A stretch of 64,000 nt of DNA, taken from positions 62,001-126,000 of IMG/VR virus record IMGVR_UViG_3300013104_000001; one strand, 5' to 3'. A program made the translations under genes and the position numbers. Below the pieces are notes generated by a model. It saw nothing but the letters and a program-made list of their open reading frames with translations, ran no database searches and was not told the origin of the DNA. Of the stretch, positions 1-64,000 are shown one piece after another (positions within the stretch are counted from its first letter, which is position 1; every line of letters starts with the position of its first letter).

Positions 1-47
1 CCTTCTCGTGTTCTATCCTGGTATATTTGTGGTTATGGAGATCATTA

Positions 48-371
48 ATGCCCAGCAATGTAATCGAACCTTTTCATGTAAATGAAGAACGTGCTGTCGC
101 GTGGTATATCGCAAATGATGCCGATCATGCTCGCGAACAGTATTTGCACTTCGTTGAAGATTTCAGCCATCGTGGTGTTTCTGAAGGCGAAGACCAGTGG
201 GATACCGTGCACGAAGAAGCAGAACTGGCTGATCAAGAATACCCGTTGATCATTGCGTTCTATCTTAACTTTGATCACGCTGATCGGCATGAAGCATTGG
301 TCGCTCCGCTTGGTGCGGCTATCGGCATCACCCCTCCTGAGCTTGTCGCTCATTATCAATTAACCAAGTAA
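48..371 (+). CDS. hypothetical acidic protein
   Basis: ORF track 27..371; better start ATG 48 after GGAG RBS. Confidence 0.7.
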   Translation: MPSNVIEPFHVNEERAVAWYIANDADHAREQYLHFVEDFSHRGVSEGEDQWDTVHEEAELADQEYPLIIAFYLNFDHADRHEALVAPLGAAIGITPPELVAHYQLTK

Positions 372-381
372 GGATAATATC

Positions 382-672
382 ATGGCCTTTGCCCTTGATG
401 CAAAACTCGTTCCATTCCTGTTCAAAACAAAAGATGGTCGTCTGTACGCTAATGTGTCTGGCGGTAACAAAACCAAACTGGTCATCTCAATGGACCAGGG
501 CCTGACTCAAGAGTTAGGTGCGCCTGCACAGGACGTTCCACTCGAAGCGCGTGTCAATGGCACGAAGCTGTACTTCAGTCCACAAGGCGAAGTGACAGGC
601 TGGGATATCCCTGAGAAGAAAGTAGCTGACGCAGCTACTGCCGGTTCGATGAACATGCGTCGTCCAGGCTAA
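382..672 (+). CDS. hypothetical phage protein
   Basis: AAGGA RBS, 96-aa ORF ending just before a hairpin. Confidence 0.75.
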   Translation: MAFALDAKLVPFLFKTKDGRLYANVSGGNKTKLVISMDQGLTQELGAPAQDVPLEARVNGTKLYFSPQGEVTGWDIPEKKVADAATAGSMNMRRPG

Positions 673-680
673 TCCATGCG

Positions 681-706
681 GGGAGGGGAAACCCTCCCTT
701 ATGCCG
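681..706 (+). terminator. 3'-end hairpin + TTATGCCG tag
   Basis: GGGAGGG-GAAA-CCCTCCC then TTATGCCG (699-706). Confidence 0.75.
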
Positions 707-718
707 TTTGGGGGTTAT

Positions 719-1246
719 ATGAGTTTAGTGATTTACAAAGACGGGTTATTAGTCGGGGACAGACATGGCTCACGTTATGTTGCCTCTTTTGACATGGTGC
801 GTGATGTCGTGAAGCTCTATAAGTCTAAGTGTGGCAGGATAGCACTAGCGGTTACCGGGCAAGTGTTGACTGATGAAGATCTACAAAAAGCATTTGATTT
901 CTTCATTAACTCGGTTACTGACTATCATTACCGTCATCTGGATTTGGACTACAGCAACAGATACGCCGAGGAAGATGCACTACGTATGGGGATGACGGGT
1001 CGTCACTTCATGATCATGACCCGCTCGCATATCTTCGCAGTTGAAGCAGGTATGTTGATCGATCTCAGTAATGAACCTTGGTACGCGACGGGTAGCGGGC
1101 AAGTAATGGCAGATATTTTCTTAACTGCGGGTTACTCGCCACAAAAGACCGTTGAGAATGTATCTAAAATTAACCAAGAAGTCAGCAAGCGTTTTACCCT
1201 TATCAATCAGGCTACGTTGAAGCCGCTTATTAAAGAGGTGGTATAA
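719..1246 (+). CDS. HslV/proteasome-like Ntn-hydrolase fold protein
   Basis: N-terminus MSLVIYKDGLLVGDR and ATGSG…AGYSPQKTV resemble phage HslV-like (MTTIA…AIGSG) proteins; start moved to 719. Confidence 0.55.
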   Translation: MSLVIYKDGLLVGDRHGSRYVASFDMVRDVVKLYKSKCGRIALAVTGQVLTDEDLQKAFDFFINSVTDYHYRHLDLDYSNRYAEEDALRMGMTGRHFMIMTRSHIFAVEAGMLIDLSNEPWYATGSGQVMADIFLTAGYSPQKTVENVSKINQEVSKRFTLINQATLKPLIKEVV

Positions 1247-1762
1247 ATGAGTAGTATCTTTGCCATCTCAGGCGATAACGTGGTTTACGCGCATCAACTG
1301 CTTAAGCTGAATGGCTTGCCGTTCACACCGGGTGAAGGTTCGTTATGGACACCGTGCGGTCGGTTCTTTCCTGTTTCACATCAGGGGCTGGCCTTGCTCG
1401 AGTATTTCCTTGAGCCGGGCAAACTGTCAGTTGATAGCTCCTACAACAACTACGTTTTAGGTATTCTGGCAACACCACATGGATTGTTGTACGAATACAC
1501 GTTGGTTGACAGTTGTGTTACTCGTCGTATTATCCCTCGTGGGAAAGGACTGCGCTACTGTCGTTCTAACGACCCTCAACTTGAGGAGTGCATGCAAGCC
1601 GCAATGGAAATCCATACCGAGCTTGTTGATGCCATGGACCTGGTTGCTAAATCTCGCAAGATCTTATTGAATGCGTACAAGTATACACTGTTGACTAATG
1701 TATATGCTGAAATGGCCGAGCGAAAGATCATCGGGAAACCGCCTTCGCTTATGCAAGCGTAA
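1247..1762 (+). CDS. hypothetical protein (possible degenerate partner/paralogue of the upstream Ntn-fold protein)
   Basis: GAGG RBS, abuts the previous stop. Confidence 0.65.
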   Translation: MSSIFAISGDNVVYAHQLLKLNGLPFTPGEGSLWTPCGRFFPVSHQGLALLEYFLEPGKLSVDSSYNNYVLGILATPHGLLYEYTLVDSCVTRRIIPRGKGLRYCRSNDPQLEECMQAAMEIHTELVDAMDLVAKSRKILLNAYKYTLLTNVYAEMAERKIIGKPPSLMQA

Positions 1763-1801
1763 AGAACCAATCTAACTTAACTTGTCCATAAAAGGAAATT
1801 T

Positions 1802-2254
1802 ATGAACACACGTATTGATGATGCACTAGATGTAATCGAGCTTGATGCTCAAAACGAACGTACTATGCTGTGCAGAAAGCAAGAAGCGACTCTGCCTGGT
1901 TATACAAGCAAAATGGCGGCTAAGCTTCAAAAGGTAATTGGGAAGGTTATTTGTAAGGCGAACAAATACAATGAAACTGTTGTTAGCAATACTCACTGTA
2001 CTGACCGTCTGTTTCTCTGTTTCGGTGATCGTATCACGCGTGTGCGCATTATGGCGTACGCAAAGGGCTCTGTTTATATTAGCGTTGACTGGGCTAGCTT
2101 CATTCGTGATCACAAACTACAGCACGTTGCCGGATATCAACTGGCAGGTCACCTTGGCGCAAGGATTGATGATTACACTGCTATTAGCCGTGGCGAAACG
2201 TTTAACCACGAATACGAATTCGTTTTAGTCAAAGCGTCTAAAGGGAAAGCCTGA
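1802..2254 (+). CDS. hypothetical protein
   Basis: AAGGA RBS; TGATG overlap with next gene. Confidence 0.7.
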   Translation: MNTRIDDALDVIELDAQNERTMLCRKQEATLPGYTSKMAAKLQKVIGKVICKANKYNETVVSNTHCTDRLFLCFGDRITRVRIMAYAKGSVYISVDWASFIRDHKLQHVAGYQLAGHLGARIDDYTAISRGETFNHEYEFVLVKASKGKA

Positions 2255-2676
2255 TGCCAAATCAAGGTATTATCACACACGTCCGGGAAATTGACAAAAA
2301 CCATGCTGCCGCCAAGGAGGTGGCAGTTTTACCTGATTACTGCAACGCGCTGGTAAGTACATTAATCAGCACGGCGTTTTATCACCGTAATGGTTTAGCT
2401 GATAAATCCATTCCACGTTTTGGTGAACACAAGTTCATCCAATACAACGACTTGGAAAAGGTCACTGACTGGTCTGTTGAGATCCGTAGTCACAGCTGCA
2501 TTGTTTACGAACTTGATATCCCACAATTCGTTCAGGATGCGGGTCTGATCAAATCGTTTATTGATATCGTCAGTTCTCACCTTGAGCTGTACTATCCTGA
2601 TTGTAAGGTCCTACTCGGAAATGTATTACCTCCGTGTCAGCTTACAATCCGTGTAGAGAAGAAAGAAGAAATATAA
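2254..2676 (+). CDS. hypothetical protein
   Basis: translationally coupled ORF. Confidence 0.7.
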   Translation: MPNQGIITHVREIDKNHAAAKEVAVLPDYCNALVSTLISTAFYHRNGLADKSIPRFGEHKFIQYNDLEKVTDWSVEIRSHSCIVYELDIPQFVQDAGLIKSFIDIVSSHLELYYPDCKVLLGNVLPPCQLTIRVEKKEEI

Positions 2677-2700
2677 TGCTTATTATATAGGTTGTAACTC

Positions 2701-2715
2701 TAAAGAGGTGATCCA
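2701..2715 (+). other. 14/15-nt complement of the 16S rRNA 3' end in an ORF-less spacer (candidate ncRNA element)
   Basis: TAAAGAGGTGATCCA versus TAAGGAGGTGATCCA; no ATG at RBS spacing. Confidence 0.45.
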
Positions 2716-2858
2716 TATCTCCCTTGGGTAAGGGTTAGAACCCGGCCGTGGCAGCATAGCCAAAGTCGTATAACTCAAGTCGACGGATTTTAGTTATTCG
2801 GCGAACTTTGCATTGTATATTGCTCTCCTTTTTCTACACAGCTCAAATCTCCATAGTC

Positions 2859-2891
2859 AAGGGGTAGGGATAACCTACCCCTTTTATGCCG
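2859..2891 (+). terminator. 3'-end hairpin + TTATGCCG tag
   Basis: AAGGGGTAGG-GATAA-CCTACCCCTT then TTATGCCG. Confidence 0.75.
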
Positions 2892-2907
2892 CATAGGGAC
2901 TTATTTC

Positions 2908-3228
2908 ATGTCAGAATTCTTTCACGCATATATATCGTACATCATCAATATTTTCATCTTTATCATGACATTCGCTTGGGTCTATTGCGGTAGTGGTGGC
3001 ACAAGTACTGCCAAAACTAAACTGGTGCGCTATGGTCTACCGACCGTCTTTGGTATTGGGATCTTATTAATGGTAGAGGGGATGGGTGCATTCGATGCTC
3101 ACCTGGAACGCGGTAAGTGTCGTGACCTACCTCCTGGTCAAGGGGTAATGTCAAACGACCGTTGTTACAAACGTATTGACGGGCCGGTGTACATACCTGC
3201 TAACACTGATGTATTTAAAGCGGAGTGA
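2908..3228 (+). CDS. hypothetical membrane protein
   Basis: two hydrophobic segments. Confidence 0.7.
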   Translation: MSEFFHAYISYIINIFIFIMTFAWVYCGSGGTSTAKTKLVRYGLPTVFGIGILLMVEGMGAFDAHLERGKCRDLPPGQGVMSNDRCYKRIDGPVYIPANTDVFKAE

Positions 3229-3232
3229 TCTC

Positions 3233-3433
3233 ATGCACGATGGATGGTTGTACATTGCATTATTCGTGCTGTGTTATATCTGGGGTTCGTACGGTCTACC
3301 TTATACCGGTAATCCATTGAAAGGTATATTGTACCCAGTATTATTTGCACTTGCTGTATGTTTTGCAGTAATGGGTATAAAGGCCTGTGTAGATGGTTCT
3401 ACTGGATATAAACCAAACTACCACGTCAGATAA
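3233..3433 (+). CDS. small hypothetical membrane protein
   Basis: GGAG RBS, ATG 3233, two hydrophobic segments. Confidence 0.65.
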   Translation: MHDGWLYIALFVLCYIWGSYGLPYTGNPLKGILYPVLFALAVCFAVMGIKACVDGSTGYKPNYHVR

Positions 3434-3438
3434 GTAAT

Positions 3439-3466
3439 AGGGAGGCTTCGGCCTCCCTTTATGCCG
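3439..3466 (+). terminator. 3'-end hairpin + TTATGCCG tag
   Basis: AGGGAGGC-TTCG-GCCTCCCT then TTATGCCG. Confidence 0.8.
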
Positions 3467-3534
3467 ATTTTTCTTTTTTGTTATTTCCGACATCATCTAA
3501 CCAATCATTTAGCCAAATATAAGAGGAATGCGTT

Positions 3535-4092
3535 ATGGGACGAATTACGAGCGATACCATCCTTGCTAAATTGCGGGAAGTATCGGAAGATAAGAAGGAA
3601 AGCCAATTTAGAGAGATTTGCTCTATCGCACAGACGGCAGCATTCAACGTCGAAGCGATTGTGGAACTCATCGCTTTATCTGGTGAGTTACATATCGACT
3701 TACTTAACCGAAAACATATTGATGCAATCATAGAGCCTCATTACGAAGGTAATATGAGATGCTACAGTCGGATTAGTCGCACCTCGTCTATACACACTGG
3801 CATGACACACCTTGCCGGTAATGCACACATCTACACCAACGACGCCGGTGAAGAGTCTGTCGGGATCGTGTGTGTCCTTAAATTTAAACGCGACTTCCTC
3901 CAGTCTTCACTATTGCCTGAAGTACGTTCTCACTTTATGAAAGCGATTCAAACTCGTATAGACACTCACGACTCAATCGTATTTCACTCTCACCCTGATT
4001 CGGAATGGGGTCCGGTTAGAGATATGCCGGGATGGCATGTGACCTCAGAAGTCCGTGATGACTCAATAATCGTTACTTTGAAATTCAAATAG
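3535..4092 (+). CDS. hypothetical protein
   Basis: GAGGA RBS, 185 aa. Confidence 0.7.
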   Translation: MGRITSDTILAKLREVSEDKKESQFREICSIAQTAAFNVEAIVELIALSGELHIDLLNRKHIDAIIEPHYEGNMRCYSRISRTSSIHTGMTHLAGNAHIYTNDAGEESVGIVCVLKFKRDFLQSSLLPEVRSHFMKAIQTRIDTHDSIVFHSHPDSEWGPVRDMPGWHVTSEVRDDSIIVTLKFK

Positions 4093-4119
4093 TTTTAACT
4101 TTAAGTTAAGGAAAGAAAA

Positions 4120-4821
4120 ATGCTTGTTGGTGTAGTCGATGCTGAATCCACAGACCTGGTTGATACTGCTGGTCTGTTTACCCTTTCAGGTATTATCCTG
4201 AATGTTACTGATCTGTCTGATATCGAAAAACAGATTGCTGATTATAAAGCAAAGAAAAAACCAGAAGGGTCGTTCCATGTGGTGTTTAACATCACGGAGC
4301 AATACCTGCTGGGTCGTACGTTCCTGGCGAGCACACAAGCGTGGTGGGTGAAGAAGACGACTAAGGCTGCACAAGCAGCGATTCTGGAACCGTCCACGCC
4401 ATTGAAAGCTGCCATGGAACAGTATGCCGAATGGATCCAATCTCTGATCGATCTTTCTAAAGAAGAACGCGGCCCGGATTCTTTGGTTAACATTTATTAC
4501 CGTGGTGATTTCGACGGTCGTGCTGTGGCTTCTCTGGCACGTGCCATTGATGTCAAACTGCCTTCTAATTATCGCTCTAATAAAGAAGTGCGTACGTACA
4601 TCGATGCCAAGCTGGATACCGATATTGGCTATATTCCGTGGCTCGGTTATCCCGCCGGTCTGGAGCGCCACAACTCTTTGGAAGACGTATTAATCGACGG
4701 CTTCGAGATGGCAGTGGCGTATCACATCAACCAACTGCAAAAGACCGCATCTAAAACAGTTGATGCCGAAATGCAAAGACTCTCGAAGAAATATCCTCCT
4801 AAGGAGATTCGTCATGGGTAA
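4120..4821 (+). CDS. DEDD(h)-type 3'-5' exonuclease/exoribonuclease
   Basis: ExoI VVDAEST, ExoII RGDFDG, ExoIII HNSLEDV. Confidence 0.75.
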   Translation: MLVGVVDAESTDLVDTAGLFTLSGIILNVTDLSDIEKQIADYKAKKKPEGSFHVVFNITEQYLLGRTFLASTQAWWVKKTTKAAQAAILEPSTPLKAAMEQYAEWIQSLIDLSKEERGPDSLVNIYYRGDFDGRAVASLARAIDVKLPSNYRSNKEVRTYIDAKLDTDIGYIPWLGYPAGLERHNSLEDVLIDGFEMAVAYHINQLQKTASKTVDAEMQRLSKKYPPKEIRHG

Positions 4822-5614
4822 AGAACTATCACCAGAAGATCTTAAAGCGCAACGTCAGGCACGTTTGGCGTACGTAGATAATAGCCGGTCGGAACTGCGG
4901 AAAAAGATCTTCGACAACGGTCAGTACGACAATTACCTGGAAGCGGCCAACGCGCATTTCAAATCGACCAATCGTTTGATCATGGCCGAGCAGGTGTTCT
5001 CTGAAGATAACCTGGCGCACTTGTACAGTCGTTTGGACCATCATGCGGTACCGGGAAATGGCGCGGTGTATTTGGTGGAGCTCGAAGCTGACCCATCGAA
5101 CTATCATCCGGCGCAGGATGAAATGCGGGTTTATATTGCCCTGGGTGTCTTTGACCGTACTTTCACACCAGACACCCCGTGGGAGATGCGGGTACAGAAC
5201 CGTTATTATCCCGACAACGTGTCTGTGTCATTGATCATGACTGACCTTGATGGACGTATTGCTTCTGACGCTATCCTTACTGGATTCCGTTCATTCGACC
5301 GTGGTGCGATCTATGACCGCTATGACGGTAAGCCACGTGAGCATAACCACCACCACAGTATCATGACGGGTATTGTCAACTATAATCGTCAGGTTATCTT
5401 TAATGTTTATAACAAGATCCGTGAGTACGGTGAAGCAGCAATCTTGTTGTTGGCTAAACGTCAGATCGCTCAGCAGGACCCAGAGCTCGGCGCAGTGTGG
5501 TTGCTTGCCGGGTTAAGAATGGGTGTTAACTGGAAACTGGAGAATCACATCGTGCTTAAAGAAGCGATGGATGCCATCATTGCCGAGGAGTGTGATCATG
5601 CTGACCATGTTTAG
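4814..5614 (+). CDS. hypothetical protein
   Basis: AAGGAG RBS, ATG 4814. Confidence 0.75.
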   Translation: MGKELSPEDLKAQRQARLAYVDNSRSELRKKIFDNGQYDNYLEAANAHFKSTNRLIMAEQVFSEDNLAHLYSRLDHHAVPGNGAVYLVELEADPSNYHPAQDEMRVYIALGVFDRTFTPDTPWEMRVQNRYYPDNVSVSLIMTDLDGRIASDAILTGFRSFDRGAIYDRYDGKPREHNHHHSIMTGIVNYNRQVIFNVYNKIREYGEAAILLLAKRQIAQQDPELGAVWLLAGLRMGVNWKLENHIVLKEAMDAIIAEECDHADHV

Positions 5615-6359
5615 AAAGTGGATTGGTGCATCCAGGTCTTTTAAAGAAGACGACGGATCTACTCGGGTAACCGGCGATCAATTCGAACTGACCTACGGGC
5701 GTTCTTTTCACAAGAAGCTTAACCGTAAAGTCGGTCACGGGTTTGGTTGTCATGTCGAAAACGGTGAGAAACTCTCGCTGGTACTGCGTTTGTATTTCTT
5801 TGTGCTGATTACCTGGACGAAGAAGCGTAAGGACCTGACCTGGGAGCAGGACGATAACTGTCCGAGTTACGGGTTTAATTACATGGACAACTCCATCTAC
5901 TTTTACCTGGGTAACGAGTCAGCTAAATCTGGCAAACACATCAGTATGCGTAAACGCATCAAAGAACTGAAGATGCCGTGGGCCCGTACGTTTCATAAAC
6001 GTGAGATTATGACAACGGGTGGGAAGTGGGTCAATAGCAATGATAATCCATCCAATGTCAATCAATGGGCATTCCCAGCGACCTACACCACTAAACACGG
6101 CGAAGTCCAGGAGCTGATGATCTCTGCTATCATCGAACGTATGACCTGGCGTTTGTCCTGGTTCCCGTGGCTACCTTTGTTTGCCAAACGTGTCCGTAGT
6201 GTTGATTTTAAATACGAAGGAAACGGCGGCAATGGAATTGGTCATGATCGCAGCGGTTGGAAAGGTGGAGTGATCGGCGGGAGCGTTAGCATGCTGGATA
6301 ACGAGCACAGTCCACAGGATACGATGGATCGTCTGATCAAAGAACAACACTACGGCTAA
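5598..6359 (+). CDS. hypothetical protein
   Basis: GAGGAG RBS, ATG 5598. Confidence 0.75.
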   Translation: MLTMFRKWIGASRSFKEDDGSTRVTGDQFELTYGRSFHKKLNRKVGHGFGCHVENGEKLSLVLRLYFFVLITWTKKRKDLTWEQDDNCPSYGFNYMDNSIYFYLGNESAKSGKHISMRKRIKELKMPWARTFHKREIMTTGGKWVNSNDNPSNVNQWAFPATYTTKHGEVQELMISAIIERMTWRLSWFPWLPLFAKRVRSVDFKYEGNGGNGIGHDRSGWKGGVIGGSVSMLDNEHSPQDTMDRLIKEQHYG

Positions 6360-6373
6360 TAAGGAAAAGTAAC

Positions 6374-7525
6374 ATGCGTCAATATTTAGACGGGGTTCGT
6401 TATATCTTTGAAAACGGATCTCAACGCGGTGACCGTACTGGCGTGGGTACGTTATCTGTCTTCTCCATGAAACAGACTTACGACCTGCGCCAAGGCTTCC
6501 CGTTGGTTACCAGTAAAAAGGTTCGTATGGATTACATCCTTCATGAGCTCATTTCATTCCTGTCAGGTAATCCTGATATGCCGGGTATCAGTATCTGGGA
6601 TGACTGGCGTGTGAAGGAAGAGATTTCTCGCGAAATCCCGATGGATAATCCCGAGCGACTTACTGCCTGGTGCGAACTGTCTGATCTCAAACGTCCGATC
6701 GCTGAAGCACAGCTCAATGGCATGGGTTCTGTGAAAGCGGCTCATGCTTTCCTGGATCAACAGGGAGTGCCACGTAATAAGAAAGTTGTCCTGGTACCAG
6801 AAGGTGCACTCAATGCACCATACGGGCCAGCCTGGCGCGCGTGGAAGGGTCGTAATGGCGAAGTGCATGATCAGATCGGTTATCTGCTAAACATGCTTAA
6901 AACGAATCCTACGAGCCGTCGTATGGTGTTGTCTGCATGGGATCCCGGTAACATGCCAGATGAATCCATCAGCCCGCAGGATAATGTCATTGCTGGTAAG
7001 CCATGCCTGACTCCATGTCACTGGGCGTTCGAGCTGTACACCGATGAGATCCCGGTTGAAGATCGTATCAATTGGATCGAGGCTAACGCACCTAGCGTCT
7101 GGGATGACTACAACGAATGGTCCCATCGGGGTCACTGGCTAGGTGATACGGATAATAAACGTCTGAATGAGTTTATGGATGATGCTAACGTACCTAAGTA
7201 TTACCTGGATCTGAAATACCATCAGCGTTCATGCGACTACATGGTTGGCGTACCGTATAACATCGCAAGCTATGCCGCACTGCAGCACATGTTTGCCAAC
7301 TCGGTGAACATGATCCCACGTATGTTAGAAGCGGACATGACTAACGTGCATATTTACAATTTCCATAAGGAGAATGCAATTATGCAAGCGAGTCGTACCC
7401 CGCGTGAGTTACCACAACTCACTCTTCTTACTCACTGTGAAAAGCTGGAGGATTACAAGCTGGAAGACTTTAAGTTGGAAGGCTATGACCCACATCCATT
7501 TATTAAATATGAGAGAGCTGTGTAA
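6374..7525 (+). CDS. thyA: thymidylate synthase (with insertions)
   Basis: DRTGVGT, FPLVTSKK, SRRMVLSAW, catalytic PCH, QRSCD, PYNIASY, HIY. Confidence 0.95.
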   Translation: MRQYLDGVRYIFENGSQRGDRTGVGTLSVFSMKQTYDLRQGFPLVTSKKVRMDYILHELISFLSGNPDMPGISIWDDWRVKEEISREIPMDNPERLTAWCELSDLKRPIAEAQLNGMGSVKAAHAFLDQQGVPRNKKVVLVPEGALNAPYGPAWRAWKGRNGEVHDQIGYLLNMLKTNPTSRRMVLSAWDPGNMPDESISPQDNVIAGKPCLTPCHWAFELYTDEIPVEDRINWIEANAPSVWDDYNEWSHRGHWLGDTDNKRLNEFMDDANVPKYYLDLKYHQRSCDYMVGVPYNIASYAALQHMFANSVNMIPRMLEADMTNVHIYNFHKENAIMQASRTPRELPQLTLLTHCEKLEDYKLEDFKLEGYDPHPFIKYERAV

Positions 7526-7582
7526 TCCTACCTCGTAGTAGGAAGGGGTAGGAACCCTGGACTAAATTGATGGAGCAATAAC

Positions 7583-7975
7583 ATGACCTGCAATGAAGAC
7601 TGTACTTTAGTGTTTGGTGAAGTGACGGGTAATCGAGATATCCTTACCTTAAAACAATTCTTTGCTAAGATGCGTGCTGGGCTCTCTAAAACGGATCGTC
7701 GCAGATACCGGATAGACGTAGTTCATTATAAGTTCGTCTCCAGGAATGGTGACATTGTTGTTGATAAAGTCAAGACAGTAGATATCTCAGTCCTGTTTGA
7801 TTTTAACTCACGTGAATCAAGTTGCTCGACTCTGTATACTCATCATGGCTTGGTGGCATCCGATCTTCTCTTACTATTAAAAGAAGAGCAAAAATGGGAT
7901 GGGTATTGTTTAGAGGTTGGGTTGCAAGGTGTGGTGTTAGAGGGGACTGATGAAGGGTTGTTAGAAGTCGCATGA
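7583..7975 (+). CDS. hypothetical protein
   Basis: GGAG RBS. Confidence 0.65.
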   Translation: MTCNEDCTLVFGEVTGNRDILTLKQFFAKMRAGLSKTDRRRYRIDVVHYKFVSRNGDIVVDKVKTVDISVLFDFNSRESSCSTLYTHHGLVASDLLLLLKEEQKWDGYCLEVGLQGVVLEGTDEGLLEVA

Positions 7976-7979
7976 ATTA

Positions 7980-8012
7980 GGGGAGGAGGGGAAACCTTCC
8001 TCCCTTATGCCG
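7980..8012 (+). terminator. 3'-end hairpin + TTATGCCG tag
   Basis: GGGGAGGAGGG-GAAA-CCTTCCTCCC then TTATGCCG. Confidence 0.75.
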
Positions 8013-8033
8013 ATAATAATGAAAGAAGTGAAC

Positions 8034-8067
8034 TGCAGAAAATCTCAGACCTACATGACACACGTGA
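8034..8067 (+). promoter_or_regulatory. putative phage-RNAP (early) promoter
   Basis: TGCAGAAAATCTCAGA-CCTACATGAC-acac-GTGA; one of nine copies. Confidence 0.7.
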
Positions 8068-8106
8068 ATTAACCAATCCAATTTAACCCTTGTAAGGAGC
8101 TTTATC

Positions 8107-9498
8107 ATGGCAGCATTAAAATCTAAAACAGCTTTGTTCGACTGGTACATGGGCCTGAAAACAAATCTGAAGTCCAATAAAATTACGGTGATTGAGTTTG
8201 AGAAAGAAATCATCGATACCCTCGGTGCTTTCTTTGAAGGCCATAAAGAAATCACTCCGACTAAAGCCGGGCTCATTGCTGACATTCTGAATGCAGTGGG
8301 TTATGACCATATCTTCACACAACCTGCAGCTGTACAGATCGCTTATGTACTGGGCGAAAGTGGCGCTACTACAGAAGAAGTGGTCAGAACAGCGTTGGAC
8401 AACTTCACTGCGGTTCAGGTAGCTGCACAGCTTGACCGTGAAAAGAAACAAGCTGCGAAAGCTGAAGAGAAAAAGACTTTCGCTAAGTTCCCGTCCAGAG
8501 CTGATATCCAGCAATGGGTCAGCATGAACAAACCGACCTCAGTGACCAATAACGTTCGTGATGCATTTAGCGCAATTAGTACCACGAGAGAATATCAAAA
8601 TACCTGTAAATTCTTCGCTGATGCTGAGAAACAAATTTCAGGACTAATAATGGAGCTGAACCAGACTGATCCTAAATATGTCGATAACCTCTTGCTTATC
8701 GACTATTTCGTCTCTTTGATCAGTGCAGTTGACACTATTCCCGATAGCGAGCGCGAACACCTACAGGACACGCTACGAAGTGTGCACGCCAGTCCTGTCA
8801 AAACACCGCACACCGATGCCTTCATGAAGATCGGTGAACCGACTGTTGGTAATGACCGGGTCACCATTGCTAAGCAAGCATTGGAAGAACGTGTGAATAG
8901 CTCCAGATTCAACGGTAATCCTGATGGCCGTGACCGTAGCAGTCTATTACAACGATTCAGTGAAGGTTACTGTCCGGTAACCACAGCGCGGCATCTGGCA
9001 CGTACAGAGCTGATGGACTTCGTGAAAGATACTACGGCGTCTGTACTGCTGGCTATCGCTAACCCTGTTGAAAAGGCGCATGCGGATTTCTTAATAAAGT
9101 TTACCCGCACCGATACTCTGGAACTAGAAAACGGCGTGCTGGCAATCACTACCGATATCCTGCGTAACGGCTTAGTGGAAATGCGCATCTACCATGAACT
9201 GTTCAGCAACATTGGTGCTAACCAAATGGGCTACGCCAAATACCCTCAGCGAGTTACTGGTTACACGCCTATGGGTGCACTGCTGCAACAGTTCATCTCG
9301 CTGTGGCCGATCCCTAATGTGGCGCCACGTTTCAATCGTACTAACGGTGGTTATAACGGCGGGGATGCTTTCGATGGTCCAGTTTCTCTGGAAGAGTCAT
9401 TGTTGTCTGCACTGCATCAGTCTGCGGCTCAGTATGACGTTACACCAACTTTCGGTGTTGACCTGACTGGTAACTGCTTACTGGTTGTGCTGCACTAA
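8107..9498 (+). CDS. hypothetical protein (shares modules with 9557 and 9882 ORFs)
   Basis: AAGGAG RBS; WY..LK..L and LIDYF.S motifs shared with neighbours. Confidence 0.8.
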   Translation: MAALKSKTALFDWYMGLKTNLKSNKITVIEFEKEIIDTLGAFFEGHKEITPTKAGLIADILNAVGYDHIFTQPAAVQIAYVLGESGATTEEVVRTALDNFTAVQVAAQLDREKKQAAKAEEKKTFAKFPSRADIQQWVSMNKPTSVTNNVRDAFSAISTTREYQNTCKFFADAEKQISGLIMELNQTDPKYVDNLLLIDYFVSLISAVDTIPDSEREHLQDTLRSVHASPVKTPHTDAFMKIGEPTVGNDRVTIAKQALEERVNSSRFNGNPDGRDRSSLLQRFSEGYCPVTTARHLARTELMDFVKDTTASVLLAIANPVEKAHADFLIKFTRTDTLELENGVLAITTDILRNGLVEMRIYHELFSNIGANQMGYAKYPQRVTGYTPMGALLQQFISLWPIPNVAPRFNRTNGGYNGGDAFDGPVSLEESLLSALHQSAAQYDVTPTFGVDLTGNCLLVVLH

Positions 9499-9507
9499 TC
9501 TGTATCT

Positions 9508-9537
9508 GGGGAGGATTACCTCCCCTTTTCTTTTTTG
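9508..9537 (+). terminator. intrinsic terminator
   Basis: GGGGAGG-ATTA-CCTCCCC + T tract. Confidence 0.75.
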
Positions 9538-9556
9538 TTTGCATGGTAGGTGGAAT

Positions 9557-9880
9557 ATGCTCGGTACGGTAGAGGAAGTAGATAAGTGGTTTGATCAGAT
9601 GGTGAAGCCTGCTGACGAAGGGGTGTTCTGGATGGGAGGTCGTTTAACCGAAGTTCTGATCCCCATGGTTCGGGAACTGGATGCAATCTTGTTCTCAATG
9701 GACGAGCGTGAACACTTGGCATTGATCGATTACTTCATCAGTCGTTGTTACAACTGTCGGCTGCATACCTCATCGGGTCTGCGTATAAAAGAGATCATCG
9801 AGCCGTTACAAAGCGATCGGGTCTTTCCGGTTTACATCAATCTTTTTGTTAAGAAATATACCCTAACTCAGGAGAAGTAA
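9557..9880 (+). CDS. hypothetical protein
   Basis: AGGTGG RBS, ATG 9557; LIDYFIS motif. Confidence 0.65.
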   Translation: MLGTVEEVDKWFDQMVKPADEGVFWMGGRLTEVLIPMVRELDAILFSMDEREHLALIDYFISRCYNCRLHTSSGLRIKEIIEPLQSDRVFPVYINLFVKKYTLTQEK

Positions 9881-9881
9881 A

Positions 9882-10607
9882 ATGAACAAAGAAACGTACA
9901 CCAATTGGTACGGCAGTTTGAAAAGTCGTTTAGCTGAAGGGCATATCGATCAGAAAGGATTTGAATCCCTCCTTATCGGTAACCTGCTATCGTTAATCAC
10001 CCGTATTTATAATACCCGCTATGACCTGGAGACCATGGCGCGGGAAAATATCCTTGAAATAATCAATCATTACTTTGAACTGATCGCAGATGTCGAGATA
10101 TCGAACCAGACAGCATTAAAATTGATTCGCACTGTAGCCAGTAATATCAAGAAATTACCGGCGGCGAAGACGTTTGCAGAGAAACACAACGTACCCATGC
10201 CTCCACTTGCATTTCTCATAAGCAAACCCTCTCGTACGAATCCTTTTCCTAAGGAAGGTATGATACGTAAGAAAGTTGCCAGTACTACCGATGCAATGGT
10301 AGGTCGTCCAGTAATTACTCAAGTCAACAAAGAAAGTAATGAAGTGACTATTGAGCTGCCGTGGAATGTTGCGCTGCATGTCTACAAAGGTTTCCTGGTG
10401 AAACACCTGATGTCAAAACACGGCTATAGTTTCAATGATGCGTATAAATGTATCGAGGATCATCGGAACAAATATAATTCAATCTTAGAAGAGGAGCTCA
10501 ACAGCATCATTGCGCACAAAGAATCGCATCTGGTATCAGCAGGTGGGGGTATCACTGCTGCGGGCACGGGTCTGGTTGTAGGCGGGATTGTTAAACCGGA
10601 GGAATAA
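9882..10607 (+). CDS. hypothetical protein carrying an RNA polymerase beta'-like segment
   Basis: GRPVIT…ELPWNVALHVYKGFLVKHLMSKHGYS…YNSILEEELNSII resembles the beta' segment between the GRSVI and NRAPTLH motifs. Confidence 0.6.
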   Translation: MNKETYTNWYGSLKSRLAEGHIDQKGFESLLIGNLLSLITRIYNTRYDLETMARENILEIINHYFELIADVEISNQTALKLIRTVASNIKKLPAAKTFAEKHNVPMPPLAFLISKPSRTNPFPKEGMIRKKVASTTDAMVGRPVITQVNKESNEVTIELPWNVALHVYKGFLVKHLMSKHGYSFNDAYKCIEDHRNKYNSILEEELNSIIAHKESHLVSAGGGITAAGTGLVVGGIVKPEE

Positions 10608-11170
10608 TGGATACCGATATCCAGCAATTGTTCAAAGCACGTTATGGGGATTGTGTTAAACGGGGGAATGAAATCACTGTTCCTTTATACCACATTAGTT
10701 TCCATGGTGATCGCGAAGGTATCTGGGTGCCTAAAATACCCGACTCACCTTTTGATACACCGAAGAACCCAAACAGTTCTTTTGGTGAGATGCCAATCCC
10801 ACGGATCTGTGTGGCACCTTCTATTGAACAATGCTTCTGGGCGATCTATCCAAACATCTCTCATTATTTCGAGGAGGAAAATTACGATGCTATGTGCTTT
10901 ACAGTATACCGACCTATACTGAATGCAAGTATTGGTGTCGTGGATACTGCAGCGTTAACGCAACAAGAACTGGTTCATGATGCACATGTCACAGGGGAAC
11001 ATTGGTTACTCGGTGATACCTTCATGGAAGCTATCGATCAAATACGTATCAAGAACACCGCCGCTGGCGAGTTCGTCAGATTTCAACCGTATAACGGTGA
11101 ACGTGCCGAATGGTGGGATCTTGCACCCAAACACGTTGACTATCAATCTCTTAAATTAACTACTGAATAA
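10607..11170 (+). CDS. hypothetical protein, possible ADP-ribosyltransferase fold
   Basis: LYHIS…PRICVAPS…TGEHW strand pattern. Confidence 0.45.
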   Translation: MDTDIQQLFKARYGDCVKRGNEITVPLYHISFHGDREGIWVPKIPDSPFDTPKNPNSSFGEMPIPRICVAPSIEQCFWAIYPNISHYFEEENYDAMCFTVYRPILNASIGVVDTAALTQQELVHDAHVTGEHWLLGDTFMEAIDQIRIKNTAAGEFVRFQPYNGERAEWWDLAPKHVDYQSLKLTTE

Positions 11171-11189
11171 CTAACGGAGTCGTAATCAA

Positions 11190-11855
11190 ATGGTAACTGC
11201 TAGAAAAGCTAATAAGACCTTAGGTGAGCATGCAGCAGCTCATGAGGCAGTAACACGCTTAGGTAGCAACAAGAAACCGTCTACTACCAAACCAGAGTGG
11301 ACGCTTGAGAACATCGAGGATAACCTGGTAGCTCAGGGCATCATTGCGTATCTCAAAGCACATAAAACCATCTCTGTGCGTGATATCAACACAGCGGCGA
11401 ACCGTCTAACAAAAATCGCTGGAGCAGATATAAAGGAAGGAAAGGCCCGTGACTATGTCGCGCGTTTGGTAGGTTACAATAATTACGATTCATTGAATGT
11501 TACTGTGCGTGCTGCTATTCCAGTGCGCAATGATGTACAACGCAGAAAGGCCAATCGCCCGATAATGGTAGAGATGTCGATTGAAACTGACACTCCTCTT
11601 AAACTCTACGGCACGGATCGTGCTTACAACCCGTTGATTGAGGTGGTGTTGTTAGATTGTATTTCAAAACGTGCGTTTCGTACGCTGGGTAAAAGATACC
11701 GCGCCTGGTATAACACCGGGCAAGCTGAGATACCTGAACACCCGCTGACACTGATGCAGGCATATAACCATATCGCCAAACAGATGGGTTATCCTGACTA
11801 TCATTCAATGCCACGTCAGTACCCGATCATTAACCTCAAATACGTTCACGATTAA
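11190..11855 (+). CDS. hypothetical protein (paralogue of 20889..21632)
   Basis: MVTARK…LGEH N-terminus; repeated A+..GY..Y..L helical motif. Confidence 0.7.
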   Translation: MVTARKANKTLGEHAAAHEAVTRLGSNKKPSTTKPEWTLENIEDNLVAQGIIAYLKAHKTISVRDINTAANRLTKIAGADIKEGKARDYVARLVGYNNYDSLNVTVRAAIPVRNDVQRRKANRPIMVEMSIETDTPLKLYGTDRAYNPLIEVVLLDCISKRAFRTLGKRYRAWYNTGQAEIPEHPLTLMQAYNHIAKQMGYPDYHSMPRQYPIINLKYVHD

Positions 11856-11867
11856 GGAACCAATATC

Positions 11868-12308
11868 ATGACTGATGTGAAAATTGGTTCTGGGCAGAAC
11901 GCTGTCGTTTATGTCCTCAACGACACCATGGTAAAACGTGTAGGTCGCGAGACAGATGGTTTCCGGTTGTTGGCTGATCTCACTGATAGTCAGTGTGCGC
12001 ACTACAAGTTACCTGTAATACACAGCTATGACGACGATACCTACACCGCTATCGTTGAGAAGCTTTACCCAGCAGACCCTGATCGCTTTGAAGGTATTAA
12101 TTGGACATACATTAACGACTGCTTCGATACTCTCGAGGATGTAGACGATGAGGAACTCGCCCTGGTTATCAGGCGCGGTATTGAGCTTCATCACTATTTC
12201 GTGGAACAAGGCGCTGTAGTCGATTTAGATCTTCACCCGAGTAATATCATGCAGCGTTTAACAGGCGAGCTGGTTCTATCAGATCCTTTAGGGTATCTCG
12301 ATATTTAA
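11868..12308 (+). CDS. minimal protein-kinase-like enzyme
   Basis: IGSGQNAVVY Gly loop, VK lysine, DLHPSNIM catalytic loop, LSDP. Confidence 0.75.
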   Translation: MTDVKIGSGQNAVVYVLNDTMVKRVGRETDGFRLLADLTDSQCAHYKLPVIHSYDDDTYTAIVEKLYPADPDRFEGINWTYINDCFDTLEDVDDEELALVIRRGIELHHYFVEQGAVVDLDLHPSNIMQRLTGELVLSDPLGYLDI

Positions 12309-12334
12309 TTAACTTATTGTAAGGAGCACCGACC

Positions 12335-13084
12335 ATGGTGGTAACTTTCCCAAAAGAGATGGACGCAGCTTTCCATCCTAATAATGAACACACGACTCAG
12401 CTGTGCAAACAGATTGAACGTATTGCAGGTTTCGAGATCAAACGTCTGCATGTCGTCATCGCCATGCATCACTACAAACTGAACGATGCAGCGCATCAGC
12501 CTGATCATGCACTGATTGTCATGGCGGAAGCCAGTGACATCATCGATCATTATCCAGAGCTTGAGAAGTGGCGTAAACAGATCATGCTGGGTTGTCTGTT
12601 CCATGACACTCACTGTCACGTTGATCGTGACATGCATCATCTGCTGGGTGCTGAACACGCGATAGAGGCACTGTCCCCACATGCCAGTGATTATGGTTTG
12701 TCCCGTGCAGATATCTATCTGATCGGACAGGCAATCCTTGAACATCGGGCATCGTGGAAATACCCTCGTATCAACCCTGTGTCAAACGCTGTGGCTTCTG
12801 CTGATCGCGGATATCCTGACCTACAGAAATACATCCGGCGTGCTGTACAGTACCGCTACAAGCGTATGACAACGATCAACATCAACACAGTGATCGATGA
12901 ATCTATCGAACACATGGTCGAGAAATTCGGTGAAGGCGGTTACGCCTGGGAAAGCTATCCAACCTATGCTGCGAAAATGCACGGCGATTGTATCGCTAAG
13001 GTGAAGGAACAACTGGGTAGTAAGAAGGGCAGGGCCGAGCTGAAGGACTACGCAGAGCTCAACTTTGATGAGTGGGTAGAATGA
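12335..13084 (+). CDS. HD-domain metal-dependent phosphohydrolase
   Basis: HQPDH…LFHDT…HH…EHRAS…ASADR. Confidence 0.8.
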   Translation: MVVTFPKEMDAAFHPNNEHTTQLCKQIERIAGFEIKRLHVVIAMHHYKLNDAAHQPDHALIVMAEASDIIDHYPELEKWRKQIMLGCLFHDTHCHVDRDMHHLLGAEHAIEALSPHASDYGLSRADIYLIGQAILEHRASWKYPRINPVSNAVASADRGYPDLQKYIRRAVQYRYKRMTTININTVIDESIEHMVEKFGEGGYAWESYPTYAAKMHGDCIAKVKEQLGSKKGRAELKDYAELNFDEWVE

Positions 13085-13203
13085 TCTGGGCAACACTTGG
13101 CATGATTGTTTTCGCAGTAGCGCTTTGGTTCGGTATGAAAGCTGTTGAGGCTGAAGATGTTAGACGTGTTGAACGTCTTCGCCGGAAGCGTACCCGGCCC
13201 TAA
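13081..13203 (+). CDS. 40-aa membrane peptide with basic tail (not in ORF track)
   Basis: MIWATLGMIVFAVALWFGMKAVEAEDVRRVERLRRKRTRP; ATGA overlap with the HD gene stop. Confidence 0.7.
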   Translation: MIWATLGMIVFAVALWFGMKAVEAEDVRRVERLRRKRTRP

Positions 13204-13219
13204 CTGAATAGGTAAAGTA

Positions 13220-13336
13220 ATGAATGGATTAGTTGTGTTAGTCGTTGCATTAGTGGTTGTTGTCGTGGTTGCAACAGGCATGCATTTGAAGGAACGTAAA
13301 CGTCGCAAGTACATTACTCGCCGGGTAAAACGTTAA
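13220..13336 (+). CDS. 38-aa membrane peptide with basic tail (not in ORF track)
   Basis: MNGLVVLVVALVVVVVVATGMHLKERKRRKYITRRVKR; AGGT RBS; ends before a hairpin. Confidence 0.7.
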   Translation: MNGLVVLVVALVVVVVVATGMHLKERKRRKYITRRVKR

Positions 13337-13343
13337 TGATGAC

Positions 13344-13371
13344 GGCCGGTGTCATGCCGGCCTTTATGCCG
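13344..13371 (+). terminator. 3'-end hairpin + TTATGCCG tag
   Basis: GGCCGGT…GCCGGCC then TTATGCCG. Confidence 0.7.
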
Positions 13372-13493
13372 ACTTCTCATCTTTTTGTAATTTCCTACAA
13401 TCTTGGTATTTGTTATACAAAGATTATAAACTTTGTCCCGAGCTAAGGGTAACGTGAAGAGTTATGCTGGCTAAAATTAACTAAGGGTGTTTT

Positions 13494-13982
13494 ATGAATT
13501 TTACTGACCTCTTTACTGGTGCTGTTATCGGTCTATTTGTCTGGTACATGATCTCAGTTACCCGTGCTTACAATCGCAAGGACAAGCTTCTGGCCAATCA
13601 AGGTTCTGAGCAGGTCATCCACTCAATGTTCCGTGTGTTGAACGACCCGACCGGCACTATGCCGTTACAGTTCATCCCTGAGACTATGGAGTCTACGATA
13701 TCCGTGCCGTTGCTGGATGACGTCATTGACGGTATTCGTGGTATTCTCGAGCGTTGGGCGGACGTAAACGACTTCCAGCTATTCAGCACCACTATCTCAC
13801 GTAAAGGTAGTTGGATTAACCACGTTGGGCATCGCAGTCATTTCATTTTGATAGTGACCTATCAATGTGACGATAAACCGGTCGTGGCGCATGAACTTAA
13901 TCTCGATGTCCATAGACTGGGCAGGCATACGGTTCATCAAGACGTTTACCTCGATATACTCAACGGTATGACCACTAAATAA
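13494..13982 (+). CDS. N-terminally anchored membrane protein
   Basis: N-terminal hydrophobic helix plus soluble domain. Confidence 0.7.
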   Translation: MNFTDLFTGAVIGLFVWYMISVTRAYNRKDKLLANQGSEQVIHSMFRVLNDPTGTMPLQFIPETMESTISVPLLDDVIDGIRGILERWADVNDFQLFSTTISRKGSWINHVGHRSHFILIVTYQCDDKPVVAHELNLDVHRLGRHTVHQDVYLDILNGMTTK

Positions 13983-13993
13983 AAGAGGGCACT

Positions 13994-14509
13994 ATGGACA
14001 ACATCTCTATCTGGACAATCCTGATTCCTGCTTTATCACTTATTGCAATCATGGCAGGGGGTCATTGGTTGCATAAACGTGCAACGCGGAATGTAGAAGC
14101 GTATAAACAGCAAGTGGGGCAGAACGTTTTGGCGATGTCACGCATTCTGCTTTCTACCCTGGCGGCACAGGTTGCTGTGACTCACAAGGAATTGCGGTTC
14201 TTGCGAGATGATCGGTTCTCATTTGGTCATGATCGTGGTGCAGCGGTTGCGACAGTCAATATTTTCACTAACTACTATAACCTAGCCGTTGCGCCTGCGA
14301 TTGCTTTATCCCCTGCGTTCGAGGATATTATGGTAACCAAAGTTGACAGTCAGGATACTGCTGACGGAATATGGCTGCAAATCCATCTAGGTCAGGGTAA
14401 TGATGTGGTTAAGCATTTTCTGCCTGACCATGGACTACAGTCCTTTATAACAGGCATACGCGCTATTAGCAGTTATATGCAAATAGGAGTCGATGCCGGC
14501 AAACAATAA
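13994..14509 (+). CDS. N-terminally anchored membrane protein
   Basis: GAGG RBS; N-terminal TM. Confidence 0.7.
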   Translation: MDNISIWTILIPALSLIAIMAGGHWLHKRATRNVEAYKQQVGQNVLAMSRILLSTLAAQVAVTHKELRFLRDDRFSFGHDRGAAVATVNIFTNYYNLAVAPAIALSPAFEDIMVTKVDSQDTADGIWLQIHLGQGNDVVKHFLPDHGLQSFITGIRAISSYMQIGVDAGKQ

Positions 14510-14525
14510 CCTGCTGAGGTGATAC

Positions 14526-15053
14526 ATGGAATACGGATTCCTTCTCAATACCCTGCTGCTAATCGCGGCGCTTTTCGTGTTGTTCAGATTCCACAAACTC
14601 GTTAACAACAACGAGCGTGCGGTAATTGCATCGGCGCATGACGCCAAACTGCGTTTCCTCGTGTACATCAGTCGTAAGATGATGGCTGACCTTTATAGTG
14701 CAGTTGATTTGGCGACGCTGACCGCGTGTCCAAAGACATACCTGCGGGCTGATGGGTCAGTTGAAAACATACAAGTCATCATGAAGCGATTCCACAAAGA
14801 GTATAATGAAGTTATTGATAAACTCTCTGTCGGTCTACAACTCGAATACATGAAGATTAGCAGGGTCGTGGTGGTTGAATCACCCGACGGGAAAGAAGTG
14901 ACCATCAGTGTGCATTGGGCTAACAAATATACCGACGTACTGGTGTTCAGTCATAACCACATGGCACAAGCGGTTTACCAGTTGGATCGTCTCGCCCATC
15001 GGCTTTCAACCTTTGGGTACACGGCACCAGCTAAAGACATGTATCAACTCTAA
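14526..15053 (+). CDS. N-terminally anchored membrane protein
   Basis: GAGGTG RBS; N-terminal TM. Confidence 0.7.
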   Translation: MEYGFLLNTLLLIAALFVLFRFHKLVNNNERAVIASAHDAKLRFLVYISRKMMADLYSAVDLATLTACPKTYLRADGSVENIQVIMKRFHKEYNEVIDKLSVGLQLEYMKISRVVVVESPDGKEVTISVHWANKYTDVLVFSHNHMAQAVYQLDRLAHRLSTFGYTAPAKDMYQL

Positions 15054-15058
15054 ACTTA

Positions 15059-15102
15059 GGGGAGGGCTTCGGCTCTCCCTTATGCTGCCTTATTTTTTTT
15101 TT
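15059..15102 (+). terminator. 3'-end hairpin + TTATGCTG variant + T tract
   Basis: GGGAGGGC-TTCG-GCTCTCCC-TTATGCTG. Confidence 0.75.
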
Positions 15103-15164
15103 GATTGATAATATGATTTGCAAGAAATCACCGAGTAGTATCTTTCAATTAATTAGGAGTTATC

Positions 15165-17066
15165 ATGGCAGCTACAACTGATGTATTATCGCCCCTGCAA
15201 AGACTTCTCGCAAGTGCAAAGGATAATACCCGTGTTGTCACTATCAATAATGGCGAGATGTCCTATTTCCCATTAAGTGATTTAACCGAACAGCTCACCA
15301 ACCTCCTGAGTGTTGATGTGTTGAAAGCCAATGATGCGCTGTGCTTAATTGGCCAAATCCAATCTTTCGATGAACTGCGTAAAACCAAACCACGGATGGA
15401 AGGTGCCCGTATCTCTCTGCGTGGCTGGAATGCCAACACCTGTTGTGGTGGCGGTGAGTTCATCGGTCATCTTAGCAAAGGGAAAGATGATGGCGGTACG
15501 ATTGCCGCAGGTAATGGGTTCTACTGGGAACGTGTAATGACTGACCCGGCTGAGCTCAACGTAACACATTGGGGCGCGGTACCTGACTCGAAAACCGATG
15601 CTGTTCCGGCAATGCTGAATATGTACAACTGGTCACAGGCTAACTACCAAGGTGTCGGTGTACGTTTCCCAGCAGGAACATTCTTTGTCTCTTCCTTTAA
15701 ACCAGGCAGAGAGCTCAACATTATCCGCATTACTGGCAACCCGACCAACTTTGGTTATCATGGTTCGACAATCCTCGTGTCGAATGAAGATGATAACTTC
15801 ATGATTGATCTGACAGCCCGTAAAGTAGAATTGGCTAACTTCATTTTCCGCGGTACAACAACTGTTGATAAACCGACTAAGAAAAGTGTCTACAACAACG
15901 ACATCATCGGCGGTCAGTTCTTTAACGGTAGCTGTCTGCGTTTTGAAAACATCGGTGGTAAAAGTATCAAGCTGGTCGATACCCTCGATACCCGTATCAA
16001 TCAGTGGTATGTCTCACAGTGTACCGGTGATGTGATTACCTCGACATGGTCTGGTCGGGCTGCCGGAGTATGGGATCACAGTACTGCAATCGAACTGTCT
16101 AACTTCAACGTACAGAACGTTCGTGGCGCAATGGTCTTTAATCTCCCACGCTGTACTCAGTCGATGATGTACAATGGCTGGATTGAACACTGTGATGATC
16201 CAGGCGATCTGAACAACGGTCAATGGGTGGTTACCGCGCTTAGCATCGAAGAGTGTAAGAAACCACTGCGTGTGGCATACGCACGTCTTATTGAGACGGC
16301 TCGTAGTCTGCAGTCTGGTTCAAGCATCGATTACACACCAGATCCGAACATCACCGAATGGTTAAGCGAATGGGAACGTGGTCGTGTTGACTTACAGAAC
16401 TACGGGGTTTACACCGATGGTTCTCTTGAGTTCGGCGCCATGATGTCCCGTAACAAACTGAGCAACTCTGGTGTCTCACCGAAGTGGTTCCGTGTTGGTA
16501 AGTTCTTCTCACCTGCTGAAGGTGATCAGATCGATGTCAATCTGGTTGGTACTGGTAACTTCCTCTCAGCCAGCGCTGTACTGAACGATGTCGATGATAC
16601 CCGTCAAGGCGGTGGTAACACACTGATTCGTATTCAGTACAAGAAAGACGGTGCAATTGGCGGTACTTTAATGCCGATGGGTTCCTCACCTATCCAGGCT
16701 GCTAAGATCGTTAAAGATGGATCACGCTGTGTTCTTTATGTACAGCTGAAAGGTTACACCCGTAACGTTATCCCAATCATCACAGCAACGGGTAGCACGC
16801 ACTTTGAGAAAGGCGTGTCGTTCTACTTCCGTGCAGATGTCTCGCCGGTAACCGATGCTGAAGTCACAGCGCTGGTCAACTCGACAGATATCAGCGAGCA
16901 GTGGTCTATTGGTCAGAAAGCAGGTGTCGGCGCTACTAATGAAGGCGACCTGATTCTGAAGGGCAAGATTGTAGGTGACTTCCTGCAGGTGCGGGTTCAG
17001 GTTAACCAAGCCCAGTGGTCGAAGTCCGAGCTGCGCTATATCGAGCTCAAGAAAGAAGCAAAATAA
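15165..17066 (+). CDS. AmsF/WceF-like tailspike-fold (beta-helix) exopolysaccharide-modifying enzyme
   Basis: GGGEF…DDGGTI…WERV…LNVTHWGAVPD, WDHSTAIELSNFN, NGWIEH motifs typical of AmsF/WceF-type proteins. Confidence 0.75.
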   Translation: MAATTDVLSPLQRLLASAKDNTRVVTINNGEMSYFPLSDLTEQLTNLLSVDVLKANDALCLIGQIQSFDELRKTKPRMEGARISLRGWNANTCCGGGEFIGHLSKGKDDGGTIAAGNGFYWERVMTDPAELNVTHWGAVPDSKTDAVPAMLNMYNWSQANYQGVGVRFPAGTFFVSSFKPGRELNIIRITGNPTNFGYHGSTILVSNEDDNFMIDLTARKVELANFIFRGTTTVDKPTKKSVYNNDIIGGQFFNGSCLRFENIGGKSIKLVDTLDTRINQWYVSQCTGDVITSTWSGRAAGVWDHSTAIELSNFNVQNVRGAMVFNLPRCTQSMMYNGWIEHCDDPGDLNNGQWVVTALSIEECKKPLRVAYARLIETARSLQSGSSIDYTPDPNITEWLSEWERGRVDLQNYGVYTDGSLEFGAMMSRNKLSNSGVSPKWFRVGKFFSPAEGDQIDVNLVGTGNFLSASAVLNDVDDTRQGGGNTLIRIQYKKDGAIGGTLMPMGSSPIQAAKIVKDGSRCVLYVQLKGYTRNVIPIITATGSTHFEKGVSFYFRADVSPVTDAEVTALVNSTDISEQWSIGQKAGVGATNEGDLILKGKIVGDFLQVRVQVNQAQWSKSELRYIELKKEAK

Positions 17067-17072
17067 GAACAC

Positions 17073-17099
17073 GGGTCCCTTCGGGGGCCCTTTATGCCG
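17073..17099 (+). terminator. 3'-end hairpin + TTATGCCG tag
   Basis: GGGTCCC-TTCG-GGGGCCC then TTTATGCCG. Confidence 0.75.
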
Positions 17100-17121
17100 C
17101 CCTAATTTTAATTCATCTATA

Positions 17122-17146
17122 TTTCATGTCTATATTACCAGTATGG
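17122..17146 (+). promoter_or_regulatory. putative phage-RNAP (early) promoter
   Basis: TTTCATG-TCTATATTAC; downstream GTGA box degenerate. Confidence 0.6.
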
Positions 17147-17222
17147 TGAATCAAGGAATATCGAGTCACTACACATGTGCAGTCAATCAATATTCAACAA
17201 TACCTCCAGGAACATACCGACC

Positions 17223-19478
17223 ATGAAATTAAAATCGCTTGCCGTTTCCGTTATTCTGTTTACAGCCGGAGCGAACGCTTCTCTGATCAATCTCGATCTG
17301 GGAATCCTGAACTCCACCGTCAACAAAACTACCGGTGACGTTACCGCCCTGAAAGAAACTACCGCGCTGCACACGCAGCAGATCGGTCAGCTGAATACCG
17401 GCCTGAACAACCTGAACACCAAAGTCGACACCTCTGTCAGTTACTTCAATGGTGAACTGGGTAAAACCAACTCGGCGCTGAACAACACCAACCTCAAAGC
17501 TGGCCAGGCATTCGACATCGCAGTCGAAGGTCGTGCAACGGCTAACAACGCACTGGCTACCTCTTACGGTAACGTTGCGGCAATCAACAACCTGGGCGCA
17601 AAGCTCAATGGCGAAATCGATGCGCGTGTTAGCGCTGATGACGCACTGAACGGTCGCATTGACAATCTGTCCACGTCTACGGCGAATGCCACCACAGCGC
17701 TGGATGGTAAGATCGACGCATTGTCTGCCGCAGGGACCGCGGCGATCGGGGCGGTTGACGGTAAAGTCGATACCCTGAATGGTAAAGTCAATGACCTGGC
17801 TGCAACCGGCGTGAAAGTTGCCGGTCAGCTGAATGACAAAATTGACGCTGGCGATAAAGCGCTGAGCACCCGTCTGGATTCGGCCATTGCTAATGCGCAA
17901 GCAGATAGCAAAGCGCTGGGTAACCGTGTTGATGTCGCACAAGCAACTGGCACTGCAGGCGTGGTACTCGGTACTGTCGCTAACCTGAAAGTAGATGCGC
18001 TGGGCGCAAAAGTGGATGCAACCACTAAAGCGCAAGCGGGCGTGAACAAATCTGTTGATGGTCGTCTGACTTCTGTTGAAGGCAAAACTGCACAAAACAG
18101 CAAAGATATCAGCGGTCTGAAAACTGGTCTGGCGACCACCAATACCAACGTGGGTAATCTGAACACCAAAGTGGACGGTGCGATTGCTACTCAGGCAGGT
18201 ATCAATAATCAGGTTCAACGGCAGTTCGGTGAAACAGGTGAGCGTATCGGTCGTACCGAAACTCGCCTGGATACAGCTGAAGGCGCGCTGCGTGATCAGG
18301 GTGATCATCTGAATGCAGTTGATGCACGTTCACAAAACAACGCCGTGCGTTTAGACGGTGTTGAAGGTGGTCTGCGTGAAACTAACGATCAGATGACCAA
18401 AGATCGTACCAACATCAATAACCGTGTAGACGGTGTTCAGTCACAGGTTGACAAAAACACCAACGACATTGTTAACGTTGGTAACGTTGCGAACGAAGGC
18501 TACAACAAAGCAGTGAACGCACAGAACACTGCTGACGTTGCAGTCGGTCTGGGTCAGAAGGGTATCAACGACGCCTACAATGCGCAGCAGACTGCTAACG
18601 CAGGTGTTGCCATCGGCCAGGATGCGAAGAACACAGCAATCAATGCGCAGAACACCGCGGATGTCGCTGTAGGCATGGGCCAGAAAAATGGCAATGACAT
18701 TGTCAATCTCGACAATCGCGTAACCACGAATACTGGTGCGATTCAAAAGAACAGCAATGACATCGTTAATCTGGATAACCGTACCACATCCAATACCCAG
18801 CAGATCCAGCAAACGCGGAACGATCTGGTTAACACGAACAATGTGCTGACTCAGAACGTGAAGCAGACTCAGTCTAACACCAACCGCATCACCACGGCTG
18901 AAGGCACCATCGCAACGCATACCTCGCAGATTGCGAACCACGAAGGTCGTATCACAACCAATGAAAACAATATCACTAAGAACACCAGTGATATCAAAGA
19001 AACTCAGACGGTTGTGAACAATCAGGGTAAAGTGATTAACAATCACGAGACGCGTATCACTAACAATGAAACGAACATCTCTAACCTGAGCAACGACTAC
19101 TACCAGTTCCAGGATATCTACAACCAGAACAACCAGATCATCAACAACAACATCAATAACTCTTCTGCCCGCACTCTGCAGCAGTCTAAGAGCTATACTG
19201 ATCAGCAAGTTGGTAACCTGCGTAACGAAGTGAACCGTAACAAAGATGAAGCGCGTTCCGGCGTGGCTTCTGTTGCGGCGATGGCTAACATTCCACAGGT
19301 GGCTGGACAGACGTTTACTGTTGGTGCAGGTATTGGTCAGTATAAAGACAAGACTGCATTGGCCGTCGGTGGCGTGTGGGCAGTAAGCCCTAACGTTGCT
19401 GCTAAGACTTCTATCGGCTTCTCTTCTGGCAGTGGTTCTGATGTAGTTGCTGGCGCCGGTCTTGGCTTCGGCTTCTAA
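17223..19478 (+). CDS. YadA-family trimeric autotransporter adhesin
   Basis: signal peptide MKLKSLAVSVILFTAGANA, long Asn/Thr-rich coiled-coil stalk, anchor GVASVAAMANIPQ…GAGLGFGF with terminal Phe. Confidence 0.9.
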   Translation: MKLKSLAVSVILFTAGANASLINLDLGILNSTVNKTTGDVTALKETTALHTQQIGQLNTGLNNLNTKVDTSVSYFNGELGKTNSALNNTNLKAGQAFDIAVEGRATANNALATSYGNVAAINNLGAKLNGEIDARVSADDALNGRIDNLSTSTANATTALDGKIDALSAAGTAAIGAVDGKVDTLNGKVNDLAATGVKVAGQLNDKIDAGDKALSTRLDSAIANAQADSKALGNRVDVAQATGTAGVVLGTVANLKVDALGAKVDATTKAQAGVNKSVDGRLTSVEGKTAQNSKDISGLKTGLATTNTNVGNLNTKVDGAIATQAGINNQVQRQFGETGERIGRTETRLDTAEGALRDQGDHLNAVDARSQNNAVRLDGVEGGLRETNDQMTKDRTNINNRVDGVQSQVDKNTNDIVNVGNVANEGYNKAVNAQNTADVAVGLGQKGINDAYNAQQTANAGVAIGQDAKNTAINAQNTADVAVGMGQKNGNDIVNLDNRVTTNTGAIQKNSNDIVNLDNRTTSNTQQIQQTRNDLVNTNNVLTQNVKQTQSNTNRITTAEGTIATHTSQIANHEGRITTNENNITKNTSDIKETQTVVNNQGKVINNHETRITNNETNISNLSNDYYQFQDIYNQNNQIINNNINNSSARTLQQSKSYTDQQVGNLRNEVNRNKDEARSGVASVAAMANIPQVAGQTFTVGAGIGQYKDKTALAVGGVWAVSPNVAAKTSIGFSSGSGSDVVAGAGLGFGF

Positions 19479-19489
19479 GTTATAAAGTC

Positions 19490-19522
19490 AGGGACCTTCG
19501 GGTCCCTTTCTTTTTTATGTCT
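19490..19522 (+). terminator. intrinsic terminator (TTATGTC variant tag)
   Basis: AGGGACC-TTCG-GGTCCCT + T tract. Confidence 0.8.
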
Positions 19523-19606
19523 ATTTGTAGAAGTGGACAGAATAAAGAAGTTCTATACTCCCGCTGACCAAACAAAGTGTCGGCTAAACAAAGAAGAGGT
19601 AGTATC

Positions 19607-20320
19607 ATGCATATCGTAGAATCCAAAGTTGTACGTCTGGATAAACTCGCTGAATTCGCTAACGCCAATTTTGATCGCGAACCTGGCCAGCAATTTAATC
19701 TACCGTATAGCGTTGAGATTGATTATTACGAAGATCTTAAGACGGGTCATCAGTACACGCTGGCACTGAGACAGATTGGTAGTGACGGCCTTGTAAAAAC
19801 CCTGTACAGGACAGCTAAATTACCGAACGCCTTTGCCCGTGATAAGTTTGTCAAAATTGAAAACAGTATGGCGGGATATGGTCCTGGTATTGAACTTCTC
19901 GGTATGGCTGCGTGGTATTGGTTGCTGACTAAAGATAACCAGAACGGTCGTGAGCTTGGTATCGAGATCGCTACAAAAGCATGGGATGCTTGGACATTGG
20001 TCACTGCTATCATTGATGGTTCTAAAGCACGCGACAAATTCCAGCAACATGGTTTTCTGTGCCCTGGTGTTATTTTTGACCAAGCCATTCTGTGCGCGTC
20101 TATTCCTGGCGATCCATCCGTTTGGTTAAAGCGCATGACCGTAAGAAGTCTCGGTAATGTAAATATCGTATCGCGTTGGACATTCGTCAAAGTGTACCAA
20201 GGTAATCATGATCTCTTCCATGAAGAGAAACATGCAATAATGCAAACAACTAGTTTGCATCAGGAACCGGCTTCTGCTGAAAAGATTTTGAAAGCCAAGG
20301 CCTTCCCTTTTAATCCGTGA
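19607..20320 (+). CDS. hypothetical protein
   Basis: GAGGT RBS, ATG 19607. Confidence 0.7.
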   Translation: MHIVESKVVRLDKLAEFANANFDREPGQQFNLPYSVEIDYYEDLKTGHQYTLALRQIGSDGLVKTLYRTAKLPNAFARDKFVKIENSMAGYGPGIELLGMAAWYWLLTKDNQNGRELGIEIATKAWDAWTLVTAIIDGSKARDKFQQHGFLCPGVIFDQAILCASIPGDPSVWLKRMTVRSLGNVNIVSRWTFVKVYQGNHDLFHEEKHAIMQTTSLHQEPASAEKILKAKAFPFNP

Positions 20321-20327
20321 GGTTGTT

Positions 20328-20759
20328 ATGGTCATCCCTGTAAATCCATTACAGTTGTATTGGTGCGGATGGCAACATCCTAACACCGTTGTAGTGCCGT
20401 TGCAGTATCCTCCTAATCCGAACATCCTGGCATACTGGACTACCGGTGCAGGTGAGCTCTGTGACGCGACCACACATTGGCAGCATATCCCGTTCAGTAC
20501 TTATACGGGGATTATTGCAGCTGAGAATGAAATCGCAGCGCAGATGGTAATCCAGGCAGAGTTCCCAAGTATGGGCTTGCGGTTCATCCGAGTATTCACT
20601 CCAAGTGATATTCAAAATGAACAGTTCGCATTGTCTGATATGTCGTGGTCATCTATGCGAGTTAACCACTTCATGCAGACTCGTCAGTTACTTGATCGCC
20701 ATGCCGCCGGATTCTACGGGAATGGTTGGTTCGCTGTCACCTATTTGAAAGGACAGTAA
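20328..20759 (+). CDS. hypothetical protein
   Basis: GAGGT RBS. Confidence 0.7.
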   Translation: MVIPVNPLQLYWCGWQHPNTVVVPLQYPPNPNILAYWTTGAGELCDATTHWQHIPFSTYTGIIAAENEIAAQMVIQAEFPSMGLRFIRVFTPSDIQNEQFALSDMSWSSMRVNHFMQTRQLLDRHAAGFYGNGWFAVTYLKGQ

Positions 20760-20766
20760 CATGCTC

Positions 20767-20800
20767 AAGAGGGAGGCTTCGGCTTCCCTCTTTTATTCCG
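20767..20800 (+). terminator. 3'-end hairpin + TTATTCCG variant
   Basis: AAGAGGGAGGC-TTCG-GCTTCCCTCTT. Confidence 0.75.
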
Positions 20801-20833
20801 ATCTTTTATTTTTTGATTGCAATAAAAGTTAAA

Positions 20834-20851
20834 CCTACATTACCAATGTGA
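20834..20851 (+). promoter_or_regulatory. putative phage-RNAP (early) promoter
   Basis: CCTACATTAC-caat-GTGA. Confidence 0.7.
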
Positions 20852-20888
20852 TAGGCCTGATCAATTAAACTTACCTAGGAATGTAATC

Positions 20889-21632
20889 ATGGTTACAGCA
20901 CGTAAGCAATCCGAATCACTCGGTGAACATCGTGAGGCATTTGATGCCCGTAACAAAGACCTCAAACCGAATGAACATGAGAAAGGATGGAGTGAGCAAA
21001 TTCGTCCCGTTGATAATGCAAGAGTTCAGGAAATTGCCGAATGGTTCGCGAACAGCGAATCGCAGTATCACCTCAGTACGCTGAAGAACTATGCGATTGG
21101 TATCACCAAATCAACTGATCCGCGTTGGAAGCTACAAACTGCTTTCAATAAGTTGTCTAAAGCGATTGGTTATCAGAGTTACAACGATTTGCTTGATTAT
21201 GCTAAAGCTAATAGCCATGTAATAACCAATCGCTTATTTGACCCTAAAAAGAAAGATAAGCGACAGTTAGTATTTTGGAAAAATAACTCGGGAACATATT
21301 GCGCAACATTAGTTGACCAAGGTGTTAGTATCGAAGGGGTAGTTGTATTTGCCCGCAATAAGACGGCAAAGAAAACTAATAGAAGAAACAAAATTGCAGA
21401 GCATAATCTTAGCATACAAGAACTAGAGCGCTTGGTCGGCGCTACCCCCAGTTATAGTCGTAAAGAATTTAATCTGGTACGTAATGAGCTCGTAAGAGCA
21501 ATGACTATTGCTAAATACCCCGACAGATCTCCTGGACTGGCAATTAAAATGGTATTGCAATGGATCGGTCAACCGAGTATTGATCTATTTGATCAATACG
21601 AAATATTACCTAATCGTAACTTCAAAAAGTGA
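20889..21632 (+). CDS. hypothetical protein (paralogue of 11190..11855)
   Basis: MVTARKQSESLGEH; IGYQSYNDL motif. Confidence 0.75.
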   Translation: MVTARKQSESLGEHREAFDARNKDLKPNEHEKGWSEQIRPVDNARVQEIAEWFANSESQYHLSTLKNYAIGITKSTDPRWKLQTAFNKLSKAIGYQSYNDLLDYAKANSHVITNRLFDPKKKDKRQLVFWKNNSGTYCATLVDQGVSIEGVVVFARNKTAKKTNRRNKIAEHNLSIQELERLVGATPSYSRKEFNLVRNELVRAMTIAKYPDRSPGLAIKMVLQWIGQPSIDLFDQYEILPNRNFKK

Positions 21633-21639
21633 GTATACA

Positions 21640-22110
21640 ATGAGCGAAATTAAATTTAAAGATGTGCGTTATTACGATGTTATCAGTCAGGGGCAATTAG
21701 CCGCAGGTAAAGTAATCCTGTTAACACTTAAAGGTCACCAGGCTGGCGTAATGACACCGGTGGTGCAGTGGGCGAAAGATAACCTGCTGGGCGCGTTCGT
21801 GGTGTACGGCACTGTTGACGATATGACCACCATCCTTGATGACCTGCCGGCGACCAATCAATCTATCGCCGTAGTACTGACCGGTGCAACATTCCCTGTC
21901 ACTGAAATCATGCATTGGGCACGCACTAACAACGTAACTGTGTTCCTGGCCCATGACGCGAATACAATACTGCCACGGTATCAAATACTGTTACCAAGCT
22001 GCGTCGTTCAGTTGACTTATGATCACACTGGGCGTGTTGCTAACGCAACGACTATTCGTAATCAGGAACTGGCAACAGGTTGGGTAGTTGACTTTACTGA
22101 GGATAAGTAA
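21640..22110 (+). CDS. hypothetical protein
   Basis: ATG 21640 in ORF 21508..22110. Confidence 0.65.
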   Translation: MSEIKFKDVRYYDVISQGQLAAGKVILLTLKGHQAGVMTPVVQWAKDNLLGAFVVYGTVDDMTTILDDLPATNQSIAVVLTGATFPVTEIMHWARTNNVTVFLAHDANTILPRYQILLPSCVVQLTYDHTGRVANATTIRNQELATGWVVDFTEDK

Positions 22111-22593
22111 ATGCCTGGTATAAAAGGAGGGGATGATATCGCAGGCCTTGCTGAATTAAAGCTTGGTCTCGTGACAATCATCGATCGATTGGAAAGTCTG
22201 TACTTGCAGGCTAAGCACGATCATACGTACCACACTGATGCAGGGCGTTTGCTTGAGGGCACGCCAGGTATCATGCTGGAGATCTGGGATGCGATCATTA
22301 CCGCTTATGACGAAGGTCCAACTGATTTCAGTAATGGCTGGCCTGATCGGTCATTAGCAGAAGCGACTAAAGAATGCATCGAACGCATGCGCAGCGAGTT
22401 CGGTCCATTCGGTTACGCCTCATCAAATATCGTTGAGCGTGATGGTGTGACACTCAAACCTAAGGCGTTTAATGACTTACGTTTGAAGATCATTGAAGAT
22501 CATCGTCCGGTTGACATGCCTATTCAGTTAGACATGTTTGTAGAACAGGTCGTTAAGTCGATCACTCATTTCAGCAGCATCAATCCAATTTAA
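22111..22593 (+). CDS. hypothetical protein
   Basis: GAGGA RBS. Confidence 0.7.
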   Translation: MPGIKGGDDIAGLAELKLGLVTIIDRLESLYLQAKHDHTYHTDAGRLLEGTPGIMLEIWDAIITAYDEGPTDFSNGWPDRSLAEATKECIERMRSEFGPFGYASSNIVERDGVTLKPKAFNDLRLKIIEDHRPVDMPIQLDMFVEQVVKSITHFSSINPI

Positions 22594-22614
22594 CCAATTT
22601 GTAGGAGTATCATC

Positions 22615-23223
22615 ATGGAACCACGTCACCTCGCAGCAATCGTTGTTGGTATCGGCGCACTGTTATTCAGCACGATTATGATCATCGGCGCTGTAATCGC
22701 CCGTAACCAGTTCCGTTACGAAAGCTTTAACAAAACGCGTTATGAGAACATGCTCAAAATGCACATGGTCGATCACCACAACCAGGTGATGTCTGACCTC
22801 AGTGATATCTTCACTCGTTATCTGCTGTTGCGCAAAGGTAACTACCATGACACTGGTATTGTTATCGAAGCAATGACCGGGACAGTGAAAGGTCAGTTAG
22901 AATCAATCATTGCTCACTTCAACCACGAGCTGACGAACTTTGAACTGTATGACCAGATCAAAGGCCTTGCTTTCGTACCTGATGTAACTGCACATATCCA
23001 GAGCGATCGTGTTGCCTTTACATTGAACCGTACTAACGGCAGTGATCTTCAGTTCACACTGTGCAACCCGAATTACTTCGGTCCAATGTTAGCCGCGGAG
23101 CTTGATCAGTATCGCAGCAAAATGGGTTGTCGTGTTTATACTCGCAGTCATCGTAAGTTCGAATCACTACCACAGACTTATTTGACTATGGTAGGCGCTG
23201 GATTCGGCAAAGGCGCGCGTTAA
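22615..23223 (+). CDS. N-terminally anchored membrane protein
   Basis: AGGAG RBS; N-terminal TM. Confidence 0.75.
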   Translation: MEPRHLAAIVVGIGALLFSTIMIIGAVIARNQFRYESFNKTRYENMLKMHMVDHHNQVMSDLSDIFTRYLLLRKGNYHDTGIVIEAMTGTVKGQLESIIAHFNHELTNFELYDQIKGLAFVPDVTAHIQSDRVAFTLNRTNGSDLQFTLCNPNYFGPMLAAELDQYRSKMGCRVYTRSHRKFESLPQTYLTMVGAGFGKGAR

Positions 23224-23237
23224 TAAACCAGATCAAT

Positions 23238-23269
23238 AAGGGGGCTTCGGTCCCCTTTATTTTTTGCCG
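23238..23269 (+). terminator. intrinsic terminator (TTTTGCCG variant tag)
   Basis: AAGGGGGC-TTCG-GTCCCCTT + T tract. Confidence 0.75.
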
Positions 23270-23328
23270 TAACAGTAAATACGTACAGATCGACTAAATC
23301 TTTTAGTAACCACATATCAGGAACTATC

Positions 23329-23637
23329 ATGCCAAAACCTAAGCCAAACCCAGTTGTTCATCATGCCTTACAAGTCATCGCAACGACGTACCCTAAAGTT
23401 GAGGTGGTTTCTATTGATGGGCTTGTTGCCTGCTTTGGCACGTTAAAAGATGGTAAGATTGAAACGACCCATTTTGGCGACCTTCCTGAATACACGGAAG
23501 GTAATATTAAAAAGCTGTATAATGCCAAATGGTCACAGCGTCAACTTGCATACCTTTACGGTACCTCTCAACCTCAGATCGCGAAGATGTTAAAATCTCG
23601 TGAAACTACCGTTCCTCATCGACTGAAAGGTTATTAA
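23329..23637 (+). CDS. putative HTH DNA-binding protein
   Basis: WSQRQLAYLYGTSQPQIAKML HTH pattern. Confidence 0.65.
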   Translation: MPKPKPNPVVHHALQVIATTYPKVEVVSIDGLVACFGTLKDGKIETTHFGDLPEYTEGNIKKLYNAKWSQRQLAYLYGTSQPQIAKMLKSRETTVPHRLKGY

Positions 23638-23638
23638 C

Positions 23639-23929
23639 ATGAAATGGCACGAACGCATATTGGAAAGTTGGGTACTGCGTGGGATGTTTACTGGCATGGT
23701 CACTATGTTCATATCGGGCATGTTGATTAAGTTCTGGTCTCTTGCGTTAAACCTGACGTTGTTCATCTTTGCGTGTGTGATCGTTTTCAATCTGCGTGAG
23801 TTCATTAGCGACTCCCATGCAGGTACAACTAACAAACATGATTTCGTCGGCTGGGTAGTCTGGACTGTCGCTATGGCGTTAGCATTATCATCCGGCGTAA
23901 TCTCCCTTTATATGCAGGGTAAACTTTAA
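23639..23929 (+). CDS. small multi-pass membrane protein
   Basis: three hydrophobic segments. Confidence 0.65.
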   Translation: MKWHERILESWVLRGMFTGMVTMFISGMLIKFWSLALNLTLFIFACVIVFNLREFISDSHAGTTNKHDFVGWVVWTVAMALALSSGVISLYMQGKL

Positions 23930-23938
23930 GAGGCATTT

Positions 23939-24526
23939 ATGTTAAGTAAAAAGCTCTCGACCCAATTAAGTATTTATCTTTCTTTGGTTTTACGTCACAA
24001 GCCAGAAGAGCTCGAAATCATTCTTGATGAGAATGGTTGGACGTACGTACCAACACTGATTGACAAACTCAATGCAACCGGTCGTGTCTGTGAACTGGCC
24101 GACCTTCAGCAGATCGTTGAAGAAGATGAAAAGGGCCGTTATCAGTTCGATGACGCCTTCATGTACATCCGTGCAGTGCAGGGGCATTCCCATGACAGTG
24201 TGAAGGGCATGCAGCATGAGCTCGCTACACCGCCTGCAATCCTCTATCACGGCACGCCGGCTTCTAACAGGGAATCAATCGACCGTAAAGGGATCTCTCG
24301 TCAGCAGCGTTTATACGTCCATTTAACCGATGATCGTGAACAGGCGTGGAAGTCTGCCACTCGTCGCAAAACAGACGGTATCGTGTATGCGGTTGATACA
24401 GCTAAAATGATGCGCGTGGGCATTGTGTTCTACCGTGCAGAAAACGGGGTATGGTTAACCAAACGTGTTCCTTATTCTGCGTTGCGGGTTGTTGGTTTAG
24501 ATGAAACTCCATTCCTTACTCATTAA
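23939..24526 (+). CDS. kptA: RNA 2'-phosphotransferase (Tpt1/KptA family)
   Basis: LRH.PE, DEKGRY, IRAVQGHS, LYHGT, RLYVHLT, NGVWLT. Confidence 0.92.
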   Translation: MLSKKLSTQLSIYLSLVLRHKPEELEIILDENGWTYVPTLIDKLNATGRVCELADLQQIVEEDEKGRYQFDDAFMYIRAVQGHSHDSVKGMQHELATPPAILYHGTPASNRESIDRKGISRQQRLYVHLTDDREQAWKSATRRKTDGIVYAVDTAKMMRVGIVFYRAENGVWLTKRVPYSALRVVGLDETPFLTH

Positions 24527-24542
24527 CTAAAGGTCGTAGTAC

Positions 24543-24812
24543 GTGAAACGTAAATCTGGTAGTAGATTCATTCGTGTTACTCTTATTTGCCTGTGCATTT
24601 ATTCAGTGGGTATGTTTGGTTTAATGGCGATGTTATCCGGTACCGATGTCCATGCGGTTGCTGCTGATAACTTTGACAAAACCAGCGTCGACAATACCCC
24701 TGAGTTTATTTTAACAAATAAGAGTAATGGATGTAGATACGTCTATGATTCGGTTAAAAAGACTTCCCATGTCGAGATGGGTTACGATAACTGTACACCA
24801 TTGTCACACTAA
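24543..24812 (+). CDS. small exported/membrane protein
   Basis: basic N-terminus, hydrophobic helix, Cys pair. Confidence 0.6.
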   Translation: MKRKSGSRFIRVTLICLCIYSVGMFGLMAMLSGTDVHAVAADNFDKTSVDNTPEFILTNKSNGCRYVYDSVKKTSHVEMGYDNCTPLSH

Positions 24813-24892
24813 GGTTATTATGCATCGTGCACATCGACACTCCGAGCTGCTACGCTTGCCGCATCCCGCGGCCTGCACTCGGAGAACGAAAT

Positions 24893-25120
24893 ATGTCAAT
24901 TGCAATGAATCGTCATCACATGAAACGTTTGAAGGCTAAACGCAAGCATTACCATAACGTCGGATTGAAGCGTGCGAGCGCTAAGGCTGTAGGGCGGGTG
25001 TTACATACGCCTTGCATCTGCAGTTGTACGATGTGTGGTAATCAACGCTGGCACTGGGGTCGTCCTATTCAGGAGATCAAACAAGCAGCCCGTTTCAGTG
25101 ATACTGCAATGGATATCTAA
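24893..25120 (+). CDS. small basic Cys-rich (Zn-binding?) protein
   Basis: GGAG RBS, ATG 24893; HTPCICSCTMCGNQR. Confidence 0.7.
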   Translation: MSIAMNRHHMKRLKAKRKHYHNVGLKRASAKAVGRVLHTPCICSCTMCGNQRWHWGRPIQEIKQAARFSDTAMDI

Positions 25121-25171
25121 TCTATCGAGGGGTCATTGACCCCTCCCTAACAATCTGGGATATGTAGCGCT

Positions 25172-25534
25172 ATGAAACATACCTTTCCCCTTAATGAACC
25201 GATTGACGTTTATGTCAAAGGTGTGATGTATAAGTTCGAACCGGTATTAGGTGAGACTAAAGATCTGGCACATGACCGTTTGATTATCGTAGCCATGAAT
25301 AAAAAGGCTAAGCGAGTTGAATTCATCTGGCAGTGTCATGCTGAAGTCAGTTATGAAACTCAACGTCAGATCGAGCATAAGCTAATCAATGACGTGAGTA
25401 AATTTACTAAAGACTACGGTATGATTCGTGTGATTGACAGCGATGATCGTTCTCTTAGTCTGGCCGGCCCTGATCGTAAGGTCCATTCCATGGTCAAAAT
25501 GAATGGCCGTTATTACATGGTCAATGCTAACTAA
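25172..25534 (+). CDS. hypothetical protein
   Basis: ORF track, gene spacing. Confidence 0.65.
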   Translation: MKHTFPLNEPIDVYVKGVMYKFEPVLGETKDLAHDRLIIVAMNKKAKRVEFIWQCHAEVSYETQRQIEHKLINDVSKFTKDYGMIRVIDSDDRSLSLAGPDRKVHSMVKMNGRYYMVNAN

Positions 25535-25544
25535 AGAGGCGGAC

Positions 25545-26033
25545 ATGACTAACGACTTGAGCAGTTTCATGAAGAACACCATGAGCACGTTAACCGTTGT
25601 TCATCAGCGTATGGGTGGTTGGTTCTGTGCGTTCTTATCAGCCGAACATCATGCCGAAGCGATGGCAGACGATGCCGGCGGAAAACATGGTGATCATGAC
25701 AATTTGGAAGAAGGTCTCTTTCGCACCGATTGGTACCCGGTAGGTTTCGGTAAAACGATCCAGGACGCTATCCGTGATCTTGATGAACGTGTTACTAACC
25801 ACACCAACGCCCCGGATGATCCAAAGGGAAGTATTTATAATTACCTCTTCGATATGTTGGCCCGTCGCGCTTATCGTGAAACAGGTACTGGTCATTACAC
25901 CCTGCAGCCCGGTTTCTTCCCCGATGCTATCCCCGACTGGCTGAAGTCGTTTGATAAGATCGATGAAACCCTTATTGACAGCTATGTAGAACAAGTACCG
26001 ATTAAGCAGGATAGCGACCTGCCGGGATCATGA
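25545..26033 (+). CDS. hypothetical protein
   Basis: GAGG RBS, ATG 25545. Confidence 0.7.
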   Translation: MTNDLSSFMKNTMSTLTVVHQRMGGWFCAFLSAEHHAEAMADDAGGKHGDHDNLEEGLFRTDWYPVGFGKTIQDAIRDLDERVTNHTNAPDDPKGSIYNYLFDMLARRAYRETGTGHYTLQPGFFPDAIPDWLKSFDKIDETLIDSYVEQVPIKQDSDLPGS

Positions 26034-26131
26034 ACAATCTATGGCTTGTAGTAATGGCAGTTATCTATACAGTCGGATTGTTAACTGCCTGTGTGCTGGC
26101 GCGTATGGCTGTTTTCCATCACCTTATTTAA
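26030..26131 (+). CDS. 33-aa hydrophobic peptide (not in ORF track)
   Basis: MNNLWLVVMAVIYTVGLLTACVLARMAVFHHLI; ATGA overlap, fills the gap exactly. Confidence 0.6.
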   Translation: MNNLWLVVMAVIYTVGLLTACVLARMAVFHHLI

Positions 26132-26143
26132 GTTGGGAGGTTT

Positions 26144-26416
26144 ATGAGCAAAGGTACATTGAAAGGACTTAGCCTGGTATTAGGCTGCCTGTTAGTCGGT
26201 GCGCTAATCCTCACATTTACAAACATGGCAATGGCTGAAGAGAGACCACCTAGCTGTACATCAGCAATCACAGATAACACACTGATCACTCAGTGTAATG
26301 ACGGTACAGTCACTGTGGTCAATCAAGCAACTAACACAGTTATGGTGTGCAATTCTGCCAGGAGTTCTGACGGTACTCCGAAATGCACTACGCAATCTTT
26401 AGTTCGACCTAATTAA
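26144..26416 (+). CDS. small exported protein
   Basis: GGAGG RBS; signal-like N-terminus (AMA), four Cys in mature part. Confidence 0.7.
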
Positions 26417-26442
26417 CGTTATTCTCTTTTGGAGTAGACTAC

Positions 26443-27576
26443 ATGCAGTATAGTACTTTTAATACCAATAAAAACGATCAGATGGCTGAACCAATGTTTC
26501 TGGGTCAGTCGGTCAACGTTTCGCGTTATGACCAGCAGAAGTACGACATCTTTGAAAAGCTGATCGAAAAGCAGTTGAGCTTCTTCTGGCGTCCCGAAGA
26601 AGTTGATGTGTCTCAGGACCGCATCGACTTCAATGGTCTGCCGGATCATGAGAAGCACATCTTTATCAGCAACCTGAAATACCAGACACTGCTGGACTCT
26701 ATTCAGGGTCGTTCGCCAAACGTGGCGCTGCTACCAATCACGTCTCTGCCAGAACTCGAAACCTGGATTGAGACCTGGGCATTCTCTGAAACCATCCACT
26801 CGCGTTCGTATACCCACATCATCCGTAACATCTTTACGGAGCCGGGCATTATCTTTGATGACATCGTCACCAACGAACACATCAAGGCGCGTGCTGAGTC
26901 CGTATCTGAATACTACGATCAGCTGATCGAAGAGTGCATGTACTACAACCTGCTGGGCGCTGGCACACACAGCATCAACGGCAAGAAGGTTGAAGTTTCA
27001 CTGCGTTCAATCAAACGTCTGGTGTATCTGTGCATTGTGTCAGTTAACGTACTGGAAGCGATTCGTTTCTATGTTTCGTTCGCTTGCTCGTTTGCGTTTG
27101 CAGAACGCGAGCTGATGGAAGGTAACGCGAAGATCATCAAACTGATCGCACGTGATGAAGCATTGCACCTGACCGGCACACAGCACATGATCATGCTAAT
27201 GCGTAGCGGCGCTGATGACCCAGAAATGGCTGACATCGCGAAAGAGTGTGAAGGTGAAGTCTACGCGATCTTCAAAGATGCAGCAGAGCAGGAAAAGGAT
27301 TGGGCAGAATATCTGTTCAGTGGCGGTTCAATGATCGGTCTGAACAAAGAGATCGTTTGCCAGTACATTGAATACATCACTAACATCCGTATCCGTGCGA
27401 TTGGTTATAACGACATCTATACTGGCGTTAAAGCTAACCCAATCCCATGGATCAATTCCTGGTTGGTTTCTGACAACGTGCAGGTTGCACCGCAGGAAGT
27501 AGAAGTATCCTCTTACCTGGTCGGTCAGATCGACTCGAAGGTAGATACCAACGACTTCGACGACTTCCAGCTGTAA
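26443..27576 (+). CDS. nrdB: class Ia ribonucleotide reductase beta subunit
   Basis: [51 protein letters not shown]; enterobacterial-type. Confidence 0.97.
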
Positions 27577-27625
27577 GGACCACCGCCCATCCTTCGGGGT
27601 GGGCTTTCTTTAATAAGGAGAGACC

Positions 27626-28222
27626 ATGGAACTTGACGTCGGACAAGGTTGTATTCGTGTATCGGATACCCAAGAGATCATCGGGATGGCGGGAGTGAAC
27701 TACCTTCCATTGAAACCCGCACCGGATGGTACTTTTGAAGTGCTGCTGTGTCGGTTAGATGGTCTTACTATCCACAACTGTATTTCTCACTATCAGTTCG
27801 ATGATTGCATCGGCGATCACATGAGGATGGTCTACAGCAAAACACCCTTTGGTGAACTTGGTGGGAATGCCCGTGTTAACATGTTGATTAGTCAACATGG
27901 TGTCGCGCCAATCGCTGCGATCAAGACCGTTGAGATTGCCAAATGTCTTTTCACTCTGCAGAACGTAACAATCCGTGAGGGGATGGTGTTTGGGGTTGTA
28001 AAACCAAATACTAGTCTGGACACCCTGCGTTTCATCGGCACCTTACGAAGACCATCAGGTGAGCATAAACCTGCTGCTGTTATCTTCACCTGGCGAGTGT
28101 TGAATAAAATAGCGAGGTTTGACGGCATTAATTTTGAGGATGTCTCTGAACTGATTAACTATGATGTCGCCTTATTAACTGAACAAGAAATACAAGAACG
28201 GCGGAATCGTTTAAACCGATAA
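27626..28222 (+). CDS. hypothetical protein
   Basis: AAGGAG RBS. Confidence 0.7.
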   Translation: MELDVGQGCIRVSDTQEIIGMAGVNYLPLKPAPDGTFEVLLCRLDGLTIHNCISHYQFDDCIGDHMRMVYSKTPFGELGGNARVNMLISQHGVAPIAAIKTVEIAKCLFTLQNVTIREGMVFGVVKPNTSLDTLRFIGTLRRPSGEHKPAAVIFTWRVLNKIARFDGINFEDVSELINYDVALLTEQEIQERRNRLNR

Positions 28223-28252
28223 TCCGTAACCATTCCCTAGGGGATAAGTCAA

Positions 28253-28885
28253 GTGAAAAGAACAAAAAATATAAAGCAAGATCGTTTTCGCAAGGCATGG
28301 AAATTTAGTCAGGTCTCGATGGCATTAATGGTTGTATCGGGATCGTTTTATCTGGTTGGTTGTGATGAAGTTGCCGATCAACAAGTAGCGATGTATCAGA
28401 ATGCCGATGATTGTTCTCGTGCTAATCCGCAAGAGAAAGATCAGTGTAGCAAATCGTATCAAACTGCAATGGCTGATGCAGGGCGTACAGGCCCTAAATA
28501 TAACAGCCTTGCTGATTGTCAGAAAGACTTTAATTCAGACCAATGCCATTTAGATCAGGTGCCTGGTCCGAATGGATCCTCTAGCGCGCACTGGGTACCT
28601 TACCCGTATGGTTTTATGTATGGATCTCATGGATCCTACAGCCAGCCTCTGTATTCCTCAAGTCGTCCGGGCAGCTCGATGTATAAGCAAGCCTTTGATG
28701 CAGCAGGTAACAAATACGGTAGTGCGGTATCAGGGCGTAACTTTGCTACGACTCGCAGTAACCTTGCTCCTAAGCCTACGATCTCTACGGTGACCCGTGG
28801 TGGTTTCGGTGCAACAGTTGCTCGTATGAGTAGTTCACATTCATCGTCCAGTCACAGCAGTGGCGGACATTCATCTGGTGGTTAA
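28253..28885 (+). CDS. ygiB: DUF1190/YgiB-like protein
   Basis: MKRTKNI…FRKAW, LVGC, YQNADDC…PKY…C, TRGGFG…S-rich…GG end. Confidence 0.85.
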   Translation: MKRTKNIKQDRFRKAWKFSQVSMALMVVSGSFYLVGCDEVADQQVAMYQNADDCSRANPQEKDQCSKSYQTAMADAGRTGPKYNSLADCQKDFNSDQCHLDQVPGPNGSSSAHWVPYPYGFMYGSHGSYSQPLYSSSRPGSSMYKQAFDAAGNKYGSAVSGRNFATTRSNLAPKPTISTVTRGGFGATVARMSSSHSSSSHSSGGHSSGG

Positions 28886-28894
28886 GGATCAGTA

Positions 28895-29413
28895 ATGCAA
28901 ATCCCTGGTATGCCCGAGAAGTTTGAAGACCTTTGTGAAATCATTATCAATTTAGGTTTCATCAAAGAGAACGTCACGAAGACCGCTGAGTTACTCGGTA
29001 TCTCAATCGAAGATCACGGGTTCACTCATCGCTGGGATGATCCAGATCAGGAACTGTGCTCAACTGATCGCTGGTTCAACCATGTGTCGCAACTCGGGAT
29101 CGAGTACACTGGTGATGTTATCGCCATGTTGGTTGACTGGTCGATCATGACCGGGCGCATGGATGCATACACGCACGCCGAAGATTATAAGCAACACTGC
29201 CGTAATTGGTTGGCATCAAGTATTAGCGTTAGCCTACAACTCGATGGCGAAGGCGTCACTGAAACAACACTGCATCCGCCAGTGTATCGCTATCTGCAAG
29301 GCGGAAAGATCTTTATCGTCAACACTGCTACCTCTGGGAATGGTGGCGGTATCAATTACCACACTATCTCATTAGAGGAGTTTGTGACCTATGGACAAAA
29401 AGTACATCCCTGA
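28895..29413 (+). CDS. hypothetical protein
   Basis: AAGGA RBS. Confidence 0.7.
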   Translation: MQIPGMPEKFEDLCEIIINLGFIKENVTKTAELLGISIEDHGFTHRWDDPDQELCSTDRWFNHVSQLGIEYTGDVIAMLVDWSIMTGRMDAYTHAEDYKQHCRNWLASSISVSLQLDGEGVTETTLHPPVYRYLQGGKIFIVNTATSGNGGGINYHTISLEEFVTYGQKVHP

Positions 29414-29681
29414 GAAACTACGGATCGGCACAGCCGGTCATGTCCTGTATCATGATTTCATTTTGAAACAGGATCTTACGTTCGCTGAAACTGCACGTCG
29501 TATGGTGGTTCATCCATCAGCTGTCGGTGACATCATCGATAACTGTCGTAACATCACCAACGATATGGCAGAGAAGCTTGCTCGTGCTTTTCCAGAGACC
29601 ACTGCTCAGTTCTGGAAAGATCTGAAGCCGAATAAGCTGCGTCACCATAAAGGTAAAGCGAAAGCTGACCGGTACTGGTAA
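29391..29681 (+). CDS. HigA-like (Xre HTH) protein, orphan
   Basis: TAGHVL…ITNDMAEKLARAFPETTAQFW. Confidence 0.7.
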   Translation: MDKKYIPEKLRIGTAGHVLYHDFILKQDLTFAETARRMVVHPSAVGDIIDNCRNITNDMAEKLARAFPETTAQFWKDLKPNKLRHHKGKAKADRYW

Positions 29682-29691
29682 TCACAAAAGC

Positions 29692-29702
29692 GGGGGGGGG
29701 GG
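29692..29702. repeat. G11 homopolymer
   Basis: 11 consecutive G upstream of ORF 29713. Confidence 0.9.
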
Positions 29703-29712
29703 TGCAAAGATC

Positions 29713-29901
29713 ATGCCAATAGTTCCCAATGCTGAAATTAAAGCGGTTGATATCCCAATTTTTATAAAAGCCCTTGAAGCACGTCGTCGTGAACGCGAAC
29801 GCTTTAAGATCGTCACTTATAAGTTGACTATCGAGTCGCTGCCTGAAATGTTGTTAACCCATCAACAAAAACAATCGGAGAAATCCCATGGGAAAAGTTA
29901 A
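29713..29901 (+). CDS. small hypothetical protein
   Basis: fills the gap between the two HTH genes. Confidence 0.45.
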   Translation: MPIVPNAEIKAVDIPIFIKALEARRRERERFKIVTYKLTIESLPEMLLTHQQKQSEKSHGKS

Positions 29902-30166
29902 AGAGCAGTTGTATCGCAAACGCAGTACCGCAGGTGAAGTCCTGAAGCATGAGTACATGGTTCCACTTAACCTTTCTGTGCGTGAATGTGCAAAGAAAGT
30001 TGGCGTGGGTATCGGTACGATTTCTCGGGTAGTTAATGGTCGCAACAGTCTTTCATTGCATACTGCAACGAAGCTGGGTAAAGCCTTTGACACCTCTGCG
30101 GATTTCTGGATGGGCTTTGCTGATAACAAGACCAATCCGTACCCGCCACAATACGGCGGTTATTAA
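29888..30166 (+). CDS. HigA-like (Xre HTH) protein, orphan
   Basis: TAGEVLKHEYMVPLNLS…ISRVVNGR…KLGKAFDTSADFWMG. Confidence 0.8.
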   Translation: MGKVKEQLYRKRSTAGEVLKHEYMVPLNLSVRECAKKVGVGIGTISRVVNGRNSLSLHTATKLGKAFDTSADFWMGFADNKTNPYPPQYGGY

Positions 30167-30420
30167 TGTTCGGCCAAGACCTTACCCAACCCATCTATGA
30201 GGTAGAGGAAGGTCAGATCTACTTGTCGCCTAGTCGACTCCCTTTTAAGGTCCTTCACCGAGGTTCTCACGGGCAGGACTGCTCACAGTCAATGATCGTC
30301 TACACTAATGTTACCCCGACTTACGATACGCCTGCAGGGCATATCTGGGTCATGTGTGAATCACTGTTTTTAAAATTGTTCAGGGCGTCGGTCGATGGTA
30401 TGGCGGTAAATAACCGTTAA
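30166..30420 (+). CDS. hypothetical protein (DUF1653-like SH3 fold?)
   Basis: GQIY…FKVL…MIVY…IWV…FLKLF pattern. Confidence 0.5.
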   Translation: MFGQDLTQPIYEVEEGQIYLSPSRLPFKVLHRGSHGQDCSQSMIVYTNVTPTYDTPAGHIWVMCESLFLKLFRASVDGMAVNNR

Positions 30421-30438
30421 CCCATAAAGGAGTAGCCC

Positions 30439-30708
30439 ATGAACGGTCCATTAACAATATCCGATCAGGCTATTATCGACGCTATACTTGATTACACCCG
30501 TAAGCATTACGAAGACTGTCCTGTTGCGTATGACCCGGCGGCTGATGAAACTGCCAGGAAAAATCAAGAGGAGAGAATTGTGCGGTGGTTTCAAGACACA
30601 CGCCTCATTGTTGACATGGTTTGTCAACGTGAAGGTTTCTCTGGTTTGAATGTATTAAAGATTGCAGTCCAGGCTATCGAATCAGAAATCGGTGGTCAGG
30701 CTAGTTAA
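30439..30708 (+). CDS. hypothetical protein
   Basis: AAGGAG RBS. Confidence 0.7.
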   Translation: MNGPLTISDQAIIDAILDYTRKHYEDCPVAYDPAADETARKNQEERIVRWFQDTRLIVDMVCQREGFSGLNVLKIAVQAIESEIGGQAS

Positions 30709-30737
30709 TCTTTGTAAAAAATAATAGAAGACTACAC

Positions 30738-30947
30738 ATGCAATTAAGTGAACTGGTTAATCGCGTACGCGCAGGTGATGTGATTACCAATACTTCCTGG
30801 CCAAAGAATAAAACTTTCACAGTCTCCACTGAGTTTATGAAGCATCATACCGGTCGTGGTTTTGAGGTGGTTGCTCGTAACTCATGTCCTGATGGATTGT
30901 GGAATGGATGGGAAGTGGCTAATCGCTACCCTAGCGGTACGGACTAA
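30738..30947 (+). CDS. hypothetical protein
   Basis: ORF track, gene spacing. Confidence 0.55.
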   Translation: MQLSELVNRVRAGDVITNTSWPKNKTFTVSTEFMKHHTGRGFEVVARNSCPDGLWNGWEVANRYPSGTD

Positions 30948-30977
30948 CTGTAACCCTGAAGTGCAAGAGGAAATAAA

Positions 30978-31385
30978 ATGATCTCCATTACTGATGCTAA
31001 GGAAAATGACAAATTTAACGATGATATTCGTGAAGATGTTGTCAATCGGTTACCTAAAGACGATGACGGGGTTGCCCACGTCTACGAGTTTACCGACAAT
31101 GCTGAAAAAGACCCATTTACGGGTTATCTGGTAATCGGATCACCGTCGTTGAAATACCACATGGTTCGTTCTGAAACAAACGAATATGGCGATACGTCCT
31201 ATAACTACATGGGCGCGTATATTCCAACTGTGGATGGTGGGGTTATCCCTGAAGGTGGTCTGGGCCAGAATCTGAGCGACGTCATTGGCGATCGTATCAG
31301 TGAAGTCGAAACACTTATGCGTGCATTCCATCGCAGAGTGCTCGAACGTCTGGGTCAGCCAGTGCCAGGTAGTGGACCGCTCTAA
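30978..31385 (+). CDS. hypothetical protein (paralogue of 32466..32864)
   Basis: PFTGYLVIGSPSLKY versus PFNGFLVVTGPILQY. Confidence 0.75.
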   Translation: MISITDAKENDKFNDDIREDVVNRLPKDDDGVAHVYEFTDNAEKDPFTGYLVIGSPSLKYHMVRSETNEYGDTSYNYMGAYIPTVDGGVIPEGGLGQNLSDVIGDRISEVETLMRAFHRRVLERLGQPVPGSGPL

Positions 31386-31391
31386 GTAACT

Positions 31392-31421
31392 GAGGAGGGG
31401 GATCCCCCTCCTCTTATGCCG
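31392..31421 (+). terminator. 3'-end hairpin + TTATGCCG tag
   Basis: GAGGAGGGG…CCCCTCCTC then TTATGCCG. Confidence 0.75.
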
Positions 31422-31493
31422 TGTCTTTTATTCTTTGTTGAAAGATACATAACCGCTCGTTTATATACACCACGTTAAATAAGGAAGAACAAG

Positions 31494-32465
31494 ATGTCTG
31501 ATCAAGTTGAAGGTAAAGTATATCCGTCTCAGTTGTTTGTGACCGTCGCGGGTAATCACCCAATGGCAGAAGCGGCACTGGGCTCAGTTCTGTCCACGTT
31601 CTTCAATGACCGCGGTATCGCTGGTCGTCGTCAGGCAAATGAAGTGTTCGATGCTCAGTTTGCAATTGACACTGTCAATGGCCTGGCGTCCAATCAGGAG
31701 AACACGGTTAACATCATGACCTCTCCACTTACCCTGGCGGCGATGCGTGGCGAATACCAAGTGTGGGACTGGCCGACCTGGGGTGATGAATCACAACCAT
31801 GGACCGCGTTGGTAAATGACGAACTGCGTAACATGTGGACGACATTTACCAGTCAGCAGAAGCGCGCTATCTATAATAGCTTCAATGCGCTGAACATCGA
31901 AGTGGAAGGCGAAGACGAACCGTTGAGTTTTGAACATGCACGGCGCATTATTCTGGATGAATCAGGAACGTTCGTTCGTTTCAACCCTAACAAAGATCGC
32001 ACTGCCTTTGGCGGCATTACGGTAGCTGAATCATTACTTGATACTGCCGAGATCCAAGCGATCCTGTTCTTACTGAACAATACCGTTCCTGGTAAAGATG
32101 AAGGCGATGACGAACCGCGTCTGCGTGAGCAGCCAGTAGTAGAAGATACTGACGCACAGCCAACACCTGAACTGACCGCCGGTGAAAACCCAGCAAGCAA
32201 TGGCGCACATGCCGCACCAGAACTCCCTGATGGCCGTGAAGTATCTGACACCGATGCACCGGTCGCTGATGTAGCCAGCCCTGAGCACAACCCAGAGAAG
32301 ATCGATCTGACCGAAGGCGTACCAGCCGTTAAATCAACCGACCCTGTGCTGGCGCCGGTCTCTGGAAATATCGTATCGAACGACCCGTCTGATGCAGCGA
32401 CACTCGCTTCACCGCCAGCGTCTGGCTCAGTAGTAGAACCATCACGTGACCATTTAGAGGATTAA
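31494..32465 (+). CDS. hypothetical protein with acidic Pro-rich disordered C-terminus
   Basis: AAGGA RBS; low-complexity tail. Confidence 0.75.
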   Translation: MSDQVEGKVYPSQLFVTVAGNHPMAEAALGSVLSTFFNDRGIAGRRQANEVFDAQFAIDTVNGLASNQENTVNIMTSPLTLAAMRGEYQVWDWPTWGDESQPWTALVNDELRNMWTTFTSQQKRAIYNSFNALNIEVEGEDEPLSFEHARRIILDESGTFVRFNPNKDRTAFGGITVAESLLDTAEIQAILFLLNNTVPGKDEGDDEPRLREQPVVEDTDAQPTPELTAGENPASNGAHAAPELPDGREVSDTDAPVADVASPEHNPEKIDLTEGVPAVKSTDPVLAPVSGNIVSNDPSDAATLASPPASGSVVEPSRDHLED

Positions 32466-32864
32466 TTGATGCTGCCCATCTCTGAACCTATCTCTATCTT
32501 TGACGTACAGAGTGTGCGTTTGACAGAAGAACTGCAAGAGCACTTTCGTAAGGACCTCAACGAAGCAGATAAGATCCATTCGGTCTATGCGTTCAAAGAT
32601 GGGTCTCGCTTCATTAAACCATTTAATGGGTTTCTGGTTGTAACAGGTCCCATCCTGCAATATCAGTTGTACCGTGGTAACGAAGCGGTAACAGCTGAGT
32701 GGGCTGGGGTCTTTACTTACGATGGCGAAGGCAATGCAATCATCCCTGATGAGATGCGTACGGTATTCACTGACGTGGACCGTAATCGTGTTACACAGTG
32801 GAAGACACTTGCGCAGGCATTACACTTCGCTGTGTTGCAGGATATCAAACGGGGATCGTTCTGA
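32466..32864 (+). CDS. hypothetical protein (paralogue of 30978..31385)
   Basis: shared motif; GAGG RBS. Confidence 0.7.
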   Translation: MMLPISEPISIFDVQSVRLTEELQEHFRKDLNEADKIHSVYAFKDGSRFIKPFNGFLVVTGPILQYQLYRGNEAVTAEWAGVFTYDGEGNAIIPDEMRTVFTDVDRNRVTQWKTLAQALHFAVLQDIKRGSF

Positions 32865-33592
32865 TGAAAGATTCGCTGTACAGTGATTTACCAGAGGGGT
32901 GTCATCCACCCCTTCCTATCGCCAAAGGTGGGATCTTCTTACGAGAAGGTAGTAAAGAAGCCGTTGAGCTGGTTGTGTGGAATCATGTTTTCGAGACCAC
33001 TCACCAACTACCATCTGAAGCCATTCCTGGCGAACGAGCGTTCATTGCGATAGCTCATGTAGTATACGTCTGGAAAGACAATATGTGGTGTGAGGACAAA
33101 GATGCCAAGCCGCACATCGATCGTTGTGTTCTGGCGGGTAATTTTAACGTCATGGACTTTAACTACATCACTGTGTCATCTGCATCCGAAGAAGCAGGCA
33201 TTGCCTTTAGTAGTAAAGAACGGCGTGAGTGGACTATCGGTAATTGGATTGCTCACTTAGGCGGTCGCATCAACGACGCTGGCTATCTGGAGTTTGGCAG
33301 TGTCTATGCCTTCAACATGATGTTAAGACAGATGATACGTGCAGACTTCAAAGGCAGCGAAGAGAAAATGCGGGTTACCGTTGACGGGGGTGGTGACAAC
33401 ATGAAGGTAGCACTTGCTTCCATGTTGCTTGGCTCTATCAATAAAGCAAACTGCAAACCTGGGGATAACCTTGCTGAGTTAGTTACTCAGGTCAATGCCC
33501 GTAGTACCGATGCCGACGCGGTTGAACGTCTATTGCGCAGCATCGAAGATGTAGAAGTGACCATTGATGTTCTGCCGTCATTGCGGAGATAG
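32864..33592 (+). CDS. hypothetical protein
   Basis: TGATG coupling, ATG 32864. Confidence 0.7.
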   Translation: MKDSLYSDLPEGCHPPLPIAKGGIFLREGSKEAVELVVWNHVFETTHQLPSEAIPGERAFIAIAHVVYVWKDNMWCEDKDAKPHIDRCVLAGNFNVMDFNYITVSSASEEAGIAFSSKERREWTIGNWIAHLGGRINDAGYLEFGSVYAFNMMLRQMIRADFKGSEEKMRVTVDGGGDNMKVALASMLLGSINKANCKPGDNLAELVTQVNARSTDADAVERLLRSIEDVEVTIDVLPSLRR

Positions 33593-33594
33593 TC

Positions 33595-34614
33595 ATGAGC
33601 GATTATAAACCGTTATCACCCATCGTCAGTGATAAGGTAGGTAAAGATGCGTATACCGGTCAACCTACTGTCGATTACATGGCGTTTGAAAAGAGCGGTC
33701 TTGATGAACTGTTAGCCATGCATCCTTCGCATGCGCTGTTTATCCGAGACCGTCAGGCGCCACCATTGTACTATTCTTCAATACCACTGGATGAGCTGGA
33801 AGCGAAAGAGTTTCCACTGGTATTGTCTATCATCGGCCCTGTTGACCAAGAGACGAAGCATATCGTTCTTGAAGCAGCGGGGCTTACTGAAATTCAAGCG
33901 CTTAGCGCAATTCTTAAACAGAATGAGCAAGATGCTAAACAGGGCAAATTCTTAATGACTACCGATACCACCAACGTTAACTACTTCGAACTGATTCGTG
34001 ACTGGGGTAAAGCTCGCAACATCATCGGTGGCGGTTCTACACCAATCGATCAGTTTATCAAAGGCATGACCGAAGCCTCTGAAGCCTGGGGTAACATCCT
34101 CGGCAACCAGACCGATAACCTGAAAGACGATATCGGCGATGTGCTGGTTTGTCTGACACAGTCCTTCGGCATCATCGATAGCATTAAGATCGAAGACGCT
34201 GCTACTGACCTTGGCCCGTGGCTGCGTGAAGCACGTATCGAATATCAGAACCACGGTGTGTGGGGCGACAAACGTCTGGCGCTGTCTGTCCTGCGTAAAC
34301 TCGGTAATATCTCTCGTGAAGTTGAGCTGGCGCAGTTTGAACCAGACCATCACCGTCCAGACGAGATGATGGACTGCACTGCAGACCTGGTAGCTGACCT
34401 GGTTGTGCTGGCCGAGTCTAAAGGCTGGACACTGCAGGAATGTCTGGAAGAAGCCTACAACGATATCAAAGATCGTAAAGGCGTGATGTACAATGGCGGT
34501 TTCGTGAAAGAAGCGAGCCTGTCGGTTGAGCGCGCTAAAGAGATGTTAGCATCTGGTACTGTTGGTGGTGTCGGCGCAGAATACCTGAACGGCTATATCG
34601 CAGCTAATAGCTGA
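33595..34614 (+). CDS. MazG-like nucleotide pyrophosphohydrolase with N-terminal extension
   Basis: WGKARNI…EASE…KDDIGDVLV…ECLEEAYNDIKDRKG…FVKE. Confidence 0.8.
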   Translation: MSDYKPLSPIVSDKVGKDAYTGQPTVDYMAFEKSGLDELLAMHPSHALFIRDRQAPPLYYSSIPLDELEAKEFPLVLSIIGPVDQETKHIVLEAAGLTEIQALSAILKQNEQDAKQGKFLMTTDTTNVNYFELIRDWGKARNIIGGGSTPIDQFIKGMTEASEAWGNILGNQTDNLKDDIGDVLVCLTQSFGIIDSIKIEDAATDLGPWLREARIEYQNHGVWGDKRLALSVLRKLGNISREVELAQFEPDHHRPDEMMDCTADLVADLVVLAESKGWTLQECLEEAYNDIKDRKGVMYNGGFVKEASLSVERAKEMLASGTVGGVGAEYLNGYIAANS

Positions 34615-34631
34615 TTCTAAAACATCTGTCA

Positions 34632-34649
34632 CCTACATTACTAAAGGGA
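34632..34649 (+). promoter_or_regulatory. putative phage-RNAP (early) promoter
   Basis: CCTACATTAC-taaa-GGGA, overlapping a hairpin followed by CTATGCCC. Confidence 0.55.
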
Positions 34650-34696
34650 TAGTGAAAGCTATCCCTTCTATGCCCATTATAAATTGAGGATTAGAA

Positions 34697-35077
34697 ATGA
34701 AACAAGTCGCTCCTAACGTCAATGTGTTATCTGTGAACTTACGTTTCTCTGTTAAGCAGATGGAGATCTATGCGAAGTTTATTACTGATGCAGCTACTGC
34801 CGGTAAGAAGATCTTTATCTTTGCTGACAGAGAAGCCCGTGTGAAAGTGAAAGAACTCTTTCCTAAGTTCATGGGTATCGAAGTGTTGGAAAAGATAAAC
34901 GTCAACGCATATCCCACTAATGAACTGACTGCACTTAACGTCGGTCGTGGTGTCTCCAACATGGCAGCTATTTTCATCAGCGAAACCGGTCGGTATAACG
35001 ACCAGATCGCGAAGACTGTCGCGGCTACCAAAGACCACGATGTACTGATCGTCGATTGCAATACGGCAGTAGCGTAA
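34697..35077 (+). CDS. hypothetical protein
   Basis: GAGGA RBS. Confidence 0.7.
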   Translation: MKQVAPNVNVLSVNLRFSVKQMEIYAKFITDAATAGKKIFIFADREARVKVKELFPKFMGIEVLEKINVNAYPTNELTALNVGRGVSNMAAIFISETGRYNDQIAKTVAATKDHDVLIVDCNTAVA

Positions 35078-35436
35078 TGTTCAACGTCAAACGCGGCATA
35101 TGGCGCGGTGTGTTGTTTGACCTGTGGATGACCATCCTGGTACTGGGTAGCTGGTTATTATACATCCTCTGTGTAGGATGGCATGGCTACTTCTTTCCAA
35201 AAGAAACTATCATCAACAATGACGCTGAATTAGCTGAACTGAAAAATAACCTTTACAACCGTTATGCTTTCGAAGTATTGGATACCGTAATTGCTAATAC
35301 CGAATGTCTGTATCCAATCACCTTCAAAGAAGGCACGCACTGGTTATATGCTGTGGATCTCTTTTCAGCTGAAAACGCGAAGTGTCGTTCTAAGTCTTGT
35401 CTGAAAGATAAGGTCAAGACAACCGAATTAACTTAA
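35077..35436 (+). CDS. hypothetical membrane protein
   Basis: TAATG coupling; hydrophobic N-terminal segment. Confidence 0.65.
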   Translation: MFNVKRGIWRGVLFDLWMTILVLGSWLLYILCVGWHGYFFPKETIINNDAELAELKNNLYNRYAFEVLDTVIANTECLYPITFKEGTHWLYAVDLFSAENAKCRSKSCLKDKVKTTELT

Positions 35437-35461
35437 TTAACTAACTTGTGGGGTAATCACC

Positions 35462-35875
35462 GTGCATCGTACTCGAGCTCAACTCATCGCTGATCGTATC
35501 AAAGAAGTCCTGGCTGGTAAGCCTGTTGCAATTAGCGATATCCAATTCGAAGATACAAAAGAAGCTTCGTTTGGTCCTGTTAAGATTGTCATGTTTAATT
35601 GGAAGGTTGCAGACAATGACCTGACCGCTGAAATGACAGAACGCGATGTTCTGGCCATTCTTGCACAGGACAACATCTATGTCGCTTTTCACAAGACACG
35701 CCGTCTTGAAGGGGAGCGCTTGATTACTGCCACAAAACCACTCCAGCCAGGACATCCTAACTTCACTCTGGGTAATCTCCGGGGTTTCACTCGTATGTGG
35801 TTGATTGAAGCAACTGGCGCTGACAAAAGCAAGCGTCCTTCTCACCACGATGTTACCGCAACCGTTCGTCGCTAG
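35462..35875 (+). CDS. hypothetical protein
   Basis: GGGG RBS, GTG start. Confidence 0.6.
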   Translation: MHRTRAQLIADRIKEVLAGKPVAISDIQFEDTKEASFGPVKIVMFNWKVADNDLTAEMTERDVLAILAQDNIYVAFHKTRRLEGERLITATKPLQPGHPNFTLGNLRGFTRMWLIEATGADKSKRPSHHDVTATVRR

Positions 35876-35883
35876 GAGCAACG

Positions 35884-36609
35884 ATGACTATTAATAAACA
35901 TCAGTTACTCGGTGTGCTGTTAAACGACTTCACCGACATGTACATGTTACAGCTGAACAACCGCAACCGTGACGTCTGCATCGATGAGATGAACTCAGGA
36001 ATGTGCGGTGTAGTTGCCATGTGTGTTGGTAATGTCATGCGTGAGCGCTATGGGGTTACTGATATTGATTGGGAGTCGCACTGTCTGCACATGTGGTTGG
36101 TGCTAGACGGTAAACGCTACGACACGTTGTACCCAGAAGGGTATAGCGAGGAAGTCGTTGATGCGTGGTTACTGAAGATGCAGCACTACAACAGTAACGT
36201 CATGACTAATGACACTGGTATTGGGCTGGAAGATAATACTGGTTATGTTGCCGGCGGTTGGTGGGATTGTCTCTATCTCATCAAAGGCTGGTATGAACGC
36301 TACGGTATGACGCCTCCAGCGTACGTTAAACGCATGATGGCTAACTTACGTGGCAATCATCGCCATCGTCAGGAACGTCGTGCAGAGCGCCGTTATCAGC
36401 TCGTATTGAAAGCCCCACTTCCTTCACCTACCGATGAAGTGCGCACCAACGACGTCTTACCGATGACCCATTACTGGCACGGTGAGTTCGAAGGTAATCA
36501 GGACCGGGTATTATCACGCCGCCCTGGCATGCCGTCCGTAAACGTCTATAAAAGCTTATTGAAGTATTACCGTGAAAAGGGTGTTCCTGTCACGCAGTAC
36601 TTCTGTTAA
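35884..36609 (+). CDS. putative Cys-His-Asp (transglutaminase/papain-like) protein, paralogue of 43347..43889
   Basis: NSGMCG…HMWL…YDTLYPEGY. Confidence 0.6.
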   Translation: MTINKHQLLGVLLNDFTDMYMLQLNNRNRDVCIDEMNSGMCGVVAMCVGNVMRERYGVTDIDWESHCLHMWLVLDGKRYDTLYPEGYSEEVVDAWLLKMQHYNSNVMTNDTGIGLEDNTGYVAGGWWDCLYLIKGWYERYGMTPPAYVKRMMANLRGNHRHRQERRAERRYQLVLKAPLPSPTDEVRTNDVLPMTHYWHGEFEGNQDRVLSRRPGMPSVNVYKSLLKYYREKGVPVTQYFC

Positions 36610-36637
36610 TCCACCGTTTGTTAAGAAGGAAAACGTT

Positions 36638-37426
36638 ATGACGCTGAAGAGCAACGAGCAACTCAATGCTGAGACCCCTGAACTGCGCGATGTCATTGTG
36701 ACTGTCGATGGACTGAATGTCCTTGATATCAATGTCGCTCCTGGCGCGCGTGCACCACGCTACAGTGTGCAGTTATCCGGTGATGCGGGTATGACCCCCA
36801 AAGGGATGCGTGCGGTATACGGCCATGCAGCACAGATACTGAATCACCTTGTTGAAAAGGGTTTCTCAGCGCATGCCAATGTATCCCGCGATGACCTGGA
36901 TAACGACGTTGTTAGCGCAACTTCACTCATGAAGCAAGCGATTGCCGCACTGACCGTTGGCGGCGAAGATATCTCACTGCATTGTCACTCATTATCTATC
37001 TGGGTAACGTCATGTGATTTTGATCTGACTGAGCTGCGTCTGCTCGGCGATGAAGCAATGGATAAGGTAGAGTTCCTGCTGGAACAACCTGCCGAACCAT
37101 CTGAAGCGCTAACAGAGTTGATGACACGTAAGCGTAAGAACCTGATACGTGAAGATCTGGGTGAAACTGCGCCGGTAACGACATCACTGGGTACCACCAC
37201 GACTATCATGATTGGTGATGAACTGCATGTGCGTCGCGAGTTCAATGATGAAGACGGCGAAGCTCTCATCGTCTGGATTCCATCTGACCTCAACCAGGAC
37301 ATCAACACCTTGAGCGATGTGGATAAACACAAGCTCAGTTTCCACGGCGGTGCGTCAGAAGGTCATCCAACCTTTATTCTGAACCGTCACGTGGTTAAAG
37401 GTGACGCCGACCAATCTCCAGCTTAG
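36638..37426 (+). CDS. hypothetical protein with DUF1778/TacA-like segment
   Basis: AAGGA RBS; FLLEQPAEPSEALTELMTRK. Confidence 0.6.
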   Translation: MTLKSNEQLNAETPELRDVIVTVDGLNVLDINVAPGARAPRYSVQLSGDAGMTPKGMRAVYGHAAQILNHLVEKGFSAHANVSRDDLDNDVVSATSLMKQAIAALTVGGEDISLHCHSLSIWVTSCDFDLTELRLLGDEAMDKVEFLLEQPAEPSEALTELMTRKRKNLIREDLGETAPVTTSLGTTTTIMIGDELHVRREFNDEDGEALIVWIPSDLNQDINTLSDVDKHKLSFHGGASEGHPTFILNRHVVKGDADQSPA

Positions 37427-37462
37427 TAATTAAAAACTAGACAGCGTAATATTATGTCCATT

Positions 37463-37513
37463 AGGGGGTCTGGTGAAAGCCATATCCCCTTAGGTTATGC
37501 TGTCTTTTTTTTT
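37463..37513 (+). terminator. imperfect hairpin + TTATGCTG + T tract
   Basis: AGGGGGT…ATCCCCT, TTATGCTG 37495-37502. Confidence 0.6.
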
Positions 37514-37595
37514 GGTTAAGAAATACTACCCTTCTCCATTATATGTCATTTAGTTTACACATTGTAAAACTTCACACAAAGCAAGCGAGAGTCAT

Positions 37596-37739
37596 ATGTC
37601 AAAACCTGAAGAATTCGATATGAACGGTCTGGAAGATCTGGACCTGGAAGGCGCTGAGAAAGCAGCAGAAGTAAAAGCAGCAGGTGGCGGCGAAGCGCTG
37701 TCTGACGCTGAATCAGATTGCGAAGGTTGCAAGATCTAA
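37596..37739 (+). CDS. 47-aa acidic peptide resembling the C-terminal redox-shuttle tail of ribonucleotide reductase alpha (not in ORF track)
   Basis: MSKPEEFDMNGLEDLDLEGAEKAAEVKAAGGGEALSDAESDCEGCKI*; GAGAG RBS; all Leu codons CTG; sits alone in a gene-sized gap. Confidence 0.8.
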   Translation: MSKPEEFDMNGLEDLDLEGAEKAAEVKAAGGGEALSDAESDCEGCKI

Positions 37740-37792
37740 ATGTCGTGATGTGAACCGGGGTTGATAAGGGATCAACTAACCGAGGAAACATC

Positions 37793-38092
37793 ATGAACAT
37801 CTATCTTGTCAAACTTAAGTCTGAAACGCGGTATACGCCAGATTCATTTATCGCTGCTGCAACATCAACCGAACAAGCGTTGTCAATTCACCCTGGGTAT
37901 TATAAGGGCCGACACACACCTGTGAAGTTCGATGAGGAGATGGCATCACTCTGGGCGGTTGAATCGTCTGACCGTCCTATGGATCATACGTGGACAACTG
38001 ACAGGAACGATATTGAGGTTACCTATTTAGGGCAAGCCGCGATTGAATTCACTGGGCCCACGATCATCTCCATAAGCTATGAATCTTGCTAA
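37793..38092 (+). CDS. hypothetical phage protein
   Basis: GAGGA RBS; MNIYLV…DSFIAAA…HP…EVTYLG pattern. Confidence 0.75.
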   Translation: MNIYLVKLKSETRYTPDSFIAAATSTEQALSIHPGYYKGRHTPVKFDEEMASLWAVESSDRPMDHTWTTDRNDIEVTYLGQAAIEFTGPTIISISYESC

Positions 38093-38100
38093 CCATATCT

Positions 38101-38127
38101 GGCGTCCTTCGGGACGCCTTTATGCCG
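38101..38127 (+). terminator. 3'-end hairpin + TTATGCCG tag
   Basis: GGCGTCC-TTCG-GGACGCC then TTTATGCCG. Confidence 0.8.
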
Positions 38128-38230
38128 GCTATCTTATGACTTGTCTGTAACAGGTCTGAGGAAGCTTATGTTCAAGCGATTAGCATTTCTTTTGTTTAGA
38201 AAATTCTTTGATCCTAAAGGGGAGTACAAA

Positions 38231-38839
38231 ATGTCAGAGCAGTCTAAAGATCAAGTTGCTGTAGAAGAGAATGCATCTCCAGAATCGGAGCAGCCTACTC
38301 CTGCTTCATCTGATCCGATTGCAGAGACATCTACCGCAAGCGATACGTTCGTGGTTGCACAAGACGGTGGGCCTTCACGCCCGGTTGTTGAAGACGTAGT
38401 AGATGATACTCCTGTCGCCGACGAACCCGTTCAACCTGCAGCACCGGCTATCCCAGCAGTAGAAGATGCGCCCGCTCCTGTTGTTGTAGAACCTATTGCG
38501 GTAGAACCGGCTGAACCAGTTGAACCGGTAGCTGTACCCGTAGAAGCCCCTGCTGTTTCTCCAGCACCGGCAGTAGTACCTTCGACCGACAGCGATAAGA
38601 CTGAAGGCGAACCAGATACCTATCGTTTCGACCTGCTGGCCAGTGCACTGAAGAGTTTACTTCAGGAAGCCGGTCATGACCTGGACGAAGCATTTGACGA
38701 TGCAGTACCTTTGGCAAAAGAGATCGCTTCAAGTGATGAAGACTTTGGGCATAAGCTCAAAGGCATTCTGGTAGTGGTTGGTCGTGAATACGGCGAAGCA
38801 TTCCATAAGTTCTTCAATTACGCGAAGAAACATATCTAA
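38231..38839 (+). CDS. acidic Pro/Ala/Val-rich protein
   Basis: GGGGAG RBS, ATG 38231; VEPxA repeats. Confidence 0.75.
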   Translation: MSEQSKDQVAVEENASPESEQPTPASSDPIAETSTASDTFVVAQDGGPSRPVVEDVVDDTPVADEPVQPAAPAIPAVEDAPAPVVVEPIAVEPAEPVEPVAVPVEAPAVSPAPAVVPSTDSDKTEGEPDTYRFDLLASALKSLLQEAGHDLDEAFDDAVPLAKEIASSDEDFGHKLKGILVVVGREYGEAFHKFFNYAKKHI

Positions 38840-38846
38840 CGAAAAC

Positions 38847-38878
38847 AGGGGTAAGGAATCCTTACCCCTTTTATGCCG
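38847..38878 (+). terminator. 3'-end hairpin + TTATGCCG tag
   Basis: AGGGGTAAGG-AAT-CCTTACCCCT then TTTATGCCG. Confidence 0.75.
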
Positions 38879-38921
38879 TCTAAATCTTATAGCTCCTTGT
38901 TATTCACTAATAGGTGGTTTC

Positions 38922-39704
38922 ATGTTTGAATTATTCATGGGTGGCAATCCGAATGGAAGTCTTCCTGTTGGTCAAAAACTCTTCACAGTGGCTTCAACCG
39001 ATTGGACGGTTCCTGACGGCGTAACCGATATCTCGGCAGTCTGTGTGGGTTCAGGTGGTGGTAACACCTCTAACCGATTTGGTGGTAGCGGTGGCGATCT
39101 CCGTTGGCGTAATCACATTTCCGTCACACCTGGTGAAGTTCTGACAATTACAGTCGGGATAGCTGCGGCTGGAAAGGTTGGGGTCAGTACTAAAATTGTT
39201 CGTAAGTCTAACGGACAAGTTCTGTTACTTGCTAAAGGCGGCGATGCTACCGATACTTCTACAGCTATGGATGGAAGTACAATAGGCGGTGGTAACGGCG
39301 GGGCCGGCAGCGGGACTACCGGTGGCGGTGCAGGCGGCTACGCAGGCAATGGTGGTACCGGTATTGGCAAACCTGCTGATACGGGTTCCGGTGGCGGCGG
39401 TACAGGTAGTGGGTATAGCTTTAACGGTAACGGGTTCGGTACCGGTGGCGGTGGTGTCGGTGTGTTGGGTAAAGGCGCTGATGGCTTAGCCGGACCTAAT
39501 AACACCGGGTCTCAGGCAATTGGCGGGGGCGGTGGTTCTGGCGGCGTTAGAGGTGATCATACCACTGGTGGTAACTACGGTGGTGGTTGCGGTGCACCGG
39601 CATCGATTACCAGCGCGAGTTTAGGTGGTAATGGAGCCTGTCGTCTTATCTGGGGTTCTGGTCGTGCATTCCCCGCAACCAAAACAGCTGATATTATCAC
39701 TTAA
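38922..39704 (+). CDS. glycine-rich putative virion/tail-associated protein
   Basis: WTVPDGVT.ISAVCVG…GGGG…VTPGE…GNGACRLIWG. Confidence 0.7.
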   Translation: MFELFMGGNPNGSLPVGQKLFTVASTDWTVPDGVTDISAVCVGSGGGNTSNRFGGSGGDLRWRNHISVTPGEVLTITVGIAAAGKVGVSTKIVRKSNGQVLLLAKGGDATDTSTAMDGSTIGGGNGGAGSGTTGGGAGGYAGNGGTGIGKPADTGSGGGGTGSGYSFNGNGFGTGGGGVGVLGKGADGLAGPNNTGSQAIGGGGGSGGVRGDHTTGGNYGGGCGAPASITSASLGGNGACRLIWGSGRAFPATKTADIIT

Positions 39705-39772
39705 CAATTAAATATGTAAATAAGGAAATACTTGTATTCTTATATGGACTATTACTTAATGAGATTAACATC

Positions 39773-40351
39773 ATGGCAAAACTTACATTCTATTATGCTT
39801 CAATGAACGCAGGAAAATCCACAGCGTGTATTCAAGCAGGTTACAACTATATTGAACGTGGCATGCATGCGCTCATGATTAAACCTGAAGTCGATGACCG
39901 TGATGACAAAAATAGAGTCAGCTCACGTGTCGGCTTATCGGCCAAAGCTATGGTGTTTGATGCCGAGGCTAATCTGTACGAATTAGTCTTGCTGCAAATG
40001 AAAACCTCGAAAGTCTCTGTCGTGTTAGTTGATGAAGCGCAGTTCCTCACCAAAGAACAGGTCACTGAACTTAGCGACATTGCTGATTTCAATGACGTGC
40101 CAGTTGTGTGTTATGGATTGCGCACTGACTTCCAGGGCGAACCTTTCCCAGGCTCTGCCGCACTCATGGCCCGTGCTGATCGTCTTAATGAATTGATCGG
40201 TGTATGTCACTGTGGTTCAAAAGCCCACTTTGTATTGCGTCGTGACGAAAAAGGTCATGTTGTAAAAGAAGGCGAGCAAATTCTCATTGGCGGGAATGAT
40301 CGTTACGAAGCCGTCTGTCGTAAACATCACCGCCTTGCAATGCTTAGTTAA
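39773..40351 (+). CDS. tdk: thymidine kinase
   Basis: SMNAGKST, VDEAQFL, YGLRTDF, CHCG, IGGNDRY…CRKH. Confidence 0.96.
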   Translation: MAKLTFYYASMNAGKSTACIQAGYNYIERGMHALMIKPEVDDRDDKNRVSSRVGLSAKAMVFDAEANLYELVLLQMKTSKVSVVLVDEAQFLTKEQVTELSDIADFNDVPVVCYGLRTDFQGEPFPGSAALMARADRLNELIGVCHCGSKAHFVLRRDEKGHVVKEGEQILIGGNDRYEAVCRKHHRLAMLS

Positions 40352-40366
40352 TAAGTAAGGGCACGT

Positions 40367-41083
40367 ATGTTAGAAATGATGATGGCGTCAAGATCAACTG
40401 TACCAAAAGCCGGACAGCCGTTACTTGGGTATAACTTTGATCAGGGTAAGAGTATCAGTGCGCCTAGCGTAACAGGTTATACCGGCGGGACCATTGAAAC
40501 GCTTGGTAGCAGGGTTTCAGCTCTTAGTGGGTATACCAAAAGCCTGCGTGTTACAAGTCCGGTGGCTAGCATCACTCCGTTGTCTGCGCTGTCAACATTG
40601 GGCCTCGGTGATTTCACGTTAGAGTGTTATGCTTGGATAACCACTCTTCCTGGTGACTATTACCAGCTGTTCCTGGCAACATTTGCTAACGGCAAATACC
40701 TGACAATCCGCGCCGGTAATGGTTCGTTTAACCAACGTATGCAAGTAGGTATCGATCTGGGTAATGGCGCTAACTTCTGCAGTAGTCAGACTGGCCCCTC
40801 TTTACGTAACGGATGGCATCATTATGCATTTGTTCGTAAGGCAGGTAAATGTCGCTTCTTTATTGACGGCCAGTTACAGATGCTTGCGCAAGGAATTGGT
40901 ACGACTTACAACCTTACTGAGTTTGATGCTAACTTTGATCTGTCGGGTAACATGAGCTCATTCGTAATTGGTAAGGCTAACTCCGGTACAGGTGATTTAA
41001 CGATGCCTGAATTCCTGTTGTCCAAAACAGCAAGATACCAGGCAAGCTTTACACCGCCTTCTCGACCTATCTACCAACCATGA
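40367..41083 (+). CDS. LamG/concanavalin-A-like putative virion protein
   Basis: DFTLECYAW, WHHYAFVRKAG…FFIDG, ARY…FTPP. Confidence 0.75.
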   Translation: MLEMMMASRSTVPKAGQPLLGYNFDQGKSISAPSVTGYTGGTIETLGSRVSALSGYTKSLRVTSPVASITPLSALSTLGLGDFTLECYAWITTLPGDYYQLFLATFANGKYLTIRAGNGSFNQRMQVGIDLGNGANFCSSQTGPSLRNGWHHYAFVRKAGKCRFFIDGQLQMLAQGIGTTYNLTEFDANFDLSGNMSSFVIGKANSGTGDLTMPEFLLSKTARYQASFTPPSRPIYQP

Positions 41084-41090
41084 TAACGAT

Positions 41091-41118
41091 GCCAGGGTTA
41101 GCCCTGGCTCTTATGCCG
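41091..41118 (+). terminator. 3'-end hairpin + TTATGCCG tag
   Basis: GCCAGGG-TTAG-CCCTGGC then TCTTATGCCG. Confidence 0.75.
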
Positions 41119-41128
41119 TGCTAAATCA

Positions 41129-41153
41129 TTTCATACCTACATTACCCATGTGT
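41129..41153 (+). promoter_or_regulatory. putative phage-RNAP (early) promoter
   Basis: TTTCATA-CCTACATTAC-ccat-GTGT. Confidence 0.7.
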
Positions 41154-41206
41154 AGAACCAAACATTGTTAACTTAACCTATAGTGTTTTTGTTGCGAGAT
41201 TAATTA

Positions 41207-41566
41207 ATGAACAGTTTAATTCTGGATGTAACCCCTAACGTGATATCCGTCACGCGCAGATTCACTAATGCAAACTGGGAAGGTATTTTACGTGATATCA
41301 GTTTGCGTGTTCTAAAACAATACGAGGAAGTGCGGGCAACTAACCGTGTTCCTTATTTGGATACTGTTTACTTGCAGGAGCTACAGTGGCGTTATGGTTT
41401 TGAAAGGAATGACCAAGCGGTGCTGACCCAATTTACCGAACTGTATAACAACTTATACTCAGCCATTGCCGGGTATGTCAATTCGATTAACCCCACCAAC
41501 CTGTTGACCGTTGTTCAAGTAACGACAGCCAACAATGTCTTCCAATTGCATTTAGGGTATGCCTAA
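41207..41566 (+). CDS. hypothetical protein
   Basis: first gene after promoter motif; TAATG coupling to hslU. Confidence 0.7.
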   Translation: MNSLILDVTPNVISVTRRFTNANWEGILRDISLRVLKQYEEVRATNRVPYLDTVYLQELQWRYGFERNDQAVLTQFTELYNNLYSAIAGYVNSINPTNLLTVVQVTTANNVFQLHLGYA

Positions 41567-43299
41567 TGTCTACCATGACCACTAATGAAGTTGTTGAACA
41601 CTTAGACCAGTATGTAATTGGTCAGATGGAACCTAAACGTGCCATTGCACTGGCGTATCGTGAACGTATGCTCAAAGCCGAAAACACCGGCGCTGAATGG
41701 AAATACATTACGCCTTCTAACATCCTCATGGTCGGACCTTCAGGTTCCGGTAAAACTGAATTAGCCAGGCAGCTGGCTGAGATGACGAACAGTCCTTTCG
41801 TTAAATGCGAAATCACCGAATTCACTCAGGTGGGTTATCACGGTCGTGACGTTAAAGCAATCCTGACTGACTTAGTCAATGACGCGGTACGTATTGCACC
41901 TGCCATCTGGGCCAAAGAGAATAAGCCGAAACTCTCTAAGTCGGCACGTGACATGTTATCCCTGATACTCAAGGATAAAGCGGAACGGGAAATGTTCTCA
42001 AAGGTAATGAACATTCCTGATGACAAACTCACCTTGACATCATTAGAGGAGGCGCTACTTAGCAAGAACTCTGTGTACCGTAAAATCAATATAAGCTATC
42101 GCTGGTATAGCGACATGATCATCGCGGCAGCAACAAAGAAGAAACGCGATGAAGAACCCGCTGAACCCGAACCTAACATCCTTGAGGACAGTGCAGCCTG
42201 GTCGCAATGGTACATCCGCAACAAACTTAATCCCCGCAGCTTTGGTATTCGGGCTAACGATGAAGTGCAACATATTCGTCATGCCGCCATGTTGCTGGAT
42301 TCAGTTGGTGCGAAAGATACTAAGCTTGAAGAAGCCCTGGTCGAGAACATCGGTGCGCCTTTTAATGAAGCACGTAAAAAGATCAGCTCTAAAGGCCGAG
42401 GTATCGGCAAGATCATCAAGTTCTTAATGGATCATAAACTTGAGGGTGATAAGGACGCGTCGATTGAAGTCCTTAAAGCATTGGCGCCGTTTAAGAAAGT
42501 GCAGTTGGATAATGTCATTGATATCAGTGATGCCCTGCGTACCAGTTCTGAACCACCTGCTGACTTCATCGTCAAATTGGTAGAAGAGCGTGGCATTGTC
42601 TTCATCGATGAATTCGATAAGATCTTTGTCGACTTGCGTGGGTCCAACGTGGGTAACATGGGTGTGGTGCGTGACTTGATGCCTTACCTGGATGGTGTCA
42701 TTGCTGACGTTCCTACAATCACTGACCGTGACCGTAGTGGTGGTATGTTTGGTACTCGCAGTGAAACGTATCAGATCAATACCGCTAATATCCTCTGGAT
42801 CGCATCAGGTGCGTTTCATCTGGCTAAGGTCTCAGATGTACCTGCCGAGATCTTAGGACGTCTCCCAGTGCATGTCACGCTCAATCAGCTGAAAGCAGAT
42901 GACCTGGAAAAAGTATTGATTAAACCACATGGCTCGTTAATCAATGCAATCACCACGGTACTGAAAGCAGAAGGCGTTGATTTCGTTATTGAACCTACTG
43001 CCATTCGTGCTATTGCTGAACTTGCTTTTGAAGCTAACACTTACGGTGAAGATACCGGTGCTCGTCGGTTGAAGACCGTTTGTCGTGAACTGTTCGGTGA
43101 CTTACTGTATACCGCCTCTAACTTACCACCTGACCAACGTAAGGTACGTTTCACCGCCGCACAAGTGAACGCAGCTCACGACCGCATTATGGCGAACGTT
43201 ACTAAACGTAAAGAGAAGAAAGAGCCGGGTCAGAAAGAACGCGAAGACTTCAAACAAATGCTTGATGCCATTCGCGGCAAAGTTACCCAACCCGATTAA
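41566..43299 (+). CDS. hslU: HslU/ClpY-like AAA+ ATPase
   Basis: LDQYVIGQ, GPSGSGKTELAR, GIVFIDEFDKI, GAFH, GRLP, GARRL. Confidence 0.88.
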   Translation: MSTMTTNEVVEHLDQYVIGQMEPKRAIALAYRERMLKAENTGAEWKYITPSNILMVGPSGSGKTELARQLAEMTNSPFVKCEITEFTQVGYHGRDVKAILTDLVNDAVRIAPAIWAKENKPKLSKSARDMLSLILKDKAEREMFSKVMNIPDDKLTLTSLEEALLSKNSVYRKINISYRWYSDMIIAAATKKKRDEEPAEPEPNILEDSAAWSQWYIRNKLNPRSFGIRANDEVQHIRHAAMLLDSVGAKDTKLEEALVENIGAPFNEARKKISSKGRGIGKIIKFLMDHKLEGDKDASIEVLKALAPFKKVQLDNVIDISDALRTSSEPPADFIVKLVEERGIVFIDEFDKIFVDLRGSNVGNMGVVRDLMPYLDGVIADVPTITDRDRSGGMFGTRSETYQINTANILWIASGAFHLAKVSDVPAEILGRLPVHVTLNQLKADDLEKVLIKPHGSLINAITTVLKAEGVDFVIEPTAIRAIAELAFEANTYGEDTGARRLKTVCRELFGDLLYTASNLPPDQRKVRFTAAQVNAAHDRIMANVTKRKEKKEPGQKEREDFKQMLDAIRGKVTQPD

Positions 43300-43346
43300 T
43301 TAATTACCGGGGGTCTAATCACCCCCGCTTATTCAAGGAAACATGC

Positions 43347-43889
43347 ATGCAATTCGAATACATTGAAATCAGTAAACTCAATCCGCAGGCAATCATCAAA
43401 ACGGCGTTGAACAATTTCGTTCGTCTTTATTCGGCGTTTAACCAATTAGGTGAAATGTCTAATGAAGAGGTTGTTGCGGAGATCAATCGGGGTGACTGTG
43501 GCGTGACGGCGATCGCGGTTCATCATGTTCTCAAAGAGAAGTACAAAATTGAGACCACTGTCGTCGTCTGTCGCAACCATTGCTGGCTGTGCTACGAAGG
43601 CATTGACTACGACACACTGTATCCAGAGGGCTATGAAGGCTCAGCCGCAGCGCATTGGGAAAAAGACATCAATGCACCACGCTGCCCAATAACCTTCAAA
43701 GAAGCGTGCGACGAATGGATGCCGTGTGATGTAAAAGGCGCAGTCATGGTCAAAGGGTTCTGCGATAAGCTCTGGGTTAAGTTCCCGCCTGAGCTCCAGC
43801 ACTGCTTTGACAATGCCGATGAATACGAACGGCCTGGCGAGCTTGCTAAGTACGAAGCACAACTTCAATCTGCGTTAGAGAAAATCTAA
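43347..43889 (+). CDS. putative Cys-His-Asp protein, paralogue of 35884..36609
   Basis: INRGDCG…HCWL…YDTLYPEGY. Confidence 0.6.
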   Translation: MQFEYIEISKLNPQAIIKTALNNFVRLYSAFNQLGEMSNEEVVAEINRGDCGVTAIAVHHVLKEKYKIETTVVVCRNHCWLCYEGIDYDTLYPEGYEGSAAAHWEKDINAPRCPITFKEACDEWMPCDVKGAVMVKGFCDKLWVKFPPELQHCFDNADEYERPGELAKYEAQLQSALEKI

Positions 43890-43897
43890 GGTGACAC

Positions 43898-44446
43898 ATG
43901 TCTACTGTCGATAGTGAAAAACGTTTAAGCGTATTCAGTGGTGGTAGTTTTCAAGGTCTGACGATCAGCGTGATGACTGGGTTACGTGAGCTTCTTACGC
44001 CCGGTATCCGTAAAGTTAACCTGTATGGCCTGCGCCGTGAATACTACAAAGTGTTGATTGCGTCGTTACGTGCAGAGTACGAACCCTACGGTGCAGTCGT
44101 CACGGTTAACACGTCCCCTATGTATGATTCTGTGGATATCTCCTGGCCGGCGTCAGATAGCGTGACTATCCTCGTCATGGATCCCAGTGACCTTAAGTTA
44201 GCCCATCTGCAGGGATGTGCGCATGACACACGGGTCATTGGTATCACGGCACAGCCAATGACGACCACGTGGTTGTTTGACCTCTATGATATCTCTCGTC
44301 AGTCGGGTATTCATACCCGCATCTACACCACGGGATATGTACCAGAGCCGGGTCCATTGAGTCTGTTGGAATCGTTTGAACTCATCCATTATGTCTCGTC
44401 AGCGAAGTCCGAACCGCAAGTAACTGCCGACATAAATGGCGCTTAA
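43898..44446 (+). CDS. hypothetical protein
   Basis: AAGGTG RBS. Confidence 0.7.
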   Translation: MSTVDSEKRLSVFSGGSFQGLTISVMTGLRELLTPGIRKVNLYGLRREYYKVLIASLRAEYEPYGAVVTVNTSPMYDSVDISWPASDSVTILVMDPSDLKLAHLQGCAHDTRVIGITAQPMTTTWLFDLYDISRQSGIHTRIYTTGYVPEPGPLSLLESFELIHYVSSAKSEPQVTADINGA

Positions 44447-44515
44447 TATGTTACCTGCCTCCTGGGTAATTCCGGGAGGCTTTTTATACGGTCTTCATTT
44501 TTTGTTGAGGGTAGC

Positions 44516-44869
44516 ATGACACCTGTTGGATTAACTGTCTGTTTTAGATTGCAGGCGACTGACGTGGTGCCGTTCTTGGTTGGTGTCTGCACCTACGATG
44601 TGGATGTAACTGTTGAACGCGCATCCGGTTTATTGGGTGAGCTCGAAGGATTGTGTAAACGGATTATGTATCGCTACGATCACAACGCCTGTGAATACCA
44701 AATAAAGGAAAAACAACTAGACATCACCTTACCTTTTATCCCTAATCTATTCGAAGGGAAAATTGAACCTCCTATTACTACACGCATTCCGAAAGGTGTT
44801 AACTACGCAATTAATGGGTGTATGAAAGAAACTCATGAAGTGCTGTATCCGTTAAGATCTAAGGTGTAA
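44516..44869 (+). CDS. hypothetical protein
   Basis: GAGGG RBS. Confidence 0.65.
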   Translation: MTPVGLTVCFRLQATDVVPFLVGVCTYDVDVTVERASGLLGELEGLCKRIMYRYDHNACEYQIKEKQLDITLPFIPNLFEGKIEPPITTRIPKGVNYAINGCMKETHEVLYPLRSKV

Positions 44870-44873
44870 AGTT

Positions 44874-44898
44874 TTTCAAGTCTACATTACTACCGTGA
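44874..44898 (+). promoter_or_regulatory. putative phage-RNAP (early) promoter
   Basis: TTTCAAG-TCTACATTAC-tacc-GTGA. Confidence 0.7.
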
Positions 44899-44924
44899 TG
44901 TATGATAATTAAGAAAGGTGACCT

Positions 44925-45509
44925 ATGGCCTGGAAAGGTTATGTTATCGAATTCCTGCACGTTAAACCACCTCGGTACTATTACGGTGCAGCGGTAGGCG
45001 ATGTGTTTGAAACGGTAAACGCATTGTTAGCACGTGCACGTAACAAAGACGTCAGTGTAGCGAATGGACTTATTGAGTTAGTGGCTTATCCGCAGGAAGG
45101 ATTAGGTGAGCCTGTCTATAAGGTCATTGAACTACCGAAAGGGAAAGAGAAAGATCCTGAGATCTGGCTTGACGAACTGATGCACTCAGATGTTCAGCAG
45201 GGGAATCAGGCAAGCAGCATTAACATCAATCACCTTAAACGTCGTATCCGTCGTTTACGTTCTGTTGTTACTGTCAATGCTGGATTGTATTACGATAATG
45301 ACGAGCCGATGATTACAGACCAACAGTGGGATGAGTTTGCGTATAAACTTGTTGAGCTGCAGAAACGGTATCATTGGTTGTTACCCCACATCGACTTCTT
45401 CGATAATTACTTCTACGACTTCGATGGCAGTACCGGTATGCATCTACCGTATCGAGATGCCTACTTCATGGGGATCATGAAAGTAGTGACCACACCTAAG
45501 GACAAATAA
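44925..45509 (+). CDS. protein with stand-alone NAD+-dependent DNA ligase domain Ia-like module
   Basis: LYYDNDEPMITDQQWDEFAYKLVELQ resembles LigA Ia YY…P.ISD.EYD; no ligase KxDG core. Confidence 0.65.
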   Translation: MAWKGYVIEFLHVKPPRYYYGAAVGDVFETVNALLARARNKDVSVANGLIELVAYPQEGLGEPVYKVIELPKGKEKDPEIWLDELMHSDVQQGNQASSININHLKRRIRRLRSVVTVNAGLYYDNDEPMITDQQWDEFAYKLVELQKRYHWLLPHIDFFDNYFYDFDGSTGMHLPYRDAYFMGIMKVVTTPKDK

Positions 45510-45557
45510 TTCCTCATATGCCTATCATGGCGCTTATTAAAAGCAAGAGAGAAAACA

Positions 45558-46175
45558 ATGAACATCGTCAACAGTATTATCAAACTTGGCTCAGGTAACG
45601 AGCCGTGCACAATAACCATTGATCACGATCAAGAAACCGGCGACGCGAATGCTAAACTCCAATACATGAGTGCCGATATCATCGACATCACCTGGGGTAT
45701 TAAGAAACGTAAGGACACGAAGTTCCGGTTAGGCGCAACAGCACATGGGTTAACCCAGCTCTATTTGTACGTGCATCACAATCTGATCAAAACAGACAGT
45801 CCGTTGGTGCGCGACTACTTCACATGGAAGCGTGAAGAGATCTTAGAGAATATCAAAACACTCGGGATCATCTACAACGGTGATGAGTGGTGGGATAAGC
45901 TCAAACAATCTTTCTTCCGTCTGGCGATTGTTGAACAGAAGTCAGAAACGTTAAAAGCAGTGATGGTCTTAACTAGCGATGCCAAAGAGCATAAAGCTTT
46001 TTACACCATCAGTGCTGATTCCAAACTGACGGGCAGAGAAAATAGTGGCCGGACACAATTACTGGGTGTGAGCACCCGTATCGTCAGTTATTACAATCTG
46101 ACAGAATCACCTGAATCAATTGATTCTATTTTGGCGAAGTACACCCCTGAACACGTTACAGCAAAAGCTGTTTAA
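45558..46175 (+). CDS. hypothetical protein
   Basis: ORF track. Confidence 0.7.
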   Translation: MNIVNSIIKLGSGNEPCTITIDHDQETGDANAKLQYMSADIIDITWGIKKRKDTKFRLGATAHGLTQLYLYVHHNLIKTDSPLVRDYFTWKREEILENIKTLGIIYNGDEWWDKLKQSFFRLAIVEQKSETLKAVMVLTSDAKEHKAFYTISADSKLTGRENSGRTQLLGVSTRIVSYYNLTESPESIDSILAKYTPEHVTAKAV

Positions 46176-46188
46176 AAAGGAACGTAGT

Positions 46189-47817
46189 ATGACTAAGCAG
46201 ATTCAAGATATGGTTTTCGCTATTCGACTCGGCGACAGTACACCTGGTGTTGATTATCGGATGATAAGCCTGGTCAATGACGATGGGCATTTGGTAATCG
46301 AACATCCCGTTCCAACCAATATGTCCAACTACTTACTCAGCCTGCCGACTGACGAGAGCAATAAGAAGTGTGCAGCCTATCTGGCCATTGCTTATAACTA
46401 CACGCGTGACTATCGTGAAGGGTGTGGTGCAGCAGCGGCTGAGTTCGCACGTTCTGCCTGGGCATGTCTTGAGCAGTATGTTGTTGAAAAGGGCCTGGGC
46501 GAATTCACTAACGAAGACTTTACCGATATCACGGTTGTTGACTACATCGATGGATTGCCATCCGCGATGATCACCAGTCCTAACGGCTCTGAAGTTGTTA
46601 TCACATTACGTCGTCAGAATGGTCAGCTGTGGACTGAACACGTTCGTCACTTTACTGATGAAGATGTCATTCCAACAATTGCTGAGCTGTACGAAGAATG
46701 GGGGCAGGCTGATAGCGCACGTCAACAGATCGAACCTGCAGCGGTAATGAGCTTTGGTGAAGTGAACTTCGTCTACGCTGTCGATGTCTCTGAAGCGGCA
46801 CGGGTGCGCCGTGAAGCAGTACTGCAGATCACAGTTGGTGATCGTGTGGTTGTTGAGCAGCGTATCTTTGAAGGTAGCAAACCACTGCTGTACTTCATCC
46901 TGGAAGTATTCAACATGTTGGCGCTGCGTTTTCGTATCGGCAGTGTTGCGACAATCCAGGAAGATGATCGTGTCCTTATCCTGAACGCCATCATCGGTAT
47001 TCTCAGTAACCACATGCGCATGGGCGAGCACGTCCAAATGGAAGCGGGTCTCGTGTACGCGTACGAAGGCAGCATTGATGATCAGGTGACGTATTCGGTC
47101 AGTCATGAACTCACTGCTGAGAATCGCATCAAGGCCATCTATCGCTTCATGCGTATGTCTGATGACACCATGCGTCGCAGTGTGGAAATGGTTGACGAGG
47201 TCGAGTATCTCGAATCACCTATGACCCCAATGGAATTCTACAACGCGTTCCAGGAAAACATTGCGCGTGAGCTCGGTGTTGCACGTCGCTTTGATATCGC
47301 AATGATTGCTGCGGTAGATCAGCAAAATGGTCTGGGTAAAGATAATGAGCTGCTGTTCCGTATTAAAGAAGACATGCAGTACTTTAGAGAGAGTACTCTG
47401 CATTCTCCGGTAATCATGGGACGCAAGACTTATGACTCCTTGCCTAACCCGTTGGTTGATCGTCTGAACATCGTTATTACGTCTCAGCCAATCAAAGACC
47501 ATACTACCAAGTCAGGCGTTGTCTTTGTGAATAGCAAAGAAGAAGCTCTGGCCAAAGCAGTAGGGTATCTGACTGAGAATGGTGGCGATAAGATCTGGAT
47601 CATCGGTGGTGCACAGATCTATGCAATGTTCCTGCCAGATGCATCTGAGTTACATCTGACCATCATCTACGCAGAACGTGAAGATGCGGATACCTTCTTC
47701 CCTGAGTTTAACCACAGCGCGTATGATGCTGAGGCGCTGTTTGAGCAGCATCAGATCATCACACGTGAAGGTGAAGAGATCGCCTACAATCGTTTCATCC
47801 TGCGTCCTAAGTCGTAA
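46189..47817 (+). CDS. large unknown N-terminal region fused to dihydrofolate reductase
   Basis: C-terminal IAAVDQQNGLG…DMQYF…IMGRKTYDSL…LVDRLNIVIT…IIGGAQIY…ADTFFP. Confidence 0.85.
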   Translation: MTKQIQDMVFAIRLGDSTPGVDYRMISLVNDDGHLVIEHPVPTNMSNYLLSLPTDESNKKCAAYLAIAYNYTRDYREGCGAAAAEFARSAWACLEQYVVEKGLGEFTNEDFTDITVVDYIDGLPSAMITSPNGSEVVITLRRQNGQLWTEHVRHFTDEDVIPTIAELYEEWGQADSARQQIEPAAVMSFGEVNFVYAVDVSEAARVRREAVLQITVGDRVVVEQRIFEGSKPLLYFILEVFNMLALRFRIGSVATIQEDDRVLILNAIIGILSNHMRMGEHVQMEAGLVYAYEGSIDDQVTYSVSHELTAENRIKAIYRFMRMSDDTMRRSVEMVDEVEYLESPMTPMEFYNAFQENIARELGVARRFDIAMIAAVDQQNGLGKDNELLFRIKEDMQYFRESTLHSPVIMGRKTYDSLPNPLVDRLNIVITSQPIKDHTTKSGVVFVNSKEEALAKAVGYLTENGGDKIWIIGGAQIYAMFLPDASELHLTIIYAEREDADTFFPEFNHSAYDAEALFEQHQIITREGEEIAYNRFILRPKS

Positions 47818-47871
47818 TTAACTAACCAGGGGGATTAAACGCCCCCTTCTTGTTATATAAGGAAAATTATC

Positions 47872-48483
47872 GTGGCCAAATCATCAGCGTTAAAGAAAGC
47901 AACTGTTCCTGCTATTGTTGAGTTTGCAATGGGCACCAATGTATTCGACTTCGCAGCAACGAAACCGAATGCCGTTATCCTGCTCGATAGCAACACCATC
48001 AGCATTCAGTACACGCCTGCTTTTCATCAATTCAAACCAGAAGTTCAGAAAGCACTGCTGGCAGCAGAACTCACCTCACCCATCCTCAGTTTACAAAGCC
48101 CGTTGTTACCCAATGGTAAAGTCGATACAGAAAGCAACAGCATGGTTATTGCAGCGCTATCTGATAAGACTGAAGCGTACGACGGTAAGAAGCTTGGTCA
48201 CTTACGCGAGTTCCCGGGTGGTTACTTTATCCACACGCATTATCACGGCGGTGCAGGTAGCGACTTCAGCTATGCGCTTTTTGAAGAGTCACTGCGTAAC
48301 TACTGCGAAATGGCTTACCTGATGGGTGCCAAAGATCGTCCAGTTGTTATCAACTTACCTGGCCTGCAGTGTAATTGTGTTTATACTGAAGCCCGTGCAG
48401 TAAAACCACAACATATCGAACGTGTCAAAGAGATCATTGAAAACACCATGTTCGAAAACACCACTGTGTATCTGGTTCTGTAA
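47872..48483 (+). CDS. degenerate macro-domain-like protein
   Basis: FSYALFEESL…INLPGLQC…VKEIIE…VYLV resembles Poa1p-type macro C-half; Gly loops not conserved. Confidence 0.4.
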   Translation: MAKSSALKKATVPAIVEFAMGTNVFDFAATKPNAVILLDSNTISIQYTPAFHQFKPEVQKALLAAELTSPILSLQSPLLPNGKVDTESNSMVIAALSDKTEAYDGKKLGHLREFPGGYFIHTHYHGGAGSDFSYALFEESLRNYCEMAYLMGAKDRPVVINLPGLQCNCVYTEARAVKPQHIERVKEIIENTMFENTTVYLVL

Positions 48484-48484
48484 T

Positions 48485-48928
48485 ATGGTGGTGCTCAATT
48501 CAACGGTCAGCTTTACGGGTGCATTTGCCGTATTGCCTTTCATTAAAGGCCTCGATACTTACTATCCCGAAATCAGTCACTGGTTCATCAATACTGTCAT
48601 TCCAGGTTTATCACTTGGTAGTGACAAATTGATTGTTGCCCGTGACGGGGTAAATATCGCCGGGATCGCATTGGGCAAAATGGGCGATGAATCTAAATTA
48701 CGTTGTGTACGTGTGCATCCTGATTATCAGGGAACCGGGCTTGGGATTCGTTTGATCGATGAGATGTTGGAATTGATTGAAGATGGCAAGCCTGGGGCTA
48801 CGGTCTCAGAAGAGATGCTGCATTTATACAGTCGTCCGTTTATTAAGCGCTATGGGTTTGAGCTCAGCGATGTAAGTAAAGGTCAGTATCGTCGTGGTAA
48901 GCTCGAATACGTATTTAACGGAGCGTGA
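48485..48928 (+). CDS. GNAT acetyltransferase
   Basis: VRVHPDYQGTGLG acetyl-CoA motif A; YGF. Confidence 0.8.
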   Translation: MVVLNSTVSFTGAFAVLPFIKGLDTYYPEISHWFINTVIPGLSLGSDKLIVARDGVNIAGIALGKMGDESKLRCVRVHPDYQGTGLGIRLIDEMLELIEDGKPGATVSEEMLHLYSRPFIKRYGFELSDVSKGQYRRGKLEYVFNGA

Positions 48929-48929
48929 T

Positions 48930-49370
48930 ATGTTAACTGAAATAGTTACACACTGGGCGCACGTGCGTTTGACCTTGGGTGTAGACCCAGACAAACATAT
49001 TCATGTGTTGGTCCCGTGTCAGTTAGACGAACCCATTGACTTCGTCGAACGTTTTGCAAGTGATGCATTCATAAGCGTCATACCTTGCATCTGGTCCTGT
49101 CTTTATCGTCGTGAATTATCTCTGACAAGTTTGGAGTTGATTTACGACCGTGTCACACCTACCATCATCGACTTGATTGATGTCGTCCGTAACTCTTTAA
49201 AAGAAATGGATGATAAGCGCATTGTACTTCTCTCATCTGACGACGCTTTAATGGGCTGGTTAGAAGGCGGCACTAACAGAAATATTAAATGGTGCAACTC
49301 AACACAATTTATCCACAGTAAACAGCCCTACATGGTGTTTACAGTTACGGAGTATGCAGATGGTGATTGA
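48930..49370 (+). CDS. hypothetical protein
   Basis: GGAG RBS, ATG 48930. Confidence 0.6.
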   Translation: MLTEIVTHWAHVRLTLGVDPDKHIHVLVPCQLDEPIDFVERFASDAFISVIPCIWSCLYRRELSLTSLELIYDRVTPTIIDLIDVVRNSLKEMDDKRIVLLSSDDALMGWLEGGTNRNIKWCNSTQFIHSKQPYMVFTVTEYADGD

Positions 49371-49785
49371 ACCGTGTCCACTCTGCGCATCAAAAGCCCA
49401 TACGTTTAAGTTCGCGCTGGTATTCTGGGGTGTGAAGTGTAGCAGTTGCATGCTCGTGCTAAAAGATATGAACACGTCTGAAGCCAGTGCAATTAAGCAA
49501 TGGGACACGCGCATCTCACCGGAAGAGAAAGCCGCTAAGAAAGGGAAGAAAGCCAAAGCTAAAAGCAAAGGTGATTTCGTGTTCTATGTGGATGGTGAAC
49601 TGATCTCTGTTTGGTCGTATGAAGAACACATCCCGCACGAGCTAAGCCTGAAGCATAGTTTATTCATATCTGATACAATTACAGCGGAACGTGCGATTCG
49701 TCATAGCTGTGCCAGCCGACAGATGGTTACCTGGAATTGCAACGGTCATTGTAAGTTAGTGTTTAGACCAATTGAAAAGGAATGA
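49354..49785 (+). CDS. Lar-like zinc-ribbon protein
   Basis: PCPLC…CSSC…AIKQWDTR. Confidence 0.6.
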   Translation: MQMVIEPCPLCASKAHTFKFALVFWGVKCSSCMLVLKDMNTSEASAIKQWDTRISPEEKAAKKGKKAKAKSKGDFVFYVDGELISVWSYEEHIPHELSLKHSLFISDTITAERAIRHSCASRQMVTWNCNGHCKLVFRPIEKE

Positions 49786-50102
49786 TCATGTTGAAAAAAG
49801 TGTTATTGAGTCTGGTAGTCTGTACCGCACTCTCTGGTTGTAATTCAGCAGAATCAGACAACGTCCCGGTCAAGTCCGTCGAAGGCAAGATCATCAGCAA
49901 TGATGTCTGTCAAGCCGGTCGTAAGTGCGAAGCGGTTATTGCACGTGATGGCGAGGCCTGGACATACCAGTTGGTTGAAGGGCCTTTTAAGAAAGGTGAT
50001 AAAGTCTTTAAGGCTTGTGCGTACTACCCCAATCGAGAACGTTGCTCTACCGTTTGGTCATCGATACCTGACCAGTTTATCCCACCTGAATCAAAGAAAT
50101 AA
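49782..50102 (+). CDS. putative lipoprotein
   Basis: lipobox LSGC. Confidence 0.7.
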   Translation: MIMLKKVLLSLVVCTALSGCNSAESDNVPVKSVEGKIISNDVCQAGRKCEAVIARDGEAWTYQLVEGPFKKGDKVFKACAYYPNRERCSTVWSSIPDQFIPPESKK

Positions 50103-50168
50103 CTAACAGTCCGGCACGGGATAACCTGTGCCGTTTAATTTAATTAAATAAATGTAAGGTTACCTGCC

Positions 50169-51542
50169 ATGACATCCCACATCAAAGATACTACTGTTGA
50201 CACCTCTACGCAGTTCAGTGATGAACTGGCTGAACTTATTGAAACTTATGTTGCTGACCGTTTCACCGTTATGGATGATGCGGTTCTCGAAAAGCTTTAT
50301 GTCGACCTGCCCGATATTGCTTATCTGAAAGGGATGGTCAAAGGTCTGCGTCGTAACCTCGCACGTCAAGCTGCAGAGATCAATATTGAAGATGCTTATC
50401 CTAAAATTAATGCAGGATCAATGGCAGAAGCATTAGAGCAGGCTAAAACACAGATGCTCAATGTTGAAGAACAATACCCGAAAGTGCATACGGTCGGCAA
50501 TAAATCACTGACTGTTGAAAACGTGACGGAGATTCTGGGTAAAGACAATCCAGATAAATCGCCTGAACAAGTAACTGAAGAAGCAACCAAGCTCGTTGAA
50601 GCGCATCAGGCTGCTGAGAAGGCACCACTGTCAATGGCGGAATTGATGTTGCTTTCTTCTGGCATGAACTTTGATAAACCTCAGATTCATGAGAAGAGCC
50701 ATGAGGATGAGTGGGAGGATGAGAGTGTCCAGCCTGCACATCTACTGAATCAGGACCCGGCAGCCACTCATCGTGTGCAATCTACCCGTGAATTCCTGGA
50801 GCCCCACTTCAGTCGTATGTTACAGACACATTATCCTCAGCAGCAAAATGGTTTAAGTAATCGTGACATGCGTGCTCTGACTGTGACAAAAGAAGATCTG
50901 CAGAAACTGGCAGCGCCTGAAGTGAAATTCGAATCTCGGGTTAATGAAAACCGCGCACCGAAGATTGATCGTAACTTTCGTAGCAATCTGTCTCGTTACG
51001 GTATTGCTCAGGCAACCCTTGCTGACATTACCAGTAATGCACGGCCAGGCGGCATGTTCTCAGCGGATACACTGAAGCACTCTAAGAACAAAGATCTGCT
51101 CTTAGTGCGCTCTCCGGTGACTCGTCCTCGTGAACACCTGCAGTTATTGGAAAGTACTGATCCGCAGTATTACCAGTATATGTGGATGGCGTTCGAAGAA
51201 GCCTTGTCGATCATTCTGGCGGATACCACACTGCCTGATAACCAAGCACGTCGTTTAGATGATGAGCTGTTGATCGAACGCTTCGGTGTCGAGACTGCAT
51301 CTGCAGTACAAGTCATGACAGCTATTGGTAATCGCGACTTACTGCATGTTGAGAATGTCAATACGTGTATTCGTTTGCTTACTGACAAGTTTACCGGTGT
51401 GAAACTCTACACAGGTGACAAAGTCATGGTTGATGGTGTGTGGGCTAAGACGTGGACGCATGCTACATTGAAAACACCGAAAGGTCGTTTTGTATTTGGC
51501 GATGAAGGAGAAAACATCGTATGGCAAACTCCGGCGAATTGA
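50169..51542 (+). CDS. hypothetical protein
   Basis: 457-aa ORF with AAGG RBS. Confidence 0.75.
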   Translation: MTSHIKDTTVDTSTQFSDELAELIETYVADRFTVMDDAVLEKLYVDLPDIAYLKGMVKGLRRNLARQAAEINIEDAYPKINAGSMAEALEQAKTQMLNVEEQYPKVHTVGNKSLTVENVTEILGKDNPDKSPEQVTEEATKLVEAHQAAEKAPLSMAELMLLSSGMNFDKPQIHEKSHEDEWEDESVQPAHLLNQDPAATHRVQSTREFLEPHFSRMLQTHYPQQQNGLSNRDMRALTVTKEDLQKLAAPEVKFESRVNENRAPKIDRNFRSNLSRYGIAQATLADITSNARPGGMFSADTLKHSKNKDLLLVRSPVTRPREHLQLLESTDPQYYQYMWMAFEEALSIILADTTLPDNQARRLDDELLIERFGVETASAVQVMTAIGNRDLLHVENVNTCIRLLTDKFTGVKLYTGDKVMVDGVWAKTWTHATLKTPKGRFVFGDEGENIVWQTPAN

Positions 51543-51544
51543 TT

Positions 51545-51844
51545 ATGTGGGATAAACTACTGCGGGCCCTGACGTTAGTGGCTACGACGGATACCATCCC
51601 AGATAAAGAGACACGTTGCTTATCTGTACCACAGGTTCATCATCATTTAAAGTCCTGTGTACGCCGGGCCGTAACACGCATTGATGCTATCGTTGCTCAA
51701 CAGATCACGGGTGATGACACGTATGCTGAACTTGATCGCCTTATAAAGGAAGCGGGTTTAGAAGTGAAGGTGACACGTTTCACAGGCGGTAGTTTCAATC
51801 ATGGCAAAATAGCTACACCGAAGGGTTTTATTCTTTATGGTTAA
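51545..51844 (+). CDS. hypothetical protein
   Basis: C-terminus TPKGFILYG echoes TPKGRFVFG of the upstream ORF. Confidence 0.6.
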   Translation: MWDKLLRALTLVATTDTIPDKETRCLSVPQVHHHLKSCVRRAVTRIDAIVAQQITGDDTYAELDRLIKEAGLEVKVTRFTGGSFNHGKIATPKGFILYG

Positions 51845-52130
51845 TGATCCAGCAGTACTTCGGGCATTGATGTACATTGACGAACTCGAGCATACGTTAG
51901 TTGCATTGCAGCTTGCTAAAGCGAGTGCCGAGTATGATAACCGGTTGTATGGGTTATCGGTAAAAGACACGGATGAATTAATCAAGCGTTGTGCTCGTGC
52001 ACTTTATGTAAAAGCCAAGTTTGATCCGACCCGTGATCTGTTATTAAAAGTAATGGCTGATCGTACGCCATTAAAAGTAGTAATCGATAAGCAGGATGAG
52101 TACTACCGAGTAATCGGCAAAACGACATAA
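51837..52130 (+). CDS. hypothetical protein
   Basis: ends at the bidirectional hairpin. Confidence 0.6.
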   Translation: MVNDPAVLRALMYIDELEHTLVALQLAKASAEYDNRLYGLSVKDTDELIKRCARALYVKAKFDPTRDLLLKVMADRTPLKVVIDKQDEYYRVIGKTT

Positions 52131-52132
52131 GT

Positions 52133-52185
52133 CGGCATAGAGGAAGGCATGTGCCTTCCTCTAGCCTTTATGCCATCTTTTTTTT
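52133..52185. terminator. bidirectional hairpin carrying the TATGCC tag on both strands
   Basis: TAGAGGAAGGCA-TG-TGCCTTCCTCTA; TTATGCCA on + (52168-52175), CTATGCCG on - (52140-52133); between convergent genes. Confidence 0.8.
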
Positions 52186-54342
52186 TTACCAATCTAACGC
52201 TTTGTTACCGCGAGGTGATCCGACCGATACAGGCACGTCATCGCAAATAAGTTCTTGTGCTTCCAGGTCATCTAACCAGGCTTCCATTGAGGCGGACAGG
52301 AAACGGTGGTCAGTTTGGTCTGACTGTGAGAACAATGACTTATAATAGGTATCGTCTGCAAAGGCTTCTAGACCCACTGATTCAGCGATCTCAGTAACGT
52401 CGATAGTTGATCCATAACGATCAAGACCCATCAACTGATCAACCTGGGTTTTAGACCAGGCCATGATATCTTCAGAACGGGTTGAGATGTTCGGAAGGTT
52501 ACCGGTGTCCAATACAAAGTTGTAGATATACACATCGTCTTCTTGACCGATACGGTGCATACGAGATACCGCTTGTTCGTAGTGATGGAAACGCCAAGGT
52601 TTGTTAATCATCAACCCAGTGTTAGCCTCGACTATTGGAACAGCTTCAGCCAATGAGCGATAGGTTGCGACACCCGGATTAGCTGACTCGATGTTGCGCA
52701 GCTTTGCAACCATCTCCACAAGATCTTTGTTCGTCTCGCCGTAAACCACAACTGGACTGTATCCAAGCTGACGGCAGATATCTGCAGTTCTTTCCAGTGC
52801 AGGTACAAAGTCAGTGAAGATCAACGTCTTCTTCTTGGCGTTGTCGATGTATGTACCAAACGGAATGGCCTCAACGAGCTCTACGTGACACTGAGTGCGT
52901 TCTTTACCAAGTACCCTACCCAGACACTCCCCTTTGATCTTCAAGTCAACATACTTGATAACAGAGCGGGCATCTTTGAACGGCTTACGCATTGCCTCAG
53001 GGATGGTGGGGATAATCCGCTTGAGTTCGTAGTCGTTACAGTACTTGCTGTACGGACTCATCCATTCAGCCTGGAACCCCTGCTTGATAAACATCTCAAC
53101 ATACTCGTTGTACTTCTTGAAGTCCTCTTTCTCAGCAGGCGTCTTCAGCGTCCTTTCGAAGTAGTGGAGTGCGTCATCGTAGATCCGTTGATAAACAGGT
53201 TTGTTCTTGGTGTAGTACTCGAAGCGTTCTTTAATAAAGGCCATCATGATACGCTGGATGTTTTCCAAGGTATAATGCGCGCCATTCTTGATCTTCACCC
53301 TTACGGTAGTTTCGAAAGGTTTGGTATCCATGAAACGCGACTTCGGCACAGAGAAGCTTACAATACCCAAACGGTTCGCCAGGATGTCGTTCGCTTTGGT
53401 CGCTGTCTTACCCCAAATCTTACGCATGGCGAGTTCAACGCCGTCATTGAAACCTGGGATTATGCTACGGAACAACGGAACAGCTTCGGTGCCCATGGCG
53501 GTCATGGCGGTACCGGATGCCCAGACGATATCTTCAGACTTCGATTCGGTGCAGACGTCAATAAAGGTTTGGGTACGGATGGATTCTTTGGTTTTCTGGT
53601 TGAGGTTGTGTGACTCATCCAGGATGATCCCGACATTGGAGAAGCGATGTTCTTTTACCAATGCCAGTACTTCATCTAAACTTTCGTAATGTGCAACAAT
53701 CCACTTGGTACCTTTTACGTAAGGTTGCTTGTACTCAGCGACCCAAACCTGTTGCGGGGTAGTCAGCTCGGTTGTGATAGTCCTTTCCCAGACATCACGG
53801 GTGGCTTTCTTTGGCGCGATCACAATGACGTAATCTTTCTTACGACACAACATCGTCATGATTGAGCACAGGGTTTTACCCGCACCAGGTGCAGCAGCCA
53901 ACAACGCACCGCGTAGACGATACCGTGGCTTAGCGGTGTTGTAATAGTTCAGCCAGTTACGCTGTTCAGGTAATGGTGGCTTCTTAACGAACTTCAGCTG
54001 GGACAAATCGACGATGTCTTCGAAAGGTGCATCGATATCCCGCATCCAGGTATTCTTCTTTAACAGATCAAGGATCTTACCAAGACCGCGACGATCTGAA
54101 TACGTCTTATCGTGATCGTACAATCTTTGTAGAATGTACTGAACTTCGATTGCGAAGAAACTGTGGAAGACAATCTTACTTGAAGTAATTTCTTTAAAGA
54201 TCCAACCTGCGACTTTTGACGTCTTCCAGATCTTCTGAATGTCGCGTGTTACCAAAGGAGCATTGAAGCCGGTGATGGTAATTAGGTCGTTCTTTTCTTC
54301 GACATTAATAAGGCCTAATGCCTTACGTAAATAATCAAACAT
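52186..54342 (-). CDS. SF2 (SNF2/DEAD-like) helicase
   Basis: APGAGKT Walker A, LDESH motif II, SGT motif III, QAVSRMHRIGQ motif VI. Confidence 0.88.
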   Translation of the reverse strand: MFDYLRKALGLINVEEKNDLITITGFNAPLVTRDIQKIWKTSKVAGWIFKEITSSKIVFHSFFAIEVQYILQRLYDHDKTYSDRRGLGKILDLLKKNTWMRDIDAPFEDIVDLSQLKFVKKPPLPEQRNWLNYYNTAKPRYRLRGALLAAAPGAGKTLCSIMTMLCRKKDYVIVIAPKKATRDVWERTITTELTTPQQVWVAEYKQPYVKGTKWIVAHYESLDEVLALVKEHRFSNVGIILDESHNLNQKTKESIRTQTFIDVCTESKSEDIVWASGTAMTAMGTEAVPLFRSIIPGFNDGVELAMRKIWGKTATKANDILANRLGIVSFSVPKSRFMDTKPFETTVRVKIKNGAHYTLENIQRIMMAFIKERFEYYTKNKPVYQRIYDDALHYFERTLKTPAEKEDFKKYNEYVEMFIKQGFQAEWMSPYSKYCNDYELKRIIPTIPEAMRKPFKDARSVIKYVDLKIKGECLGRVLGKERTQCHVELVEAIPFGTYIDNAKKKTLIFTDFVPALERTADICRQLGYSPVVVYGETNKDLVEMVAKLRNIESANPGVATYRSLAEAVPIVEANTGLMINKPWRFHHYEQAVSRMHRIGQEDDVYIYNFVLDTGNLPNISTRSEDIMAWSKTQVDQLMGLDRYGSTIDVTEIAESVGLEAFADDTYYKSLFSQSDQTDHRFLSASMEAWLDDLEAQELICDDVPVSVGSPRGNKALDW

Positions 54343-54417
54343 AGCAAAGCCCCTTGGGAATGTTAAATCATACTAAACCGGCCTATAGAATAGCGATGTG
54401 GTTCTAATCTCAGTATT

Positions 54418-54442
54418 TCTCATGCCTACATTACATAGGTGA
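54418..54442 (+). promoter_or_regulatory. putative phage-RNAP (early) promoter
   Basis: TCTCATG-CCTACATTAC-atag-GTGA. Confidence 0.7.
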
Positions 54443-54538
54443 TATGTGGTGCAACACAATGTGCCATATTGAGTTGGGTATACTAAAACTTTATTCATTA
54501 TAGAGTTTTATTACGCTAACAACATGAGGGGGATCTGT

Positions 54539-54610
54539 ATGGATCGATTAGTTATCTTTATTTTAGTTATCGTTGCATTTGTAGTCACTGTGGTGACCAA
54601 TGTGACGTAA
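54539..54610 (+). CDS. 23-aa hydrophobic peptide (not in ORF track)
   Basis: GAGGGGG RBS; MDRLVIFILVIVAFVVTVVTNVT. Confidence 0.6.
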   Translation: MDRLVIFILVIVAFVVTVVTNVT

Positions 54611-54622
54611 AAGGAGCGGGGA

Positions 54623-55036
54623 ATGAACAGCCCTACAATGACTGTGCGAAGTATGGTAGATGACATGTTGTCACACGCCAAAAACAATTACCCAGATGTA
54701 ACGCAGCTAGCAATGAAGGTCGTCTATATTCAGAATGAGAATGCAAAATACATTGTGAATATCACAACGGCAGCTGGAGTGGTGCCATTCACTGATGAGT
54801 GTCAGATGGATGTTATGGGAGTTGTAGAAGCGGAAGTGGCAAAGATCACTACACGCGAACGCAACAGACCCAATGTAGGCGAGGTTGATATCGCCAGCAA
54901 TACCACGATCCAGCTGTATACAAAGTTTAGGCACATCTTTGGGCCTCGACCCATTATCACAGTGAAATTGGGTTATCTTGATCCACACAACTCTAACGTA
55001 AACAGAGTAACGGTGGAATTAGACTACACTTACTAA
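54623..55036 (+). CDS. hypothetical protein
   Basis: AAGGAG RBS. Confidence 0.7.
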   Translation: MNSPTMTVRSMVDDMLSHAKNNYPDVTQLAMKVVYIQNENAKYIVNITTAAGVVPFTDECQMDVMGVVEAEVAKITTRERNRPNVGEVDIASNTTIQLYTKFRHIFGPRPIITVKLGYLDPHNSNVNRVTVELDYTY

Positions 55037-55048
55037 GGGTTTGACTAC

Positions 55049-55624
55049 ATGTTAAACAAAATCATAAACGAAAACGTAGGGCGTCTAGGGCTAAAGTCCT
55101 GGGAAAATTGTGAGGAATATCTTCTGCGGTTAACGCAGGGGGTCAAACGTGACATCATGCGCGAAGTTAAGCAGTATGGTGGTCAACTCACATTCCGGGT
55201 TGCGATTCGTAATACTCTGGGCTACAACAAAACCGACGGCGTCTTTCATGACGTCCAGGTTGTCGTCACCTGTTCGGCAACCACTCGGGAATTGAAGGAA
55301 ACTGTACGTTTGCCAGTGGGTGTCACTAATCCACTAATTTCACTGCAAGGTACATTAAAGCACATTGCCATGCGTGCTAACATGATTCGTAACTATACTG
55401 CGCTTAAAAGTGGCGTAGATCAGTTACGTGTCCAGCTCACTGAGCAACTTAATGACATGATGAAAACACACCGCGCGGTCGTGTCGATTTATGCCAACAC
55501 AACAGGGCAGGCTGAAGTCTCTGCCGAATTTCTGCAAACCAGTGGTCCGACTATGGCTGCTCTGTTTGAGAAACTCTCCCAGCGTGCTCCATTAACCGGT
55601 CTGTCTGCTTCGCCGTCTGTGTAA
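55049..55624 (+). CDS. hypothetical protein
   Basis: AAGGG RBS. Confidence 0.7.
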   Translation: MLNKIINENVGRLGLKSWENCEEYLLRLTQGVKRDIMREVKQYGGQLTFRVAIRNTLGYNKTDGVFHDVQVVVTCSATTRELKETVRLPVGVTNPLISLQGTLKHIAMRANMIRNYTALKSGVDQLRVQLTEQLNDMMKTHRAVVSIYANTTGQAEVSAEFLQTSGPTMAALFEKLSQRAPLTGLSASPSV

Positions 55625-55682
55625 GCGCGTTTAATCAGTTAGGCGGGAGCGTTTAGCCCGCCTAACTTTATGGGTGCCTTAT

Positions 55683-56177
55683 ATGAGCTTAGCAGATTAT
55701 CTTTCATTACCGAATATACTCATGGGTGTGTTCATCGCTGTATGTACATGGTTGCTTGCTGTGAAATTAACGGATATGTCTAAACAACGCGCCATCAATC
55801 AAGTCGGGCATAAGCTCGTGATTGATATTGAGAACCTGTGTCGAGAACTCGCAAGTCCCTCTGACCATCGCCGCTATGTGAAGACTGATCTTCCAGCAGA
55901 AGCCGATATTGATAACTACCTGCGAAAACATATTGAAACCTACGTCAAGCTACGTGTAAGTAAATACATAACCGAAGCTTATTATAACGATTCAACCATC
56001 GGTATAATTCGATCGAAAGTCAAAGTGACTAAGATTGTTATTCCACAAATGGGCGATGCCATTCAGATTAGTTTTAAACTAGGATTCGGTTTCTTCTCCG
56101 ATTACATCACCTATTTTAAACCATCTCCGTTTGCGCACGCATCCTGGTTTTTCCAACAAGAAGTATTATCCAAGTAA
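55683..56177 (+). CDS. N-terminally anchored membrane protein
   Basis: N-terminal TM. Confidence 0.65.
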   Translation: MSLADYLSLPNILMGVFIAVCTWLLAVKLTDMSKQRAINQVGHKLVIDIENLCRELASPSDHRRYVKTDLPAEADIDNYLRKHIETYVKLRVSKYITEAYYNDSTIGIIRSKVKVTKIVIPQMGDAIQISFKLGFGFFSDYITYFKPSPFAHASWFFQQEVLSK

Positions 56178-56192
56178 AAGGAAATAAGTTCC

Positions 56193-57512
56193 ATGTCTAA
56201 GATCGCAGCCAAGAAACCAAAACTGAAAAAGCAACATCAGCAGGCTGTTGCACAGCAGATGCAACAGACCAACGCTGAATTGCAGTGGGCAGAACACAAT
56301 TTCAAAGCGATTGATAACTACTTTGTCAATCGTGTTAATAATGATGTGTATCGTCGCTATAAAGGAAGTGATAACTTCCCTAAACACTTTGGTGCACGTG
56401 TTGAGATCAATGAGCGTAATGGTCGCTACGACGTTCTGGAATTTGAAACACACAACGAAGGCGGTCCGCTGCTACCAGATGGTACACAAGCTGAAGGCAT
56501 CTATCGTCTGGGCTATGTCACTTTCGATCGTCTGAAACGTGTGCATGAAGATGCGCATCAGAATGGTCGTCAGACTGACATCGGTTGGGCCTATGTACCG
56601 CACGTACCATTTGACTTCAACGTCGAGCGTTCAATTGCCGCGCAGAAAGCTCAAGTGCAGCTGGAAGCGAAAGTCAGCGCGCACCTGAACAAAGCACTGG
56701 CGCTCTATAACGTGGTGCGTGACGAACTCAAAGCGGAATGGACCAGTGAGAACGCAGATGGTAAATACGTTGGTATCTGCTTCTTCTATAACCCAGAAAC
56801 CGCTAAGCTCGAATACGTAGTGCAAAAGCACGGCGTGACCGATCTGATTGATGGTAAGAACGCAGAGCGTGACTTCCGTGATCTGCCGGGTGATACCGCA
56901 ATTGCTGAACCATTGGCGATTGAAGGTGATGTTGACTTCATCAACTACAAGTCTTGCATCCAGCGTCTGGTTGCCGAATGCTCTGCATCTAAATGGGAGC
57001 GTATCAGTAAGCCAAACAAAGACTGCATGACCGATGCTGCAGCGCAGTTGGTTGATCGCATGATTGATAACGCCCATAAGGTGTTTGATATCGCTAAAGA
57101 GAAAGCAGCGGCTCAGGGTATCACTGCTGAACTGTCTATGCGCTTCAACGGCCTGCGTGGCCTGCTGGAAGTTGTCTACACCGATGAACACGGTAATCTG
57201 GCGCACATCGACCTGGGTGCAGATGCAGCTGCCGTACTGATGATCATGACTCGTATCGAACCAGACCTGGCTGTGTACACCACACCACGTTTCAACGATG
57301 CCTGTGTTCGTGAGTTCGGTGGTGGTGATCAGTTCGTGCGCACTGACGATGGTAAGATCATTGCCACTAATGTGCCGCGTCTGCCAGATGCAAGTTACGA
57401 ACGTGGTTGCATGCCATCACTGCAGATCGTCGATGAACTCGCTTACTTCGATGAGAATGAAGCGAAGGACGCAGAGCAGGCGGATGACGAGAACTACGCA
57501 CTGAAAGGTTAG
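56193..57512 (+). CDS. hypothetical protein
   Basis: AAGGA RBS, 439 aa, followed by hairpin. Confidence 0.8.
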   Translation: MSKIAAKKPKLKKQHQQAVAQQMQQTNAELQWAEHNFKAIDNYFVNRVNNDVYRRYKGSDNFPKHFGARVEINERNGRYDVLEFETHNEGGPLLPDGTQAEGIYRLGYVTFDRLKRVHEDAHQNGRQTDIGWAYVPHVPFDFNVERSIAAQKAQVQLEAKVSAHLNKALALYNVVRDELKAEWTSENADGKYVGICFFYNPETAKLEYVVQKHGVTDLIDGKNAERDFRDLPGDTAIAEPLAIEGDVDFINYKSCIQRLVAECSASKWERISKPNKDCMTDAAAQLVDRMIDNAHKVFDIAKEKAAAQGITAELSMRFNGLRGLLEVVYTDEHGNLAHIDLGADAAAVLMIMTRIEPDLAVYTTPRFNDACVREFGGGDQFVRTDDGKIIATNVPRLPDASYERGCMPSLQIVDELAYFDENEAKDAEQADDENYALKG

Positions 57513-57534
57513 TCCTGTTGTAAATTGTCGTAAA

Positions 57535-57561
57535 AGGAGGGGTTTCGGCCCCTCCTCTTTC
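57535..57561 (+). terminator. intrinsic terminator
   Basis: AGGAGGGGT-TTCG-GCCCCTCCT. Confidence 0.7.
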
Positions 57562-57594
57562 TAATTGGTTGTTTATTTTTTGTAAAAATTGTAA

Positions 57595-57628
57595 TGCAGA
57601 TTTTTTCAGACCTATATGACACAGGTGA
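57595..57628 (+). promoter_or_regulatory. putative phage-RNAP (early) promoter
   Basis: TGCAGATTTTTTCAGA-CCTATATGAC-acag-GTGA. Confidence 0.7.
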
Positions 57629-57684
57629 ATAGATCCACTAGTCTCAGTGGATTAAACTTTAAACTAAACCTGTGGGGTAATAAA

Positions 57685-58122
57685 ATGAAACTGTCTAAAC
57701 TGCGTTATGTACTTTCTAAAGACTTCATCAAGCTTTGTGCTGACAACATCGAAGCGATGGGTATGAAAACCGTCATCCGTATGGCTGAACGTCGCTTCAT
57801 CTTCTCTCATCCAAAAGCTGATGAAATCGAAATCAACGAATCTGATGTGCTGCGTGCACTGAGCATCGCTAAGAACAAAGATGCTCGTTATGACCGTATT
57901 GCTAACCTGTACTCTTGGTTAAGCAACAACCTGAATGGCGTTCGCGCTTCTACTAACCTCAGCCGTGAAGTTGTGAAAAGCCTTTGGGCCAGCTATCGTG
58001 GTTATGTTACTGCGAATGCTCTGGAAGAACTGTGGGTCGTGACCAAAGTCTACGATAGCAACACTGACGTCGAAGCTGAATTCGGTGAAGTTGTCGCTCT
58101 GATCACCAACAGTGAAGTATAA
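57685..58122 (+). CDS. hypothetical protein
   Basis: GGGG RBS, ATG 57685. Confidence 0.7.
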   Translation: MKLSKLRYVLSKDFIKLCADNIEAMGMKTVIRMAERRFIFSHPKADEIEINESDVLRALSIAKNKDARYDRIANLYSWLSNNLNGVRASTNLSREVVKSLWASYRGYVTANALEELWVVTKVYDSNTDVEAEFGEVVALITNSEV

Positions 58123-58132
58123 GGAGCACATT

Positions 58133-58615
58133 ATGTCTAACGGGGTAATGTGGATGATATTAGCAGGCTTTATAGCAATTGGCATGAAACTAGTCGGTAC
58201 AGCAATGTCATCACCGGCCTCGACTGTTGCAGATCTTAAACGCTGGGCTTCTATAAAGACACCAGATTTCATTGATGCGGCTTTCACCGGGGATGCCATG
58301 TTCAGTATCACTGAACGTACGGCTAGACGCCATCTTAACCAATTCGGTTCAAGTGGCATTGTACAAATGTATACAGAAGTATTTGCAGAACTAAAACAAT
58401 GTACGACCATGGATGAGTGGCTGGTATTAGGTAGCATTGAAGATACCAACAATGGAACTGTAAAGATCAACCTGACATTAATCAGAGAAGAAGTAACATT
58501 AGAACGTGAATACATTGTATCCTACTTGCACATCCTGCGAGTCACCGATACGTTCTCACCTGAAATGCTGCGTCGCTCTGTACGTGATGGACTGGTTATT
58601 AATGAAGCTGTATGA
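58133..58615 (+). CDS. N-terminally anchored membrane protein
   Basis: AAGGAG RBS, ATG 58133. Confidence 0.7.
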   Translation: MSNGVMWMILAGFIAIGMKLVGTAMSSPASTVADLKRWASIKTPDFIDAAFTGDAMFSITERTARRHLNQFGSSGIVQMYTEVFAELKQCTTMDEWLVLGSIEDTNNGTVKINLTLIREEVTLEREYIVSYLHILRVTDTFSPEMLRRSVRDGLVINEAV

Positions 58616-58634
58616 AAACTCCTCTACCTAATTC

Positions 58635-58664
58635 AGGCCAGGGTAATTCCTGGCCTTTATGCCG
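58635..58664 (+). terminator. 3'-end hairpin + TTATGCCG tag
   Basis: AGGCCAGG…CCTGGCCT then TTATGCCG. Confidence 0.75.
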
Positions 58665-58845
58665 GTTCATGGGGTAGGTACCTTTTATGCCACTACTAAT
58701 TAATCAAAATGTAAAAACAGTAGATTGGCTCGAATTAGGGCCAACTACCTAACCGACATAACTGCGCTGGGGATCCCAAGTGGTCCCCAGGCAATCCATT
58801 TAACAACATGTATTAACACCTTTATTTAAACCAGGACAACCAAAC

Positions 58846-59016
58846 ATGCTGCGAACTTTCGTACGCTTTATTAAATCAGCTACAGTGTTACCAGTCGATC
58901 AGACTGTAGCAAAACTTCAGCGGGAGGTTAAAGAACAACAAGAACTCATCGAACGTATTCGACGTCGTAATGAGGAACATGTCCGCGGTGAAAGACTGCG
59001 TGACTTTCGCGACTAA
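58846..59016 (+). CDS. 56-aa coiled-coil peptide (not in ORF track)
   Basis: AGGA RBS; MLRTFVRFIKSATVLPVDQTVAKLQREVKEQQELIERIRRRNEEHVRGERLRDFRD. Confidence 0.55.
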   Translation: MLRTFVRFIKSATVLPVDQTVAKLQREVKEQQELIERIRRRNEEHVRGERLRDFRD

Positions 59017-59031
59017 TTAGAAATTATTGAA

Positions 59032-59065
59032 TGCAGAAAATCTCACACCTATATGACCTAGGTGA
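59032..59065 (+). promoter_or_regulatory. putative phage-RNAP (early) promoter
   Basis: TGCAGAAAATCTCACA-CCTATATGAC-ctag-GTGA. Confidence 0.7.
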
Positions 59066-59128
59066 TATGCAGTAGTAAGCACATCAAGATCCAATCCAAT
59101 TTAACTATTCGTCTAGTGAGGTATTATC

Positions 59129-59725
59129 ATGTCAAACGTAAAATCAATCAATGGCAACATTCCAGCAAACCCGGTTATGGCTGAAGCTTTCCAGAAAGCA
59201 GCAGTGAAAGTATTACCGGGTATCGGTGGTGATACCTTGCAAGCCGAATCAATCAACATGACCGCTCGTAGTGAAACATCCACTCAGCATTATGCCAAAG
59301 TGATGGCAGAAATGACCAGCGACAAAGGAAGCAATATCATGCACGAAACTAACGGCGAAGATGCCGGCATGTTCACAGAAGTAAAAGAGATCGCCGAACC
59401 TGTCTTCACTGGCAAACACGGTACTCTCAAACGTCAGGCAATTGCAACCGCCGCATCCCTGGCCGGTACTGTAGCTGCCTATGCTGTCCTGACTGGTGAC
59501 ACCCGTCGTGTAAAAGCGGGTGCTGTTGGTAGCCTGTATGCCAGTGCTGCCATAATGAGCTATGGCGTTGCGAAGCGTGCAATCTTTAAACGCAAAGATC
59601 CGCTGGACAACAAGAAACTGACCTGGAAAGAAACTGCAGCCATCGTTGGTTGTAACCTGGCAGTCAGCGCTGGCCTGTGCAGCCTGAGCATCCTCCTCAA
59701 CAAGAAATTCTCTTCAGCCGAATAA
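59129..59725 (+). CDS. Ala-rich membrane protein, FxxVKxxxEP family
   Basis: MFTEVKEIAEP then three hydrophobic helices. Confidence 0.75.
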   Translation: MSNVKSINGNIPANPVMAEAFQKAAVKVLPGIGGDTLQAESINMTARSETSTQHYAKVMAEMTSDKGSNIMHETNGEDAGMFTEVKEIAEPVFTGKHGTLKRQAIATAASLAGTVAAYAVLTGDTRRVKAGAVGSLYASAAIMSYGVAKRAIFKRKDPLDNKKLTWKETAAIVGCNLAVSAGLCSLSILLNKKFSSAE

Positions 59726-59736
59726 GGTAACGCATC

Positions 59737-60117
59737 ATGGATCAGTTTGAAACTGTAAAAGAAGTACAGGAACCAATGGTCGATCGTGCAGTAGCCACTC
59801 GGGCTATCATGATGGGTTCAGCAATCCGTGCAGCCTCTGTGGCTGCCGGTGTTGCGGTCGGTGCAGCAGCTCTCAAGATCAAACCCAAAGCTGCGATCAA
59901 GGTAGCGCTTCTGCCGGCAGCAATCGAGCTGGCAGTTACCTATGCTTCAATCCGTGCAGCTGATGACGATCAACTGGAAGAGATCGCATTAGAGCGCGAC
60001 AACAAAAAGAACTTCAATGACGCTGCGAAGAACTTCGTGTTCGGCAGTGTCGCTCTCGTGGTGGGCGTATTGATCGCTCGCCAAATCTCAGTGCCGGAGA
60101 AACCGGCTGCAGAATAA
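59737..60117 (+). CDS. Ala-rich membrane protein, FxxVKxxxEP family
   Basis: QFETVKEVQEP then hydrophobic helices. Confidence 0.75.
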   Translation: MDQFETVKEVQEPMVDRAVATRAIMMGSAIRAASVAAGVAVGAAALKIKPKAAIKVALLPAAIELAVTYASIRAADDDQLEEIALERDNKKNFNDAAKNFVFGSVALVVGVLIARQISVPEKPAAE

Positions 60118-60130
60118 AAAGGTAATAGCC

Positions 60131-60319
60131 ATGTTTAACAACAAGAAATGTGTAGAAGAACCAACCTGTGAAGTTGAACTGCGCGTTGGTGTGCAAATCG
60201 TTGGCATGGCTATGGGCTGTGTTCTCGCTCAAAGTGAGAACACCTGGACCAAGGCCTGTGGCGTAGGTTTGACTACTGCGTCATTCCTGTCCCTGATTAA
60301 GAAACTGTCTAAGATCTAA
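60131..60319 (+). CDS. small membrane protein, FxxVKxxxEP family
   Basis: MFNNKKCVEEP then two hydrophobic segments. Confidence 0.65.
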   Translation: MFNNKKCVEEPTCEVELRVGVQIVGMAMGCVLAQSENTWTKACGVGLTTASFLSLIKKLSKI

Positions 60320-60387
60320 GCAATACCTGCATCACAAACAAACCAAACATACTTTAATTAACCTAACTGTAAATAAGCGAGATTACC

Positions 60388-60678
60388 ATGAAAACCGAAA
60401 CTATCACTTCAATCAACGAAACTGCTAAAACTGCTGGCGCAACTGTTGAGAACGCGGTAAAGAACGAAATGTTCGACGCTGTTAAAACTGTGGCTGAGCC
60501 AACCGTTGCAAAGAAAATCGTTAAACGCACTCTGATCGGTGCTGGCGTTCTGGCGCTGGTAGCCGGTGGCTTCTACGGCTACAAAGCCCTGAAGAAAACC
60601 AAATCGATCACTGTCGTCACTGACGAAACATCAAACGACCCAGCAGTCGATGTCGTGGTTGAAGAAACCGCAGCATAA
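60388..60678 (+). CDS. single-pass membrane protein, FxxVKxxxEP family
   Basis: MFDAVKTVAEP then TM LIGAGVLALVAGGFYG. Confidence 0.75.
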   Translation: MKTETITSINETAKTAGATVENAVKNEMFDAVKTVAEPTVAKKIVKRTLIGAGVLALVAGGFYGYKALKKTKSITVVTDETSNDPAVDVVVEETAA

Positions 60679-60686
60679 TTTTGTGA

Positions 60687-60731
60687 GGGCTAGGGAATCC
60701 TAGCCCCACTCTTTCCTCTTTCTTTTTTTTT
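60687..60731 (+). terminator. intrinsic terminator
   Basis: GGGCTAGG-GAAT-CCTAGCCC followed by pyrimidine/T tract. Confidence 0.7.
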
Positions 60732-60745
60732 GTTTCGAGGTGCGT

Positions 60746-61216
60746 ATGCACGTTATTACTACCGGTGCAATTTCTATCCTGCTGTTCATCACGTTTCTGG
60801 CTTTATCAGAATGGCGGTTACGTGCCAGCAAAAACTTAATCTTTCGCGAGATCACCAAGATTGCTTATTCAGTGTTACGCTACACGGAAATAAAAGAAGT
60901 CACACCAGAGATCTATCTCATCTGTGCTGAGCTACAATCACGCATGATCAAGATGGGTAACTTTGCAGTGACACCCCGTGATAAAGAAATTGCCATGACC
61001 ATTGCTAAGTACATTGCTGTGTTTGGTAATCAGCGTGTACGTGATCCCGTTGTGTTGTTAACGGTTATCGCCAGACGCTTAAATGAGTTTGATGGTATAT
61101 CAGCTAAGTCACTTACAACCACCAATGGACGCATGGAACTCGTTATAGGACACGACGATGCAACTGACTATGATCGTATCATCTTTCGCTTCAACTCTAC
61201 GCAGACTTTATTCTAG
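60746..61216 (+). CDS. N-terminally anchored membrane protein
   Basis: GAGGTG RBS; N-terminal TM. Confidence 0.7.
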   Translation: MHVITTGAISILLFITFLALSEWRLRASKNLIFREITKIAYSVLRYTEIKEVTPEIYLICAELQSRMIKMGNFAVTPRDKEIAMTIAKYIAVFGNQRVRDPVVLLTVIARRLNEFDGISAKSLTTTNGRMELVIGHDDATDYDRIIFRFNSTQTLF

Positions 61217-61217
61217 G

Positions 61218-61250
61218 CGGCATAAAGGGCAGGGTTTCCCCCGCCCTCTT
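61218..61250 (-). terminator. 3'-end hairpin + TTATGCCG tag (minus strand)
   Basis: minus strand reads AGGGCGGGG-GAAA-CCCTGCCCT-TTATGCCG right after the stop of 61251..61895. Confidence 0.75.
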
Positions 61251-61895
61251 TTATTTACTGGTCAGTCGCTTTTCGTAGTCAGCAATGATTGTGCGTAACT
61301 GTGCATTCTCAGCCGTCAATGACAGAACTTGTGCGTGTTCAGTCTGACGACGTTTAATCGCGTTTAGACGATTGATCTCATTCAGTCGATATTGTTCAGC
61401 AGTCACTGCATTAGTAGAAGGCGCGACAGCAATAGCAATTGTCGGCTCCACACCAATGAGGTCACTGATATCGGCTTTGATGACATCCTGCACTTGGGTC
61501 AGTTGCGACACGATAGAAGAAGGCAGCGCACCAAGCGACATGGACATCACGATGTACTCGTATTGAATTGCTGAGTCATCAGGGAACTGTGTGATGTACG
61601 TGCTTGGAATATATACCGGTGGAACACCTGTGCCTTGGAGTGTGATGATATTAGCGTTAGCCAATATATCGCTATCCATATTCGCCTGGCTTAATCCAAC
61701 CGGTGTATAGACACGTCCTAAGATATCTACATTTAATGCTTGCAGATCTTGGAACGTACGAATACCTTCTACTTCGTAAATAATACCTGGGTCAATTCTG
61801 GTGGTATCGCCTGATCCCGCAGTGGTCTGATAAGGCGGGTTAACCTTAAACAGACCTTTGGTATTAATCGGGGGCGTTAAAGAGGTAACCGCCAT
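61251..61895 (-). CDS. conserved phiKZ-like protein (putative virion protein)
   Basis: TPPINTKGLF…YIPSTYITQFPD…LGALP pattern; core-gene neighbourhood near RNase H. Confidence 0.6.
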   Translation of the reverse strand: MAVTSLTPPINTKGLFKVNPPYQTTAGSGDTTRIDPGIIYEVEGIRTFQDLQALNVDILGRVYTPVGLSQANMDSDILANANIITLQGTGVPPVYIPSTYITQFPDDSAIQYEYIVMSMSLGALPSSIVSQLTQVQDVIKADISDLIGVEPTIAIAVAPSTNAVTAEQYRLNEINRLNAIKRRQTEHAQVLSLTAENAQLRTIIADYEKRLTSK

Positions 61896-61905
61896 GTACT
61901 ACTCC

Positions 61906-63228
61906 TTATGCATACAGTGACTCAACATAAGGTTTCGCCACTACCAGGAACTTAATCCCGTTAACTGATTTCGCTGCACAGATCACATCGTCACGCACAA
62001 CACGTGAAACACCTTCCGGTAGTTCAGAGAACTCAGTCATGGTTTCTGCTGCTTTGAGCATTACCTGGATCTGGTAAATGAAATCCTGGGTGTCTGGTGA
62101 GATGCGGTCAAACTCAACGTCCTGTGAGCTGATTAATGCATAATCAGGATACAGTTCTTTAAGCTTGATCTGACCATTACGGTTGGTTGGTTTAGCAACA
62201 GCATACAGCGCCAGTGACTTAGTCAGCGACGGGAACACTTGCAGTGATGCTTTGATGTGGTCAGCCGGATACCACTTCATGACTTTGGTCGGCATGTCCA
62301 GCATCGTTTCAAAGTCGATTACCGGCGAGTTAATGCCAGTCTCGGTGGTTTTGTTAGGAATGCTATAGGACCGCCAGTCTGGTGCAATCACATATTCGAT
62401 TGGGTTAAACAGGTCAGGAATCACCAGTGCCCATTCTTCTTCTGTGAACTTTGAGTTAGCCAGAATATCAGCTTTCAGCAGTTCATAGATCGCATCATCG
62501 TTATTGCCGTTCTTACCATAACCAACAATGGGGAAGTAACCCAACTGCCAGCGCGACGTGTTTTCTTTATCGTAGATCTTAAACGAGATCTGTCGCACGA
62601 AGGTTGGCGGGTTAACACCCATAAGCTTGTTGATGTTGTTTGCTACGTCACCTTTAGTGACACCATCAATAGCTGCTTTTGCTGTTGCGTAGTCTTCATG
62701 CAACACGTCGATATTCGACAACGGGACAGGATAGTCCGCAAAGAGTTCATAGCGCGGATAACTAAGCTCAAATGACTCGTCACTCAGCCACACCTTGACA
62801 ATATTGTCAGTGGCGTCGGTTCCGATGCTACCAGAAATCCATTCAGGCGCCCAATTTTTACCATCAGTGATCATGTCACCAATAGTCAGGTTAAACCAAC
62901 TTGAACTGAAGTCGGCTTTGATCTGTTGCAGTGCAACGGTCTTGTCGTTGGTGAATCGACCATCTACAATACGTGGCAGCATCCAAGCTTGTAGCTTGAG
63001 AATTGCCAACTGGTAGGCGGTCATCTGAGAAGTGCTAATGGGTGCGTTGTTCTCATCTACCGCAGTGAAAGCTAAAAAAGCTGTGCCTGCCTGATCCGTG
63101 TTAGTGTACGTCCCAACTTCCCGTGAGAAAGAGATTGAGAGTTGCGATAATTCGCCAATGGGGTTTGTAACACCTTTCTGGTTGTTATTCAGTGACGGAT
63201 ACACCGAAAACCCTAGAATCGTTTTCAT
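61906..63228 (-). CDS. putative virion structural protein (phiKZ-like core gene)
   Basis: NN..GVTNPIGELS, PDLFNPIEY…PDW, LYPDY motifs recalled from phiKZ-like virion proteins. Confidence 0.6.
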   Translation of the reverse strand: MKTILGFSVYPSLNNNQKGVTNPIGELSQLSISFSREVGTYTNTDQAGTAFLAFTAVDENNAPISTSQMTAYQLAILKLQAWMLPRIVDGRFTNDKTVALQQIKADFSSSWFNLTIGDMITDGKNWAPEWISGSIGTDATDNIVKVWLSDESFELSYPRYELFADYPVPLSNIDVLHEDYATAKAAIDGVTKGDVANNINKLMGVNPPTFVRQISFKIYDKENTSRWQLGYFPIVGYGKNGNNDDAIYELLKADILANSKFTEEEWALVIPDLFNPIEYVIAPDWRSYSIPNKTTETGINSPVIDFETMLDMPTKVMKWYPADHIKASLQVFPSLTKSLALYAVAKPTNRNGQIKLKELYPDYALISSQDVEFDRISPDTQDFIYQIQVMLKAAETMTEFSELPEGVSRVVRDDVICAAKSVNGIKFLVVAKPYVESLYA

Positions 63229-63306
63229 AGCTCGCCCTTTACATGGGATGGGATTAAATACATAACATTTAACACAGCGATATGAGTGCCTGTAGGGAGA
63301 CCAGAC

Positions 63307-63717
63307 GTGTTATGGTTAAAGCTATTCTTTTGGAGTCTGCCCTTCATTAAGAAACGTTCTAAAACGTTTATGGCCGATGGCGCGACTCGTTACAATGCAT
63401 CGAAAAAAGCACGCGGTTGGTTTTACGCTATTGCGATTGCATTCTTTCTATTCCTTGGGGTTATTACGTGGGGTTATCGTCAGTACGATTTTCTGACAAA
63501 GCAAAACCGCCAGATGACTGTGGAGATATCTCAGCTCAAAGGCCGTATCGATGTTTACCCAACCCTATCTGACACAATTGAGCAAAACCGTCTCCTATTA
63601 TCGCAAAACCGTGATCTTGCTGACGAATTGATTAAAACTCGTCAAAGTAATCGTGAATTGTATTCCGACAACGTAAAACTGCAAGATCAGATCGATAAGT
63701 TGAAACTTAAGAGATAA
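63307..63717 (+). CDS. membrane-anchored coiled-coil protein
   Basis: GGGAG RBS, GTG start; TM followed by heptad coil. Confidence 0.65.
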   Translation: MLWLKLFFWSLPFIKKRSKTFMADGATRYNASKKARGWFYAIAIAFFLFLGVITWGYRQYDFLTKQNRQMTVEISQLKGRIDVYPTLSDTIEQNRLLLSQNRDLADELIKTRQSNRELYSDNVKLQDQIDKLKLKR

Positions 63718-63785
63718 CGCCCGTTTTGGTAATTTATTACGTGGTTGATCAATTATAAGAGAGATATTGTTTATTCGAGGGCGTT

Positions 63786-64000
63786 ATGGATAAGTTACCT
63801 ACTACTTCGCTGCCAAAGGTATCGATGGTTCTTTATACCGATGGTGGATGTCGTCAGAAGGTCGGCGGATGGGGTATTCACGGATACACCTGGTTGCTGG
63901 AAGATGATGACAAAAAGAAAAAGAAGAAGCCGGCACGTGACGTCCCGTCGACGACTGGCTATATCGTAAAGGATGACCCTAAGCTTGAGCAGCGTGAAGT
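63786..64000 (+). CDS. rnhA: ribonuclease HI (5' part, runs off the window; not in ORF track)
   Basis: GAGGG RBS; MDKLPTTSLPKVSMVLYTDGGCRQKVGGWGIHGY matches the RNase H motif YTDG.C…GGWG. Confidence 0.8.
   Translation, partial: MDKLPTTSLPKVSMVLYTDGGCRQKVGGWGIHGYTWLLEDDDKKKKKKPARDVPSTTGYIVKDDPKLEQRE

What the first reader, a model, noticed from the sequence alone, without database searches (positions are those of the whole stretch)
17122..19522. Complete trimeric autotransporter adhesin as a stand-alone early transcription unit in an apparently lytic jumbo phage
Seen: signal peptide, a ~650-aa nearly headless coiled-coil stalk with internal repeats (NAQNTADVAVG x2, NDIVNLDNR x2, NHExRITxNE x2) and a YadA beta-barrel anchor, bracketed by the promoter motif and a terminator, next to the EPS enzyme. 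Established: such adhesins are typically bacterial or prophage (Eib-type) genes. Inference: the infected cell displays a long fibre that aggregates it with uninfected neighbours before lysis, or shields receptors. With the EPS enzyme this would form a surface-remodelling module.
Basis: partly seen in the sequence, partly recalled or inferred. Interest (0 to 1): 0.6.

Follow-up and report, generated by a model that had tools for sequence, protein, structure and literature searches.

The report
Phage-borne outer-membrane fibre gene cassette
A lytic, nucleus-forming giant phage carries an inserted gene for a roughly 95-nm bacterial-type surface fibre that the infected cell probably makes early in infection. 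Such genes are already annotated in many lytic phages, but none has a tested function.

Summary
Window 17223-19478 (+) encodes a 751-aa protein with a Sec signal peptide, a nearly unbroken helical stalk of about 650 aa with no recognised head domain, and a YadA-type four-strand anchor ending in F. A modelled trimer scores 0.86, against 0.00 for the best control.

The gene is a 2.4-kb cassette. It is inserted into an intergenic spacer that is uninterrupted in Erwinia phage AH06 (Agricanvirus), directly behind a resident promoter-like motif (TCTATATTACC). This motif family has 20 copies in the genome, all on the + strand and 19 of them intergenic. One copy precedes the nuclear-shell gene chmA, which is a known early gene, so early expression is a reasonable inference but has not been measured. 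An intrinsic terminator follows the gene.

An orthologue in a second uncultivated phage gives dN/dS 0.09, so the gene is kept by selection.

It is not new in kind. Full-length relatives with a signal peptide and anchor are annotated in Yoloswag, pEa_SNUABM_5, phiEa2809/Bue1, phiEco32, Aeromonas D3 (another chimallivirus) and N4-like phages. None has a tested function.

The idea of a module with the EPS depolymerase is not supported. The adjacency comes from the insertion, the two genes have different upstream signals, and the pairing is absent from the other lineages examined (no depolymerase is annotated near the gene there).

The function remains inferred: blocking of adsorption, or cell aggregation.

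The parts
15165..17066 (+). Upstream neighbour, an EPS depolymerase or tail-spike homologue. It is not part of the cassette.
   Evidence: It matches PHROG 4250 at 1e-218. It is 77% identical in nucleotides to the AH06 gp84 tail spike. The RAY orthologue gp76 was detected by mass spectrometry and is active on Pantoea vagans (PMC6690015). No CTAYATWAC motif lies upstream of it.
17073..17099 (+). GC hairpin with a TTCG loop (17073-17090), directly followed by TTTATGCCG (17091-17099). This is the resident terminator-type element after the depolymerase gene.
   Evidence: The hairpin folds at -14.9 kcal/mol. The same composite element recurs across the genome: 23 exact copies of TTTATGCCG against about 2 expected from base composition. 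It is conserved in AH06 and L009.
17129..17139 (+). Resident early-type promoter motif TCTATATTACC, lying 84 nt before the start codon.
   Evidence: The CTAYATWAC family has 20 copies in the 287-kb genome, all on the + strand and 19 intergenic. Most lie 43-80 nt upstream of ORF starts (three lie further and one nearer). One copy precedes chmA. The motif is conserved at the same site in AH06, which lacks the fibre gene, and in L009. The motif class is described in PMC7598289.
17142..19524 (+). The inserted cassette of about 2.38 kb: 5' leader, fibre gene, terminator and a second ATGTCTAT.
   Evidence: Homology to the AH06 spacer stops after ...ATTACCAG and resumes at TTGTAGAA. About 20 nt of the AH06 spacer are replaced. 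GC content is 50.1% against 46.8% for the genome.
17223..19478 (+). Coding sequence of the trimeric-autotransporter-type fibre (751 aa plus stop).
   Evidence: dN/dS against L009 is 0.09.
17223..17279 (+). Sec signal peptide (residues 1-19, with A-N-A before the cleavage site).
   Evidence: Sequence inspection. The same layout is seen in 13 of 13 aligned relatives and in Bue1, phiEco32 and D3.
17499..17573 (+). Conserved motif near the distal tip (residues 93-117, core AFDIAVEGRATAxNAL).
   Evidence: These are the only invariant or nearly invariant passenger columns apart from a few positions in the C-terminal stalk (A100, T106, A107, N109, A110, T113), in a 13-sequence alignment whose members include homologues from an Erwinia phage and a Xanthomonas phage, besides unnamed metagenomic sequences.
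17328..19286 (+). Helical stalk (residues 36-688) carrying the three peptide repeats.
   Evidence: AlphaFold2 secondary structure. In the trimer model the contacts over residues 590-688 are spaced as heptads. The repeats are located. The coiled coil resembles the P22 gp26 needle, E 1e-7.
19302..19475 (+). YadA-type membrane anchor: four beta-strands per chain, with the C-terminus ...GLGFGF.
   Evidence: Pfam PF03895. PDB profile hits 2lme, 2gr7 and 3emo. Strands at 698-749. Inter-chain strand contacts in the trimer model.
19490..19516 (+). Intrinsic terminator: a 7-bp GC stem with a TTCG loop, then a T run.
   Evidence: -15.7 kcal/mol, z -3.89. It is conserved in L009.
19607..20320 (+). Downstream resident gene, the AH06 gp85 homologue (PHROG 11154). 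Its conserved leader is now cut off from the promoter motif by the cassette.
   Evidence: The ATG at 19607 aligns with the AH06 start.

Best explanation
The locus is a moron-like gene cassette in a lytic, nucleus-forming jumbo phage of the Agricanvirus type.

What is shown:
- The cassette was inserted into the leader of a resident gene, immediately downstream of a resident promoter motif of the class that also precedes chmA.
- It carries its own intrinsic terminator.
- It encodes a headless trimeric-autotransporter-type protein.

What is inferred:
- The virion RNA polymerase transcribes the gene early.
- Host ribosomes make the precursor, Sec exports it, and the BAM machinery inserts three chains as one 12-stranded barrel.
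- A roughly 650-residue three-stranded coiled coil is threaded out through the barrel. At about 0.15 nm per residue this gives a fibre of about 95 nm on the surface of the infected cell.
- It is not a virion part.

Most likely role (inference): it changes the infected cell's surface so that further phages adsorb less well. This would act as superinfection exclusion and/or protect progeny from sticking to debris. The effect could be steric, or could work through the conserved distal motif.
For: Identity:
- The anchor is over the Pfam cut-off. A family profile matches the solved YadA, AtaA and Hia anchors.
- The monomer model shows helix 36-688 followed by four strands.
- The trimer model of residues 590-751 gives ipSAE 0.86 in all three runs, against a best control of 0.00. 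pLDDT is 93 and at least 99% of contacts are shared between runs. In the tool's calibration this mark was reached by 21 of 30 solved pairs and 0 of 23 single chains.
- The signal peptide and the C-terminal aromatic residue are conserved in the family.

Insertion: AH06 is syntenic on both sides but lacks the gene.

Early class:
- The motif family has 20 copies, all on the + strand and 19 intergenic.
- The same variant lies 80 nt before chmA.
- chmA is an early gene transcribed by the virion RNA polymerase (PMC12908238).
- A conserved AT-rich motif near -10 marks early operons in every jumbo phage that encodes its own RNA polymerases (PMC7598289).
- An independent homologue, L008, also sits behind an ACATATTAC-type motif.

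Selection:
- dN/dS is 0.09 overall and 0.03-0.08 along the stalk.
- In a 99.2%-identical phage, 7 of the 8 substitutions in the gene fall at third codon positions.

Non-structural context: in six phage lineages the gene lies among small early-type or nucleotide-metabolism genes.

The exclusion idea: a phage outer-membrane protein blocking receptors has a precedent in lambda Lom-LamB, and has been proposed for the outer-membrane proteins of huge phages (preprint 10.64898/2026.10.24.761521).
Against: - No expression, localisation or phenotype data exist for this gene. I found none for any lytic-phage homologue in the papers I could search.
- The RNA runs that were laid held no phage reads, so they give no test.
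- Promoter timing is assigned by analogy, not measured.
- The trimer score may only reflect likeness to solved anchors (caveat stated).
- The monomer model has low confidence (pLDDT 61).
- Nothing in the sequence tells exclusion apart from aggregation.
- A sparse fibre layer might not hinder adsorption at all.
Confidence: 0.4

Rival explanations
1. The fibre is an autoagglutinin or adhesin that glues the infected cell to uninfected neighbours or to a plant surface, so that released progeny meet hosts at high local density.
For: - Many bacterial trimeric autotransporters autoagglutinate (established knowledge), and the homologues were named after Saa.
- The most conserved passenger motif sits near the distal tip, where binding would be expected.
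- The gene recurs in several unrelated Erwinia and Pantoea phage lineages from plant habitats (PMC10654107).
Against: - No recognised binding head is present.
- The 'autoagglutinating' names rest on anchor similarity only.
- Early timing fits exclusion at least as well as aggregation.
- The tip motif is conserved in homologues from phages of quite different hosts, which argues against a host-specific ligand.
Confidence: 0.3
2. The protein acts on the envelope itself. It might stabilise or load the outer membrane during the long jumbo-phage latent period, or contribute to outer-membrane disruption at lysis.
For: - It is a barrel inserted into the outer membrane.
- Huge phages encode many envelope-directed proteins.
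Against: - A 650-residue stalk under strong purifying selection (dN/dS 0.03-0.08) is not needed for a purely membrane role.
- The early-type motif does not fit a lysis function.
Confidence: 0.1
3. It is a recently acquired passenger gene that gives the phage no benefit, that is, a neutral moron.
For: - It is absent from AH06 and from every Agricanvirus record in the phage collection.
- Its GC content is a little higher than the genome's.
Against: - It is kept intact in three genomes: the window, L009 at dS 0.60, and X2.
- dN/dS is 0.09.
- Homologues are retained in many lytic phage lineages.
Confidence: 0.07
4. It is a virion tail fibre or tail protein, as the PHROG category 'tail' and some GenBank notes suggest.
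For: - PHROG 17426 and 26246 are filed under 'tail'.
- The stalk resembles the P22 gp26 needle.
Against: - A cleavable Sec signal peptide and an outer-membrane barrel with a C-terminal aromatic residue send the protein out of the cytoplasm, where virions assemble.
- The gene never lies in a structural module.
- The motif upstream is of the early type.
Confidence: 0.03

Closest known systems
Erwinia phage vB_EamM_Yoloswag gp261 and pEa_SNUABM_5 gp273, 'putative autoagglutinating adhesin' (PHROG 17426)
   Same: - They are full-length homologues: 45% identity over 72-85% of the query.
- They have a signal peptide, a long coiled-coil stalk, a YadA anchor and their own downstream hairpin.
- They lie among small hypothetical genes in lytic jumbo phages.
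   Different: - Those phages have no chimallin and a different genomic context.
- They carry short Gly-rich N-terminal repeats (GGLxNxGG), of which only a vestige remains here.
- No function has been tested for them either.
Aeromonas phage D3/D6/LAh10 'putative YadA-like protein' (Ludhianavirus)
   Same: D3 encodes chimallin. It therefore shows that a nucleus-forming jumbo phage with a signal-peptide-bearing, YadA-anchored protein is already on record.
   Different: Sequence similarity is limited to the anchor. The D3 protein is 1105 aa long and lies in a different context.
Bacterial trimeric autotransporter adhesins (YadA, Hia, AtaA, Saa, EibD)
   Same: - The anchor is homologous.
- The predicted trimer has a 12-stranded barrel and a coiled-coil stalk with Asn at core positions.
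- The export route through Sec and BAM is inferred to be the same.
   Different: - There is no head, neck or extended signal-peptide domain.
- Bacterial genomes match only the last 100-250 residues, at 25-45% identity.
- Full-length relatives were found only in named phages and on unnamed metagenomic contigs, several of phage-like size.
- Eib proteins belong to prophages and bind immunoglobulin, and nothing suggests that here.
yadA homologues of small virulent phages (phiEco32 gp119; Salmonella FSL cluster 3; N4-like vB_EamP-S6; ViI-like phiEa2809 and Bue1)
   Same: - They share the signal peptide, a short stalk and the anchor.
- They sit in non-structural positions.
- They are described in the literature as putative virulence or auxiliary genes (PMC3728262; PMC10654107).
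   Different: They are much shorter (265-470 aa). Outside the Erwinia phages, similarity is mostly confined to the anchor.
Morons, and the PeSL promoter-terminator cassettes of T4-type phages
   Same: The cassette is an independent unit that is absent from close relatives. It is flanked by a stem-loop plus early-promoter composite on the left and a stem-loop plus partial motif on the right. This matches the architecture named in PMC2839356 and PMC4122927 and the moron concept (PMC3594210).
   Different: - This is a different phage family with different motif sequences.
- The cassette uses the resident promoter rather than bringing one that can be shown to be its own.
- The recombination mechanism is inferred, not shown.

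Membership tests
Trimeric autotransporter adhesin (type Vc secretion) | A C-terminal YadA-like anchor with four beta-strands per chain. This is the one domain common to all members. | tested here: met
   PF03895 scores 38.2 bits against a cut-off of 22.7. The family profile matches PDB 2lme at 3.4e-11, and also 2gr7, 2gr8, 3emo and 9vnj. Four strands lie at 698-749.
Trimeric autotransporter adhesin (type Vc secretion) | Obligate homotrimer forming one 12-stranded barrel and a trimeric coiled coil. | tested here: met
   This is met by model only. Three copies of residues 590-751 give ipSAE 0.86 against a best control of 0.00, with pLDDT 93. Contacts are spaced as heptads over 590-688 and run between strands over 688-751. 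In calibration, 21 of 30 solved pairs and 0 of 23 single chains reached the mark. The score may reflect memory of solved anchors.
Trimeric autotransporter adhesin (type Vc secretion) | An N-terminal Sec signal peptide. | tested here: met
   Judged by inspection only: MKLK, then 12 hydrophobic residues, then A-N-A. It is conserved in all relatives examined. No predictor was available.
Trimeric autotransporter adhesin (type Vc secretion) | A passenger with a recognised head and neck. This is typical of the family but not obligatory. | tested here: not met
   No Hep_Hag, HIM, YadA_head, YadA_stalk or ESPR hit appears even at E 5. The model is helical from residue 36 onward.
Trimeric autotransporter adhesin (type Vc secretion) | Surface exposure and adhesive activity. 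| not testable with these tools
   This needs outer-membrane proteomics, microscopy and binding assays.
Early (virion-RNA-polymerase) gene of a chimallivirus | A conserved AT-rich motif near -10, shared with known early genes. | tested here: met
   TCTATATTACC lies at 17129-17139. The identical variant lies 80 nt before chmA. The family has 20 copies, all on the + strand and 19 intergenic. The class is described in PMC7598289 and PMC12908238.
Early (virion-RNA-polymerase) gene of a chimallivirus | A transcript present in the first minutes of infection that starts downstream of the motif. | not testable with these tools
   Three RNA runs were laid. Only stray partial reads at 90-95% likeness appeared, so they give no test.
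Moron / mobile cassette | Absent from close relatives at an otherwise syntenic site, and carrying its own transcription signals. | tested here: met
   In AH06 a 197-bp spacer sits where the 2.38-kb cassette lies. The cassette has its own terminator. L009 shares the insertion.
Virion tail fibre (PHROG category 'tail') | A cytoplasmic protein encoded in a structural module and present in virions. | tested here: not met
   The protein has a signal peptide and an outer-membrane anchor. Its neighbours are nucleotide-metabolism and small unknown genes. No virion proteomics exists for this phage.
Co-regulated surface-remodelling module with the EPS depolymerase | Conserved adjacency and shared regulation. 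| tested here: not met
   The adjacency is created by the insertion. It is found only in L009 and X2. It is absent from the annotated or scanned flanks in five other lineages. A hairpin separates the two genes, and the motif precedes only the fibre gene.

The most novel reading that the evidence does not exclude
The headless, signal-peptide-bearing YadA-anchored proteins found in many unrelated virulent phages, including this one, would form a phage-resident family. Its shared job would be to cloak the infected cell early in infection with fibres of about 40-100 nm that block adsorption of competing phages. This would be a fibre-based form of superinfection exclusion that works from the outer membrane and has not yet been described. 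The conserved distal motif (AFDIAVEGRATAxNAL) would be its functional core.
Probability: 0.25. Interest if true: 0.7.

Novelty: new member of a known kind. Interest (0 to 1): 0.4.

Why it matters
Lytic phages have been known since at least 2008-2013 to carry yadA-like genes. These have been filed either as 'virulence genes' or as 'tail proteins', and I found no experimental test of them in the papers I could search.

This copy gives a clean case for three reasons:
- It is clearly an insertion.
- It sits behind the same motif as the earliest known gene of nucleus-forming phages.
- It is under strong purifying selection.

That makes the question 'why would a lytic phage decorate a cell it is about to kill?' directly testable. 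A 99.2%-identical phage genome is present in a small 2025 sequencing run, so the phage may be in culture.

The case also shows that the PHROG 'tail' label for these families is probably wrong. Finally, it shows that composite terminator-promoter elements may drive gene shuffling in chimalliviruses, as PeSLs do in T4-type phages.

Tried and rejected
- RNA evidence. Three RNA-seq runs carrying the organism label of the best DNA holders were laid on 15000-20500. They gave 0-1 stray partial reads, so they give no test of expression.
- Periodicity. A crude Fourier analysis of core residues gave no clear 3.5-residue signal along the stalk and was dropped. The trimer model and the secondary structure were used instead.
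TATGTCTAT with one mismatch is not enriched: 13 matches against 16 expected. The real motif is CTAYATWAC.
- Sigma-70 scan. Promoter-like sites are no more frequent than chance: 15 against 16.1 expected.
- DNA-level repeats. The peptide repeats are diverged at synonymous sites. For example, the two NDIVNLDNR copies are 78% identical in DNA, so no recent duplication is indicated.
- Antisense ORFs. The ORFs inside the gene (17229-18308, 18441-19208, 17825-18169) have no PHROG match and are taken as chance frames.
- Bacterial donor. One pattern scan of 185,579 species' genomes gave only anchor-level matches and none in Erwinia or Pantoea. No donor was identified, but the scan used a single peptide pattern, so absence is weak evidence.
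- Chimallin in L008. None was found, but the contig is only 69% complete, so this is inconclusive.
- Literature. Searches for a tested function of phage-encoded trimeric autotransporters found none.
- Not run. The large representative protein search and the fold searches were not run, because the family assignment was already clear.
Full report
WHAT IS THERE

The window is bases 62001-126000 of a 287,406-bp virus record with direct terminal repeats. On the + strand, the ORF listing gives an ORF at 17175-19478. The real start is the ATG at 17223. The stretch before it is not kept in frame in the closest orthologue, and a textbook signal peptide begins at 17223: MKLK, twelve hydrophobic residues, then A-N-A. 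The protein contains no cysteine. The product is 751 aa.

Pfam finds only the YadA membrane anchor, at residues 694-751, with 38.2 bits against a cut-off of 22.7. No head, neck or stalk family appears even at E 5. A profile of 13 relatives hits the solved anchors of YadA (2lme, 3.4e-11), AtaA and Hia. The AlphaFold2 monomer has low confidence (pLDDT 61), but its layout is clear. It is helical over 36-688, with two short breaks, and then has four strands at 698-749.

Three copies of residues 590-751 were folded together. The score was 0.86 in all three runs, against a best control of 0.00. pLDDT was 93 and at least 99% of contacts were shared between runs. Contacts follow a heptad rhythm up to residue 688 and run between strands after that. 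In the tool's calibration, 21 of 30 solved pairs and 0 of 23 single chains reached this mark. The tool warns that a pass for a family with solved complexes shows likeness rather than binding.

THE PHAGE

The flanks are 71-77% identical in DNA to Erwinia phage AH06, genus Agricanvirus. The genome encodes the nuclear-shell protein chimallin (PHROG 4795, 1.8e-207). It has no integrase or resolvase. Erwinia phage RAY, which belongs to the Ea35-70-like jumbo family described in PMC6690015, is a characterised nucleus-forming phage (bioRxiv 10.1101/2023.02.24.529968). 'Lytic jumbo phage' therefore stands. The surrounding genes are thymidylate synthase, ribonucleotide reductase, dihydrofolate reductase, MazG, a helicase, an RNA-polymerase fragment and many unknowns. 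None of them is structural.

THE GENE IS AN INSERTION

In AH06 the depolymerase or tail-spike gene gp84 is followed by a 197-bp spacer and then gp85. Both halves of that spacer are recognisable in the window. The left half, with the hairpin, TTTATGCCG, an AT-rich stretch and TCTATATTACCAG, ends at about 17141. The right half, from TTGTAGAA to the start of the gp85 homologue at 19607, begins at about 19525. Between them lie 2.38 kb: an 80-nt leader, the fibre gene and a strong intrinsic terminator (-15.7 kcal/mol, z -3.9, then a T run). The octamer ATGTCTAT stands at both junctions.

None of the phage records matched by tblastn is an Agricanvirus. A second uncultivated phage, L009, shares the insertion at the same site. 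Its protein is 88% identical. A contig from a 2025 run (X2) is 99.2% identical across 15000-20500.

TRANSCRIPTION SIGNALS

The genome has 20 copies, all on the + strand and 19 intergenic. Most lie 43-80 nt before an ORF start, and they share an AT-rich upstream stretch and a GTG or TTG a few bases downstream. The window holds 6 copies against 1.68 expected, and no shuffle reaches 6.

One copy, with the same TCTATATTACC variant, precedes chmA. According to the literature, every jumbo phage that encodes its own RNA polymerases has a conserved AT-rich motif near -10 of its early operons, and wherever this was tested the motif proved to be the early promoter (PMC7598289). The literature also states that the virion polymerase transcribes chmA among the earliest genes (PMC12908238). 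From this I infer that the fibre gene is early.

The promoter itself is resident, not imported, because AH06 has it at the same place in front of gp85. A more distant homologue in a different context, L008, also lies behind an ACATATTAC-type motif and a hairpin followed by ATTATGCCG. The depolymerase gene upstream has no such motif and is closed off by its own hairpin.

IS IT FUNCTIONAL?

Against L009, dN/dS is 0.09 at dS 0.60. Along the stalk it is 0.03-0.08, comparable to or lower than the neighbouring genes. In X2, 7 of the 8 substitutions in the gene fall at third codon positions. The gene is kept by selection.

The anchor region is more diverged from L009 than the stalk is (dN 0.26). The L009 anchor is nearly identical to that of L008, so alleles have recombined within the gene.

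RELATIVES

The best matches are all phage-linked:
- Yoloswag gp261 (45% identity).
- Unnamed proteins on contigs of 46-74 kb and 237 kb.
- Xanthomonas jumbo phage XbC2.

Named bacterial YadA-like proteins appear only at E 1e-6 and weaker. A scan of one genome per bacterial species found only matches to the last 100-250 residues, at 25-45% identity.

Every phage homologue examined has a signal peptide, a C-terminal F or W, and its own downstream hairpin. Each lies among small early-type or nucleotide-metabolism genes. Aeromonas phage D3, which carries a 'YadA-like protein', also encodes chimallin.

The literature has already noted yadA homologues in virulent phages. These include phiEco32 and Salmonella phages (PMC3728262), and 19 N4-like genomes, among them Erwinia phage S6 (PMC10654107). 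They are treated there as putative virulence or auxiliary genes. I found no functional test. A 2026 preprint catalogues 1,603 outer-membrane barrels in huge phages and proposes receptor interference, but its 6-22-strand filter leaves this class out.

HOW IT MOST LIKELY WORKS

Shown: the domain layout, the insertion, the motif class, the terminator and the purifying selection.

Inferred: early transcription by the virion polymerase, translation in the cytoplasm, export by Sec, trimerisation and barrel insertion by BAM, and a fibre of about 95 nm (653 helical residues at about 0.15 nm each) on the infected cell.

For the role, I rank adsorption blocking (superinfection exclusion, or protection of progeny) first at about 0.4 of the total. 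The timing fits, and outer-membrane proteins of phages have this role in the known cases (T5 Llp from my own knowledge; lambda Lom as cited). The sequence cannot separate the two.

A virion role is very unlikely, given the export signals and the genomic context.

The proposed module with the EPS enzyme is not supported. The adjacency is a by-product of where the cassette landed. It is not conserved outside this sublineage, and the RAY orthologue of the depolymerase was found by mass spectrometry of phage preparations (PMC6690015), which points to a different, late class.

VERDICT

This is a real and well-formed feature that was correctly recognised. It is a new member of an already annotated, though functionally unexplored, kind. 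Interest is moderate.

Noticed in passing
whole genome G000; in the window e.g. 17073-17139, 20771-20843, 41090-41145: Composite elements recur: a GC hairpin (often with a CTTCGG loop), then (T)TTATGCCG, an AT-rich spacer and CTAYATWAC. The exact 9-mer TTTATGCCG occurs 23 times against about 2 expected. About 9 of the 20 promoter motifs follow such a hairpin directly. The layout resembles the PeSL promoter-terminator cassettes that mediate gene shuffling in T4-type phages (PMC2839356, PMC4122927).
   Followed up: partly
window 17126-17133 and 19517-19524: The octamer ATGTCTAT stands at both junctions of the inserted cassette. On the right it carries only the first half of the promoter motif. 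It could be a microhomology used for insertion or the remnant of a duplicated promoter. In L009 the right copy reads GTGTCTAT.
   Followed up: partly
window 19525-20320: The resident gene downstream (the AH06 gp85 homologue, PHROG 11154, start at 19607) keeps its conserved leader, but the cassette and a strong terminator now separate it from its promoter motif. How it is expressed is unclear. It is still under purifying selection (dN/dS 0.20 against L009).
   Followed up: partly
window 19203-19475; L009 and L008 C-termini: The gene is mosaic. The L009 stalk is close to the window's, but its anchor is nearly identical to that of the distant L008 (108 of the last 112 alignment columns) and differs from the window's, which also lacks four residues.
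   Followed up: partly
window 17499-17573 (residues 93-117): The motif AFDIAVEGRATAxNAL(x)T(x)YG near the distal end of the fibre is the most conserved part of the passenger, across aligned homologues that include proteins of an Erwinia phage and a Xanthomonas phage. Its structure and role are unknown, and the monomer model has low confidence there.
   Followed up: partly
PHROG 17426, 26246: These families are filed under 'tail'. Yet the members examined have Sec signal peptides and outer-membrane anchors and lie outside structural modules, so the category is probably a mis-assignment.
   Followed up: partly
window 15000-20500 versus run X2: A 159-kb contig from a small 2025 run filed under an organism label (coded A) is 99.2% identical and colinear across this stretch. 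Other runs from three further studies hold 80-82% of the sampled words. The window's likely source is a rhizosphere metagenome. Weaker partial matches come from phyllosphere, plant, leaf-litter and insect samples.
   Followed up: partly
window 6374-7525: A 383-aa thymidylate synthase covers only positions 33-308 of a 335-position profile, so it carries about 100 extra residues. In AH06 the corresponding region has an HNH homing endonuclease next to a short thymidylate-synthase fragment. An insertion or intron-related rearrangement is possible.
   Followed up: no
window 15165-17066: The EPS depolymerase homologue starts at position 127 of the 786-position PHROG 4250 profile. It therefore lacks the N-terminal part that many members have. 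The AH06 orthologue is of similar length (1899 nt).
   Followed up: no
window 18783-19031 (residues 521-603): The stalk matches the coiled coil of the P22 tail needle gp26 (PDB 4lin, E 1e-7). This is a shared Asn-rich trimeric coiled-coil pattern, not evidence for a needle function.
   Followed up: no

What the first reader, a model, noticed from the sequence alone, without database searches (positions are those of the whole stretch)
37596..37739. Free-standing ribonucleotide-reductase-alpha C-terminal tail encoded as its own 47-aa gene, with nrdB but no nrdA in the window
Seen: an unannotated ORF, MSKPEEFDMNGLEDLDLEGAEKAAEVKAAGGGEALSDAESDCEGCKI*, with an RBS and strongly biased codons, alone in a gap after a terminator. 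It is acidic and Ala/Gly-rich and ends in CxxCKI. Established: class Ia RNR alpha subunits end in an acidic disordered tail whose Cys pair (E. coli NrdA …DDGCESGACKI, C754/C759) carries electrons from thioredoxin/glutaredoxin to the active-site disulfide; other alpha subunits use CxxC spacing. The window has an enterobacterial-type nrdB (26443-27576) with no adjacent nrdA. Inference: the phage supplies the re-reduction tail in trans, either to boost host NrdA paired with phage NrdB or to complement a tail-less phage NrdA elsewhere. Alternatively it is a decoy that occupies NrdA or Trx/Grx. A split, trans-acting RNR redox shuttle would be a new way to rewire dNTP supply.
Basis: partly seen in the sequence, partly recalled or inferred. 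Interest (0 to 1): 0.9.

Follow-up and report, generated by a model that had tools for sequence, protein, structure and literature searches.

The report
Free-standing RNR-tail-like small protein gene
A real, probably highly expressed 47-codon phage gene encodes a small acidic protein ending in the same cysteine-pair motif that ribonucleotide reductase large subunits use to fetch electrons. It belongs to an uncharacterised family found in many phages and in the chromosomes of their bacterial hosts, so it is not a broken-off piece of a phage enzyme.

Summary
The ORF is real. It has 47 codons at 37596-37739(+) and sits between a strong terminator and the next gene. It has an RBS, a higher codon-adaptation score than 11 long genes in the window, and pN/pS of 0.23-0.43.

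It is not an orphan. It matches phrog_10239 (function unknown) and is annotated as 'hypothetical' in Agricanvirus phages. Relatives occur in at least five unrelated phage groups. A 43-aa chromosomal version turned up in 113 of the 120 bacterial genome loci returned (Erwinia, Pantoea, Serratia, Rahnella, Hafnia and others). Nearly all members end in DCEGCKI-COOH.

That heptapeptide is also the natural C-terminus of true class Ia NrdA proteins: Pantoea phage Phynn, four IMG/VR phage contigs and a divergent MAG NrdA. Host NrdA ends GCESGACKI. So the resemblance to the RNR alpha tail holds.

The 'split RNR paired with phage NrdB' reading does not hold:
- The complete related genome RAY has no NrdA body.
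- Two phages that carry the gene have no nrd genes at all.
- The Erwinia and Pantoea NrdAs I retrieved keep a complete tail.

In jumbo phages the gene lies among dNTP-metabolism genes. My best reading is a free dithiol tail that plugs into the host Trx/Grx-to-NrdA electron relay, with a shuttle favoured over a decoy. This is unproven. The same tail is fused to Acb4-family (anti-CBASS sponge) proteins, so an anti-defence role remains a live rival.

The parts
37596..37739 (+). CDS for a 47-aa acidic protein (14 D/E, 4 K/R), a member of phrog_10239. It has an N-terminal acidic-hydrophobic motif (EEFDMNGLEDLDLE), a central helix (AEKAAEVKAA), a GGGEA linker and the invariant C-terminal DCEGCKI.
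   Evidence: (phrog_10239, E 9.4e-25, full length)
37587..37591 (+). Shine-Dalgarno-like GAGAG, 4 nt upstream of the ATG
   Evidence: A purine-rich AGAGA stretch sits at the same place in relatives.
37536..37545 (+). Conserved CCATTATATG element about 50-60 nt upstream of the ATG. It is a candidate promoter of the phage's own RNA polymerase (inference only).
   Evidence: invariant in window, RAY, AH06 and L012, while the flanking spacer varies.
37439..37513 (+). Intrinsic terminator that closes the upstream gene: a long hairpin plus a run of nine T
   Evidence: dG -34.9, z -5.9; conserved with compensating context
26443..27576 (+). Context: phage nrdB (class Ia beta subunit), host-like, with an intact C-terminal alpha-binding tail ([20 protein letters not shown]). 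No nrdA partner in the window.
39773..40351 (+). Context: thymidine kinase, 2 kb downstream
   Evidence: (annotated TK in RAY and Ea35-70)
33595..34614 (+). Context: homologue of RAY gp102 (MazG-type nucleoside triphosphate pyrophosphohydrolase), 3 kb upstream

Best explanation
The gene encodes a small, acidic, mostly disordered protein. It is a phage copy of a small-protein family that also sits in the chromosomes of Erwiniaceae, Yersiniaceae and related Enterobacterales.

The family's defining feature is an invariant C-terminal D-C-E-G-C-K-I-COOH on a flexible acidic linker. This is the same dithiol tail that class Ia ribonucleotide reductase alpha subunits use. That tail reaches into the active site, reduces the C225-C462 disulfide, and is then re-reduced by thioredoxin or glutaredoxin.

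Most likely the protein takes part in that thiol-disulfide relay as a free tail acting in trans. It would be reduced by host Trx/Grx and exchange with host NrdA, on which this phage must rely because it brings only NrdB. Both cysteines are invariant, which is what a dithiol/disulfide cycle needs, so I favour an auxiliary electron shuttle that speeds re-reduction of host NrdA over a dead-end inhibitor. The conserved N-terminal F-D-x-D / L-D motif and helix would supply docking.

Shown: the gene is real and conserved, it belongs to the family, its tail is identical to real NrdA tails, nrdA is absent, and it lies near dNTP-metabolism genes.

Inferred: any contact with Trx, Grx or NrdA, and the direction of the effect.
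For: (1) The gene is real and under purifying selection, with the highest codon adaptation among the genes tested.

(2) DCEGCKI-stop is the natural end of true NrdAs. These are Pantoea phage Phynn (Pfam barrel 2.3e-121), IMG/VR L021, L063, L071 and L082, and a MAG NrdA only 31% identical to E. coli NrdA. T4 NrdA ends DDCAACKL. Erwinia, Pantoea and E. coli NrdA end DDGCESGACKI.

(3) From the pattern's degeneracy I estimate about one chance match in IMG/VR. The scan found 92. Apart from one spurious antisense class, they are this family, NrdAs, or tail fusions.

(4) Both Cys and the K-I end are invariant across 33 aligned phage and bacterial members that are otherwise about 40% identical. The same holds across the 17 clusters found among 1.84 billion representative proteins.

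(5) RAY has nrdB but no nrdA. The phage NrdB keeps a host-like alpha-binding tail and is made during infection (MS in Deimos-Minion, PMC6690015).

(6) In several separate jumbo-phage lineages the gene lies 1.3-6 kb from thymidine kinase, dCMP deaminase, thymidylate synthase or MazG, although gene order differs.

(7) AF2 gives one helix and a low-confidence C-terminal tail, which fits a tethered linear motif.

(8) Established mechanism of the C-terminal Cys pair: PMC4078304.
Against: - The tail has Cx2C spacing, while the host NrdA tail has Cx4C. It is therefore not an exact copy of the host tail.
- Erwinia and Pantoea, which carry the chromosomal version, have NrdAs with complete tails. The need for a second tail is not obvious.
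- There is no genomic linkage to nrd genes in any fetched flank. Pfam found no Trx/Grx fold among the CxxC-containing ORFs of the window; trx/grx genes were not searched for in the other loci.
- NrdR boxes are not enriched upstream of the bacterial genes. E. coli nrdA, the positive control, scores 14 of 16.
- The same tail is fused to Acb4-family cyclic-nucleotide sponge domains in N4-like phages. An RNR role does not explain this.
- A free tail loses the high local concentration of a tethered one.
- An attempt to reconstitute a class II RNR from a separately expressed C-terminal redox domain failed (PMC5704485).
- No expression or biochemical data exist for this protein.
Confidence: 0.4

Rival explanations
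1. Competitive decoy. The free tail occupies the NrdA active-site channel, or soaks up Trx/Grx, and so lowers or re-routes host RNR activity. This would be analogous to the small disordered RNR inhibitors of yeast.
For: It has the same tail identity as the best explanation. It is small, acidic and disordered. The N-terminal F-D-x-x-x-L / F-D-F motif loosely recalls the acidic Phe/Leu-rich NrdB tail that binds NrdA (comparison by eye only). There is precedent for small disordered RNR inhibitors (Hug1, PMC4245953; Sml1, PMC2965251).
Against: A phage that carries nrdB, thyA, TK, DHFR and a dTMP kinase is investing in dNTP supply, not blocking it. Strict retention of both cysteines is not needed for a simple blocker. 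The probable high expression would be costly to the chromosomal hosts if it were inhibitory.
Confidence: 0.2
2. Anti-defence module. The acidic tail binds or distracts a host immune component, and the likeness to NrdA tails reflects that target's specificity.
For: The last 16-20 residues (A-x-D-L-...-DCEGCKI) are fused to PF13876 domains in N4-like Erwinia/Pantoea phages. PF13876 is the Acb4 anti-CBASS sponge family (bioRxiv 10.1101/2024.12.30.630793). Fusion to known sponges has already been used successfully to find new anti-defence proteins (10.1101/2025.07.12.664507). Small, acidic, highly expressed phage proteins are often counter-defence factors (general knowledge).
Against: The family is a syntenic chromosomal gene next to yedI or ylaC in 90 of 113 bacterial loci, not in prophages or defence islands. 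No known defence system is recognised as reading an RNR tail. It lies among nucleotide-metabolism genes in jumbo phages.
Confidence: 0.15
3. Metal-binding or oligomerisation element. Two CxxC tails share a Zn or Fe ion (zinc-hook style), or the acidic protein carries metal for NrdB or another enzyme.
For: It has a single CxxC per chain at a flexible end. It has a very acidic N-terminal motif with weak, non-significant likeness to EF-hand loops (E 1.5). The tail occurs on Acb4-family proteins, and SPO1 Acb4 is tetrameric.
Against: Exact identity of seven residues, including the non-liganding E, G, K and I, with functional RNR redox tails is not required for metal binding. No second Cys or His pair is conserved.
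Confidence: 0.1
4. RiPP precursor: a conserved acidic leader (an F-D/N-L-D box like class I lanthipeptide leaders, recalled from memory) and a short Cys-containing core.
For: There is a leader-like F-[DN]-L-D motif and an invariant C-terminal heptapeptide.
Against: No modifying, protease or export genes are conserved next to it in phages or bacteria. No conserved Ser/Thr lies near the Cys pair. The same heptapeptide ends 750-aa enzymes.
Confidence: 0.03
5. A tail supplied to a tail-less phage NrdA encoded elsewhere, or a decaying remnant of nrdA.
For: The window holds nrdB without nrdA.
Against: The whole RAY genome has no NrdA-like sequence. The gene lies about 10 kb downstream of nrdB, whereas nrdA directly precedes nrdB in E. 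coli and in Phynn. It has an N-terminal module of its own that is conserved across phages and bacteria, and it is under purifying selection. The rest of the window's own 287-kb contig could not be read here.
Confidence: 0.02

Closest known systems
C-terminal redox tail of class Ia RNR alpha (E. coli NrdA C754/C759; T4 NrdA; Phynn NrdA)
   Same: An acidic flexible stretch ending in a Cys pair followed by K-[IL]-COOH. DCEGCKI is letter-for-letter the end of several real NrdAs.
   Different: Here the tail is not attached to any catalytic body. It is preceded by a family-specific N-terminal motif and helix. The spacing is Cx2C, whereas the host's own NrdA has Cx4C.
Split class II RNR NrdJa + NrdJb (a genetically separate C-terminal Cys-rich electron-transfer domain; PMC5704485)
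   Same: It is precedent for an RNR's C-terminal electron-delivery element being encoded apart from the catalytic part.
   Different: NrdJb is a folded zinc-binding domain encoded with its NrdJa partner. Here there is no partner lacking a tail. The element is a 47-aa linear-motif protein, and it also occurs in genomes with a complete NrdA.
Small intrinsically disordered RNR regulators of yeast (Sml1, Hug1, Dif1/Spd1)
   Same: They are very small, disordered proteins that act on RNR subunits. From my own knowledge, Sml1 is reported to compete with the Rnr1 CX2C tail. Hug1 binds Rnr2 (PMC4245953).
   Different: No sequence relationship was tested or is expected. Those proteins are inhibitors without a redox Cys pair. 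This family keeps both cysteines.
phrog_10239 and unnamed 43-aa 'hypothetical proteins' of Erwinia, Pantoea and Serratia
   Same: Direct family membership.
   Different: The phage branch has a GGGEA insertion and an MSxPEEF start. Some phage members carry N-terminal extensions of 40-180 aa.
Acb4 (PF13876) anti-CBASS sponges carrying the same tail in N4-like phages
   Same: They share the last 16-20 residues, including DCEGCKI.
   Different: The window's protein has no PF13876 domain. The fusions lack the F-D-L-D motif.

Membership tests
phrog_10239 (PHROGs v4, function unknown) | Full-length match to the family profile | tested here: met
   E 9.4e-25, residues 1-47 on profile positions 1-47 of 47
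Class Ia RNR alpha subunit (NrdA) | Catalytic barrel (PF02867) and all-alpha domain (PF00317) | tested here: not met
   no Pfam family in the 47-aa product. Genuine NrdAs give 1e-114 to 1e-121.
Class Ia RNR alpha subunit (NrdA) | Acidic C-terminal tail ending in a Cys pair plus K-[IL]-COOH | tested here: met
Class Ia RNR alpha subunit (NrdA) | Gene next to nrdB | tested here: not met
   It lies about 10 kb downstream of nrdB. No nrd gene lies in the flanks of any free-standing member.
Split RNR genes (Aeh1 nrdA-a/nrdA-b type; class II NrdJa/NrdJb) | A partner ORF in the same genome encoding the rest of the alpha subunit | tested here: not met
   tblastn of E. coli and Phynn NrdA against the window and the whole RAY genome gives no hit with E below 1. 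The remainder of the window's own contig could not be read.
Thioredoxin-fold oxidoreductases (Trx, Grx, NrdH) | CxxC embedded in a thioredoxin fold | tested here: not met
   No Pfam hit. AF2 gives one helix and no fold.
RiPP / class I lanthipeptide precursor | Adjacent modification or export genes, and Ser/Thr partners for the Cys residues in the core | tested here: not met
   Neighbours are unrelated and variable. No conserved Ser/Thr.
Small disordered RNR regulators (Sml1/Hug1 type) | Direct binding to an RNR subunit that alters activity | not testable with these tools
   Only disorder and size could be checked. No multimer prediction or assay is available here.
Acb4 sponge (PF13876) | PF13876 domain | tested here: not met
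   (none). Fusion proteins in other phages score 1e-15 to 1e-28.

The most novel reading that the evidence does not exclude
Enterobacterales and their phages encode a previously unrecognised, free-standing 'RNR alpha tail' protein. It acts in trans in the thioredoxin/glutaredoxin-to-RNR electron relay. Phages that lack their own NrdA, including nucleus-forming jumbo phages that bring only NrdB, deploy it to raise dNTP output from host NrdA. T4-like Pantoea phages have given their own NrdA the same tail so as to tap the same host reductant.
Probability: 0.3. Interest if true: 0.85.

Novelty: new variant of a known kind. Interest (0 to 1): 0.62.

Why it matters
Re-reduction of the active-site disulfide through the alpha tail is thought to limit class Ia RNR turnover (my recollection of the E. 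coli kinetic literature).

A conserved small protein that carries this tail on its own would be a new accessory or regulatory component of one of the best-studied enzymes in biology. It is present in fire-blight Erwinia, Pantoea and Serratia, and it has been copied by several unrelated phage groups. It would also be a new handle by which phages tune the nucleotide supply.

The claim is directly testable with existing E. coli RNR/Trx/Grx assays. Even if the RNR link fails, the family is an unexplained, probably highly expressed small protein. It has a seven-residue end that is essentially invariant, and that end has also been grafted onto Acb4-family (anti-CBASS sponge) proteins.

Tried and rejected
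- The consensus terminator/promoter scan found nothing useful. Folding was needed.
- The word-indexed protein search found only seven close relatives. The full HMMER scan found 17 clusters and no NrdA, because only about 10 residues are shared.
- Pfam and NCBIfam have no model for the phage or the bacterial protein.
- The PDB profile search gave only non-significant EF-hand and Swi6 matches.
- About 50 DCEGCKI hits in prophage contigs are the antisense frame of a 173-aa gene that I read as KilA-N-like (not tested against Pfam). I discarded them.
- The 767-aa ORF at 17175-19478 is not NrdA. It has a YadA-anchor domain.
- Pfam found no Trx/Grx-fold protein among the CxxC-containing ORFs of the window.
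- NrdR boxes are not enriched upstream of the bacterial genes.
- The E. coli gene in the same chromosomal slot, yodC, is unrelated. blastn finds no match in 5,426 E. coli genomes, with limited sensitivity.
- AF2 of a 146-aa long form gave pLDDT 53.6, too poor for a fold search.
- Literature searches for the motif string and for the concept returned nothing relevant.
- I could not establish whether other peptide-bearing jumbo phages (pEa_SNUABM_5, Y3, Wellington) carry nrdA.

Full report
**1.

Positions 37596-37739 (+) encode the quoted 47-aa peptide. A GAGAG Shine-Dalgarno-like element lies 4 nt before the ATG.

The upstream gene is closed by a long hairpin (37439-37505) followed by nine T. 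The simple scanner missed it. Folding gives -34.9 kcal/mol, z = -5.9, with none of 200 shuffles as stable. The hairpin and a CCATTATATG element about 50-60 nt before the ATG are conserved in four relatives. The gene therefore looks like its own transcription unit.

Its codon-adaptation score against 11 long genes of the window is 0.856. That is above every one of those genes (0.67-0.80) and above all 2000 synonymous recodings.

Pairwise pN/pS against three relatives is 0.23-0.43. The overlapping antisense ORF is broken in two of them.

**2. Where the window comes from**

The window is part of IMG/VR contig IMGVR_UViG_3300013104_000001 (287 kb). It is a jumbo Erwinia phage about 77-80% identical in DNA to Agricanvirus phages such as RAY and Ea35-70. 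The RAY record annotates chimallin and PhuZ, so these are nucleus-forming phages.

In those GenBank records the homologue is an annotated hypothetical protein, for example RAY gp108, which is 87% identical.

I read the full RAY annotation and ran tblastn with E. coli NrdA and NrdB against the whole RAY genome and the window.
- NrdB is present. It is 76.7% identical to E. coli NrdB over its full length, and its alpha-binding tail is intact.
- Nothing resembles NrdA; the best E-value is 1.7.
- NrdB protein was detected by mass spectrometry in a Deimos-Minion lysate (PMC6690015).

So 'nrdB without nrdA' is true for the complete genome of a close relative, not only for this window.

**3.

It matches phrog_10239 (function unknown) at 9.4e-25 over its full length. 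No Pfam or NCBIfam model exists.

Relatives occur in several unrelated phage groups:
- other jumbo lineages: pEa_SNUABM_5 (a 208-aa long form), Wellington/Kwan (63 aa) and Y3-like phages;
- about 50-kb myoviruses such as DIBBI;
- a podovirus of Salmonella (KKP 3828, Autographiviridae).

A profile search of 1.84 billion representative proteins found 17 clusters at E <= 0.001, four of them at E <= 1e-10. In the 16 retrieved (41-223 aa) the match lies at, or in one readthrough-like case near, the C-terminus.

The shared module is about 40 residues long:
- an acidic-hydrophobic motif ([DE]-F-[DN]-Φ-D..L-D/E);
- a short helix (A-E-K-x-A);
- an acidic linker;
- D-C-E-G-C-K-I-stop, which is essentially invariant.

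Within those invariant codons there are synonymous differences (GAT/GAC, TGC/TGT, GGT/GGC/GGG, AAG/AAA, ATC/ATT). Selection is therefore on the peptide, not on the DNA.

**4. An unexpected result: a chromosomal version in host bacteria**

I scanned one genome per bacterial species for the exact back-translated heptapeptide plus stop. Of those rows, 113 are a 43-aa chromosomal gene of the form M-[SNK]-D-D-[IM]-F-[ED]-F-D-I-D-A-...-DCEGCKI. It occurs in Erwinia, Pantoea, Mixta, Tatumella, Serratia, Rahnella, Ewingella, Rouxiella, Sodalis, Hafnia, Budvicia and others.

Databases call it 'hypothetical protein'.

It sits directly downstream, on the same strand, of yedI (DUF808; 61 loci) or ylaC (29 loci). 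This is conserved chromosomal synteny, not a prophage setting.

E. coli has an unrelated gene, yodC, in that slot. blastn finds no match in 5,426 complete E. coli genomes.

The bacterial and phage proteins align end to end. The phage gene is therefore a relative of a host small protein, not a fragment of nrdA.

**5. The resemblance to the RNR tail is nevertheless real and specific**

DCEGCKI-stop is the natural C-terminus of bona fide NrdAs:
- Pantoea phage Phynn, a T4-like phage (barrel domain 2.3e-121);
- four IMG/VR NrdAs (L021, L063, L071, L082);
- a MAG NrdA only 31% identical to E. coli NrdA (L162).

T4 NrdA ends DDCAACKL. Erwinia, Pantoea, Salmonella and E. coli NrdAs end DDGC[EG]SGACKI. 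In other words, the family's tail has the RNR-tail form with Cx2C spacing, while the host enzyme uses Cx4C.

From the pattern's degeneracy I estimate about one chance match in IMG/VR. The scan found 92. Apart from one spurious class, all are this family, NrdAs, or proteins with the same tail grafted on. The spurious class is the antisense frame of a 173-aa prophage gene that I read as KilA-N-like.

When whole genomes of KKP 3828 and DIBBI are searched with a full NrdA, the only thing found is the last 10-16 residues of this small protein. Neither genome has nrdA or nrdB.

**6.

The 'split RNR' picture fails.
- There is no tail-less NrdA to complement.
- The gene is not linked to nrdB, either here (about 10 kb apart) or in any fetched flank.
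- It occurs in two phages with no RNR genes, and in bacterial genera whose retrieved NrdAs have a complete tail.

What survives is the idea that a free copy of the tail works in trans on host components.

Support for a nucleotide-metabolism role comes from gene neighbourhood. In several separate jumbo lineages with different gene orders the gene lies 1.3-6 kb from thymidine kinase, MazG, dCMP deaminase or thymidylate synthase.

AF2 predicts one central helix (residues 17-31) and a low-confidence, unstructured C-terminal tail (mean pLDDT 66). That is what one expects of a docking motif plus a flexible reactive end.

**7. Mechanism: inference, not shown**

The established chemistry is that the alpha tail's Cys pair reduces the active-site disulfide and is then reduced by thioredoxin or glutaredoxin (PMC4078304).

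A soluble peptide with the same end should be a substrate of the same reductants. It could also enter the same channel of NrdA.

Every family member keeps both cysteines at fixed spacing, which a dithiol/disulfide cycle needs and a simple plug does not. I therefore favour an auxiliary shuttle over a decoy. The data cannot decide between them.

Points against:
- the host tail has different spacing;
- the host bacteria appear to have a complete tail already;
- no NrdR boxes lie upstream of the bacterial genes;
- Pfam found no Trx/Grx fold among the CxxC-containing ORFs of the window;
- a separately expressed class II C-terminal redox domain failed to reconstitute activity in trans (PMC5704485).

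**8. A clue that points elsewhere**

In N4-like Erwinia/Pantoea phages the last 16-20 residues of the family, including DCEGCKI, are fused to a PF13876 domain.

PF13876 is the Acb4 family of anti-CBASS cyclic-nucleotide sponges (bioRxiv 10.1101/2024.12.30.630793). Fusion partners of such sponges have proved to be further anti-defence proteins (10.1101/2025.07.12.664507).

The tail thus behaves as a portable module. An anti-defence target recognised through this tail is a serious rival. Metal-mediated pairing of CxxC tails is a weaker one. A RiPP-precursor reading fails for lack of any conserved modifying genes.

**9. Comparison with what is known, and verdict**

The protein is a member of phrog_10239. 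It is not an NrdA, because it has no catalytic domains, and it is not a thioredoxin-fold protein.

The nearest precedents are:
- the NrdA tail itself;
- the split class II NrdJa/NrdJb, where a C-terminal Cys-rich electron-transfer domain is a separate gene;
- the small disordered RNR regulators of yeast.

I found no paper that mentions the motif or the idea.

The finding is more general than proposed, because this is a host-and-phage small-protein family with an RNR-type redox tail. It is less exotic than a split enzyme. Its function is still open, and it is directly testable with standard RNR/Trx/Grx biochemistry.

Noticed in passing
window 17175-19478 (+): A 767-aa phage ORF whose last 58 residues match the YadA-like membrane anchor domain (PF03895, 1.6e-9). 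It lies just after the EPS-depolymerase-like gene (15165-17066). RAY annotates only a 233-aa gene at the corresponding place.
   Followed up: no
window 49354-49785 (+): A 143-aa ORF with two CxxC motifs and a near-threshold match to the Lar restriction-alleviation family (PF14354, 28.1 bits against a cut-off of 28.6).
   Followed up: no
window 46120-47817 (+): A 565-aa protein in which the DHFR domain occupies only residues 393-538. The N-terminal ~390 residues have no Pfam match.
   Followed up: no
L004 (RAY) 21228-22126; window 27577-27625: RAY has a homing endonuclease (gp89) right after nrdB. It is followed by a duplicated 24-aa copy of the NrdB C-terminal tail (75% identical to E. coli NrdB residues 353-376). 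The window goes straight from nrdB (ends 27576) to the next ORF at 27626, a gap too short to hold such an endonuclease gene.
   Followed up: partly
L057 1913-2266(-), L098 5055-5408(+), L048 1753-2106(+), L088 441-758(+): Acb4-family (PF13876) proteins of 106-118 aa in N4-like Erwinia/Pantoea phages end in the same A-x-D-L...DCEGCKI tail as the small-protein family.
   Followed up: partly
L142 4515-4643(-) and 112 other bacterial loci (L112-L231): A conserved, unnamed 43-aa chromosomal gene ending in DCEGCKI lies downstream of yedI (DUF808) or ylaC. In six loci inspected, the four from Serratia, Rahnella and Hafnia show a TATACT-type -10 element about 45-50 nt upstream of the start codon.
   Followed up: partly
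L024 6839-7240(+) and about 50 near-identical prophage loci: A Cys/Ser/Arg-rich ORF ending in DCEGCKI is the antisense frame of a 173-aa gene (6895-7416, -) that I read as KilA-N-like. It is a single chance match multiplied by sampling of related prophages.
   Followed up: yes
L100 3323-3760(+), L015 5497-6120(+): Long forms of the family (146-223 aa) in Y3-like and Rivsvirus jumbo phages share an extra conserved ~45-aa helical segment (D-G-x-x-F-R ... L-x-x-x-W-x-x-Y-S-A-x-P) ahead of the common module. AF2 confidence was too low to search folds.
   Followed up: partly
window 41566-43299 (+): A 577-aa AAA+ ATPase of the HslU/ClpX type (AAA_2, 1.6e-15). RAY additionally annotates an SspB-like ClpXP adaptor, which suggests that these phages meddle with host proteolysis.
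   Followed up: no

What the first reader, a model, noticed from the sequence alone, without database searches (positions are those of the whole stretch)
59032..60731. Early four-gene membrane-protein operon sharing a short F-x-x-V-K-x-[IV]-x-E-P motif
Seen: four consecutive, otherwise dissimilar Ala/Gly-rich membrane proteins each carry the motif shortly before the first hydrophobic segment: MFTEVKEIAEP (59369), QFETVKEVQEP (59737 ORF), MFNNKKCVEEP (60131) and MFDAVKTVAEP (60388 ORF). The unit is bounded by a TGCAGA-class promoter and a terminator. Conservation is at the protein level with differing codons. Established: nucleus-forming phages begin infection in a membrane-bound early vesicle. 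Inference: a linear sorting, docking or cleavage signal that directs a set of early proteins to one membrane complex or compartment; possibly an undescribed targeting system.
Basis: partly seen in the sequence, partly recalled or inferred. Interest (0 to 1): 0.7.

Follow-up and report, generated by a model that had tools for sequence, protein, structure and literature searches.

The report
Four paralogous phage membrane proteins
Four neighbouring genes of a nucleus-forming jumbo phage encode related small membrane proteins; the short motif they share just before the first membrane helix is real and changes in step in all copies between phage lineages, so it looks like a common contact surface of one protein set rather than a general sorting signal.

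Summary
Four consecutive ORFs (59129-60678, + strand) each carry F-x7-E-P 8-13 residues before the first hydrophobic helix. The fuller pattern occurs three times in the whole 287-kb genome, all in this cassette. F, E and P are invariant in 28 of 28 orthologues from seven phages, with synonymous codon changes.

The proteins are not unrelated. Profile comparisons show distant paralogues sharing a module: acidic helix, Pro, basic linker, Ala/Gly-rich TM1. The motif occurs in no other protein of the genome, so it is not a proteome-wide address tag.

The new result is that the cassette exists only in three related chimallivirus lineages, each with its own version of the motif, shared by all its paralogues: F..VK.V.EP, [ES]QI[ED].V and EV[NDE]AP[EK][TS]. 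The membrane bodies group by orthologue. One 5' gene-conversion tract is visible in Proteus phage 10.

Best reading: one operon, driven by an early-type promoter, encodes a membrane protein set. The juxtamembrane helix is a shared interface, either between the subunits or with one phage partner. Function, topology and timing remain inferred. There is no evidence for cleavage, sorting or a link to the early vesicle.

The parts
59028..59079 (+). Promoter-like element: TGCAGA, about 11 nt, ACCTATATGAC, 3 nt, GGTGATA, then AGTAGTAA. It is a variant of the genome's main conserved promoter family.
   Evidence: Nearly invariant in 7 phages although the coding DNA is about 73% identical. There are four copies of this subtype in the genome. 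About 24 intergenic copies of the wider family CTA[CT]AT[TG]A[CT] exist, one of them 80 nt upstream of chimallin. The same subtype lies upstream of the cassette genes of Proteus phage 10.
59080..59128 (+). Conserved 5' leader with a Shine-Dalgarno sequence (GAGG) before O1.
   Evidence: Alignment A6.
59129..59725 (+). O1, 198 aa: conserved soluble N-terminal part (1-80), motif (81-91), basic linker, three hydrophobic helices. Matches phrog_11650.
   Evidence: An exhaustive HMMER search finds only two clusters, its own and RAY-like.
59369..59401 (+). Motif copy 1, MFTEVKEIAEP.
59737..60117 (+). O2, 126 aa: motif at residues 3-13, three hydrophobic helices. Matches phrog_11484.
59743..59775 (+). 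Motif copy 2, QFETVKEVQEP.
60131..60319 (+). O3, 62 aa: motif at residues 1-11, two hydrophobic helices, basic C-terminus. Matches phrog_10939. Its membrane-spanning part is the best conserved of the four.
60131..60163 (+). Motif copy 3, MFNNKKCVEEP (weakest copy).
60388..60678 (+). O4, 96 aa: motif at residues 28-38, basic linker, one hydrophobic helix, basic cluster, acidic tail. Matches phrog_11081.
60469..60501 (+). Motif copy 4, MFDAVKTVAEP.
60683..60731 (+). Terminator-like hairpin (60683-60709) followed by a pyrimidine and T tract.
   Evidence: Free energy -21.9 kcal/mol, z -3.5. The stem is invariant in 7 phages. The simple consensus scan missed it because the T run is not adjacent to the stem.
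60746..61216 (+). Downstream neighbour O5, 156 aa, with an N-terminal hydrophobic helix and no motif. It is conserved with the cassette in clades A and B and absent in Proteus phage 10. It is probably not part of the family.
57595..58615 (+). Sibling unit upstream: a second copy of the same promoter subtype, then two ORFs (57616-58122 and 58112-58615, the latter with an N-terminal hydrophobic helix). No motif.

Best explanation
The four genes are one operon (conserved promoter, tightly spaced ORFs, hairpin terminator). They encode a lineage-restricted family of paralogous small inner-membrane proteins of a chimallivirus.

The motif is the conserved core of a module inherited from the common ancestor of the paralogues. 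The module is a short acidic amphipathic helix with a hydrophobic face (F, V, V/I at i, i+3, i+6), closed by E-P, then a basic linker, then an Ala/Gly-rich first transmembrane helix. The helix most likely lies on the cytoplasmic side, next to the membrane.

All paralogues of one genome keep the same version of this helix while versions differ between lineages. I therefore infer that the helix is a shared interface. Either the four proteins assemble with one another through it, or they all dock the same phage-encoded partner.

Sameness is kept partly by gene conversion between the 5' ends (seen in Proteus phage 10) and, in the window's lineage, by selection on the protein.

Shown: the operon anatomy, the motif statistics, the paralogy, the restricted distribution, and the lineage-specific motif versions.
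Inferred: membrane insertion, topology, early timing, and the interface role.
For: - Paralogy: hhalign O2 vs O4 P 1.7e-5 over motif, linker and TM1; O1 vs O4 7e-4; O1 vs O2 0.011 over 108 columns; O3 vs O2 0.016. Family HMMs also hit each other.
- Exclusivity: the motif or module profile hits only cassette genes in this genome, in Proteus phage 10 and in clade-B contigs.
- Three versions: clade A F..VK.V.EP; clade B EQIETV, SQIDEV, EQIEVV, EQIDAV; Proteus phage 10 EV[NDE]AP[EK][TS] in five proteins.
- Orthology of the membrane-spanning parts across clades: O3 A-B E 3e-13, A-C 7e-6; O2 A-B 5e-5; O4 A-C 1.4e-4. O3 membrane-spanning part 22/51 identical between A and B, against 4/11 in the N-terminus.
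- Motif-window identity is 0.50 between paralogues of one genome and 0.20 between orthologues of different clades; 0 of 20,000 label permutations reach this difference.
- Inside clade A, position F+4 is K in 19 of 20 motifs of the window's sub-lineage and in 0 of 8 in RAY/AH06.
- Gene conversion: 52 of 54 nt are identical at the 5' ends of two Proteus phage 10 genes, then identity collapses.
- Selection: codons at F, E and P differ.
- Charge pattern: motif net -2, -3, 0, -1; linker +3, +1, -1, +4.
- Promoter and terminator conservation.
Against: - No direct evidence of any interaction: the complex prediction gave no answer and the single-chain model is of low confidence.
- The motif window is not the most conserved part of any of the four families (ranks 43/210, 28/118, 43/53, 60/90). 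Only three anchor residues are fixed.
- Gene conversion alone could produce within-genome sameness without any functional need.
- The cross-clade register of the motif window was chosen by eye, and MAFFT prefers another register for O3.
- Orthology of O1 between clades A and B, and of the fourth clade-B gene with O4, is weak. In one clade-B subtype the fourth gene lacks the motif.
- The loop charges of O2 suggest the opposite orientation to O1, which would put its motif on the other side of the membrane.
Confidence: 0.45

Rival explanations
1. Relic plus homogenisation. The motif is the slowly decaying N-terminus of a tandemly duplicated ancestor. Occasional gene conversion between the 5' ends keeps the copies alike. 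The helix has only a generic structural role, such as capping TM1 or fixing topology, and no specific partner.
For: The paralogy is established. A clear conversion tract exists in Proteus phage 10, and three of its five genes share 21 identical nucleotides over the motif. The motif window is only averagely conserved within each family. In several members the motif sits at the very N-terminus, as expected for an ancestral start.
Against: In the window's lineage the paralogues use different codons at the conserved residues, so there has been no recent conversion. Even so, F, E and P are invariant in 28 of 28 proteins across phages whose proteins are only 44-53% identical. A generic cap would not need the same residues in all four proteins, nor the joint K switch at F+4.
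Confidence: 0.25
2. The motif is a linear sorting, docking or cleavage signal, read by a dedicated machinery, that sends early proteins to one compartment such as the early injection vesicle.
For: Fixed position before TM1, protein-level selection, an early-type promoter, and lineage-specific versions that could track a co-evolving receptor. A weak language-model look-alike of O4 is a viral cluster with an LPXTG-type anchor (score 0.83); this is a lead only.
Against: Only the four paralogues carry the motif. No passenger domain lies upstream in O2 and O3. Pfam and NCBIfam give no sorting-signal or sortase-type hit. The cassette was not found beside the DUF7194 gene in the more distant chimalliviruses examined, some of phiKZ-like genome size; early vesicles have been described for the family (preprint 10.1101/2023.09.20.558163, abstract seen). 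Cleavage before Pro is unusual (own knowledge).
Confidence: 0.12
3. A holin- or pinholin-like membrane-permeabilising set, or some other host-membrane effector such as superinfection exclusion. The weakly hydrophobic Ala/Gly-rich helices would act like releasable anchors, and the N-terminal motif would regulate timing.
For: Sizes and helix counts (3, 3, 2 and 1 helices; 62-198 aa), Ala/Gly-rich moderately hydrophobic first helices and charged C-termini. A faint structural look-alike of O1 is a holin cluster (TM-score 0.33), which is not evidence by itself.
Against: The only endolysin-like gene found (PG_binding_1, 238 aa) lies 32 kb away with no membrane-protein neighbours. The promoter is of the chimallin type rather than a late type. 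There are no holin family hits.
Confidence: 0.1
4. The motif is a site for the prohead protease. The phiKZ-type consensus is S/A/G-x-E (own knowledge, not checked in a paper here).
For: The Proteus phage 10 version A-P-E fits this consensus in four of five proteins.
Against: In clade A the residue three before the cut would be I, V, M or Q in most copies, and the next residue is Pro. Clade B has no consistent E. Membrane proteins are unlikely head contents. The cassette proteins are not among the proteins listed as detected by mass spectrometry of RAY and Deimos-Minion lysates (PMC6690015).
Confidence: 0.02

Closest known systems
PHROG families 11650, 11484, 10939, 11081 (unknown function; RAY gp139-gp142, AH06 gp145-gp148)
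   Same: Direct orthologues, full-length matches with E 2e-26 to 2e-31, in the same gene order and context.
   Different: No difference in kind. These families carry no annotation, and the shared motif and paralogy between them are not recorded in the library.
Type IV pilin / pseudopilin gene sets
   Same: Several consecutive genes encode otherwise divergent proteins that share only a short N-terminal motif with Phe and Glu plus a hydrophobic helix, and that assemble through this shared N-terminal segment. This is the best analogy for how such a set can work.
   Different: There is no Gly-Phe cleavage site with Glu at +5 inside the hydrophobic helix. Here 7-12 residues, basic in O1, O2 and O4, separate the motif from the helix. 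Three members have two or three helices. No pilin family hit was found. This is a resemblance from memory, not a membership.
Tripartite sorting signals (LPXTG, PEP-CTERM)
   Same: A Pro-containing motif, a hydrophobic helix, then a basic cluster (O4: ..AEP.., helix, KALKKTK).
   Different: Those signals are C-terminal, abut the helix, follow a secreted passenger domain and need a sortase or exosortase. Here the motif is N-terminal, has no passenger, and gives no family hit.
Holins and pinholins (lambda S, phage 21 S)
   Same: Small phage membrane proteins with one to three helices, a weakly hydrophobic first helix, and N-terminal residues that matter for regulation.
   Different: No homology, no neighbouring endolysin, and an early-type promoter.
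Early small membrane proteins of T4 (Imm, Sp)
   Same: Small inner-membrane proteins made early by a large virulent phage (own knowledge).
   Different: No sequence relation. Imm and Sp are not a paralogous set and share no motif.

Membership tests
PHROG 11650 / 11484 / 10939 / 11081 | Full-length profile match. | tested here: met
   E 2.4e-31, 1.5e-30, 7.5e-27 and 2.2e-26, covering nearly the whole profiles.
One paralogous family (O1-O4) | Profile-profile similarity beyond the 10-residue motif. | tested here: met
   O2 vs O4 P 1.7e-5 over 42 columns. Cross-hits of the family HMMs at E 3e-4 to 3e-3. O3 is the weakest (0.016; not recovered in the leave-one-out test).
Type IV pilin-like proteins | Class III signal: Gly at -1, Phe at +1, Glu at +5, followed at once by about 20 hydrophobic residues. 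| tested here: not met
   The sequences show charged residues for about 20 positions after the Phe. No Pfam or NCBIfam hit.
LPXTG / PEP-CTERM type sorting signals | C-terminal motif-helix-basic tail after a secreted domain, recognised by curated models. | tested here: not met
   The motif is N-terminal and there is no signal peptide or passenger. No hits up to E 1.
Holins | Holin family match, or a position beside the endolysin in a late lysis cassette. | tested here: not met
   No holin hit. The endolysin-like gene is 32 kb away. Pore formation itself cannot be tested with these tools.
Substrates of the phiKZ-type prohead protease | S/A/G-x-E cleavage motif conserved in orthologues. | tested here: not met
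   The residue three before the cut is I, V, M, Q or A in clade A, and clade B has no consistent E.
Early (virion RNA polymerase) transcription units of phiKZ-like phages | The highly conserved AT-rich motif that can be found by sequence alone upstream of early operons (PMC7598289). | tested here: inconclusive
   The element belongs to a family of about 24 copies that also precedes chimallin. However, the cassette subtype has G in place of T, which creates TATG, the core of phiKZ late promoters. No transcript data exist.
Integral membrane proteins | Helices hydrophobic enough to span the bilayer; experimentally membrane-bound. | tested here: inconclusive
   Kyte-Doolittle 19-residue means are 1.3-2.0. 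AlphaFold predicts long helices at low confidence. No topology predictor or experiment was available.

The most novel reading that the evidence does not exclude
The helix is a genome-specific address tag. A phage-encoded receptor, not yet identified, recognises the same short juxtamembrane peptide on every member of a small set of early membrane proteins and gathers them into one membrane site. Tag and receptor co-evolve, giving each phage lineage its own version. The three versions found here, and the joint K switch inside clade A, would be the footprint of that co-evolution.
Probability: 0.12. Interest if true: 0.75.

Novelty: new member of a known kind. Interest (0 to 1): 0.4.

Why it matters
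Membrane proteins of nucleus-forming jumbo phages are almost unstudied. The reviews and papers searched here mention no phage-encoded membrane proteins of this kind.

This cassette is a compact, conserved and probably early-expressed set, in a phage group that includes a cultivable model (Erwinia phage RAY). It offers a built-in experimental handle: a 10-residue element with three natural versions that can be swapped.

If the element proves to be an interface, it would give a first entry point into what these phages do at the host inner membrane. If it proves to be only a relic kept alike by gene conversion, it is still a clean small example of concerted evolution in a phage gene family.

Its reach is limited. 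The cassette is confined to one sub-lineage of chimalliviruses, so it cannot explain family-wide biology.

Tried and rejected
- Complex prediction of O1(70-198)+O2+O3+O4: no answer (score 0.00, own folds uncertain). It counts neither for nor against binding.
- AlphaFold2 of O1 with a 6-row alignment: mean pLDDT 48.7. Only the helix boundaries were used, and no fold search was run.
- ESM Atlas look-alikes for O1, O2 and O4: best scores 0.76-0.83 and TM-scores mostly under 0.6, all within the noise range the tool states.
- Pfam and NCBIfam: nothing near any cut-off.
- Exhaustive HMMER search of the O1 family profile against 1.84 billion representatives: only two clusters, so no distant relatives.
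- Word-indexed search with O4 and with the 108-aa protein of Proteus phage 10: close relatives only.
- tblastn against phage records: limited by low-complexity filtering.
- Sequencing runs: the source is a rhizosphere metagenome and no infection RNA-seq exists.
- Lysis idea: looked for lysozyme, SLT and PG-binding domains. One endolysin-like gene was found, far away.
- Virion or lysate proteomics of RAY and Deimos-Minion: the 'gp140' listed there is a Deimos-Minion number and by offset is not a cassette gene.
- TGCAGA as a stand-alone promoter hexamer: not enriched.
- Sigma-70 type scan: at background level.
- Strand bias of the promoter family (24 of 25 on +) is weak evidence, because 81% of genes are on +.
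- Metagenome scan with the O3 alignment: only re-found clades A and B.
- Whole-record search of the metagenome contigs was not possible.
- Syntenic regions of phiKp_32, pEa_SNUABM_54 and Joad, and 25 IMG/VR loci: no cassette.
Full report
**What the window is.** The window is bases 62,001-126,000 of a 287,406-bp virus record with terminal repeats, assembled from a rhizosphere metagenome. It encodes a nuclear shell protein (phrog_4795, E 1.8e-207). The region is about 73% identical in DNA to Erwinia phages of the genus Agricanvirus, such as RAY and Ea35-70. It is therefore a chimallivirus, a nucleus-forming jumbo phage.

**The observation.** Four ORFs lie head to tail on the + strand: O1 59129-59725 (198 aa), O2 59737-60117 (126 aa), O3 60131-60319 (62 aa) and O4 60388-60678 (96 aa), with gaps of 11, 13 and 68 nt. 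Each has the quoted motif 8-13 residues before its first hydrophobic helix.
- F..[VILM]..[VILM].EP occurs three times in all six-frame ORFs of the whole genome, each time in this cassette.
- A motif HMM scores the four ORFs at 42-46 bits and everything else at 6.5 bits or less.
- When one family is left out of the model, O1, O2 and O4 are each the best non-training hit among 4,751 ORFs. O3 is not recovered.
- In seven phages (the window, RAY, AH06 and four metagenomic relatives) F, E and P are invariant in all four families, 28 of 28, while the residues between them vary.
- Within each family, however, the motif window is only averagely conserved.

**The proteins are paralogues.** Profile-profile comparison aligns O2 with O4 over motif, linker and first helix (P 1.7e-5). 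It aligns O1 with O4 (7e-4), O1 residues 82-198 with the whole of O2 (0.011), and O3 with O2 weakly (0.016). Family HMMs cross-hit one another.
- The shared module is an acidic amphipathic stretch (net charge -2, -3, 0, -1), Pro, a linker that is basic in three of the four (+3, +1, -1, +4), and an Ala/Gly-rich helix.
- In O2 and O3, and in several relatives, the motif sits at the very N-terminus. O1 and O4 look like the same module with N-terminal extensions.
- 'Otherwise dissimilar' is thus too strong: the motif is inherited.

**Known families.** There are no Pfam or NCBIfam matches. The four PHROG families that match carry no function. An exhaustive profile search with O1 against 1.84 billion representatives finds only its own and the RAY-like cluster.

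**Operon signals.** Upstream of O1 lies a roughly 45-bp element (TGCAGA, about 11 nt, ACCTATATGAC, 3 nt, GGTGATA) that is almost invariant in the seven phages.
- The bare hexamer is not enriched upstream of genes.
- The element is a subtype of the genome's main conserved promoter-like family. That family often reads hairpin, TTATGCCG, about 14 nt, CCTA[CT]ATTAC, GTGATA, with about 24 intergenic copies. One copy lies 80 nt upstream of the chimallin gene.
- A review of these phages states that the only promoter motif visible by sequence alone is the early one, used by the virion RNA polymerase (PMC7598289). Chimallin is an early product (own knowledge). 'Early' is therefore plausible.
- It is not shown, however. 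The cassette subtype (four copies, three of them before small membrane-protein genes) has a G that creates TATG, the core of phiKZ late promoters. No transcript data exist.
- After O4 comes a stable hairpin (-21.9 kcal/mol, z -3.5) with a T-rich tail, and its stem is invariant in seven phages.

**Distribution.** I used the conserved structural neighbours (DUF7194 and a virion protein) as anchors and fetched syntenic regions from phage records and IMG/VR.
- The cassette occurs in three lineages only.
  - Clade A is the window's group plus Agricanvirus.
  - Clade B is a set of about 280-kb metagenomic phages (loci L025-L027, L055, L056).
  - Clade C is Proteus phage 10.
- None of 25 more distant chimallivirus loci, nor phiKp_32, pEa_SNUABM_54 or Joad, has the cassette at this place.
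- One distant locus has a single O4-like gene.

**The main new result.** Each lineage has its own version of the pre-helix motif, shared by all of its paralogues.
- Clade A has F..VK.V.EP.
- Clade B has EQIETV, SQIDEV, EQIEVV and EQIDAV.
- Proteus phage 10 has EV[NDE]AP[EK][TS] in five proteins.
- A core of V-x-x-P is common to most copies.
- The membrane-spanning parts of the proteins group by orthologue instead: O3 A-B E 3e-13 and A-C 7e-6, O2 A-B 5e-5, O4 A-C 1.4e-4. For O3, 22 of 51 residues after the Pro are identical between clades A and B, against 4 of 11 before it.
- In a 13-residue window anchored on the hydrophobic residue three before the Pro, paralogues of one genome are 50% identical and orthologues of different clades 20% identical. 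None of 20,000 label permutations reaches this difference. The register was chosen by eye, which is a weakness.
- Inside clade A the same pattern recurs: position F+4 is Lys in 19 of 20 motifs of the window's sub-lineage and in none of 8 in RAY and AH06.
- The module profile hits nothing outside the cassette in Proteus phage 10 or in two partial clade-B genomes.

**How the sameness is kept.** In Proteus phage 10 two genes share 52 of 54 nucleotides at their 5' ends, after which identity collapses. A third gene shares 21 identical nucleotides over the motif. Gene conversion between the 5' ends therefore happens. In the window's lineage the paralogues use different codons at the conserved residues, yet F, E and P have stayed fixed across phages whose proteins are only 44-53% identical. 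Selection on the protein is therefore also at work.

**Interpretation.** I read the cassette as one operon for a set of small inner-membrane proteins whose juxtamembrane helix is a shared interface, either between the subunits or with one phage-encoded partner. The best analogy is a pilin or pseudopilin gene set, where divergent proteins share only an N-terminal segment through which they assemble. The defining pilin features are not met, so this is an analogy and not membership. Confidence is moderate (0.45), because no interaction has been shown.
- The main rival (0.25) is a relic kept alike by conversion, with only a generic structural role.
- A holin-like or other membrane-effector role (0.10) fits sizes and helix types. 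It does not fit the promoter type or the distance to the only endolysin-like gene.
- A prohead-protease site (0.02) does not fit the residues.

**Uncertainties.**
- Membrane insertion and topology are predictions. The helices are only moderately hydrophobic.
- The loop charges of O2 (+3, then -3) suggest the opposite orientation to O1 (+2, then +3).
- The structure and complex predictions were uninformative.

**Verdict.** It remains a lineage-restricted paralogous family of unknown function, not a demonstrated targeting system.

Noticed in passing
window 8051, 17130, 20835, 34633, 41137, 44882, 54426, 57612, 59049; also genome 205807 (outside the window, upstream of chimallin): A composite promoter-like family of about 24 intergenic copies, 24 of 25 on the + strand. 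Its core is CTA[CT]AT[TG]A[CT], followed 3-4 nt later by GTGATA-like bases and often preceded by TGC[AC]G-type bases. It probably marks the phage's early promoters.
   Followed up: partly
window 2871-2908, 8040-8107, 13365-13494, 17093-17175, 31415-31494, 34669-34697, 41112-41207 and others: At least 18 copies of a GC-rich hairpin immediately followed by T(T/C)TATGCCG. This is often the upstream half of the promoter family above, and looks like a terminator-promoter junction module between transcription units.
   Followed up: partly
window 59094-59112 and 60350-60372; genome 179038; L019 upstream of the cassette genes: A recurring leader motif (CAATCCAATTTAAC(C)TA...) between promoter and Shine-Dalgarno sequence of several genes, also present in Proteus phage 10. 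Its role (RNA processing or translation) is unknown.
   Followed up: no
genome 216493-217821 (window coordinates would be 154493-155821, outside the window; locus L017): A further copy of the TGCAGA...ACCTATATGAC promoter subtype drives another run of small proteins with N-terminal hydrophobic helices (80, 45 and 150 aa). These lack the motif.
   Followed up: partly
L019 8012-8626 (Proteus phage 10, minus strand): The 130-aa and 69-aa genes share their first 18 codons (52 of 54 nt identical) and then diverge abruptly. This is a recent gene-conversion or recombination tract covering exactly the motif region.
   Followed up: yes
window 59129-60117 (O1 and O2): O1 and O2 align along their three-helix parts but have opposite charge in the second loop (+3 in O1, -3 in O2). 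This hints at opposite membrane orientation of two paralogues, as in dual-topology pairs. It remains unexplained.
   Followed up: no
L005 3162-3428: One close relative has an extra 88-aa, very basic ORF inserted between O3 and O4. It has no hydrophobic helix and no motif.
   Followed up: partly
window 59165-59260 (O1 residues 12-44): The soluble N-terminal part of O1 holds the most conserved stretch of the whole cassette (NP.MAEAF..AA.K..P..GGDTLQAE..NM, invariant in seven phages). It has no detectable relatives anywhere and is likely a specific binding surface.
   Followed up: partly
window 58846-59016: A 56-aa, highly charged coiled-coil-like ORF just upstream of the cassette promoter. It is conserved in RAY (gp138) and AH06 (gp144) and has no family match.
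   Followed up: no
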